Source of the DNA: Armatimonadota bacterium | GTDB lineage: Bacteria; Armatimonadota; SYMT01 | NCBI GenBank assembly: GCA_046292385.1 | Contig: JBKBRF010000074.1 | Span: 1-20,977, forward strand | Direction: 5' to 3' | DNA length: 20,977 nucleotides | Shown: positions 1 through 20,977 of the stretch, in pieces | Numbering within the stretch: the stretch's first letter is position 1 | Layout of the letters: every line of letters begins with the position of its first letter | The notes under the pieces: generated by a model | Told to the model about the DNA's origin: nothing | What the model saw: the letters and a program-made list of their open reading frames with translations, nothing else | The model's database searches: none | Position numbers and translations under genes: made by a program

Positions 1-1
1 G

Positions 2-88
2 TTTGAAGATGGGAAACGCACCAAGTGCCTGGCGGCGATGAGCCGCGAGCGGGCAGCGGAACGCGAGTGGGAGAAGGTCGCCGCCTGA
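2..88 (+). CDS. Possible 3' end of a gene entering from the left edge (…FEDGKRTKCLAAMSRERAAEREWEKVAA*)
   Basis: Open frame from base 2 to TGA at 86-88, followed by AT-richer non-coding-looking sequence; too short to identify. Confidence 0.3.
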   Translation, partial: FEDGKRTKCLAAMSRERAAEREWEKVAA

Positions 89-297
89 TCCGCTTTTACA
101 CACCTATTGACAAGAGCTCCGGACCACCCGTTATCCATAGGTAACGAAACCGTCTGTTCCTCATCCGGAAGAAGTGAGGTGTGTCCCGTCTCTGGAGTAC
201 GCGGCTCCTTCACATCTTCGTGGGTATAACGGGTTATCCGCTTCTGGGACTCGGAGCGATCAGACTTCGCCATCAAGAACTTCTCCTGCGTTGATCC

Positions 298-3024
298 TTA
301 AGCGCTAGTAGGGACGGAAGGTGCGGATCGGCAGATGCCGGCCATGTCACACGTGCTGCACTTACCGCACCAGGAAGGTAGGGGTAATAGCTGATTCTGC
401 CGGAGCCGATCTCCAGCAGTAGTGACCGCTTTCACGGTCTGGGTGATCAGGTTCTGGTCTACAAGCTCACGAACCGAGCCCCCGTGATCAAGGTTGTGGA
501 TCTCGATCAGATCTGGGTGCCCGCCGAAGCGCTGCTCGTACCCCATCGCGTAAACGTGGAGTTGCATTCGCGTGACATCCTCAGGCTGGGCGCGCTCCAC
601 AGACTTGAAGTCAACTACGGCGACCTCGTCGGTCTCTACCTTTTTAATCAGGTCGATGCGGCCGTGGACCAGGATCCCGCCGGGTAGCGTGATCTCCACC
701 ACCTCCTCTACGTGGACCACCCGCTTGAGAGCGGGTCCGTTCTCGCGAAGGTAGAGCCCCAGTGCTTTCTCTGCCGAGCTACGGAGCTGTGCTTCCAGCT
801 CGGGATAGGCAAACCGCACGTGAAGGTGGGTGTCGAGCAGTTCCGGAATGTCTCTCTCCGAGAGCTCGTCTCCATTTAGAGCCCGACGGTGGACCTCCGC
901 TAGAGCGTTGTGGAGAGAGCGGCCGTAGCCGAGCGCCTCGTGAAGGGGGGCGTTGAAGCCGTAAAGGAAGCGGAGCTTGAACTGGTAGGGGCACTCGAAG
1001 AAATACTTGAGCTCGCTGAATGAGAGCTCCACGTTCACGAGGGGTACTCGCGGCTGCGGCTCCAGCTTGGGTCCGGGACATGACGGGGTCTCACGGGTGA
1101 GGAACTGCGGACAACGGGTCAGTTCTTCCCAGAACGCGGAAGGCCTTCGGTAAAGCTGATTGCCGGCATCGGGCGCCCACGAGCAGAAGAGATACTTTTC
1201 ACTGCGGGTCAGCGCTACGTAGAAGAGACGGCGCTCGTCCTCCACGGAGCTATCGAAGCGGTCCGCGTTTCGGATCCCGTGGCGCGGGAGGTGCTTCCAG
1301 ATCGCGTTGAACTGCTTTCGCCCGGGGAAGCGGTTTTTCTGCAGGCACGGAAGGAAGACGACCGGGTACTCCATTCCTTTCGACTGGTGGACCGTCATCA
1401 GCCGAACCGCGTCGGGCTGAGCGTAGGCGACATCCTGTCCGCCTTCCGGGTAGTAACCCGGCGCCTTGTAGCGAAGGAAGTCGACGAAGGACCGGTACTT
1501 CTCCTCGGGTCGGCTCTTGAAGTGGATCTCTTCGTAATCTGAGATCACCTGGCTGAACTTGCCCAGGTTGTAGTAGACCACTTCGCCACGGCCATCCGGG
1601 ACGCGTTCCTCTCGGAGCTGAACCGCTTCGAGAAAGTCGAGGTAGGTGCGCTGCAGGTTGTAGGTCGAGAACCGCTTTCCGGCCTCAAAGCCCCGTCTCC
1701 CTTCCAGCGTCGCGATTCCACGGTCGAGATCTGCCTCGTTGAGACCGAGTTCGGCCGCTTGCCACCGGAGCTTGACCGTCTCGGCATCAATTTCCCGCAC
1801 CATGAACTGAAAGACTGCGGCCGCCGCCTGCGCCTCGGGTGTATCGAAGAGCCCGGACATCCCGGTGACGATGTAGGGGATCCCGCGCTTCCTTAATGCC
1901 TCTACGATCGGGCCGCCGCAGTTCCGTACACTGCGGAGGAGAATGGCGCAGTCTGACCAGGACAGGCCTCTTGCCGTGCCGTTCTCCAGATACGGGGCGC
2001 CGCGAAGCGAAAGGATCCTTTCGGCGATCCACTCTGCTTCGGCTTCGGGGTCGTCGAATCGGAGCGCCAGCAGGTCCCCTCGTTCGAAGACCTGAGAGCC
2101 CCGGCTCACCATCTGCTTGGGCAGCCGGTTCGTGTTTGCCTCGACTGCCCTACGTGCGACATCCACGACGGCTGCACTACTCCGGAAGTTCGCCTCGAGA
2201 GGCCGCTGCAGCACGTTGGGATATCGCCGCGTGAAGGTGAGGATGTGCGAGACATCGCTCCCTCGCCACTGGTACACGTTCTGATCGTCATCACCCACGA
2301 CGCACAGGTTCGCGCCCAGCTCATAGAGCTGCCGCACCAACATCTCCTGAACCGGGTTGACATCCTGATACTCGTCAACGGTCAGATACTTCACCCGGTC
2401 CGAGAGAGCCGAGCGTAACTCCGCGTTGGTCTGAATCTCCACGACGGCCCGGAGCAGGATCTCGTCATAGTCGAGGTACCCGTGCTGGTCCAGGAGCGCC
2501 TGGTAGGATTCCAGCGCCGCCCGCGCTGGGTGATCCGCGAGGACCTCGGGATCCGCGTCGGCCCCTCTGAGCATCCCCAGGATTCCGGTGAAGAGGCGGG
2601 TGTCCAACCATCGTCGTAGGCCGAGGGAGTGCATTCCGCACTGGCGGTAGTACCGGTCGATGAAGAGCTGCTGCTTCACCTCATCCAGGATGTCGCACTT
2701 CAGATACCGATAGAGGTAGCGCTGCAGCAGGTCGAGACAGAAGCCGTGGATCGTGCCCACATACATCCCCGCGAGACCTTCAACGTGGCCGAACTCCGCT
2801 TCGTGGAGCCGCGAAATGCGGTCCTTGAGTTCCGCTGCCGCCTTCTCGGTGAACGTGAAGGCGACGATGTTCTCGGGAGTGATCCCATTTGCGGCCTGGC
2901 TCTTCAGAATGTGGATGATGCGGGCGGAGACGACACGGGTCTTGCCGGAGCCGGCACACGCCACGATCTGCAGATTCCGGTCAATACTCTCGATCGCTTC
3001 TCGCTGCTGCGGTGTGTGGCTCAT
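298..3024 (-). CDS. UvrD/PcrA-like SF1 DNA helicase fused to a C-terminal PD-(D/E)XK (RecB/AddB/Cas4-like) nuclease with 4 Cys
   Basis: Helicase motifs TPQQREAI, ACAGSGKT, FTFTEKAAAELKDR, GTIHGFC, VDEYQD, VGDDDQNVYQWRGS, LEANFRS, MTVHQSKGMEY, ERRLFYVALTRS. Nuclease motifs ECPYQF, GRIDLI, VVDFKS, QLHVY, CSTCDMAGIC. Confidence 0.93.
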   Translation of the reverse strand: MSHTPQQREAIESIDRNLQIVACAGSGKTRVVSARIIHILKSQAANGITPENIVAFTFTEKAAAELKDRISRLHEAEFGHVEGLAGMYVGTIHGFCLDLLQRYLYRYLKCDILDEVKQQLFIDRYYRQCGMHSLGLRRWLDTRLFTGILGMLRGADADPEVLADHPARAALESYQALLDQHGYLDYDEILLRAVVEIQTNAELRSALSDRVKYLTVDEYQDVNPVQEMLVRQLYELGANLCVVGDDDQNVYQWRGSDVSHILTFTRRYPNVLQRPLEANFRSSAAVVDVARRAVEANTNRLPKQMVSRGSQVFERGDLLALRFDDPEAEAEWIAERILSLRGAPYLENGTARGLSWSDCAILLRSVRNCGGPIVEALRKRGIPYIVTGMSGLFDTPEAQAAAAVFQFMVREIDAETVKLRWQAAELGLNEADLDRGIATLEGRRGFEAGKRFSTYNLQRTYLDFLEAVQLREERVPDGRGEVVYYNLGKFSQVISDYEEIHFKSRPEEKYRSFVDFLRYKAPGYYPEGGQDVAYAQPDAVRLMTVHQSKGMEYPVVFLPCLQKNRFPGRKQFNAIWKHLPRHGIRNADRFDSSVEDERRLFYVALTRSEKYLFCSWAPDAGNQLYRRPSAFWEELTRCPQFLTRETPSCPGPKLEPQPRVPLVNVELSFSELKYFFECPYQFKLRFLYGFNAPLHEALGYGRSLHNALAEVHRRALNGDELSERDIPELLDTHLHVRFAYPELEAQLRSSAEKALGLYLRENGPALKRVVHVEEVVEITLPGGILVHGRIDLIKKVETDEVAVVDFKSVERAQPEDVTRMQLHVYAMGYEQRFGGHPDLIEIHNLDHGGSVRELVDQNLITQTVKAVTTAGDRLRQNQLLPLPSWCGKCSTCDMAGICRSAPSVPTSA

Positions 3025-3053
3025 TGGGTGTTCCGAGCTTTACCGGGCCGTGG

Positions 3054-3224
3054 TCTCTACCGTGACCCCGGACGTTCAAAGCTGCCTGTCGGGGCGGCGG
3101 AATGCTTGGGCCACAAGCGGTTACTTGTACGTCCGCTTGCTTTCTACCTCCGTGGAGATTTCGTGGAGGTGAGTAGGGGCAACGGCGGCTAGTCTCCACA
3201 GTGCAGCGGGGGGCGCGGTAGAGG
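3054..3224 (+). ncRNA. Candidate structured RNA or ssDNA element (multibranch fold with possible loop-loop pairing)
   Basis: Nested inverted repeats 3055-3069/3209-3223, 3070-3079/3125-3134, 3081-3098, 3103-3119, 3137-3182; G-U pairs work on the + strand. Confidence 0.35.
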
Positions 3225-3276
3225 TGGAGCGATGGAGGTGCCCTGGTGCCCGGGAGCCAATCGCCCATGCGTGAGG

Positions 3277-4821
3277 TCAGGTAGCGCGCTTTGGGGCTCG
3301 TGGGGGACAGGTGGGTCGCGGGAGTGTCACGCGGCTGTCGCCGCTCCCGTTTACCGTTACCGCACAGGGTATCCCTGTGACCTCCAGGATCGCTGCAGAG
3401 ACCGGGATCGAGAAGCGGACGCCCCGAGCGTGGAACAGCTCCTCCATCGCTTTGCTGGGGAACTGGAGAGTCAGAGTGTCCTTCTCGAAAGAGTGCGGGA
3501 GTGCGTCAGCCACACAGGCAACCAGTGTTGCTGGGTTCCGGTGGAGGCGCTGCTGCCGCAACTGCTCCAGGATCGCAAGCCAGCGCAGCCGAATGGCGAC
3601 CAGGGCAACGGCATCCGGTCCTCGGAGCCGCTCCGGCATTTCCGCTCCGAGCATTGACGCGTAGAGAGCCCTCACCTCATCCGGCATGTCCGGGATCTCC
3701 AGTCGCTTCCCTTCGCGCATGCTCGCAAAGCTCTCCCGTAGCGTGGAGATCGGCGCGATCCCTTCTCCGAGGTAGGCCAGAAAGCCCCACGCCCACCGCC
3801 GCTGTTTGAAGCGGTAGCGGTCCGCCTGCTCTCTGGTAAGCGTGCCGCGACACCACCCCTCGTGGAGAGCGAGCAGCTCGTCCGTACTGGCTTTGAGGTA
3901 CTCCTCCAGGACTACGCGGTAGTCGTCCGGTCCTTCCTGGGACCAGAGTGAGAGCAGGTCCGGCAGCGACACGTGCGCCAGATGCTGCATCGGAGCGTGC
4001 GAACATTCGGTGTCGGCGTGCAGTCGGGCGGTGCCGTCGGGGAGGAACTCGGTCGGGCCGATGAGCCGGGGAACCGGAGGGCTCGGCGGTGATGGAGGTT
4101 CCGCCTCCATCCGGGCGGATGCGTGCCCCTCTGCAACCGCGATCAACTCCCGCAAGTAGCTAGCCTGTGCCTCGGAGAGCTGCGGGAACAGTCGGGCGAA
4201 CCTCTCGAGCGTTTCATCGCGCGAAGCTCTGCCGACGCCTGCAGCCGCTCCACGCAGCAGCCCCACGGCGAGCCGATCCCAGGCCTCGAAGAAGCCCGCA
4301 CCCCGGAGCGCTCGAATGAGTACGGGGTCCACTTGCCCGAGTACTTGCATCCACTGGCGGAGGAGCTCCTGACCCGCCTCATTTGCATCGGTGGAGTACC
4401 CGCAGCGCGCCGGTACGAGAGAACCGGCCACTCCTGATCGGCGATCTCGAAGGTCGGCGAGGACCAGGGCTCCGACCACGTCGATCACTGCGCCTGCCGC
4501 GAGAGTCTGGCTCCCGACACGAAACTGCGGCGGGGCGTCCCCACATCGAAGCAACGCCAGCAATGCCTCCGCGACAAGCACCTCTCGCTGGGCCGGGGTC
4601 AGTGCGCCAGGGCGGCGATTGCCACGAGGGTCGCGGAGGTGGGGATCGCGGAGGATCGGTTCGAACGGATGAACCAGCTCTTGCTGGACCATCTGCCGCA
4701 AGAAGTCGCAGAGCAGCACCGGCACTGAAACCGTGACCTGCTGCTCGACCGGCAGAGCCGAGTATGCGCCGGGGAGCGAGGATTGCAGGCCACCACGCAG
4801 GCTCCGCAGGAACTTTCGCAT
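3277..4821 (-). CDS. Hypothetical protein (~514 aa); C-terminal ~85 aa resemble the DnaX tau C-terminal / DnaA N-terminal type domain
   Basis: Long ORF; ATG 4821 preceded by AAGGAG. Pro-rich linker (PPSPPSPPVP). C-terminal pattern RWLAILEQL…LPHSFEKDTLTLQFPS…AAILEVTGIPCAVTV. Confidence 0.65.
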   Translation of the reverse strand: MRKFLRSLRGGLQSSLPGAYSALPVEQQVTVSVPVLLCDFLRQMVQQELVHPFEPILRDPHLRDPRGNRRPGALTPAQREVLVAEALLALLRCGDAPPQFRVGSQTLAAGAVIDVVGALVLADLRDRRSGVAGSLVPARCGYSTDANEAGQELLRQWMQVLGQVDPVLIRALRGAGFFEAWDRLAVGLLRGAAAGVGRASRDETLERFARLFPQLSEAQASYLRELIAVAEGHASARMEAEPPSPPSPPVPRLIGPTEFLPDGTARLHADTECSHAPMQHLAHVSLPDLLSLWSQEGPDDYRVVLEEYLKASTDELLALHEGWCRGTLTREQADRYRFKQRRWAWGFLAYLGEGIAPISTLRESFASMREGKRLEIPDMPDEVRALYASMLGAEMPERLRGPDAVALVAIRLRWLAILEQLRQQRLHRNPATLVACVADALPHSFEKDTLTLQFPSKAMEELFHARGVRFSIPVSAAILEVTGIPCAVTVNGSGDSRVTLPRPTCPPRAPKRAT

Positions 4822-4897
4822 GCCAGCTTCATCTCCTTCGGCGCTGCCTAGAGGCAGTAGCACGCGGCGAGCGACCCGGGACCCGGGCTGATGTTCA

Positions 4898-5584
4898 TCA
4901 GTCTTCGAGAAGCTCTCCGATTTCCACCCACTGTCGCCGTCCGACTTGTTCGAGATCCACCACCGAAGCGCGCCACACCGGCTCGTGCTCCCGGAGCATG
5001 CGGGCAGCATCCTGAAGAAAGCGCTGCGCGAGCTTCAGCGTCTCAGGTCTGTCTGGGCCGAGCTCCGACTTCACCCGGACGAACTCGCGGTTCACCAGGA
5101 TGCCGAGGGAACAATCGGTAAAGCGTGCCACGGCACTGAGGATGAACCCGGCCACAGCACCGGGGGTAGCTCCCTGAAAGTGGAGCATCGGCATTACCAC
5201 CGCACCACGCGGGTGAAGGTGTCCCTCGCAGCTCTGCACGGTTGTAAGACCCAGCTCGTTCAGGACCCGCACCAGGGCGGCGATCCGGGGTTCGAGAATC
5301 CCGAGTTGCCAGGCCTCTCCCTCTGGCCCCCGAACGGCATGGGCCAGGTAGGCGTCGGCGAACTCTTCGGGGGTGCAAGACGGACCCGTCGGAGAGAACC
5401 GACCGGCTTCGGGATCCCAGCCCTCCCGTCGATGCAGCGTGTCCAGGATGCGGGTCAGGAAGCTCCGGTTCTCCAGCGGCTCGGAGGAGAGGTCGATGAC
5501 CCCCTCGGCTCCGCCATTGGCGTAGAAGCCGTGATCCTGGAGCAACTCCCGCCATCCGTCCGGCGTCGTTTTGCCACTTCCCAC
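4898..5584 (-). CDS. Hypothetical protein with LEPRIAALVRVLNELGLTTVQSCEGH motif
   Basis: GTG start preceded by GGAGG; protein-like composition; the I-x2-LV-x2-LN-x2-G-x2-T-x2-SC-x-GH pattern is one I recall from phage/mobile-element hypothetical proteins. Confidence 0.75.
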   Translation of the reverse strand: MGSGKTTPDGWRELLQDHGFYANGGAEGVIDLSSEPLENRSFLTRILDTLHRREGWDPEAGRFSPTGPSCTPEEFADAYLAHAVRGPEGEAWQLGILEPRIAALVRVLNELGLTTVQSCEGHLHPRGAVVMPMLHFQGATPGAVAGFILSAVARFTDCSLGILVNREFVRVKSELGPDRPETLKLAQRFLQDAARMLREHEPVWRASVVDLEQVGRRQWVEIGELLED

Positions 5585-5654
5585 ACCCTTGCCTCCGTGC
5601 TGGTGCCCGGTGGTATCCCAGGCAACCTCACTCTTCGTTCACAGGAGATTCCCA

Positions 5655-7190
5655 ATGGACCTGCTCTCTGACTTCCTCGCGGACTTCAAGTCCGCCCGCC
5701 GGGTCGGCACCCCGCTCCTGGCGGTGGTGACCGCCGATCCTGCCGCGACCCAGCGCCTGCTCTCCCAGCAGCTCAAGGAAGGCACCCCGCTCCTCCAGTG
5801 GGACACGGTGGAAGGACTGGGGGCGCTGAATGAGCCGGGACGGGAAGCGCTGCTGCGGCTCTATCCCGATCCCGAGGCTCAGAAGGCCTCCGCCAATCCG
5901 CTCTACGCGCTGCAGGACGTGAAGAAGCTGGAGCCGCACTCCGTCCTCTTCCTGCACAACCTCCACCGGTTTCTGGAGGACCCCGCCGTCTGTCAGGGGC
6001 TCTGGAACCTGCGGGACTGGTTCAAGACGAGCCGCCGGATGGCGGTGGTGCTCTGCCCTTATCTGGAGCTCCCGCCGGAGCTGCAGCAGGACGTGGTCCT
6101 ACTGGAGGAGCCGCTCCCCGGAGACGACCAGCTCACCGGCATCCTGGAACGACAGTACACCGCGCTGCAGGCGAGCGTGGGGGAGAGCGTGCCCGATCCG
6201 GAGCCGGAGCTGCTGCGCCGGGGCGTGGAGCTACTGCGGGGGCTCTCGGCCTACGCGGCGGAGCAGACAACGGCGATGGCGATGACCCCGGAAGGGGTGA
6301 ACCTGGAGAAGCTGGGGAGCTTCAAGCGGCGGCAGATCGAGCAGACCCGGGGACTGACCCTCAACCGGTCCGGGGAGACCTTTGCTGACATCGGGGGTCT
6401 GGAGCAGATCAAGCGAGTCCTCCTGCGGCTTCAGCAGGGTCCGCGCCCGTTCCGAGCGGTGGTGCGGCTGGACGAGATTGAGAAGGCGCTCGCCGGGGCT
6501 TCCGGTCCGCAGGCCGACTCTTCTGGGGTCTCCCAGGACGCACTGCTGATGCTGCTTACTGCCATGGAAGACCACGGCTGGACCGGCATCCTTGCGGTAG
6601 GACATCCCGGCAGCGGGAAGAGCGTGATCTCGAAAGCGGCGGGCAATACCTTTCAGATCCCGACCCTCAACATGGATCTGGGGGGAGCGAAGGGCGGGAT
6701 CGTCGGAGAGAGCGAGGCGCGCATCCGCGCGATGCTGCGGGTGATCCACGGGATCGCCGGAGACGGGGCGCTCTTCCTCGCCACCTGCAACCGGCTGGAA
6801 ACCCTCCCTCCGGAGCTGCGGCGGCGGTTCCGGCTCGGAACGTACTTCTTCGACCTGCCGACCCGGGAGGAGCTGGACACCATCTGGAGCCTCTGCCTGC
6901 GCCAGTTCGAGCTCGACCCGGAGCAGCCCCGGCCCGAGGATACGGACTTCACCGGAGCGGACGTGCGGAACACCTGCGAGCTGGCCTACCTGATGGGCTG
7001 TTCCCTGGTGGAAGCGGCCGAGGCGATCACCCCGACTGCCCGCACCGACATGGAAGCGGTCACCCGGCTCCGTCAGTTGGCGCACGGAAAGTTCCGGTCG
7101 GCGTCCCGTCCTGGGTTCTACCGTTACCAGGAGAAACAGGTCGGGGGTGGAGAGCGGATGCTGGAGTTGGGCACGGGCGAGCGGGTGTAG
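5655..7190 (+). CDS. Ycf46-like AAA+ ATPase with degenerate N-terminal AAA domain and a C-terminal AAA domain with swapped Walker blocks
   Basis: ATG 5655 with AGGAGA RBS. Motifs LFLHNLHRFLED, LPPEL, TFADIGGLEQIK, VVRLDEIEK, GHPGSGKS, IVGESEARIR, LATCN, LPPELRRRF, FFDLP, FTGADV. Confidence 0.9.
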   Translation: MDLLSDFLADFKSARRVGTPLLAVVTADPAATQRLLSQQLKEGTPLLQWDTVEGLGALNEPGREALLRLYPDPEAQKASANPLYALQDVKKLEPHSVLFLHNLHRFLEDPAVCQGLWNLRDWFKTSRRMAVVLCPYLELPPELQQDVVLLEEPLPGDDQLTGILERQYTALQASVGESVPDPEPELLRRGVELLRGLSAYAAEQTTAMAMTPEGVNLEKLGSFKRRQIEQTRGLTLNRSGETFADIGGLEQIKRVLLRLQQGPRPFRAVVRLDEIEKALAGASGPQADSSGVSQDALLMLLTAMEDHGWTGILAVGHPGSGKSVISKAAGNTFQIPTLNMDLGGAKGGIVGESEARIRAMLRVIHGIAGDGALFLATCNRLETLPPELRRRFRLGTYFFDLPTREELDTIWSLCLRQFELDPEQPRPEDTDFTGADVRNTCELAYLMGCSLVEAAEAITPTARTDMEAVTRLRQLAHGKFRSASRPGFYRYQEKQVGGGERMLELGTGERV

Positions 7191-7306
7191 GCGCGGATCG
7201 CCGGCGCGGTATCGGTCCACCGGAGTCGTTCCGTGGATCGGCTATAGAGGACTTGCTGGGAGCCTGGTGAGATCGGGCTCCCGTTTTCACATCTGGGGAG
7301 TAAGCA

Positions 7307-8305
7307 ATGATCGCGACCGACGAGGACGTACTCACTGCGCTGACGGAGCCGCCGTTTCCGGTGGGGGAGGTTCCCGCCGAGCCTGGTGAGTCTGGTACGC
7401 GTGTACCAGATCATGTCATTTCTGATTCGCCGCTTTCTGGGAAGGCGGTCTGCCTGGCGGTGACGATCCGGGCGCTCGGCACCCGGCGCACCGTGGAGAG
7501 CAGCCGGATCGAGACCGACGCGGACCGCTCCCTGGTGCACGTGGGGAAGGAGATCCTGGATTGCCCGGAGGTCGACGCCCTGCGAGGGCAGGAAGGTCGC
7601 ATCCGGAAACATCTGCGGAGGAAAACGGTTCCGTCGCTCGTGTTTCGGCGAGGAGTGACCCTCTGTCCGCTGGCCTCGCTGGATGAGGTGGACGCCACCC
7701 TGTTCGCCTTCCAGCAGGAGCGACGGGAGATGGTCGAAGCGCTGGTGGCCGCGCTTCCTGCCCGGGTCGAGGAGGCGCGAGAGCGGCTGGGGAGTTGGTT
7801 TGATGCGTCGGATTACCCCTCTCCGGAGCGCATCCGGGCGGGGTACGAGCTGGAGTGGAGATACCTGGCGGCGGCAGTACCGGGCTCTCTGAAGACGTTC
7901 CGACGCGACATCTACGAGCGGGAGCAGGAGAAGATCGAGGAACTGTACCGGAAGGAATGGGAGTATGTGCGCCAGTGCCTGCGCCTGGAACTGAACGCTC
8001 TGGTGGAGCACCTGGCCGAACGGCTTACTCCCACGGCCACGGGCGAGAAGAAGGTGTTCAAATCGTCGACCGTGACCGAGCTGCTCGACTGGATCCGGAG
8101 CTTCGACCCGCGTAACCTGACCGACGACCAGGAGCTGGCCGGGACGGTGCAGCGACTGGAGCGACTGCTGCAGGGGATAGACCCGGAGACCCTGCGAAAA
8201 TCTGAGAGCGCCCGAAATCTGATCCGGGGTGGCCTGGACGTGGTGCGAACCAGCCTGACGGCGCAGATCGTCTCCGTAGAACGAGCATACGATTTCGGGG
8301 ACTGA
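7307..8305 (+). CDS. DUF3150-like helical protein of mobile elements
   Basis: ATG 7307 with GGGGAG RBS; helical charged protein with LG-x2-FD-x2-DYP and GEKKVFKSSTV patterns; sits directly after an AAA ATPase. Family assignment is from memory. Confidence 0.65.
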   Translation: MIATDEDVLTALTEPPFPVGEVPAEPGESGTRVPDHVISDSPLSGKAVCLAVTIRALGTRRTVESSRIETDADRSLVHVGKEILDCPEVDALRGQEGRIRKHLRRKTVPSLVFRRGVTLCPLASLDEVDATLFAFQQERREMVEALVAALPARVEEARERLGSWFDASDYPSPERIRAGYELEWRYLAAAVPGSLKTFRRDIYEREQEKIEELYRKEWEYVRQCLRLELNALVEHLAERLTPTATGEKKVFKSSTVTELLDWIRSFDPRNLTDDQELAGTVQRLERLLQGIDPETLRKSESARNLIRGGLDVVRTSLTAQIVSVERAYDFGD

Positions 8306-8329
8306 CGTACCCCACGGCCGTACTTCCGG

Positions 8330-8647
8330 TTACGGAGCCGGATGGAGGAGCGATCGGTCGACAGCGTCTACGTCACCTCCATGGCTGCCATCCAGCAGGT
8401 CCCCGGCATACAGCGCCGCCCCGGGGTGGGGCGGCTTCAGGCGGACTATGGGCGGAGGTACGACTCCGGCGTCATGGGTGAAATCCATCTCCCGTAGCTC
8501 CCAGACCTCGCCGGTCTTCCGGTGCCGGTATTGCGGGTGCTCCGGGTCGAGCCGTCCCGCCAAGACGCGAAGCACCGCGAGAGTGGTGAACGGTGTTTCC
8601 GGTTCCGGGGAGATCACCTCGACGGTCGTGACGTGGTGGGTATTCAT
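8330..8647 (-). CDS. Small hypothetical protein (105 aa)
   Basis: ATG with upstream GAAGGGG; fills the gap between convergent genes without overlap. Confidence 0.55.
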   Translation of the reverse strand: MNTHHVTTVEVISPEPETPFTTLAVLRVLAGRLDPEHPQYRHRKTGEVWELREMDFTHDAGVVPPPIVRLKPPHPGAALYAGDLLDGSHGGDVDAVDRSLLHPAP

Positions 8648-8834
8648 TGCGATGGTGCACCCCTTCTCGGGAGCTATGGCGTGGAATAGCTAATACCGCA
8701 CAGATCACGGAGAGTTATTTCCGTAGCCACGGTGAATTCGTGCCTGGCAGAGGGAGTTAATGCGACACAAATAGATCTGGTTCTTTCTAGATCCGTTAAT
8801 GGCCGCCGCCTCCCTTCTCCCTGGTGCTCCTGGT

Positions 8835-10319
8835 CTATAGGTCCTTCCTCTCCAGTTCGGTCGGGATGCCCTGATCCATCGCCTCTGCTTGTATTTCACG
8901 GCCGATCCTGTGGATCTGACGCTCGCGCTCTGCACGATCGGTACTCCGGAGGATCACCCCATCGTGGAGCCAGGCCAGGATGCGCAGGTCTTTCTCCTCT
9001 CGAATAACGTGCCACAGTTTCCGCATCAGCCGGAGCTCGTAGCTCTGCGTTTGCTGGGAGAGGAGTGAGCGGACCGACCTCTGCGATCGGTTCGGTAGCG
9101 CGATCCACCGGCCGAATGCATCGCGAACCCCATCCTCGGCCCGAACGCGCTGCATGGCCGATTTGCGGGCTTCCAGCAGTTCCTCGATCTGCGGTAGGTG
9201 CTCGAACTCGCGGGCCTTACTCTCTCCGATGCCGGGCTCGGCAGCGGTGCCACACGCCAGGCGCTGGCGGATCTTGCCCATGTTCCCCCCGAACAGGATC
9301 GAATAGATCGAGATCTTCAGGATCGGTTTGCGGTCCGTAACCCCAAGCGCGTCCAACAGGTATTCCCAGATCGACCAGCCCTCACCCAGACGGCGCTGCA
9401 GGTCGGTCAGTCCCCACAGCTTTGAGACGATCGCCAGCTGGCAGGACCGGAGGTCCAGCTGGATCGCTCCCCGGAACAGCATGGCGCGTAGCTCCCGGGG
9501 TAGCTGGTTCACGCTGAGGGTGGCCGGGTAGATCCGTACGGAGTTCTCCACCGGTCGGTAGAGCACGCGGGGGGCCTGGGCGGTGCGCAGCATGATCTGG
9601 GCCGCCAGCTGCAGTCGGCGCCGGTCCCGGTCGGTCTCTCTCGGCATCTGGAGGATCTCCGCTCGCACGGACCCCCAGTTCGCCCGGAGCACCCGGTTGA
9701 ATGCGTGCAGGGGCTGCGCGTTCAGAAACTCCACCAGCTCCCGAGCGGGATGGTCTGTCAGGAGGGGCGCGGCGTCCGCCAACAACTCGTGTTCCCGCGC
9801 GCGCAGTTGGCTGTCCCGGGAACCGGCGGCCATCCGCCTGCCGGTGACCCAATCCACCAGCTCCGTCGGTCTTGTGAACTCCTCCGGGATCTCGTGGGCC
9901 AGGAGGTTCAGCAGCTCGGTGGGAAACTCCGGTTCGACCGTGCGGGCGAGACCTCGCTCGTGGTCGTATGGCCGTTCGTGGAGGGGGAGCACCTGCTCCT
10001 CAAACTCGCGAAGTCGCCGGCCGGAGCGGAAGCCCCCGGAGTGGGGGTGAATGTTCCACATGGCAGCGAGGGTGGCGTGTGGCACGATCAAGCGGCCAGT
10101 CAGCTCCTCCCGGTAGCTGCTAGTGAGGAGATATTGGAGCAGTTGCCGGTTGGCTGTCGCTGGTGGTTCCTCTCCCGCCAGGGCCGGGTAGAGTTGGAGC
10201 ACTCGCTCCCGGGTGGACGGCTGCAGCAGCAGCGGATCGAGCGAGAACGTGGCGGCGGCAACCCTTGCCTGGGCAGGGTCGATGGTGGGGGCATCGGCCC
10301 CCGTCTGCGGGTCGTACAT
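8835..10319 (-). CDS. Compact family-A-like nucleotide polymerase (TV-Pol-like), no recognisable exonuclease domains
   Basis: Motifs in PolA order: VRIYP…VNQLPRELR, motif A IQLDLRSCQLAI, motif B RKPILKISIYSILFGG, DAFGR, QQTQSYE, motif C ILAWLHDGVIL. RBS GAGAGGA. Confidence 0.75.
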   Translation of the reverse strand: MYDPQTGADAPTIDPAQARVAAATFSLDPLLLQPSTRERVLQLYPALAGEEPPATANRQLLQYLLTSSYREELTGRLIVPHATLAAMWNIHPHSGGFRSGRRLREFEEQVLPLHERPYDHERGLARTVEPEFPTELLNLLAHEIPEEFTRPTELVDWVTGRRMAAGSRDSQLRAREHELLADAAPLLTDHPARELVEFLNAQPLHAFNRVLRANWGSVRAEILQMPRETDRDRRRLQLAAQIMLRTAQAPRVLYRPVENSVRIYPATLSVNQLPRELRAMLFRGAIQLDLRSCQLAIVSKLWGLTDLQRRLGEGWSIWEYLLDALGVTDRKPILKISIYSILFGGNMGKIRQRLACGTAAEPGIGESKAREFEHLPQIEELLEARKSAMQRVRAEDGVRDAFGRWIALPNRSQRSVRSLLSQQTQSYELRLMRKLWHVIREEKDLRILAWLHDGVILRSTDRAERERQIHRIGREIQAEAMDQGIPTELERKDL

Positions 10320-10559
10320 CGAGTCATCCTCTCTGGCCGGGTGTCCAGATCGTGCAGCTCTCCCGGCCTCACAAAATCAGGTGGTCAATTCGGGCTGGCG
10401 TGCCTGTAACCGGTACGCTGGTGATTGCGGTTACAGTTGAGCTTGTCCGCCGAGTTCGGGCGGGTGGAATCAGGTAAGATGCTTCGGACGGTGGGAGCGG
10501 AAGTTCCCCCAGTTCTTCGCTTCCTCATTCTTAGAATCAAAAGTTACACGCGGAACATG

Positions 10560-11609
10560 TCATCCTCTCCGCAGCAGCAGGCTCCGCCCAGCCCAGAGTT
10601 CGGACCTGCTCTCCTGTTCGGAGACAAGCTCCCCACCCAGATTTGCGAGCACAACCCCCAGGCAATCCGGGTTCAGGATCCGGAGGTGCTGCGTCGCACC
10701 CGTCTGCTCTTCAAGACCGCGTGATGCGGCATAGCGCATCCTACCGTCTGGCCGCACGGCAGCTGCCTGGAACAGGTTCCGGCGCATGTATCCGGCCAGG
10801 CGCAGGGGGTCGGCCTTCGCAGGATCTCCAGGGTGGATGAACCCCTCGCCCCAGGTCTGCTGGAGTAACTCCTGGTCCAGATCCTCGGCGGTGGCCGCGT
10901 GAATATGCAGCGCGGGTTTCCCTTCCGGACAGGTGCGCTTCTCATGGGGCGCACCAATCGCCAGGTAGGGAACACGCCTCTCCAGGCGGTAGTTCAGTCT
11001 TCTCCAGAACCGGGTCAGATGGTCGGACATTACGTTCCAGTCGGAGACAGGTTCACTGAACGTGAGGGTCCACAGAATGCCCAGGTCATTCGCCAGGATC
11101 TTACGAAAGAGCGTGCCGGCGGCCTTACGATCTCCCTGGTCTCGGTAGGAGTCCCGATCCCGAGTGATAGGCTGTGTACGCGCACGTGGTGTTAGATACC
11201 AGCCCCGGTAACCGTAGTAGACGGAGGTGTAGTTTCCCAGGATGCGGATGCTTACATTACGCCAGTCATCCGCCACGCGAATACGTTCATCCAGATCTGC
11301 GGGAGCTACATTCGTGTCTGGTAACCCGGCTAGTGTCTCGACCAGCTCATCCGTCCCGGTAGGCGGTTCCGGTAGAAGTATTCGGCCTCCAGATTTCGGG
11401 TGAGTCCACCGTAGAGTAGAACCTTTGGAACCAGTCCCATACGTGGGGTACAGGCTCTCGTGATTACGGATTCCCGAATGCGGGCTTCTGTATATTTCGT
11501 CGTAACTCTCCTCACTTATCGAGTAAGGGGAGCTCTCCTCCGCGACTGCAAAGGGGTCGGCTTCCAGCTCGGGGAGCCAGGCGTCATCCAGTAGCTCGGT
11601 CTCGTACAT
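10560..11609 (-). CDS. Rolling-circle replication initiator-like HUH endonuclease
   Basis: Motif I LWTLTF, helix FWRRL, motif II LHIHA, WGEGF, motif III LAGYMRRNL, RY-x2-SRGL. ATG 11609 preceded by GGAGAG. Confidence 0.8.
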   Translation of the reverse strand: MYETELLDDAWLPELEADPFAVAEESSPYSISEESYDEIYRSPHSGIRNHESLYPTYGTGSKGSTLRWTHPKSGGRILLPEPPTGTDELVETLAGLPDTNVAPADLDERIRVADDWRNVSIRILGNYTSVYYGYRGWYLTPRARTQPITRDRDSYRDQGDRKAAGTLFRKILANDLGILWTLTFSEPVSDWNVMSDHLTRFWRRLNYRLERRVPYLAIGAPHEKRTCPEGKPALHIHAATAEDLDQELLQQTWGEGFIHPGDPAKADPLRLAGYMRRNLFQAAAVRPDGRMRYAASRGLEEQTGATQHLRILNPDCLGVVLANLGGELVSEQESRSELWAGRSLLLRRG

Positions 11610-11879
11610 CGCTGCGCTCTCCGGCGGCAACCTCCGTCTCGCAGATCCCGCTCGGGGACCCGATCGACGGAGTAGCCGCCCGGTCGAGGCAGGCACGGCA
11701 GCAGCCCGGCACACGCACGAAGACGAAGCCCCCCTGATCCTGGTCACGCCAGAACACAGGGGACAGGTCTACCCGGGTACAGGGGCGCGACTCCGTGCCG
11801 CTCACCGGAGTTTCGGTGCGGTGAGGGTTGGGGTTACGCGCAGACCCCGGCGGCGCTGCTGCTGCCGTTCCTGCCGGGG

Positions 11880-12056
11880 TTAGGGCGTGGGTGCTCCGAC
11901 GACTCCCGCTGTCAGCCAGCAGGGAGCGGGGCGGGGGAGACTCGCCCGAACGGGGGAGCACCAGTGGCTCCGGGGCGAGAGAGCGGCGCTACTGGGGGCG
12001 CGAAGCGGTGGGAGTGGGCGCGGGCCACCGAGCCCGCAGTTGCATCTCAAATCCAT
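11880..12056 (-). CDS. Possible 58-aa peptide (MDLRCNCGLGGPRPLPP…)
   Basis: ATG at 12056 preceded by AAGAGGA, stop TAA at 11880-11882; co-oriented between xis and rep. Composition is not convincing. Confidence 0.25.
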   Translation of the reverse strand: MDLRCNCGLGGPRPLPPLRAPSSAALSPRSHWCSPVRASLPRPAPCWLTAGVVGAPTP

Positions 12057-12155
12057 TCCAGGTTCCTCTTAGTCCAGGCCAGAGTGTCATTCACCAGTTC
12101 AGAGAGTCAGCGTGTTGAGCCGAGCTGGGCTGCGTGGGTAACCGCTTCGTCGGCA

Positions 12156-12449
12156 CTACCGATCCGTAAGCTGCAGCAGCCGGGCAGTGAGCGCAGTGCG
12201 GGGGATCCGCAGGTGCCGTCCGATGCGGAACGCCGGGATGACCCCCTGCCGGATCGCATCGCGAACCGAGGTCTGCCCGACCTGCAGGAGATCGGCGGCC
12301 TCGCAGACCCGCAGCCACTCAGGCGGGGAAAGGGGCACCGGGGCCGGGGCGGGGTGGTAAGAAGCCGCCCGTCGGCGGCCTCTACAGCGAATCGTCATGA
12401 TCGGGCGTAGTCGTTCGTCCATGGCAGATCTCCGTGGTCTCCATTCCAT
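12156..12449 (-). CDS. Excisionase-family (HTH_17 / MerR-like) DNA-binding protein; start uncertain
   Basis: WLRVCEAADLLQVGQTSVRDAIRQGVIPAFRIGRHLRIPRTAL is a typical Xis winged HTH; divergent from the integrase operon. Confidence 0.85.
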   Translation of the reverse strand: MEWRPRRSAMDERLRPIMTIRCRGRRRAASYHPAPAPVPLSPPEWLRVCEAADLLQVGQTSVRDAIRQGVIPAFRIGRHLRIPRTALTARLLQLTDR

Positions 12450-12564
12450 CGCGTCATCACCGGTTCAGGGAGTCAGATGGGCGCCGGAGTAGTTCAGCCG
12501 GTATCTAGTCGTGCGTCGACTGCAGCACGCCACTGATGGCCTAGTAGAACGCTCCGGGCTCCAC

Positions 12565-12573
12565 TGGTATAAT
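12565..12573 (+). promoter_or_regulatory. Extended -10 promoter (TGGTATAAT) for the Zn-finger/integrase transcript
   Basis: Exact TGnTATAAT in GC-rich DNA, 10 nt before ATG 12584. Confidence 0.6.
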
Positions 12574-12583
12574 GATACACAAC

Positions 12584-13723
12584 ATGAGCGACTACTGTGA
12601 AGCAGGTTCGGAAGAAACACGCCTGGGAGCATCCGGAGATCGGAGAAATGTTCCGATCAGGGCCACCGGAATACCCTGGATGCGCCGCCGGTATAAGGTG
12701 GATGGCCCTTACCTCGTTCCGGTGCCGGAGACAGAGGCGGTGGACTATGTGCCGCTGGCGCACTACCGCGCTCCCGGAGCCGAGGAGCGGTCGCCGTATT
12801 TCGACTTTCTGGAGAGCGACGAGGAACATCTGCCCACGCTGGGGGGCCTGGCGAACCACTGGGGGCCGCTCGGCCTGCTCCAGCGCCAGGTAGTCCAGAT
12901 CCGCTACCTGCTCGGCCCGGAGCATCCGCTCCTCGCGCCGTTCGGCTTGCCGGGTACGCTGGAGGTGACGGATCTACCGCAGGGATTTGAATACGAGCCT
13001 GGGACCTACCGGCTCCGGTTCGGCAAGGGAGCCACACTCCCGGATCAGCTGATACCGGAGATCGAAGAGCGCCTGCGGGAAGCCGGTATCCGCCGCTGGT
13101 TTGATGCGGAAGCGGGGAAGGCGTGGGCGCTGGTGAGCGATCCGGTTACCGGCACGCTGCGAGAGCTACCCCTCTATCGGGTGCTCCGTCCGTACCTGCC
13201 CCAACTCTGGGCAGAGACCGGCAGGGCTCCAGAGGGGGAGGCGCTCCAGGACGGCTGGCGACTCGCTGATCTGGTGTGTGAACCGGTAGCGGAGGTTCAG
13301 CAGGCGCTCCAGGATTTCCGGAATGTCTATGCCGGGGTAGCCGGCTACACCGACGACCGCACCAGGATTTCCGAGGCGCCGGAGGCGCAGTGCCAGCTCA
13401 CTCGTGCCCTCCGGCGGGTGTCCCCCCGGGTGGCGATGATTCCCCCGGTGGACACGGCAACTGGAGACCCGGGCTGGAGGTCGGGCTGGACGACTCCGTC
13501 TCTGCTCGACTCCCTCTACACGATGCTGTGGCTCGACATCAACCGGGGCTACTACGTGCGGATTTGCGGCAATGAGAGCTGCGCGAAGGGGCTGGGACGG
13601 CGCAAGCCCTTCATCACGGATCAGCTGAAAAACCGCTTCTGCTCCACCAAGTGCTACCACGTGCAGCGGCAGCGAGAGTACCGCGAGGAGCAGAAGCAGA
13701 GACGCGCGGCTGCGCCAGACTGA
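12584..13723 (+). CDS. Protein with C-terminal CGNR-type zinc finger, probable element regulator
   Basis: C-terminal ICGNESC…FIT…RFCSTKC followed by basic helix QRQREYRE. Start moved to ATG 12584 because ATG 12572 overlaps the -10 box. Confidence 0.75.
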   Translation: MSDYCEAGSEETRLGASGDRRNVPIRATGIPWMRRRYKVDGPYLVPVPETEAVDYVPLAHYRAPGAEERSPYFDFLESDEEHLPTLGGLANHWGPLGLLQRQVVQIRYLLGPEHPLLAPFGLPGTLEVTDLPQGFEYEPGTYRLRFGKGATLPDQLIPEIEERLREAGIRRWFDAEAGKAWALVSDPVTGTLRELPLYRVLRPYLPQLWAETGRAPEGEALQDGWRLADLVCEPVAEVQQALQDFRNVYAGVAGYTDDRTRISEAPEAQCQLTRALRRVSPRVAMIPPVDTATGDPGWRSGWTTPSLLDSLYTMLWLDINRGYYVRICGNESCAKGLGRRKPFITDQLKNRFCSTKCYHVQRQREYREEQKQRRAAAPD

Positions 13724-13784
13724 GCCGCGAACGGGGATACGGAAGCTGAATTGGGCGAGAGCGACTTTGAATAGGAGAGAGACC

Positions 13785-14963
13785 ATGCGAGGGCATGTAC
13801 GGAAGCGGGCGAAGGGGTCGTGGACGCTGTGGATCGACCTGGGCTACGACGAGACCGGCAAACGTCGCCAGAAGACGTTTACGGTGAAAGGCAACAAGCG
13901 CGAGGCCGAGGCGGAGCTGAACCGGATCCTGAATGAGCTGAACACCGGCGTCTACGTGCAGCCCGCGAAGCTCACAGTGGCGGAGTACCTGGAGCGCTGG
14001 CTCACGGACTACGCCCAGACGAACGTCAGCCCTAAGACGCTCGAAAACTACACGGAGTTCGTGCGCAAACACCTGATCCCCGCGTTCGGCAACCAGTTGC
14101 TGGCGAAGCTGACGCCGCTGCACATCCAGAGCTATTACACGCGGGCGGTGCAGACCGGGAGGCGGGATGGAAAGGGCGGCCTCTCCGCCCGGACGGTCCT
14201 CCATCACCACCGGGTGCTGCGGGAGGCGCTCCAGCAGGCGGTCAAGTGGCAACTACTGGCCCGTAACCCCGCCGACGCTGTGCAGCCACCCCGTCCCGGC
14301 CGAACGGAGCTCGGCGTCCTCACCGTCGACCAGATGCGCACGCTGGTGACAGTCGTCAGGGAGACCCGGCTCTACATCCCGATCTTGCTCGCGGTCTCCA
14401 CCGGGATGCGCCGGGGGGAAATCCTGGGTTTGCGCTGGCGGGACGTGGACCTGGCCGCCGGGGTGATCTCCGTCCGCCAATCGGTTCAGCAGACCCGCTC
14501 CGGCCTTCACTTCAAGGAGCCGAAGACCCAGAAGAGCCGGCGCTCGCTCCTCCTGCCCTCGACGGTAGTGGCGGCCCTAGTTGCTCACAGACAAGCGCAG
14601 GAGCAGATCCGACAGCAAGTTGGCGCTGCCTATGACGACCGGGATCTGGTGGTGGCGGGTCCGGATGGCAAGCCGTTCTCTCCGGCCGCCTTCACCCAGG
14701 CATTCCGGCTGCTCGTGAGCCGCACAGACCTACCCCAGGTCCGGTTCCACGACCTGCGCCACAGCCACGCGACTCGGCTGTTTCAGCAGGGCACCCACCC
14801 TAAGATCGTGAGCGAGAGATTGGGTCACTCGACGGTGGGGATCACTCTTGACGTGTACTCCCACGTCCTCCCCGGAATGCAGAAGGAAGCGGTGCTCCAG
14901 ATCGACGCAGACCTGCGAGAGCCGGAAGCGGCAGACGGGGGCACACTCCCGCCAGACGGCTGA
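13785..14963 (+). CDS. int: Tyrosine recombinase/integrase (ICEBs1/phage-like) with N-terminal arm-binding domain
   Basis: RBS AGGAGA; N-terminal MRGHVRKR…GKRRQKT; catalytic TGMRRGEILGL, PKT, RFHDLRHSHAT, RLGHS, TLDVYSHV. Confidence 0.96.
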   Translation: MRGHVRKRAKGSWTLWIDLGYDETGKRRQKTFTVKGNKREAEAELNRILNELNTGVYVQPAKLTVAEYLERWLTDYAQTNVSPKTLENYTEFVRKHLIPAFGNQLLAKLTPLHIQSYYTRAVQTGRRDGKGGLSARTVLHHHRVLREALQQAVKWQLLARNPADAVQPPRPGRTELGVLTVDQMRTLVTVVRETRLYIPILLAVSTGMRRGEILGLRWRDVDLAAGVISVRQSVQQTRSGLHFKEPKTQKSRRSLLLPSTVVAALVAHRQAQEQIRQQVGAAYDDRDLVVAGPDGKPFSPAAFTQAFRLLVSRTDLPQVRFHDLRHSHATRLFQQGTHPKIVSERLGHSTVGITLDVYSHVLPGMQKEAVLQIDADLREPEAADGGTLPPDG

Positions 14964-15026
14964 GATCTCGGGCAGGTGAACGGAGTGCGGACAGCACGGT
15001 GCGTGCCTGAACCGTGCTTGCAGGCG

Positions 15027-15046
15027 CGTTAGCAATTCGTTAGCAA
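15027..15046. repeat. Tandem CGTTAGCAA x2 (11-bp period), probable integrase arm-type sites
   Basis: Copies at 15027-15035 and 15038-15046, between the int stop and the tRNA 3' end. Confidence 0.6.
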
Positions 15047-15089
15047 AACGTCCGCTCCTCGCGGTTTTCACCGTACGAGGGCGGACGTT
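15047..15089 (-). terminator. Hairpin just downstream of tRNA-Ser
   Basis: AACGTCCGC-TCCTCG…CGAGG-GCGGACGTT inverted repeat, followed on the - strand by a short T run. Confidence 0.55.
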
Positions 15090-15096
15090 CCAGGCA

Positions 15097-15181
15097 CGGA
15101 GGGAGTGGGATTCGAACCCACGGAGACTTGCGCCTCACCTGTTTTCAAGACAGGCTCCTTAAACCACTCGGACATCCCTCC
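15097..15181 (-). tRNA. tRNA-Ser (anticodon TGA), CCA not encoded
   Basis: Acceptor GGAGGGA/TCCCTCC plus discriminator G; D arm CCGAGTGGTTTAAGG; anticodon arm CCTGT-CTTGAAA-ACAGG; long variable arm; T arm GTGGG-TTCGAAT-CCCAC. Confidence 0.97.
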
Positions 15182-15205
15182 CGGTCGCTCTACGGGCAAC
15201 GGCCC

Positions 15206-15234
15206 ATTGTACCGGCGCTCCTGGGGGGCGTCAA
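15206..15234 (-). promoter_or_regulatory. Sigma70-type promoter of tRNA-Ser
   Basis: TTGACG-17 nt-TACAAT, 24 nt upstream of the tRNA. Confidence 0.85.
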
Positions 15235-15320
15235 GAACGCCTCTCCCACGTCCCCAGAGCGGGGGACGAGAACTAGGAGGAGAGATCACCGGCCTGGCGC
15301 CTCGGAGGTGGTCCTGGGCG

Positions 15321-15683
15321 TCAGCGGCTCATCACCCACGGGTCGACCAGCCACACGAGCGTGACGTAGGGGCTGACCAGGCAGAGCCCGATCGCTCCCG
15401 CGAAGGTGCCGGCCAGGGCCAGGCCGTCCTCCTGCCTCGCTCGGGAGCGATGGATCGCCCAGGCACCGGTTCCGAGCGAAAGCGCGCTGAGGACCGGCGG
15501 CGACCAGTAGAAGACGCCGAGGGCGGCTGCTTCGACGAGTTGGCGGTACGGTCCCCCGATCACCGCGCCCTCCGCCGCGAGCTTCAGGAGTATCGCCGCA
15601 GTCCAGAGGGCGACCCCCGCCGCGGCACAAACCACGGAGGTCAACCCCAGGACACGTTCCTTGCCGACGGGTGGTGCGGCCAT
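15321..15683 (-). CDS. Small membrane protein (~120 aa, about 3 hydrophobic segments)
   Basis: Hydrophobic stretches VLGLTSVVCAAAGVALWTAAILL, GVFYWSPPVLSALSLGTGAWAI, LALAGTFAGAIGLCLVSPYVTLVWLV; purine-rich region before ATG 15683. Confidence 0.7.
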   Translation of the reverse strand: MAAPPVGKERVLGLTSVVCAAAGVALWTAAILLKLAAEGAVIGGPYRQLVEAAALGVFYWSPPVLSALSLGTGAWAIHRSRARQEDGLALAGTFAGAIGLCLVSPYVTLVWLVDPWVMSR

Positions 15684-15937
15684 TTCTCTTCTCTGCTCCG
15701 GAAACCCGGCCCCTTGGGTAATCTCAGGACGGCCCCCTCGTTCCTCAGTTCCGCGCCGATGTTTGGAGGTCATTCACCGGCGGTCGGATACGGGTCCTCG
15801 TGCCGGCCGCGGCCGGGGGCACACCGGCAGGGAGGGGTGAGATAATTGCCCGGCGGCGAGGCGCGACAGCGAGGCCGCGCTCGCGGGTGGGCCGCGGTGA
15901 GACGGCGGTGTCCCGGTCAGAAGAGGAAGCTTTTGTT

Positions 15938-17194
15938 ATGGCGGAGGTTCGCGGTTTTCCCGGTATTCGGTTCCAGCTCGAGCGTCCGGAGCAGGCAGGC
16001 GAGGTGATCGCGCCTCCGTACGACGTGATTTCGCCCGCGCAGCACGAGGCGCTGCTGGAGCAGCATCCTCACAACGTGGTGCGGCTGGAGCTGCCCAAGA
16101 GCAGCGAGGGCGACACGGAGCAGGAGAACCGCTACACCCGCGCGGCGCGGCTCTTCCGGGAGTGGCGGGAGCAGGGCGTGCTGGCGCAGGACCCGGAGCC
16201 GTCGCTCTACGTCTACGGCCAGCGGTACGACACGCCGGAGGGTCCGCGCGAGCGGCTCGGGCTGATGGTGGCGCTGAAGGTGGAGCCGTTCGAGAGCGGC
16301 GTGGTGCTGCCGCACGAGCAGACGTTCCCCAAGCATAAGGAAGATCGCTACCGGCTGCTCTCCACCGCGCAGGCGCAGTTCAGTCCCATCTTCGGGCTCT
16401 ACTCCGCGCCGGAAGCCGGCGTGCGGGCGCGGCTGGAGGAGCGGATCTCCGGGGAGCCGGTCGCCATCGCCACCGATCCGGAAGGCGTGGAGCACCGGCT
16501 CTGGCGGGTGGCCGCGCCCGAGTTCACGCAGTGGGCCGCGGAGGTCTTCGCCGGGAAGCAGGTCTACATCGCCGACGGTCACCACCGCTACGAGACGGCG
16601 CTGCGCTATCGGAACGAGCGCCGCGCCGCGGCCCCGGAATCGGAGCCGCAGCCGTTCGATTACGTGATGACCTTCCTGGTCGAGATGGAAGATCCCGGCC
16701 TGGTGCTGCTGCCGACCCACCGCCTGGTCCGGGGCTCGCTGCCGGACGCCGCGGCGCTGCGGCAGTCGCTGGAGGAGTACTTCACGATCGAGCCGGCCAC
16801 GGTGGAGAACGTCGACGACCTGCGGCACCACCAGCTCGGCCTGCTGCTGCCCGGCGGCGAGGCGCTGCGGCTCACGCTGAAGGACCCGGCAGTGATGGCG
16901 CGGCTGGACCAGGAGCACTCCGACGCGTGGCGCGACCTCGACGTGGCGGTGCTGCACCGGCTCGTTTTCCAGGAGGTGTTGAACCTGGGGGAGGGGACCG
17001 AGGTGGTCTACACCCGCGACCCGGCCGAGGCGCGGGAGGCGGTGGTCTCCGGCGGCTTCGCGGCCTCGTTCCTGCTGCCCTACCCGAAGGTGGAGGAGCT
17101 GAAGGCGGTGGCGGGAGCCGGCGACCGCATGCCGGAGAAGAGCACCTACTTCTGGCCGAAGGCGATCACCGGCCTGGTGATTTATCCGCAATAG
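15938..17194 (+). CDS. DUF1015 family protein
   Basis: APPYDVIS, VLPHEQT, YIADGHHRYETA, LPTHR, MPEKSTYFWPK; RBS AGAGGA. Confidence 0.93.
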   Translation: MAEVRGFPGIRFQLERPEQAGEVIAPPYDVISPAQHEALLEQHPHNVVRLELPKSSEGDTEQENRYTRAARLFREWREQGVLAQDPEPSLYVYGQRYDTPEGPRERLGLMVALKVEPFESGVVLPHEQTFPKHKEDRYRLLSTAQAQFSPIFGLYSAPEAGVRARLEERISGEPVAIATDPEGVEHRLWRVAAPEFTQWAAEVFAGKQVYIADGHHRYETALRYRNERRAAAPESEPQPFDYVMTFLVEMEDPGLVLLPTHRLVRGSLPDAAALRQSLEEYFTIEPATVENVDDLRHHQLGLLLPGGEALRLTLKDPAVMARLDQEHSDAWRDLDVAVLHRLVFQEVLNLGEGTEVVYTRDPAEAREAVVSGGFAASFLLPYPKVEELKAVAGAGDRMPEKSTYFWPKAITGLVIYPQ

Positions 17195-17196
17195 GG

Positions 17197-17305
17197 GTTA
17201 CAGGTTGGCAGGTTGCAGGTTGGCAAGTTGGCAGGTTTGGAACCGTATCCCGCATTAGCAAGTCCGGGAACCTGGAACTTGCAACCTGCTAACCTGTTAA
17301 CTGCC
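17197..17305. repeat. Degenerate 7-8 bp tandem repeats (GCAGGTTG) with inverted copies (CAACCTGC), forming a long imperfect palindrome
   Basis: caggttggcaggttgcaggttggcaagttggcaggtt … aacttgcaacctgctaacctgttaactgcc. Confidence 0.75.
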
Positions 17306-17345
17306 ACTATCGCATGCCGGCCGGGACCGACGCACGAGATCAGGG

Positions 17346-17729
17346 ATGCCGCTCTACGAGTACCGGTGCGAGGAGTGCAGCCGCCGCTTTACCCTGCTGG
17401 TGGGAATGGTGGCGCAGCCTGCCGCGCAGCAGTGTCCGCGCTGCGGCTCGGCGCAGCTTCGCAAGTTGATCTCCCGGTTCCGCGTGGGGCGCTCGGAGGA
17501 AGACATCCTGGAGAGCATCCCGGACCCGGAGTCGCTGGGTAATCCCGAGGACCCGCGCGCGATGGCGGACTGGATGCGCCGGGTCGGCCAGGAGATGGGG
17601 GACGACCTGGGCGACGACTTCGAAGAGCTGGTCGAGGAAGCGGTGCGGGAAGAAGAGATGGGCGCGACTGGGAGCAGCGGAGAGGCCGCCGCGGCCTCCG
17701 ACGGCGCTGCCGGCGACTCCGAGCTCTGA
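17346..17729 (+). CDS. FmdB-family zinc-ribbon protein
   Basis: MPLYEYRCEEC…CPRCGS…KLISRF followed by acidic DPRAMADWMRR region. Confidence 0.9.
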   Translation: MPLYEYRCEECSRRFTLLVGMVAQPAAQQCPRCGSAQLRKLISRFRVGRSEEDILESIPDPESLGNPEDPRAMADWMRRVGQEMGDDLGDDFEELVEEAVREEEMGATGSSGEAAAASDGAAGDSEL

Positions 17730-17846
17730 GCTAAGTCGCTCCAAGTTCGGGTAGAACCTGCAGCAGTGGCGGGTCGAGGCGGAGGCGCGCAGGCAGGCGC
17801 CGGACCTCCATACGTTTTCCCGGCAAACGGGTAAGATCGGGACACG

Positions 17847-18809
17847 ATGCGCAGCCGAGACTACATCGAGCGCAAGGCGCAGGTGATGAGCCAGGCGCTC
17901 GACAACCTGAGCCGCACCTACGGCGGGCGGGACGGCCGGAACCCGATCGGGGAAGAGGTCGAGCTGCCCTCCGAGGCGGAGGTCCTCCGGGTCCTCACGC
18001 TGCTGGACGACATCTTTTACCCCGGCTACCGCTCCGAGCGGTGCGCCGAGATGCCGGTGGAGACGCTGGTGATCGAGCGCCTCGCGGCGGCGTATGACCT
18101 GCTCTACCGCCAGGTGCGCCTCGCCCTCCCGCTCCGGTGGATGAGCGAGGCGGTGCGCTCCGGCGATCTCGAGGGGCCTTCGCCTCTCGACGCGGAGGCG
18201 ATCTCCTCAGAGGCGGAGCGGGTGGTCGGCGCCTTCTTCGAGCGCCTCCCGGAGATCCGCGAGGCGCTGAAGCTCGACGTCATCGCCGCCTACAAGGGCG
18301 ACCCGGCCGCGAAGAGCTACGCCGAGGTGATCCTGAGCTACCCCGGCGTGCGGGCGGTCACCACCTACCGCGTGGCCCATCAGCTCTACCGGCTCGACGT
18401 GCCGCTGATCCCGCGCCTGATGACGGAGCACGTCCACTCCCGCACCGGCATCGAGATCCATCCCGGCGCCACGATCGGCGAGAGCTTCTTTATCGATCAC
18501 GGCACCGGCGTGGTCATCGGGGAGACCGCGGAGATCGGCAAGCGAGTGAAGCTCTACCAGGGAGTTACGCTCGGCGCGTTCAGCTTCAAGCTGGACGAGA
18601 GCGGCCACCCGGTAAAGGGAGGCAAGCGGCACCCGACGATCGAGGATGACGTGGTGATCTACGCCGGCACCACGATCCTCGGCGGCGAGACGGTGATCGG
18701 GCGCGGCTCCGTCATCGGCAGCAACGTCTGGCTCACCCGCTCGGTACCGCCCGGCACCTCCGTAATGTACACGCGGGAGAACTACACCCTCAAGAACGGC
18801 GCCACGTAG
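17847..18809 (+). CDS. cysE: Serine O-acetyltransferase
   Basis: GDPAA, SYPG, TGIEIHPGATIGESFFIDHGTGVVIGET, LYQGVTLGA, KRHPTIED hexapeptide repeats. Confidence 0.93.
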   Translation: MRSRDYIERKAQVMSQALDNLSRTYGGRDGRNPIGEEVELPSEAEVLRVLTLLDDIFYPGYRSERCAEMPVETLVIERLAAAYDLLYRQVRLALPLRWMSEAVRSGDLEGPSPLDAEAISSEAERVVGAFFERLPEIREALKLDVIAAYKGDPAAKSYAEVILSYPGVRAVTTYRVAHQLYRLDVPLIPRLMTEHVHSRTGIEIHPGATIGESFFIDHGTGVVIGETAEIGKRVKLYQGVTLGAFSFKLDESGHPVKGGKRHPTIEDDVVIYAGTTILGGETVIGRGSVIGSNVWLTRSVPPGTSVMYTRENYTLKNGAT

Positions 18810-18841
18810 TACCGTCAGTCCGGGATGGAGGGGTGCACTTG

Positions 18842-18912
18842 GCAAGGGAGAGTGGGCGAGGGGGCGAGCTTGAGAGGCTGCTTACGGGAACAGATCTCCC
18901 ACTCTCCCTTGC
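18842..18912. repeat. 15-bp inverted repeat after cysE
   Basis: GCAAGGGAGAGTGGG (18842-18856) / CCCACTCTCCCTTGC (18898-18912). Confidence 0.7.
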
Positions 18913-18976
18913 TCCCACTCGCACACATCAGAAGTAGCTGGACACACCAGTAGGGCGCGGCCCTCATCCAGAAACG

Positions 18977-19013
18977 AGAGAGGCCCGGAGCCGCGTGAGC
19001 TCCGGGCCTCTCT
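18977..19013 (-). terminator. Intrinsic terminator of rpsF-ssb-rpsR, possibly bidirectional
   Basis: Perfect 15-bp stem AGAGAGGCCCGGAGC / GCTCCGGGCCTCTCT with 7-nt loop, 19 nt past the rpsR stop. Confidence 0.8.
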
Positions 19014-19032
19014 GCTTCCGTCGAACGCCGTG

Positions 19033-19278
19033 TTACTCGGCTACGAACGGCAGCAGTGCGATCTCGCGGGCGCGCTTGATGGCGGCCGTGAGCAGGCGCT
19101 GGTGGGCGGCGCAGGTGCCACTCGTCTTCCGGGGCAGAATCTTGCCCCGGTCGCTCGTGAACTTGCGCAGCCGCTGGTGCTGCTTGTAGTCGATGAACTC
19201 GGCCTTATCCACGCAGAACTGGCACGGTTTGCGCCGGGTCTTGCGGAAGCGGCCGCGGCTAGCTCCTCTCGGGGGCAT
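19033..19278 (-). CDS. rpsR: 30S ribosomal protein S18 (Cys-containing form)
   Basis: [39 protein letters not shown]. Confidence 0.98.
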
Positions 19279-19298
19279 AGTCTCTCCTCAACCCACGC

Positions 19299-19721
19299 CT
19301 ACTCGTCCTGGAAAGGATCGTCGTAGGGGGCAACATCGTCGAAGCCGGATCCGGCTCCACCGCCAGGGCCCACTCCGCCGGCACCGCCGGCTTCACCCTC
19401 GCGGGGGCGGTCCAGAGCCTTCAGGTTGTCGCAGACCACCTCGGCCACGCGCCGCCGCGATCCATCCTGGGCCTGATAGGTGCGGATCTGCAGGCGGCCG
19501 TCAACCGCCACCAGCCGCCCCTTACCCAGGTAGTTCGCGGCGAACTCCGCCGCCTGGCGCCATGCCACCACGTCGATGAAGTCGGCCTCACGCTCGCCCT
19601 GGGCGTTGGTGAACGGTCGGTTCACCGCCACCCGGAACGTGCAGACCGGCACTCCGCTCGGCGTGTACTTCAGCTCGGGATCGATAGCAACGCGTCCAAT
19701 CAGAATAACCTTGTTCAGCAT
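19299..19721 (-). CDS. ssb: Single-stranded DNA-binding protein
   Basis: MLNKVILIGR, ADFIDVVAWR, KGRLVAVDGRLQIRTY, acidic DDPF tail; RBS AGGAGG. Confidence 0.98.
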   Translation of the reverse strand: MLNKVILIGRVAIDPELKYTPSGVPVCTFRVAVNRPFTNAQGEREADFIDVVAWRQAAEFAANYLGKGRLVAVDGRLQIRTYQAQDGSRRRVAEVVCDNLKALDRPREGEAGGAGGVGPGGGAGSGFDDVAPYDDPFQDE

Positions 19722-19750
19722 CTCGTCTTCCTCCTGTCCAGCGTGTCACG

Positions 19751-20302
19751 TTACTCAGTTCCAGCTTCGCCTTCTCCCTGTTCCGTCGTTGCTTCCGGTT
19801 CCGCTGCGGCCGGGGCGGCTTCCGCTGCCGGAGCTTCCGCCGCCGGAGCTTCCGCTGCCGGAGCTTCCGCTGCCGGGGCTGCTGCTGCCGGCGCGGCTGC
19901 TGCCGCTTCCGCGGCGGCGGCTGCTTCCGCCTCGGCGCGGGCACGGGCTTCCGCCTCTGCCTGCGCGCGGGCTTCCGCGTTCGCCTTCGCCTCCGCCAGC
20001 TCGCGATCTGCCTGCTTGTCGTCCTTGCGGACGCTGAGCTGGCGGATCACGCCGTCGGTGATGCGCAGCACGCGGTTGACTTCGGCCTCGGCTGCGGGCG
20101 CGCCACGGTAGTTCATCACTACGTAGTAGCCTTCGCGGCGGCCCTTGATCTCGTAGGCCAGGCGGCGGCGTTCCCACCGCTCCACATGCTCTACGCTGCC
20201 ACCCTGCTCTTCGACTAGCGTCTGAAAGCGGTTGACCAGCGACCCCTGCTGTTCCTCATCCAGCATCGGGTCGATGATGTACATCAGTTCGTACCGATTC
20301 AT
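19751..20302 (-). CDS. rpsF: 30S ribosomal protein S6 with long Ala/Glu/Pro-rich tail
   Basis: MNRYELMYIIDP, WERRRLAYEI, EGYY; RBS GGAGGTG; first gene of rpsF-ssb-rpsR. Confidence 0.97.
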   Translation of the reverse strand: MNRYELMYIIDPMLDEEQQGSLVNRFQTLVEEQGGSVEHVERWERRRLAYEIKGRREGYYVVMNYRGAPAAEAEVNRVLRITDGVIRQLSVRKDDKQADRELAEAKANAEARAQAEAEARARAEAEAAAAAEAAAAAPAAAAPAAEAPAAEAPAAEAPAAEAAPAAAEPEATTEQGEGEAGTE

Positions 20303-20310
20303 GGTTCTCA

Positions 20311-20363
20311 CCTCCCTTCGGACACCCAGGATTGGGCAGCCCCGGTACGAGCGGGGCAGGGAC
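20311..20363 (-). promoter_or_regulatory. S6:S18-type ribosomal protein leader RNA
   Basis: TCCCT pairs with AGGGA of the RBS, enclosing hairpins GCCCC/GGGGC and TGCCCA/TGGGTG, with an unpaired CCG just before the RBS strand, as in the known S6:S18 motif. Confidence 0.65.
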
Positions 20364-20465
20364 CGGCGCCGTCCGGGGGCGCAGCGCGCCGCCAGGCTGC
20401 GGACCTTGAGGAAGTCCGCGGACCGCGCAGGCGCAGAGCCCACGCGGAAGGCGTCGGATCGACCG

Positions 20466-20494
20466 ATTATAGCAGCCCCCCGCGCCGGGAGCAA
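20466..20494 (-). promoter_or_regulatory. Sigma70-type promoter of the rpsF operon
   Basis: TTGCTC-17 nt-TATAAT with extended TG (TGCTATAAT). Confidence 0.8.
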
Positions 20495-20542
20495 TGCGAG
20501 AGGCGCGAAAGATCGCGTGGAAGGTGGGGGCCGAGCGTACGG

Positions 20543-20709
20543 CATTCTCGCGTCCAGCCCTTAGTCCAGGCGCAGCCCCCAATACTACTCATCTCAAGAA
20601 TCATGTCGAGCAGCGTAGACGCTTACTCGGGAGTGATCCTCAGAAGCCCGGAAGCGCTGCCGCAGGCAGGGCTGAAGGGTTTCACTTGTGACCACCCCTG
20701 GCGAGATGC
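20543..20709. ncRNA. Candidate rod-like ncRNA with central bubble (6S-like architecture)
   Basis: Nested pairings GCCCTT/AAGGGT, AGTCC/GGGCT, GCAGC/GCTGC, ATCA/TGAT, CGAG/CTCG, AGCG-taga-CGCT around an unpaired CCCCAATACTACTCA stretch. Confidence 0.3.
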
Positions 20710-20772
20710 TGTTGGCAAAATCGGGAGGCTGCTCCAGGTGCCCCGCTGGCGCGGGGCGCGAAAGCAAGCATT

Positions 20773-20849
20773 CGCACTCCACAGGCCGGCCCGGAAGAGA
20801 TTCCCTCTCGGCGGAAGGGAGACTGCGTCGGGGAAGTCTGTGGAGTGCG
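20773..20849. repeat. REP-like inverted pair CGCACTCCACAG / CTGTGGAGTGCG
   Basis: Perfect 12-bp inverted repeat at 20773-20784 and 20838-20849 in intergenic DNA. Confidence 0.6.
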
Positions 20850-20977
20850 GTGGCTCGTGTCACACGCTGTAAAGTTACACCACTGGCGGCGCAGGCGAGA
20901 TTTGCCGCCGTCCGCGGTTCGGGAGGGGCGGGAAAAGCTCGGCCGCCTTCGTTTCCCCATCCCAGTCATCCTGAACG

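Follow-up and report, generated by a model that had tools for sequence, protein, structure and literature searches.

Walker B ahead of Walker A: a putative internal block swap in a Ycf46-like AAA ATPase family of phages and prophages

The AAA gene and its neighbourhood

The stretch of DNA analysed here (in the following the window; 20,977 nucleotides) contains a gene for a two-domain AAA protein, P0001, the 511 amino acids of which are translated from positions 5655-7187 of the forward strand (Table 1). Its start ATG at 5655 agrees with the N-termini of the homologues. Full-length homologues share 42-79% identity with P0001, and the one with 79% identity spans the entire length, the frame being open.

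Table 1 Features of the AAA gene and of its surroundings in the window
Feature	Position	Strand	Remarks
AAA gene (P0001)	5655..7190	+	511 aa, two-domain; stop codon included; from ORF list and translation
Domain 1, degenerate AAA-like, residues 1-232	5655..6350	+	without P-loop, without D-E; normal chain order
Helix 0 of domain 2 with FxDIGG, residues 243-260	6381..6434	+	G248 in 338/339
Moved block, residues 266-309	6450..6581	+	strand 3/Walker B (V269-E274 = 6459-6476), conserved GDSSGVSQD loop, helix 3
Strand 1 and P-loop/Walker A GHPGSGKS, residues 310-323	6582..6623	+	P-loop 6600-6623
Pore-loop-1 region KGGIVGESE, residues 346-354	6690..6716	+	G351 in 338/339
Strand 4 and sensor 1 ALFLATCN, residues 372-379	6768..6791	+	aligned with sensor-1 strand of paraplegin and katanin
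Arginine fingers R390, R391	6822..6827	+	both invariant in alignment A1
Helical lid, residues 404-476	6864..7082	+	TGAD motif of classical AAA proteins; helices in the model
C-terminal tail from R501 (R-M-L-E-L-G...)	7155..7187	+	R501 invariant in alignment A1
DUF3150-like partner gene	7307..8305	+	332 aa, mostly helical, ends R326-A-Y-D-F-G-D
Tyrosine integrase	13767-14963	+	Pfam Phage_integrase E 7e-27, phrog_1 E 3.5e-83
tRNA-Ser(tga)	15097-15181	-	ARAGORN

Directly downstream of the AAA gene lies a gene for a DUF3150-like protein, a homologue of which is present in 66 of the 80 related loci; its cluster, encoded on the strand of the AAA gene, occurs in 69 of 81 sources. Pfam DUF3150 matches 13 of the 22 members of this protein's family, the copy of the window not being among them, and the Atlas clusters nearest to it carry DUF3150 and are mostly viral. 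Comparison of its model with the PDB by Foldseek gave no match at E<=0.001, and prediction of a complex with the AAA protein (A1 + A3) returned a score of 0.00, which speaks neither for nor against binding. The C-terminal tail of P0001 is similar to the tail of this neighbour. A DUF1257-like gene, found in 11 of 81 sources, is absent from the window, and none of the window's other nine neighbour proteins recurs in the related loci (0/80 each).

The integrase and tRNA-Ser genes (13767..15181) mark one end of an integrated element carrying the AAA gene, the other end of which is located beyond the contig; no copy of at least 12 bases of the tRNA-Ser end, as a second att repeat, was found elsewhere in the window. 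Related loci carry genes for SSB, a Gp157/Gam-like protein, a helicase, an AEP primase and a ribonucleotide reductase. The distribution of the AAA gene in the host phylum is patchy (2 of 151 genomes, the source genome counted).

Order of the motifs and catalytic residues

A preliminary description of this DNA had claimed that Walker B stands before Walker A inside one P-loop domain and that all catalytic motifs are intact, and the positions of the motifs in P0001 bear out both statements. Along the chain of domain 2, the FxDIGG motif (IGGL 246) is followed by Walker B (DEIEK 273), the P-loop (GHPGSGKS 316), GESE (351), the sensor-1 residues TCN (377-379) and RR (390/391). The coordinates reported there were exact as well, VVRLDEIEK starting at 6459 (V269) and GHPGSGKS (G316-S323) occupying 6600-6623. 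VVRLDE (269-274) conforms to the hhhhDE pattern of Walker B and GHPGSGKS to the GxxGxGK[ST] pattern of Walker A; the sensor-1 Asn and the arginine fingers, forming the second region of homology, are present too. Strand 1 with the P-loop aligns with Walker A of paraplegin, katanin and p97, and the lid with those of paraplegin and p97. Domain 1 contains no GxxGxGK in alignment A1.

The chain of P0001 thus runs through strands 3 > 1 > 2 > 4 rather than through 1 > 2 > 3 > 4, as in classical AAA proteins. Strand 4 with sensor 1 comes directly after helix 2, which is the Walker B site of normal AAA proteins. No hydrophobic strand ending in D-E follows the P-loop in P0001, where helix 2 (352-368) leads to the sensor-1 strand 372-378; a conventional Walker B downstream of the P-loop, by which the preliminary description would have been contradicted, was found neither in alignment A1 nor in the structural model nor in 339 sequences.

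The catalytic residues are highly conserved in these 339 sequences: E274, K322, G319 and N379 are each found in all of them, position 273 is occupied by Asp in 320 and by Glu in 19, and the arginines R390 and R391 are retained in 332 and 338, respectively. Judging from this conservation, P0001 is presumably functional, and it would hydrolyse ATP and assemble into a ring. Some family members contain inteins, located in the P-loop (P0122, P0232) or at sensor 1 (P0230). The designation 'pore-loop', by contrast, has to be revised, as the residue concerned (position 349) is mostly aliphatic in the swapped family and not aromatic (Leu in 259, Ile in 28, Tyr in 12, Phe in 12 and His in 10 of 339 sequences), whereas normal-order paralogues possess Tyr or Phe. 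An aromatic residue in pore loop 1 is typical of threading AAA motors, and the predominance of Leu and Ile therefore weakens the inference of an unfoldase. P0001 may be a protein-remodelling motor, which would act together with the DUF3150-like neighbour; in temperate phages, the pair would belong to the early or replication region.

Predicted fold and ATP site

The AlphaFold2 model of P0001 (pLDDT 86.2, pTM 0.78) is of low confidence only at residues 282-290 and 494-511 (pLDDT <50 for 494-511). The moved block is modelled as a strand (268-272) and two helices (275-283 and 294-306), and the elements of domain 2 succeed each other as helix 0, strand 3, helix 3, strand 1, helix 1, strand 2, helix 2, strand 4, helix 4, strand 5 and lid. 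In a comparison by VIA, domain 2 matches p97 D2 (3cf0_A) with a Z of 15.2 and an rmsd of 3.0 over 204 residues in model 232-480; for the whole model and p97 D1-D2 (7lmz_C) the corresponding values are 17.5 and 7.5, with 410 residues aligned.

Co-variation was analysed in 339 sequences (effective number 257), comprising 23005 residue pairs. Strands expected to be neighbours couple at ranks 12, 31 and 36 (strand 3-strand 4), 20 (strand 1-strand 5), 83 (strand 1-strand 4) and 182 (strand 3-strand 2), those not expected to be neighbours at 1516 (strand 3-strand 1), 927 (strand 3-strand 5), 1434 (strand 1-strand 2) and 911 (strand 2-strand 4), with the exception of the non-neighbours strand 4-strand 5 (373-394; rank 22) and strand 2-strand 5 (rank 317). 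The pair at rank 2 links A268, the first residue of strand 3, to A368, the last one of helix 2. These couplings, which look alike for contacts within and between subunits, put the moved strand next to strands 4 and 2, its neighbours in a normal sheet, and secondary structure, confidence values and co-variation taken together suggest that the sheet order 5-1-4-3-2 is most likely kept.

In our view, P0001 is very probably a Ycf46-like two-domain AAA ATPase of the classical clade, in which strand 3 with Walker B, together with helix 3, has been moved before strand 1. The moved unit would consist of one strand plus helix of about 42 residues, transferred from behind helix 2 to a place ahead of strand 1 and the P-loop, and Walker B (D273/E274), the P-loop K322 and the sensor-1 N379 would still form one ATP site, R390/R391 acting on the neighbouring subunit. 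Such a rewiring would amount to small shifts of connections, helix 3 leading to strand 1 and no longer to strand 4 beside it, helix 2 to strand 4 and no longer to strand 3 beside it, and the handedness of all crossovers would be kept.

One could also regard the upstream DEIEK block as a relic and not as Walker B, in which case P0001 would either be a switch or pseudo-ATPase, binding ATP but not hydrolysing it, or use other catalytic residues. The location of the block outside of its normal place would agree with this, and domain 1, already a degenerate AAA domain, provides a precedent for lost catalysis. However, neither the invariant E274 nor the restriction of position 273 to Asp or Glu throughout the 339 sequences is expected of a relic, the strand bearing both residues co-varies with strand 4 like that of an intact site, and no alternative acidic pair is located behind the P-loop. 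Moreover, N379 and both arginine fingers are kept, residues which to our knowledge matter for hydrolysis only. Loss of the Walker B function is in our opinion improbable.

Somewhat less probable still, the moved strand-helix unit might complete the ATP site of the neighbouring subunit, leading to a domain-swapped, interlocked ring. Co-variation would look alike in both cases, and the location of the block at the boundary of domains 1 and 2 makes a swap of this kind geometrically conceivable, but the monomer model puts the block into its own domain, and pLDDT is about 88-92 to either side of the junctions. Furthermore, the linker between helix 3 and strand 1 comprises about 3-5 residues (306 to 310), which would hardly reach another subunit and therefore fits an entry into the adjacent strand of its own sheet. 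We give an equally small chance to the far-reaching form of this reading, in which the moved Walker B unit inserts into the next subunit instead of folding back into its own domain; the ring would be held together by strand exchange, and each ATP site would be contributed by three chains, one each for Walker B, the P-loop and the arginine fingers; if true, this would represent a new coupling of subunits in an AAA motor and explain the retention of the arrangement in more than 1000 protein clusters.

The swapped order in the family and its relation to known AAA proteins

In the swap inside a Ycf46-like domain preferred here, the exchanged blocks are the adjacent segments 262-309 and 310-368, in agreement with the earlier claim that two blocks have traded places. 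Plain BLASTP of P0001 against gp60 of the Rhodobacter phage RcTiptonus, a relative of normal order, yielded a single gapped alignment (70-398 to 65-437), which skips both sites; this alignment gives no sign of a transposed block, and the moved block was therefore aligned alone. Residues 268-306 of P0001 then align without gaps to gp60 366-403 with a score of 68, as compared to 27.5±4.0 (maximum 48) for 1000 shuffles, none of which reached 68. This segment follows gp60's own P-loop (311) and GQSE (346), the order in gp60 being IGGL 275 > P-loop 311 > GQSE 346 > DEIDK 370 > TANR 416. With 37.5 bits (E 8.5e-12), an HMM of the block (residues 262-309) finds residues 379-417 of a normal-order paralogue from the same genome (contig C29), a segment located behind its Walker A block, and in alignment A2 reciprocal gaps coincide precisely with the two places at which the block may stand. 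In the mapping to p97 D2, positions 300-352 of the family profile correspond to chain 312-364 and positions 254-300 to the later 368-414; against p97 alone, the match of the moved block is weak, with about 6 bits and a domain E of 24-44. The split match foreseen for standard HMM annotation was obtained with Pfam AAA (PF00004; 48.1 bits, gathering cut-off 21.2), which matches P0001 in two stretches, the best of them (312-363) covering profile positions 1-52 of 131.

Homologues with the identical block order do exist: Walker B > Walker A > sensor 1 was found in 346 of 352 sequences, all swapped ones having been gathered by similarity to P0001, and the rest consists of three normal-order references (Walker A > Walker B > sensor 1) and three spurious ORFs without a match. 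The set covers independent assemblies and metagenomes, complete genomes and one isolated phage. As a control, 123 normal-order Ycf46-like proteins were investigated, 109 of which display Walker A > Walker B > sensor 1 and 14 no Walker B match, Walker B > Walker A occurring in none. The swapped order is present in 20/20 sequences of alignment A1, and no protein with two Walker B blocks was encountered among the 346 swapped and 123 normal-order proteins (best 120-150 matches per search). The family comprises 1080 cluster representatives at E<=1e-30, out of 5615 matches obtained in the search of representatives, and has 238 relatives in reference genomes. A swapped-order gene is carried by the isolated Tunturiibacter phage Tunturi_3 (gp103) and is present at two loci in the complete genome of Nitrospira moscoviensis. 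The swap is a trait of a large family in phages and prophages. That an assembly error or a local rearrangement has produced the order in this one contig (21 kb; the draft genome consists of 91 contigs) is of negligible probability given the open frame and the 79%-identity homologue over the full length, and misassembly in particular, about which the preliminary description had been cautious, is excluded because the order is kept across independent assemblies and an isolated phage. As to the origin, the swap probably arose by duplication and subsequent loss: in a normal-order Ycf46-like ancestor, the segment from strand 1 to helix 3 would have been duplicated and the two outer parts lost afterwards.

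Textbooks, classifications and profile models regard the connectivity of the AAA+ core as fixed. The proteins discussed here form a large natural family with every catalytic residue kept though two core blocks are swapped, and they offer a natural experiment on how much rewiring the P-loop ASCE fold tolerates, useful for protein evolution and design. Due to the swapped blocks, standard models match these phage proteins only in split, partial AAA stretches, and such proteins are therefore left named 'ATPase' or 'hypothetical'. For P0001, NCBIfam gave no match and PADLOC a weak one to IetA (E 0.0041). Our literature search, which covered sources other than subscription journals, found no description of a permuted AAA core, and in the portions of text retrieved 'permuted' refers to FHA domains and methylases, not to the AAA core. 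Normal and swapped paralogues within one genome represent a clean pair for comparative biochemistry, and the AAA and DUF3150-like genes, a common prophage gene pair, are now tied to the long-orphaned Ycf46 family.

Normal-order Ycf46-like proteins and P0001 are alike in their length (about 500-570 amino acids) and in their degenerate N-terminal domain, and have in common the FxDIGG helix, the P-loop, the GxSE pore-loop region and the lid, as well as the Walker B unit (DEIxK...GDSGxS...MQE), the ATxN sensor 1 and the LPPEL-R-R fingers. The relation to Ycf46-type AAA proteins, already suspected from the DNA alone, is corroborated by the common N-terminal domain, since a block HMM of residues 1-235 matches 122 of the 123 normal-order Ycf46-like proteins and P0001 9-258 matches the paralogue on contig C29 (E 6.4e-14), one of two normal-order paralogues of the same genome (the other on contig C63). 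Homologues bear the JGI name 'SpoVK/Ycf46/Vps4 family AAA+-type ATPase' (COG0464-type). P0001 does not, however, share the normal order of Walker A > Walker B in domain 2: the Walker B unit is located behind helix 2 in Ycf46-like proteins and ahead of strand 1 in P0001, where the moved block takes the place of the roughly 15-20 residues by which helix 0 is linked to strand 1 in the normal form.

The best structural matches for both domains are the type II classical AAA unfoldases p97/VCP, Cdc48, Rix7, NVL and Afg2 (Foldseek E about 5e-13), with which P0001 shares the catalytic motifs at a sequence identity of 13-24%. These p97-type proteins contain two nucleotide-binding domains of normal order and an adaptor N-domain, whereas domain 1 of P0001 is without P-loop and domain 2 is rewired. 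Circularly permuted GTPases of the YlqF/YjeQ type are P-loop NTPases with a non-standard motif order and a retained fold, too, but in these the whole domain is permuted and has new termini. In P0001, which represents another class of NTPase (AAA+, ASCE division), helix 0 and the lid still form the unmoved ends of the domain, and it is two neighbouring internal blocks that are swapped.

Motif order in the chain and across the family

The 511-aa two-domain AAA protein under study (P0001) is translated from the ATG at 5655, a start with which the N-termini of its homologues agree in an alignment of 20 swapped-order sequences (A1), and its motifs follow one another as IGGL (246), DEIEK (273), P-loop (316), GESE (351), TCN (377-379) and RR (390/391). 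The preliminary description had claimed that the Walker B and Walker A blocks have traded places within one domain; translation puts VVRLDEIEK from 6459 and the P-loop, GHPGSGKS, at 6600-6623, both exactly where it had located them, and the observation is confirmed and its interpretation supported. A conventional Walker B downstream of the P-loop, named there as contrary to such a swap, was looked for as well: no acidic pair follows the P-loop of the swapped-order proteins in alignment A1 read with the AlphaFold2 elements, and helix 2 (352-368) of P0001 reaches the sensor-1 strand after three residues. The split profile match that had been foretold is also seen, the Pfam AAA model (48.1 bits) aligning in two stretches, the best of which pairs residues 312-363 with profile positions 1-52 of 131 only. 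In the alignment with paraplegin, a solved structure, residues 311-362 of P0001 correspond to 41-92 and 352-446 to 125-227, so that P0001 has nothing at the normal site to pair with the stretch bearing Walker B in paraplegin.

When 5.8 billion proteins were searched for homologues, 565 of the 8000 candidates scored were matches, the best 120 of these 565 being 476-601 aa long with 42-79% identity and 90-100% query coverage. Among cluster representatives, which were searched exhaustively, 5615 match at E<=0.001, and 1080 still do so at E<=1e-30. HMMs of five blocks built from alignment A1 were run on 352 sequences, of which 265 were database proteins, 83 came from related loci as ORFs and 4 served as references: Walker B precedes Walker A and sensor 1 in 346, the three with Walker A, Walker B and sensor 1 in that sequence are normal-order references, none has Walker A and sensor 1 without Walker B, and three, overlapping spurious ORFs, have no match. 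The corresponding counts among 123 normal-order Ycf46-like control proteins are 0, 109, 14 and 0. An isolated phage, Tunturiibacter phage Tunturi_3, encodes a swapped-order gp103, annotated 'ATPase', at 36-38% identity. The core is rewired and the rewiring is conserved; the swapped order is a trait of the family rather than an artefact.

Identity of the moved block and geometry of the domain

By homology, the block upstream of the P-loop of P0001 is identified as a true Walker B unit. RcTiptonus gp60, a relative from a Rhodobacter phage, has the normal order (IGGL 275, P-loop 311, GQSE 346, DEIDK 370, TANR 416), and its residues 366-403 align without gaps to 268-306 of P0001 with a score of 68, attained by 0 of 1000 shuffles (27.5±4.0, maximum 48). 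In the multiple alignment the insertion of the swapped proteins before the P-loop coincides exactly with a gap in gp60, and the gp60 insertion after helix 2 coincides just as exactly with a gap in the swapped proteins. On p97 D2, positions 231-252 and 300-352 of the family profile fall on chain 274-295 and 312-364, positions 342-440 on 396-500, and positions 254-300 on 368-414, i.e. after the first two, this last match being weak (about 6 bits) when taken alone. Two normal-order paralogues in the same genome (contigs C29 and C63) match residues 1-258, 310-368 and 373-487 of P0001 and skip 259-309. The family of the C63 paralogue is highly conserved, with 69-87% identity across its best 120 matches.

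Counted in 339 distinct swapped-order sequences, E274, K322, G319 and N379 are each present in 339, R391 and G351 in 338 and R390 in 332, while residue 273 is Asp in 320 and Glu in 19. This conservation marks the ATP site as being under selection, and we infer catalysis by the swapped-order AAA proteins. In family members from other samples, inteins occur inside the P-loop of two with the swapped order (P0122, P0232) and at the sensor-1 ATCN of a third (P0230); P0364 and P0369 are 864-aa normal-order homologues with homing-endonuclease/Hint Pfam domains.

AlphaFold2 on alignment A1 yields a model of mean pLDDT 86.2 and pTM 0.78, with pLDDT <50 in 282-290 and 494-511 only. Its predicted elements are helix 250-260, strand 268-272, helices 275-283 and 294-306, strand 310-316, helix 322-332, strand 337-340, helix 352-368, strand 372-378, helix 386-391, strand 396-399 and the lid helices. 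The whole model is similar to two-domain classical AAA proteins (Foldseek top match Rix7, E 4.8e-13; VIA against p97 7lmz_C, Z 17.5, rmsd 7.5, 410 aligned), and domain 2 compares by VIA with p97 D2 (3cf0_A) at Z 15.2 and rmsd 3.0 over 204 residues within model 232-480, about 45 residues, the size of the moved block, being left unaligned. Mean-field direct coupling over residues 236-455 (23005 pairs), computed from the 339 sequences with an effective number of 257, gives, for strands neighbouring in a 5-1-4-3-2 sheet, best ranks of 12, 31 and 36 (pair 3-4), 20 (1-5), 83 (1-4) and 182 (3-2), and for non-neighbours 22 (4-5, at 373-394), 317 (2-5), 911 (2-4), 927 (3-5), 1434 (1-2) and 1516 (3-1). 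A normal AAA chain joins the end of helix 2 to the start of strand 3; the residues at these places in P0001, A368 and A268, couple at rank 2, and helices 3 and 2 share many couplings. The co-variation agrees with a conventional 5-1-4-3-2 sheet in which the connections have changed. Since strand 4 adjoins both strand 1 and strand 3, each rewired link would, by standard AAA topology, shift only one strand and all crossover directions would be kept. That the swapped domain preserves its three-dimensional geometry is well, if indirectly, supported.

Genomic setting and possible role

An integrase lies beside tRNA-Ser, which makes the AAA gene part of the cargo of an integrated element (window 1-15181), the far end of which is off the contig; no second att repeat occurs within the window. 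The element also holds several ORFs without any family. Related loci carry SSB, Gp157/Gam-like, helicase, AEP-primase and ribonucleotide-reductase genes, and further radical-SAM, DUF6908 and DUF1257-like genes. Reference genomes with relatives belong to Acidobacteriota, Nitrospirota, Planctomycetota, Armatimonadota and others, some of them multi-copy, in keeping with several related prophages; in the host phylum the distribution is patchy (2 of 151 genomes, its own counted). Two to four separate swapped-order copies per genome are seen at L051, L053, L057 and L069 (one Acidobacteriota MAG), and Nitrospira moscoviensis has copies at L040 and L065.

Features of the window and loci of the normal-order paralogues
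Feature	Position	Strand	Remark
UvrD-helicase/PD-(D/E)XK-nuclease fusion	298-3024	-	strong GajB-type matches; left of integrase
577-aa ORF	3277-5010	-	sub-threshold DNA polymerase III tau C-terminal domain (E 1.6e-4, 22 bits vs cut-off 26.2); otherwise without family; absent from 80 related loci
Open frame of P0001 gene	5571-7190	+	from ORF list of window
C-terminal tail, AAA protein	7155-7187		R-M-L-E-L-G
332-aa helical DUF3150-like protein	7307-8305	+	directly downstream of AAA gene
C-terminal tail, DUF3150-like protein	8282-8302		R-A-Y-D-F-G-D
Rolling-circle Rep-like protein	10560-11747	-	left of integrase
Tyrosine integrase	13767-14963		beside tRNA-Ser
tRNA-Ser(tga)	15097-15181	-	
Ycf46-like paralogue, own genome	L004:754-2403	-	normal order; about 500-550 aa
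Ycf46-like paralogue, own genome	L005:688-2226	-	normal order; about 500-550 aa

The DUF3150-like gene is present in 66 of 80 related loci; each of the other 9 neighbour proteins of the window recurs in 0 of 80. Pfam DUF3150 matches 13 of the 22 members of its family, the window's own copy being unmatched, the nearest Atlas clusters are mostly viral, and no solved structure matches its model. The AAA and DUF3150-like proteins both end in R-x-hydrophobic-x-hydrophobic, often with an acidic residue next. Over 36 distinct locus pairs (from 44), the tails of the same locus have a mean BLOSUM similarity of 4.69 vs 2.43±0.72 for shuffled pairings, reached by 4 of 5000, a figure only suggestive because the loci are related; the similar tails suggest a docking peptide shared by the AAA and DUF3150-like proteins.

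The biological role that we infer is tentative: a ring-forming protein-remodelling ATPase with the DUF3150-like protein as its partner, in the early/replication phase of temperate phages, seems quite possible and short of probable. Caution towards this role is due because the position of pore loop 1 (window 6690-6716) is mostly aliphatic, with Leu in 259 of 339, Ile in 28, Tyr and Phe in 12 each and His in 10. In threading AAA motors this residue is usually aromatic; it is Tyr or Phe in the normal-order paralogues, whereas Leu or Ile prevails in the swapped-order family.

Relation to known AAA proteins

In the literature searched, with subscription journals outside its scope, no AAA core is described in which Walker B comes before Walker A, and in some of its papers 'permuted' refers to other domains; the swapped-order AAA is apparently undescribed in print. 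P0001 is a classical AAA ATPase whose core shows an internal, non-circular permutation, and proteins of this form are abundant in phages and prophages. The permutation could plausibly have arisen when the strand1-to-helix3 segment was duplicated in tandem and its first and last parts were then lost; the block HMMs detected no duplication intermediates among the 352-sequence collection and the 123 normal-order proteins. Residues 1-232 of P0001 form a degenerate AAA-like domain without P-loop and without D-E pair, the N-domain HMM of which matches 122 of the 123 normal-order Ycf46-like proteins; residues 9-258 match the C29 paralogue at E 6.4e-14, and homologues of the C63 paralogue are named 'SpoVK/Ycf46/Vps4 family AAA+-type ATPase' by JGI. 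Because this degenerate N-terminal domain is common to both, the swapped-order family is best placed as a derived branch of the Ycf46-like two-domain AAA proteins.

Follow-up and report, generated by a model that had tools for sequence, protein, structure and literature searches.

The window analysed here, that is, the whole stretch of 20,977 nucleotides of contig JBKBRF010000074.1 from an Armatimonadota bacterium (assembly GCA_046292385.1), contains one end of a mobile island, a mosaic about 17.5 kb long at minimum, which is interrupted by an insertion sequence (IS) and lies in the 3' part of a tRNA-Ser(tga) gene of a high-GC uncultured host (Table 1). A sequence-only reading had placed an excisionase gene, an HUH rep gene and a PolA-like gene in the same orientation on the minus strand, besides a zinc-finger and integrase unit at the tRNA gene, and open reading frames and family matches bear out this arrangement. 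The same reading saw no virion or conjugation genes, and indeed none of the 15 island proteins scanned with Pfam and PHROGs matched a capsid, portal or conjugation family. The 577-aa protein had no match in NCBIfam, PHROGs or PADLOC, and in Pfam only a weak, sub-threshold one to DnaX_C (1.6e-4).

Table 1. Features of the island end and its integration site.
Feature	Position	Strand	Evidence or remark
End of multicopy insertion sequence	1-119		assembly breaks here; island runs on past the 119-nt IS end
UvrD-type SF1 helicase + PD-(D/E)XK nuclease fusion, 908 aa	298-3024	-	PF00580 4.1e-56; PF13361 9.5e-35; PF12705 1.7e-23
577-aa protein, family-less	3277-5010	-	upstream of the helicase-nuclease gene, same strand
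AAA ATPase, 539 aa	5571-7190	+	PF00004 2.5e-12; phrog_8638 2.7e-36 (function unknown)
Orphan gene, 332 aa	7307-8305	+	after the AAA ATPase gene
105-aa ORF	8330-8647	-	downstream of the polymerase gene
Probable TV-Pol-type protein, 494 aa	8835-10319	-	profile, fold, profile-profile comparison
9-bp inverted repeat, candidate origin hairpin	10404-10436		within the Rep-polymerase spacer
Small HUH rolling-circle Rep, 238 aa on record	10560-11276	-	frame open to 11747
Excisionase-like HTH_17 protein	12156-12449	-	PF12728 4.6e-13; TIGR01764 1.3e-11
383-aa protein, C-terminal Cys4 zinc-ribbon-like stretch (CxxxxC...CxxxC)	12572-13723	+	upstream of int; phrog_30403 4.4e-5, residues 305-377
Tyrosine integrase	13767-14963	+	PF00589 7.2e-27; PF14659 3.5e-15; phrog_1 3.5e-83
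att repeat (tRNA-Ser 3' part)	15093-15156		second copy: contig C79:2521-2584 of the same genome (G000)
tRNA-Ser(tga), integration target	15097-15181	-	ARAGORN; Rfam RF00005, 60 bits

The second att copy, which the earlier reading had expected beyond the left end of the window, is absent from the window itself and was found on contig C79 of this genome, where 64 nt are 97% identical to the repeat at the tRNA gene and where ARAGORN detected no tRNA. This duplication of the tRNA 3' part shows that a mobile island has integrated here at the tRNA gene. The two copies are on separate contigs, the assembly being broken between them by a multicopy IS: the first 119-121 nt of the window are identical to six other contig ends, and unitig depth is 535 over positions 1-119 versus 63 for the island unitig. 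In the unitigs of the likely source run there is also a break at 15121/15122, inside the att repeat. Pieces 90-97% identical to the AAA, polymerase, Rep-frame, 383-aa and integrase regions are present in soil metagenomes of another study, whereas the chromosomal flank is about 100% identical there. Because the island has been invaded by an IS and several copies across the phylum are broken, this copy may be inactive.

The 494-aa protein had no match in Pfam, NCBIfam, PHROG or PADLOC, including none to Pfam DNA_pol_A (PF00476) at E <= 0.01, and one homolog (L016) reached 22 bits with that family, below the cut-off of 34.3. Yet when a profile of 14 homologs was searched against the PDB, Taq Pol I was the only match, filling all 12 rows (best E 0.007), and the alignment brought motifs A, B and C into register. 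The AlphaFold2 model of the protein (pLDDT 89.2) agrees with this: every match listed by Foldseek was a family-A polymerase (best E 5e-8), and model residues 174-494 were superimposed by VIA on Bst Pol I with Z 18.8 and rmsd 3.7 over 299 residues. Profile-profile comparison by hhalign of 98 family members with four host Pol I domains gave 97.3% (E 2.4e-11, 234 columns), so that the family-A likeness proposed from the sequence holds. Run on whole genomes, the same profile also picks up the hosts' Pol I genes (1e-6 to 1e-9).

The hhalign alignment places the key residues of Pol I on the protein. R262, in the hairpin, corresponds to the Arg of TGR (TGRLSS), and R278 to the R of RxxF; the two palm Asp are D289, at the motif A Asp (DYSQIELR), and D453, which with H452 stands for the H and D of HDE; Q425 is the Q of QG; and in the O-helix, K331, K335, Y339 and F343 take the places of R, K, F/Y and Y in RxxxKxxxFxxxY, the HMMER alignment to Taq being four residues off relative to hhalign at this fingers motif (RxxAK of Pol I). 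R262, R278, D289, K335 and D453 are invariant in all 98 sequences, and K331 is present in at least 90% of them. Almost throughout the family, two of the customary carboxylates have given way to other residues, the motif A Glu to Gln (Q294) and the Glu of HDE to Gly (G454), and substrate choice or activity may consequently differ from those of Pol I. No nuclease family of Pfam matched the protein, and its N-terminal domain (about residues 30-172, modelled at pLDDT 87.5) is separate, with a winged-helix-like part at about residues 49-133; its top-ranked matches include the winged-helix proteins NiaR, RepE, CtsR and CRP-family regulators, with a modest best Z of 7.6. The model shows a winged-helix-like N-terminal domain joined to a minimal family-A core (residues 173-494) with thumb, palm and fingers and without exonuclease domains.

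Minimal PolA-like polymerases encoded beside integrases or resolvases have been described as Transposon-Virus polymerases (TV-Pols) and predicted to be primase-polymerases (Iyer, Abhiman & Aravind 2008, Biol Direct 3:39, PMC2579912). The closest are those of the subset with an N-terminal globular domain. They share with the present protein a length of 400-600 aa, a thumb, an Arg-bearing hairpin, a palm with two Asp, a basic-xxx-K motif in the fingers, an extra N-terminal domain and no nuclease domain, and their genes, too, have a lambda-type integrase or a resolvase as neighbour and occur in islands with many restriction-modification genes; here the exonuclease-free core carries the hairpin Arg at R262, the palm Asp at D289 and D453 and the basic-xxx-K fingers, and recombinase and restriction-modification genes mark the neighbourhood. 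Judged by these features, and not by a direct sequence link to a named member, the 494-aa polymerase appears to be a member of this large, unannotated yet already described kind, and the locus does not define a new element class. Two profiles gave no match in the record of Microcystis phage Ma-LMM01, which carries no weight because no candidate got past the first search stage. The family comprises 1,755 cluster representatives (50% identity) at E <= 1e-3 and 990 at <= 1e-30. The sequence-only reading knew of no named element class for this combination, but TV-Pol elements had been named already in PMC2579912. The present case differs in that the N-terminal domain is modelled as winged-helix-like, with helices and strands, whereas that of TV-Pols was predicted to be all-helical; the fingers carry KxxxK (K331xxxK335) instead of RxxxK; the host phylum lies outside the phyla listed; and an HUH Rep adjoins the polymerase, which is not part of the TV-Pol description there.

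The TV-Pol relative that has been assayed is CCPol-MP of SCCmec, for which primase activity was shown (Bebel et al. 2020, PMC7581432). CCPol requires the small OB-fold protein MP and shares its operon with a helicase of the D5 type or of DUF927 (PMC7581432; Rice 2023, PMC10061031). The CCPol-MP-Cch2 module and the PolA-SSB primases of Bacillota islands have in common with our locus a truncated family-A polymerase, site-specifically integrating islands and a cargo of conflict genes, but CCPol is described as near Pol I in sequence and as keeping part of the exonuclease domain, whereas the present protein has a winged-helix-like N-terminal domain and escapes Pfam DNA_pol_A. A D5-type (COG3378) or DUF927 helicase was found neither among the 21 window proteins nor among 350 neighbour ORFs of 25 loci, and an all-versus-all phmmer search (E <= 1) for a small partner protein among 26 small polymerase-flanking ORFs from 16 loci and the window gave no pair. 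Pipolins (piPolB) resemble the island in being integrative, often at tRNA genes, and in having a tyrosine recombinase and their own primer-independent polymerase (PMC10061031); that polymerase belongs to family B, whereas here it is family-A-like and none of the 21 window proteins has a family B polymerase domain.

The Rep frame matched phrog_3584 (4.9e-11) and phrog_3419 (7.3e-6), and PF23343 (REP_ORF2-G2P) at 1.9e-4 and 22.1 bits, under the cut-off of 27.8; among its nearest Atlas clusters PF23343 occurs in 23 of 30 (TM 0.80). WTLTF, followed by HIH and GYMRRN, can be read in its translation, and we take HIH and GYMRRN to be the metal-binding and catalytic Tyr motifs of the HUH superfamily. 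A word-based search retrieved no relative of this Rep, which makes it an odd, isolated sequence. Small tRNA-integrated islands with an HUH Rep have the same combination of an integrase, an excisionase-like HTH protein and a small Rep at a tRNA 3' end, and to our knowledge none of them encodes its own polymerase. The 240-bp spacer between rep and the polymerase gene contains a perfect inverted repeat of 9 bp around a 15-nt loop. This pattern occurred in 0 of 100 shuffles, but folded as a whole the spacer does not surpass its shuffles (z -0.26 and 0.60), and the hairpin is only a candidate origin.

Around the relatives of the polymerase gene, site-specific recombinases are the sole recurring neighbours: 12 of 25 dereplicated loci have a Tyr or Ser recombinase gene no more than 10 kb from the polymerase gene, as do the window, C7 and G006. 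Of the recurring rep-pol-int linkage that had been anticipated, the part joining polymerase and recombinase stood, while the part joining Rep and polymerase did not: tblastn with the window's Rep found it at 0 of 39 related loci, a PHROG search of 150 ORFs neighbouring the polymerase at 18 loci gave no rolling-circle family, and four further polymerase loci contained no Rep match. Neither did any helicase family or other conserved replication partner recur across the 25 dereplicated loci, individual relatives having an O-like/DnaD-like protein (L023) or a helicase (L025) nearby. A second TV-Pol-type island in the same genome consists of the polymerase gene, an SF1 helicase with a PD-(D/E)XK nuclease, a ParB-like gene and int at tRNA-Gly, and a related genome has a 5,089-bp element in which exact 47-bp repeats of tRNA-Gly flank no more than int, the polymerase gene and two ORFs; Rep is missing from both. 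The Rep-polymerase pairing is a lineage-specific one-off and no defining trait of an element class.

Defence genes are very often next door to the polymerase family (restriction-modification or other defence genes in L013, L014, L015, L017, L018, L025, L044, L045 and L048; the types being restriction-modification, Shedu, AbiJ, DUF4007/PAPS-reductase and ArdC). Together with the two changed carboxylates and the lack of a conserved replication partner, these neighbours would fit a protein that has no role in replication and acts instead in conflicts between elements, as a defence or anti-defence factor that might, for instance, synthesise DNA or RNA on the nucleic acid of invaders. We regard this as highly improbable, given that no PADLOC model matched, that integrative islands commonly carry defence genes, that the assayed relative is a primase (PMC7581432), and that the 5.1-kb element has no large gene other than those of the integrase and the polymerase, as would be expected if the polymerase served core maintenance.

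The reading made from sequence went further, proposing a distinct, pipolin-like class of self-synthesizing integrative elements in which a Rep nick supplies the 3'-OH, the UvrD-nuclease unwinds and the element's own polymerase, not the host replisome, does the copying. The adjacent and co-oriented xis, rep and polymerase genes, the catalytic residues kept in the polymerase and the SF1 helicase-nuclease on this island as well as on the second one are consistent with such a class, and so is the unitig depth of 63 for the island versus 50.6 and 47.4 for the flanks, although this hint is weak, since the depth of a contig does not equal its copy number. The proposal is quite improbable in view of the non-recurrent Rep and helicase linkage, the minimal relatives with int and polymerase only, and the very small core, which has no exonuclease domain and for which a processivity partner was not seen. 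As for unwinding, nothing links the UvrD-nuclease gene to replication, and the PADLOC defence models of GajB (Gabija-type) and of a DRT helicase match it equally well (1e-60); this gene is island cargo.

Rep and the TV-Pol-type enzyme could also be unconnected modules that recombination between islands has placed side by side, with each working alone, one of them being redundant or decaying, or Rep serving in nicking or mobilisation and not in vegetative replication. Such an uncoupled mosaic agrees with the existence of int-polymerase elements without Rep among small tRNA-integrated islands, with the isolated sequence of this Rep, and with the varied cargo and IS invasion of the island. It is unlikely all the same, since rep and the polymerase gene are adjacent, co-oriented and both intact, and since soil-run pieces about 90-94% identical match both of them, so that the two may travel together there too.

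Starting from the established fold, conserved catalytic residues, family size, recurrent recombinase linkage and att duplication, we favour, at somewhat better than even probability, an IS-interrupted tRNA-Ser island with an integrase, an excisionase-like HTH protein, an HUH Rep and a TV-Pol-type enzyme that acts as the island's primase or primase-polymerase. A primase-polymerase accompanied by a Rep that is a lineage-specific addition is the most likely of the readings. The integrase and Xis would first excise the island, and the TV-Pol-type enzyme would then initiate DNA synthesis where its N-terminal domain recognises the DNA; we infer the primase role because it was predicted for TV-Pols (PMC2579912) and shown for SCCmec CCPol-MP (PMC7581432). 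In this island only, Rep would add a rolling-circle route by nicking the DNA, with the host replisome extending, and priming of the displaced single strand would most plausibly fall to the TV-Pol-type enzyme. That the polymerase primes the second strand is a plausible inference, and the coupling of Rep to the TV-Pol-type enzyme is the weakest step of the proposal.

It is very improbable that the two enzymes form a novel system, seen so far in this lineage alone, in which Rep opens the excised circle and the winged-helix-PolA enzyme performs or primes all further synthesis. If this were true, the island would need little help from the host replisome and would be a family-A counterpart of pipolins and casposons, and the Gln that nearly all members have in place of the sugar-selecting Glu would allow chains to be started with ribonucleotides.

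Whichever reading holds, the locus provides a well-modelled protein of apparent TV-Pol type in which all key polymerase residues have been matched to those of Pol I, from a large family of which this member is missed by four standard annotation libraries and only one distant relative has been assayed (CCPol-MP, PMC7581432). It would also extend the hosts of TV-Pol-type enzymes beyond the phyla listed in 2008 (PMC2579912). The 5.1-kb int-polymerase element, the second island of the genome and the present island with its added Rep offer three natural designs for comparison, which could bear on a primase function of the enzyme, on the target of its N-terminal domain and on its ability to serve a rolling-circle replicon.

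With its att repeats, integrase (Int) and excisionase (Xis), the locus is an integrated island. Every gene named in the sequence-only reading of the window, which is an entire contig (G000:C74), one of the 91 that make up a 7.04-Mb genome, and has a GC content of ~0.59-0.71, was recovered by ORF listing, family scans and tRNA scans. None of the 15 island proteins matched a virion or conjugation family in Pfam or PHROGs.

Features of the integrated island and its surroundings in the window
Feature	Position (nt)	Strand	Source
UvrD helicase fused to PD-(D/E)XK nuclease	298-3024	-	Family scans
494-aa protein	8835-10319	-	ORF listing
ORF with HUH Rep core	10560-11747	-	ORF listing and family scans
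HTH_17/excisionase-domain protein	12156-12449	-	ORF listing and family scans
383-aa protein with C-terminal Cys4 stretch	12572-13723	+	Translation
Tyrosine integrase	13767-14963	+	ORF listing and family scans
tRNA-Ser(tga)	15097-15181	-	tRNA scans

A second att copy had been expected outside the window and proved to be present: the tRNA repeat does not recur elsewhere inside the window, and a whole-genome search found on another contig of the same genome (C79:2521-2584) a 64-nt copy 97% identical to window positions 15093-15156, the 3' part of the tRNA. No tRNA was detected on C79 by ARAGORN. Orientation assigns C79:1-2520 to the island and the remainder of C79 to the chromosome; the ORFs on C79:98-2385 matched no Pfam family. 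The window from nt 1 to 119-121 is identical at six other contig ends, i.e. seven contig ends in all, and unitig depth in the likely source run is 535 over window positions 1-119 versus 63 for the island unitig (92-15122), indicating that a multicopy IS lies inside the island and that the assembly was broken there. No contig containing the interior of this IS was found. Positions 1-121 of C79 are the end of a different multicopy repeat, also located at seven contig ends in all, which is present at both ends of C79 in inverted orientation. We infer that C74 and C79 are joined by one IS copy, which gives an island of at least ~17.5 kb. Two flank unitigs have depths of 50.6 and 47.4 in the same run, and the greater depth of the island unitig could reflect extra copies, contig depth being a poor measure.

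Relatives of the island were found in three soil metagenomes from another study (X2-X4), where the chromosomal and tRNA flank is ~100% identical to the window and island pieces are 90-97% identical to the AAA, polymerase, Rep-frame, 383-aa and integrase regions. One 551-nt soil contig, which is exact over 15093-15539 and then continues for 104 letters unlike the window past the att boundary at 15093, may represent an empty or differently occupied integration site. The difference in identity between flank and island and the break at 15093, seen at a coverage of only 2-5 fold, fit a mobile, diverging island. Four joints in run contigs (three in X1, the likely source run, and one in X4) were dismissed, their sides being only 20-22 letters long. 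The chromosomal flank gene is multicopy, and the 20 relatives looked at for an empty integration site included none of the window's genus.

Besides the genes discussed below, the window carries two divergent gene pairs. One consists of the co-oriented genes for a 577-aa orphan and the 908-aa UvrD plus PD-(D/E)XK protein (298-5010, minus strand); in the other, a 539-aa AAA ATPase is followed by a 332-aa orphan (5571-8305, plus strand). The 908-aa helicase matched models of Gabija GajB and of DRT helicases at 1e-60. No partner resembling GajA was found for it, and the pair to which it belongs may be a conflict system of two genes that has yet to be described. The AAA ATPase matched phrog_8638, of unknown function, at 2.7e-36. 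Elsewhere in the window, the gene for ribosomal protein S6 (264 aa; 19751-20545, minus strand; S6 domain at residues 84-173) contains 15-nt tandem units in its C-terminal part (repeats at 19788-19934), and its tail is therefore repetitive and of low complexity.

No model in Pfam, NCBIfam, PHROGs or PADLOC matched the 494-aa protein, and a word-based search yielded 14 relatives, all unnamed. An exhaustive profile search retrieved 1,755 cluster representatives with E <= 1e-3, of which 990 reached E <= 1e-30; nearly all were full-length. By tblastn there was no match among 50,697 phage records and one among 72,556 plasmids, a "hypothetical protein" of a Deinococcus megaplasmid. Although four libraries miss it, the earlier description of this protein as PolA-like was upheld by profile, fold and alignment comparisons. 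A PDB search with the 14-relative profile returned only Taq Pol I (all 12 rows; best E 0.007), every Foldseek row listed for the AlphaFold model (pLDDT 89.2) was a family-A polymerase (best E 5e-8), VIA-align on model residues 174-494 gave a Z of 18.8 and an rmsd of 3.7 over 299 residues, and comparison by hhalign of a 98-member alignment with four host Pol I domains from genomes in the same phylum gave 97.3% and E 2.4e-11 over 234 columns. Taken together, these comparisons indicate that the protein has a family-A polymerase core.

In the hhalign alignment, R262 corresponds to the Arg of TGRLSS, R278 to the next conserved Arg and D289 to the motif-A Asp, while K331, K335, Y339 and F343 fall on the RxxxKxxx(F/Y)xxxY of Pol I, Q425 on the Gln of QG, and H452 and D453 on the HD of HDE. 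Among these residues, R262, R278, D289, K335 and D453 are invariant across the 98 sequences. Two Pol I carboxylates are swapped in nearly all members: Gln294 replaces the Glu of QIELR, and Gly454 that of HDE; in Pol I, the Glu of QIELR helps exclude ribonucleotides. Residues 1-172 form a separate domain (pLDDT 87.5 when modelled alone), in which residues 49-133 resemble the winged-helix DNA-binding domains of NiaR, the plasmid initiator RepE, CtsR and CRP-type regulators, a predicted likeness that, with a best Z of only 7.6, amounts to no more than a lead at the level of the fold.

The Rep gene on record encodes 238 aa. The Rep scored 22.1 bits against PF23343, below the Pfam cut-off of 27.8. 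In PHROGs it matched the "replication initiation protein" family phrog_3584 (4.9e-11) and the "rolling circle DNA replication initiation" family phrog_3419 (7.3e-6). In the ESM Atlas, PF23343 occurs in 23 of the 30 clusters nearest Rep, and its best structural neighbour, at TM 0.80, is a cluster in which every member carries PF23343 and 23% carry RepSA. The motifs WTLTF, HIH and GYMRRN are readable in the sequence, and we accept the protein as a small HUH Rep. No relatives besides its own record were obtained by word-based search, and none were found in the PDB by sequence. Both this Rep and the minimal polymerase, the latter with a putative DNA-binding head, are intact in the island.

The 240-bp spacer between the Rep and polymerase genes holds a perfect 9-bp hairpin at 10404-10436; folded as ssDNA, the spacer was no better than shuffles. 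An Rfam scan returned tRNA only, and a promoter and terminator scan of the island core gave nothing useful. An exact 11-nt direct repeat (GAGAGGATGAC, minus strand) is present at 10323-10333 and 10559-10569, with one copy over the Rep stop codon and the other just before the polymerase start codon, and may be due to chance or to a shared ribosome-binding stretch.

Recurrence of the gene arrangement was assessed in 39 loci with polymerase relatives (12 genome, 26 metagenome and 1 viral). When 14 window proteins were compared with these loci by tblastn, the polymerase was matched in 39/39, the integrase in 7/39, Rep in 0/39 and the remaining window proteins in none. For the neighbour comparison 27 of the 39 loci were kept, four being set aside as near-duplicates (L019, L030, L032 and L033) and eight as contigs shorter than 5 kb (L010, L022, L024, L028, L029, L038, L040 and L041). 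All-against-all comparison of the neighbour ORFs identified only two families in more than three loci, the polymerase (27 loci plus the window) and tyrosine integrases (5 loci plus the window). Pfam was then run on 350 ORFs within 7 kb of the polymerase in 25 loci, L031 and L034 being omitted as near-duplicates of L039 and L035. Recombinases were identified in L012, L013, L015, L016, L018, L039, L043, L044, L047 and L048 and, counting the tblastn integrase matches in L020 and L027, a recombinase lies within 10 kb in 12/25 loci. Conflict cargo was plentiful near the polymerase, including restriction-modification, Shedu, AbiJ, DUF4007/PAPS-reductase and ArdC, phage genes were found in L036, L037 and L043, and neither an HUH Rep nor a D5-type helicase was detected among these ORFs. 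Because the window's own Rep falls under the Pfam threshold used, a PHROGs run was added, covering 150 of the 187 ORFs within 3.5 kb in 18 loci (L011, L014, L021, L026, L036, L039 and three L042 ORFs were dropped), and no rolling-circle family was found among the 150. By PHROGs, L025 has a helicase near the polymerase; in L023, which is the closest relative to have flanking sequence, an O-like/DnaD-like initiator lies 0.8 kb from the polymerase. The recurrent core is the pairing of polymerase and recombinase, and of the linkage anticipated from the sequence this part stood and the Rep part did not.

Closer kin offer further comparisons. The window's genome contains a second polymerase copy (C7:757-2157, 37% identical), in an island (C7:757-12141) that also encodes a 1387-aa PD-(D/E)XK and SF1 helicase protein, a ParB-like protein and a tyrosine integrase adjoining tRNA-Gly(ccc), and which is interrupted at its far end by the IS that also cuts the window's island. 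In a genome of the same family, a 5,089-bp element (L077:8406-13541, on G006:C362) flanked by an exact 47-bp repeat, the 3' half of tRNA-Gly, encodes a tyrosine integrase, a 499-aa TV-Pol homolog, two further ORFs (116 and 329 aa) and nothing else, and is a natural minimal element of integrase and polymerase. Rep is absent from both the C7 island and the 5,089-bp element. Across a phylum sample of 151 genomes, 14 had a profile match at 1e-5, four of which were host Pol I genes, and at least five copies in the 10 remaining genomes with a homolog look split or broken.

Iyer, Abhiman and Aravind (2008, PMC2579912) describe TV-Pol proteins as minimal family-A relatives of 400-600 aa with no nuclease domain, a subset having an extra N-terminal domain, encoded next to resolvases, lambda-type integrases or transposases in restriction-modification hot spots, and predict for them a role as primase-polymerase of replicative mobile elements. 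The 494-aa protein has the features of the 2008 family, the N-domain aside, and is likened to it by described features and not by a sequence link to a named member; we therefore call it TV-Pol-type. In later reports, CCPol of SCCmec together with the small protein MP is a proven primase that works with the helicase Cch2 (PMC7581432), Rice 2023 extends this to PolA-SSB pairs in Bacillota islands (PMC10061031), and Czernecki et al. 2023 distinguish 19 PolA clusters plus CCPols; Timinskas et al. 2026 define PolA1-3 and a PolA1-like group, the section concerned making no mention of the family of the 494-aa protein. The idea of an MP-like partner here was dropped, since the 26 small ORFs beside the polymerase gene show no similarity among themselves and many look like wrong-frame ORFs in GC-rich DNA. 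A full-text literature search retrieved no paper pairing TV-Pol or an A-family polymerase with an HUH Rep in an integrative element.

Because of the family contexts, the 5.1-kb integrase and polymerase element and the CCPol-MP precedent, it is reasonable to suppose that the enzyme would act as a primase or primase-polymerase, starting DNA synthesis on the element once it is excised. More tentatively, in the window's island Rep might nick and TV-Pol might prime the displaced strand, the spacer hairpin being a candidate site. The proposal of a new element class is not supported. The polymerase is of a described, poorly studied kind, and Rep is a local addition to the island. The locus is a well-mapped specimen of a known kind of polymerase, with useful natural controls, rather than a new system.

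Follow-up and report, generated by a model that had tools for sequence, protein, structure and literature searches.

The TV-Pols are a kind of polymerase encoded by mobile elements and were predicted in 2008 to be primase-polymerases (Iyer, Abhiman and Aravind 2008, PMC2579912). They are related to PolA and also to T7-like RNA polymerases, and a subset of them has an N-terminal globular, "all-helical" domain and is linked to integrases or resolvases (PMC2579912). According to PMC7581432, this prediction is otherwise without a bench test, and CcPol-MP of SCCmec is the sole bench-tested enzyme of this general kind. In the same paper, CcPol is an A-family polymerase that strongly prefers dNTPs and retains the steric-gate Glu; CcPol alone performs primer extension only, and priming (with dNTPs) needs a separate SSB-like (OB-fold) partner, MP (PMC7581432). 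Pipolins are likewise integrative elements with their own polymerase, recombinase, and defense cargo (PMC7385651, PMC11551731). The canonical family A DNA polymerases have been divided into 19 clusters (PMC10201439).

Here we describe a polymerase encoded in a 20,977-nucleotide stretch of Armatimonadota DNA (hereafter, the window). The gene for this protein, P0001 (494 amino acids; positions 8835..10319, minus strand), translates as one open frame, and its GC content at the three codon positions (0.71/0.45/0.81) is coding-typical for this DNA. The family to which P0001 belongs matches the TV-Pol kind in architecture and context, and the most likely function of P0001 is to replicate its own mobile element. 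The whole explanation that we favor, and consider moderately probable, is that P0001 is the DNA polymerase of the element, that it combines a probable winged-helix domain with a minimal family A core, and that it acts as a primase-polymerase.

P0001 has a Pol I fold and a conserved active site

The AF2 model of P0001 (mean pLDDT, 89.2) displays the thumb-palm-fingers fold of the Klenow type. When this model was compared with the PDB by Foldseek, 168 matches were retrieved at an E value of ≤0.001, with Pol I fragments leading (E = 5e-8). The 50 best structural matches were DNA polymerases throughout and included no RNA polymerases. A preliminary description of this DNA, made from the sequence alone, had proposed a minimal, exonuclease-less enzyme of the PolA superfamily and had suggested a structure search as a check. 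The recovery of a PolA-type fold supports that proposal, as does an active site that is intact and strongly conserved. The absence of an exonuclease is also borne out: P0001 has no Pfam match, no nuclease family was matched in Pfam, PHROGs, or NCBIfam, and the Pol I structural matches span residues 172 to 494 only.

Sequence profiles lead to the same family of enzymes. A profile built from 14 homologues and compared with PDB sequences matched solely Taq Pol I variants (12 distinct sequences; E = 0.007 to 0.024), and hhalign aligned the family profile with eight bacterial Pol I polymerase domains over 233 columns (E = 2.5e-4; probability, 43%). A Pfam search of P0001 gave no match to PF00476. 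This was, at the same time, the sole Pfam family matched by more than one of 100 scanned relatives, with 4 of them matching weakly at an E value of ≤0.01 (best, 5.4e-4, at 19.4 bits versus a cutoff of 34.3). Only two other genes were found when the same genome was searched with PF00476.

We show here that P0001 has a Pol I fold with metal-binding residues D289 and D453 and with template/primer contacts R262, R278, and Q425. The motifs, all on the minus strand, lie as they had been read in the preliminary description. Motif A, IQLDLRSCQLA (9432..9464), contains D289-L-R-S-C-Q294, with the Asp codon at exactly 9453-9455 and Gln (9438-9440) at the steric-gate position; hhalign paired these two residues with the Asp and the Glu of Pol I DYSQIE. 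Motif C, WLHDG (8958..8972), carries the catalytic D453 (8961-8963) and reads H452-D453-G454 in the place of HDE. Both Asp residues were aligned with those of DYSQIE and HDE by HMMER as well as by hhalign. Motif B, the O-helix KPILKISIYSILFG (9288..9329), reads K331-x3-K335-x3-Y339-x3-F343-G344, and hhalign placed these residues over the R/K/F/Y/G of Pol I RRxAKxxNFxxxYG. Because the HMMER alignment to Taq differs at motif B by four residues, with F343-G344 over the FG of NFG, the register given here is that of hhalign together with residue conservation. The RxY motif VRIYP, which precedes motif A, occupies residues 261 to 265 within a beta-hairpin, YRPVENSVRIYP (9525..9560), that was delimited by conservation, alignment, and the model: R262 falls between model strands 254-256 and 263-265, and hhalign aligns it with the Arg of the Pol I TGR(L)SS motif. 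Conservation and the Pol I alignment also located Q425-S-Y-E428 (9036..9047), in which Q425 aligns with the Gln of Pol I QGTAxD by both hhalign and HMMER.

Among 153 relatives, which were selected for how well they match a profile of this family, so that the counts are partly circular, D289 and R262 are each present in 153/153, D453 in 149/149 aligned sequences, K335 in 152/152, Q425 in 148/153, and E428 in 150/153. Lys occupies position 331 in 147 relatives and Arg in 3. An aromatic residue is retained at both O-helix positions, 339 (Y in 145, F in 4) and 343 (F in 105, Y in 47). At the steric gate (position 294), Gln occurs in 142 of the 153 relatives, His in 9, Gly in 2, and Glu in none; at position 454, Gly occurs in 144, Ser in 3, and Ala in 2, again with no Glu. 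Judging from these alignments, the steric-gate Gln and the Gly of HDG are hallmarks of the family. The steric-gate Glu and the HDE Glu both matter in Klenow, and because Gln and Gly replace them, the kinetics of P0001 could be unusual.

Compared with canonical family A enzymes (Pol I, T7 DNA polymerase, and Pol theta), P0001 thus has Gln and Gly in the place of two Glu residues, lacks an exonuclease, and falls below the PF00476 threshold. Its polymerase domain (thumb, palm, and fingers; residues ~173 to 494; 8838..9803, minus strand) comprises ~320 residues, whereas theirs comprise ~550.

The N-terminal domain weakly resembles winged-helix proteins

The ~250 N-terminal residues had been described initially as unrecognized. 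They comprise two parts: residues 23 to 165 (9825..10253, minus strand) form a conserved, separate domain and probably a winged helix, and residues ~173 to 250 already belong to the polymerase fold. Across 28 homologues, R37, R126, and G160 are invariant, and the AF2 model shows helices plus short strands. In the ESM Atlas, the structural neighbors of the domain were the Rep3_N, RepA_N, MarR, and ArsR winged-helix clusters, at TM scores of 0.40 to 0.54 that were obtained against predicted models and all lie under the bar of the tool for naming a family. A profile of the domain had no match among PDB sequences. As a weak lead from these models, residues 23 to 165 may constitute a winged-helix DNA-binding domain whose nearest neighbors are replication initiators.

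The polymerase family resides in integrative elements

The element that carries P0001 encodes a tyrosine integrase (13767..14963, plus strand; PF00589, E = 7.2e-27; phrog_1, E = 3.5e-83), and its integration site is a tRNA-Ser(TGA) gene that was located by ARAGORN at 15097-15181 (minus strand; feature 15093..15181). This gene is overlapped by a 58-bp att repeat (15093-15150), of which an exact copy, without a tRNA, is present at C79:2527-2584, on a different contig of this genome; the element therefore extends past the left end of the window. No second att copy was found inside the window, and a comparison of contig ends gave no overlap between C79 and the window. Also inside the element is a fusion of a UvrD/PcrA-like SF1 helicase with a PD-(D/E)XK nuclease (298..3024, minus strand), which matches PF00580 (E = 4.1e-56), PF13361 (E = 9.5e-35), and PF12705 (E = 1.7e-23); its top NCBIfam model is PcrA, far under the cutoff of that model. 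The same genome harbors a second element, at a tRNA-Gly, which encodes a paralogue of P0001 with 37% identity. The helicase-nucleases of both elements show similarity in PADLOC to GajB or MkoA helicase modules. Among the sequencing runs listed as containing this DNA, none is of RNA, and the only one that covers it in full is a metagenome from which the DNA may derive.

As a whole, the family is located in integrative elements, beside recombinases and restriction or defense cargo. A tyrosine or serine recombinase is present in the fetched stretch at 17 of the 31 polymerase loci, and restriction-modification, Shedu, AbiJ, or ArdC genes are found near the polymerase in at least 11/31. All-against-all comparison of the immediate upstream and downstream ORFs across loci revealed no conserved partner, and when all neighbors were compared in this way, recombinases alone recurred. 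Neither an MP-like protein nor a helicase was found as a conserved partner beside the family in these neighbor comparisons.

The family comprises 1,755 clusters at 50% identity, 990 of which were retrieved at an E value of ≤1e-30, and has members in Armatimonadota, Deinococcota, Rhodothermota, Patescibacteria, and Planctomycetota. Its occurrence is patchy (14/201 genomes of the phylum and 2/7 of the taxonomic family). A tblastn search with the polymerase gave no match in 50,697 phage records and a single match among plasmids, to a megaplasmid-encoded hypothetical protein of Deinococcus. Among longer members (516 to 701 amino acids), the 15/15 that were scanned contained no recognizable fused domain, bar one weak PF00476 match. 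No model in Pfam, PHROGs, NCBIfam, or PADLOC matches P0001, and a family member bears the RefSeq label "hypothetical protein." This is, then, a large family, of a kind predicted in 2008, that none of the searched annotation libraries covers.

Comparison with TV-Pols, CcPol-MP, and pipolins

Like the TV-Pols, P0001 has a minimal, nuclease-free PolA core with both catalytic Asp residues and with a beta-hairpin that bears an invariant Arg (here, R262), and it has an additional N-terminal domain. The setting is also alike: the elements are small and integrative, they encode lambda-type integrases or resolvases, and restriction-modification genes abound in the surrounding regions. Several features differ. 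The fingers motif is KxxxK here (position 331) and RxxxK in PMC2579912; the N-terminal domain is predicted to be alpha+beta and winged-helix-like here and is "all-helical" there; the phyla of the present family are mostly outside the species list of that study; and the element here also carries an HUH Rep. As a candidate TV-Pol for direct comparison, we chose ORF MAP_030 of Microcystis phage Ma-LMM01, a gene that is not named in the text of PMC2579912. Alignment of the family with MAP_030 by hhalign was not significant (E = 0.052 and 0.025; probability, 1 to 2%); at an E value of 0.025 (probability, 2%), the alignment was colinear in motifs (D..C-H, Q-S-x-E, and HDG). The family profile had no match in the entire Ma-LMM01 record. 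The kinship to TV-Pols that was first suggested is supported by architecture and genomic setting; the sequence link to the candidate TV-Pol is not significant.

CcPol-MP and the PolA-SSB primases of Bacillota (PMC7581432, PMC10061031) have in common with P0001 an A-family domain on an integrative element, site-specific recombinases, conflict-related cargo, and a small ORF directly downstream. In the window, this ORF is P0003 (105 amino acids; 8330..8647, minus strand, as for the polymerase), with coding-like GC content at the codon positions (0.76/0.45/0.75). P0003 takes the place that the MP gene has in SCCmec; it has no family-library match (Pfam, PHROGs, PADLOC, and NCBIfam) and no homologue beside the polymerase at other loci. 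CcPol retains part of a 3'-5' exonuclease domain and the equivalents of E710 and F762 (PMC7581432), whereas P0001 lacks an exonuclease and the corresponding residues of the present family are Gln and Tyr. CcPol adjoins the Cch2 helicase and needs the OB-fold protein MP, whereas the present family has no conserved downstream ORF and no such adjacent helicase. Unlike CcPol-MP, P0001 has a fused winged-helix-like domain, and the hosts here are not Bacillota. The resemblance to pipolins is one of analogy rather than homology, their primer-independent PolB belonging to family B and P0001 to family A.

Proposed role of P0001 in replication of the element

A gene for an HUH rolling-circle Rep-like protein, P0002 (10560..11609, minus strand; probable start, ATG 11609; ORF open to 11747), lies 240 nt upstream of the polymerase gene on the same strand. 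P0002 matches phrog_3584, "replication initiation protein" (E = 4.9e-11), and phrog_3419, "rolling circle DNA replication initiation" (E = 7.3e-6), and it scores below the cutoff for PF23343 (E = 1.9e-4; 22.1 bits versus 27.8). Its H-I-H motif is at residues 281 to 283 (10899-10907), and Y320 (in Y-M-R-R) follows 37 residues on. A word-based search of 5.8 billion proteins returned only P0002 itself, and no match was found in the PDB. At other loci, Pfam detected no Rep at an E value of ≤1e-4 or 1e-5 on 263 + 52 ORFs, nor did PHROGs at ≤1e-6 on 105 neighbors, the latter being 105 of 149 ORFs of ≥120 amino acids within 3 kb, with ORFs that already had a Pfam match left out. The polymerase had been thought at first to partner with an HUH Rep instead of a D5-type helicase. 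A Rep-like gene is indeed upstream here, but it is not a trait of the family (1/31 loci, with none found at the 30 others).

In the explanation that we favor, the integrase would excise the element, and P0001 would then copy the circle. The N-terminal domain would bind the template, and P0001 may start DNA chains de novo with dNTPs, which would place it with the primase-polymerases of the TV-Pol or CcPol kind; template binding and a de novo start are assigned to P0001 because no other replication gene is conserved beside the family. Priming is a step that we infer by analogy with CcPol-MP. Counting against it, CcPol by itself does not prime (PMC7581432), and no MP-like partner is conserved beside the present family. 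In this particular element, the HUH Rep probably nicks the origin, and the polymerase would extend the resulting 3'-OH; the displaced single strand would be made duplex by the polymerase or by host primase. The UvrD/PcrA-like helicase of the element may unwind the DNA, which would link it functionally to the polymerase. Taken as single-stranded DNA, both intergenic regions flanking the polymerase gene fold no better than shuffles (z = -0.26 and -0.54), so no single-strand origin is evident in them, and a search for repeats, promoters, and terminators around the Rep and polymerase genes gave nothing notable.

P0001 could instead be a primer-dependent, strand-displacing DNA polymerase only, one that never starts chains. 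The 3' ends would then come from the nick of the HUH Rep here and from recombinases or host primase at other loci. A Rep-like nickase gene so close upstream on the same strand is consistent with such an enzyme, as are the structural relatives of P0001, all of which are primer-dependent DNA polymerases, and the finding that CcPol alone merely extends primers (PMC7581432). However, with Rep absent at 30 other loci and no conserved primase gene, the family would have to rely on host priming, and its conserved, fused N-terminal domain would lack a role in plain extension. We regard this alternative as unlikely, though a serious contender; if primer extension is its sole activity, P0001 is an ordinary accessory polymerase.

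A bolder form of the explanation that we favor is that the family constitutes a single-chain replicase, in which a winged-helix domain that binds the origin or the template is joined to a minimal PolA core that starts chains de novo without an SSB or helicase partner. We put this forward tentatively. If true, these widespread elements (1,755 clusters in several phyla) would be the family A counterpart of pipolins; the invariant steric-gate Gln and motif C Gly would be adaptations for binding the initiating nucleotide; and the present element would encode a complete rolling-circle replisome of its own, made up of the polymerase, HUH Rep, and UvrD-like helicase. With ~320 residues, the family represents a small, naturally occurring version of the Pol I active site and could show how a family A polymerase comes to start chains. 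The polymerase gene could also mark a class of defense-carrying integrative elements.

A role outside replication, either in repairing the gaps that follow integration or excision or in defense or counter-defense together with the cargo, appears improbable. The restriction or defense genes that accompany the polymerase at 11 or more of the 31 loci would fit such a role, as would the resemblance of both helicase-nucleases to GajB or MkoA modules, but the polymerase itself has no PADLOC match. Moreover, the cargo varies by locus while the pairing of polymerase and recombinase recurs, as is typical of a core gene of an element.

Motif C of T7 RNA polymerase is HDS, which counts, together with the loss of the steric-gate Glu and the HDE Glu from all 153 relatives, toward an RNA polymerase or a ribonucleotide-incorporating enzyme; against this, Gln is as bulky as Glu, and F343, which we take to correspond to the T7 RNA polymerase tyrosine that reads the 2'-OH, is Phe in 105/153. 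The relatedness of TV-Pols to T7-like RNA polymerases (PMC2579912) points in the same direction as the missing Glu residues, but CcPol, the one relative assayed at the bench, has a strong preference for dNTPs, although it keeps the Glu (PMC7581432), and with DNA polymerases making up all of the best 50 structural matches and O-helix aromatic residues kept at both positions, the acceptance of rNTPs that had been suggested for P0001 is not supported, and we consider such an enzyme very unlikely.

An additional gene near P0001

A 332-amino-acid ORF (7307..8305, plus strand) is convergent with the polymerase operon. It has no family match in Pfam, PHROGs, PADLOC, or NCBIfam. Over 192 amino acids, it is 36% identical to an ORF that lies 1.7 kb from a polymerase homologue in another genome (locus L074) and is likewise convergent with that homologue.

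A compact family-A polymerase domain

P0001, the polymerase under study, is encoded by a single open frame of 494 codons on the minus strand (window 8835-10319). Its GC content by codon position (0.71/0.45/0.81) resembles that of other genes in the window. The protein retrieved zero matching models from Pfam, PHROGs, NCBIfam, and PADLOC. Every motif listed in the preliminary description was recovered: VRIYP (residues 261-265), D289-LRSC-Q294 (Asp289 codon at 9453-9455, as that description had placed it), K331-x3-K335-x3-Y339-x3-F343-G344, and WLH452-D453-G454.

Fourteen homologues from a word-based search (29-39% identity) were aligned and converted to a profile, A1. Against 177,635 PDB sequences, the only matches to A1 were Taq Pol I variants (12 sequences, E = 0.007-0.024). 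Comparison by hhalign with A2, eight Pol I polymerase domains taken from relatives of the host, aligned 233 columns (E = 2.5e-4; probability, 43%), and PF00476 was weakly matched by 4 of 100 P0001 relatives (best E = 5.4e-4). An AlphaFold2 model built on A1 was confident (pLDDT 89.2, pTM 0.84). Used as a Foldseek query, this model retrieved 168 PDB chains at E ≤ 0.001, headed by Bst, Taq, and Klenow fragments (best match, E = 5.1e-8; TM by query, about 0.42); all 50 of the matches listed, the best of the 168 chains, are DNA polymerases. PF00476 clusters were also among the matches of an ESM Atlas structure search (TM by query, 0.54-0.56). Because these profile, hhalign, and structural matches converge, P0001 residues from about 173 to 494 constitute a complete, very compact family-A polymerase domain, without an exonuclease domain. 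The Pol I-type fold anticipated in the preliminary description is thus borne out by the predicted model, as is the absence of an exonuclease.

In the hhalign alignment, R262 meets the Arg of TGR(L)SS in Pol I, and R278 meets the next conserved Arg. D289 and Q294 correspond to the Asp and the steric-gate Glu of DYSQIE, respectively, Q425 corresponds to the Gln of QGTAxD, and H452-D453-G454 corresponds to HDE. For motif B, K331/K335/Y339/F343/G344 pair with R/K/F/Y/G of RRxAKxxNFxxxYG; an HMMER alignment to Taq shifts this motif four residues further along. The hhalign register is preferred, if not beyond doubt, because the four conserved O-helix residues all meet counterparts.

Conservation was assessed in 153 family members, fragments included, retrieved by word-based and exhaustive profile searches and aligned to the A1 model; the counts are somewhat circular, as these relatives had been selected for matching the profile of the family. 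D289 and R262 were retained in 153/153 sequences, R278 in 152/153, K335 in 152/152, and D453 in 149/149. Among the 153 aligned relatives, substitutions were rare at K331 (K, 147; R, 3), Y339 (Y, 145; F, 4), Q425 (Q, 148), and E428 (E, 150), while position 343 holds Phe (n = 105) or Tyr (n = 47). Position 294 is Gln in 142 relatives, His in 9, and Gly in 2, and position 454 is Gly in 144, Ser in 3, and Ala in 2; Glu never occurs at either. Even in a partly circular sample, these alignments show an active site under selection, and they show that Gln294 and Gly454 characterize the family as a whole rather than being peculiar to P0001.

N-terminal domain

Residues 23 to 165 are conserved in 28 homologues, with R37, R126, and G160 invariant, and are modeled as helices with short strands. 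A profile of this domain gave zero matches to PDB sequences. The nearest neighbors of its ESM Atlas model were Rep3_N and RepA_N replication initiator clusters and MarR and ArsR regulator clusters (TM, 0.40-0.54), all of which are winged helices. Because all of these neighbors fall below the family-naming bar of the tool, assignment as a winged-helix DNA-binding domain is put forward as a lead from the predicted structure.

Family size and distribution

An exhaustive profile search retrieved 1755 clusters (50% identity) at E ≤ 0.001, 1360 at E ≤ 1e-10, and 990 at E ≤ 1e-30, the majority 460 to 530 aa long and matched end to end. Members in named records (12 loci) derive from Armatimonadota, Patescibacteria, Phycisphaerales, Trueperaceae, Rhodothermia, and Rubricoccaceae MAGs. 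One member resides on a Deinococcus megaplasmid, where RefSeq names it "hypothetical protein," and one IMG/VR contig carries another. Within the host phylum, matches were found in 14 of 201 sampled genomes (2/7 in the host family), several of them broken or partial; the distribution is patchy and accessory.

Genomic setting

The window is one complete contig (20,977 bases) of the 7.04-Mb host genome (91 contigs). The polymerase lies in an element whose tyrosine integrase gene (window 13767-14963, plus strand) adjoins the 3' end of tRNA-Ser(TGA) (15097-15181, minus strand). An exact 58-bp copy of window 15093-15150, without the surrounding tRNA, is present on another contig, C79; the element therefore extends from the window into C79. 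It takes in window 1-15092, no less than 2.5 kb of C79, and a gap in the assembly, and is 17.6 kb or longer. The ends of the window and C79 do not overlap.

On the minus strand, the gene order is a Rep-like gene (10560-11609; phrog_3584, E = 4.9e-11; PF23343 below cutoff; H-I-H with a downstream Tyr), the polymerase, and a 105-aa ORF with coding-like composition for which no relatives were found. The 187-nt spacer between the latter two (8648-8834) is lower in G+C than its surroundings and holds a short inverted repeat (GATCT..AGATC); its folding energy is not unusual (z = -0.54). To the left lie a 332-aa ORF (7307-8305, plus strand) convergent with the polymerase operon, an AAA ATPase (539 aa; 5571-7190, plus strand) with the Walker A half of the domain alone plus phrog_8638, and a 577-aa ORF (3277-5010, minus strand) weakly matching PF20964, the DNA polymerase III tau C-terminal domain, below cutoff (E = 1.6e-4). 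Beyond these is a 908-aa UvrD/PcrA/Rep-type helicase fused to a C-terminal Cas4-like PD-(D/E)XK nuclease (298-3024, minus strand). This protein could unwind DNA during rolling-circle replication or could serve in defense, the latter because its helicase part resembles GajB in PADLOC.

The host genome carries a second element at tRNA-Gly(CCC) on contig C7 (L015:757-12141), with a polymerase paralogue (37% identity), a 155-aa ORF, a 1387-aa helicase-nuclease, a ParB-like (ParB_N) gene, and a tyrosine integrase, in that order. The 1387-aa protein joins an N-terminal PD-(D/E)XK nuclease to a C-terminal SF1B helicase and shows partial PADLOC similarity to MkoA. Polymerase and helicase-nuclease are thus paired in both elements, the helicase-nucleases being from different families.

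We compared 31 nonredundant polymerase loci (25 plus four further loci, the window, and C7). A site-specific recombinase occurs within the fetched stretch at 17 (serine recombinase or resolvase at 7, tyrosine integrase at 11, both at 1), and the 14 loci without one include several short contigs. In an all-against-all comparison of neighbors, recombinases alone recurred in more than three loci, and no conserved adjacent upstream or downstream ORF was found save between near-identical elements. A homologue of the 332-aa ORF (L074:7-588; 36% identity) was identified in one other genome, in the same relative position close to the polymerase homologue there; this is the sole nonrecombinase neighbor found common to distant elements. 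In the closest relative genome, a 2152-aa polyvalent protein with SLT transglycosylase, PBECR3 nuclease-like, and LPD38 domains (L070:4-6462) adjoins two tyrosine recombinase genes and a polymerase homologue. Polyvalent proteins of this sort characteristically occur on conjugative or phage-like elements.

Relationship to TV-Pol

Iyer, Abhiman, and Aravind (2008; PMC2579912) describe TV-Pols as minimal PolA-like enzymes with a thumb, an Arg-bearing hairpin, a two-Asp palm, and HTH-like fingers bearing RxxxK, without a nuclease, and predict a primase-polymerase role. Some TV-Pols carry a globular domain at the N terminus; these lie near resolvases, lambda-type integrases, or transposases and in restriction-modification-rich regions (PMC2579912). 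The P0001 family matches this description feature by feature with two exceptions: its fingers carry KxxxK and its N-terminal domain is predicted to be alpha+beta.

At the sequence level, one accepted host record, Microcystis phage Ma-LMM01, was used, and A1 retrieved zero matches from the whole record. Our own TV-Pol candidate there, a gene left unnamed in the PMC2579912 text, is MAP_030 (506 aa, adjoining two transposase genes). It is colinear with the P0001 family (Arg hairpin, D-x3-C-H, O-helix Lys and Gly, Q-S-x-E, and H-D-G), with weak alignment statistics (single sequence, E = 0.052; five-member family, E = 0.025, probability 2%). No similarity between this phage family and Pol I was found by hhalign. 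By anatomy and setting, the P0001 family likely belongs to TV-Pol, with a sequence link that is not significant. The available text of a survey sorting PolAs into 19 clusters mentions neither TV-Pols nor a P0001-like family (PMC10201439).

Proposed mechanism and alternatives

We consider it most likely that P0001 is a replicative DNA polymerase encoded by the element and initiates chains as well as extending them. From the fold, active site, and genomic setting observed here, we infer the remaining steps: the integrase would excise the element, the N-terminal domain would hold the template or origin, and the PolA core would make DNA from dNTPs. In the window element, a Rep nick could give the initial 3'-OH, with the UvrD-like helicase unwinding the duplex; the chief task left to P0001 would then be making the displaced strand double stranded. 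CcPol-MP is the only relative described as tested (PMC7581432 and PMC10061031); CcPol, whose gene adjoins a helicase, primes with dNTPs and requires the OB-fold protein MP.

The main rival, to which we assign a real but clearly smaller chance, is that P0001 is purely primer dependent. A Rep-like gene was sought in the 30 loci outside the window, and none was found. The HUH Rep partner proposed in the preliminary description has a candidate in the window, where a Rep-like gene lies upstream, and does not extend to the other loci examined.

Restriction-modification or defense genes (MmeI, AlwI, Mrr, type I systems, Shedu, AbiJ, and DUF4007) lie near the polymerase at no fewer than 11 of the 31 loci, and the antirestriction gene ArdC lies at two more (L023 and L043); even so placed, a nonreplicative role for P0001 seems improbable. 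Least probable, by a little, is an RNA-synthesizing enzyme. The residues given for sugar discrimination in Klenow are E710 and F762 (PMC7581432); CcPol is described as retaining both residues, Glu and Phe, by which ribonucleotides are excluded (PMC7581432 and PMC10061031), and P0001 has Gln294 at the first position.

Other features of the window

At 19788-19934, eight tandem copies with a 15-nt period, of a GC-rich unit of GCTTCCGC(T/C)GCCGGA type, lie within the 3' portion of an ORF encoding 264 aa (19751-20545, minus strand). Residues 84 to 173 of its product are ribosomal protein S6; the repeat gives this product a repetitive, low-complexity C-terminal tail.
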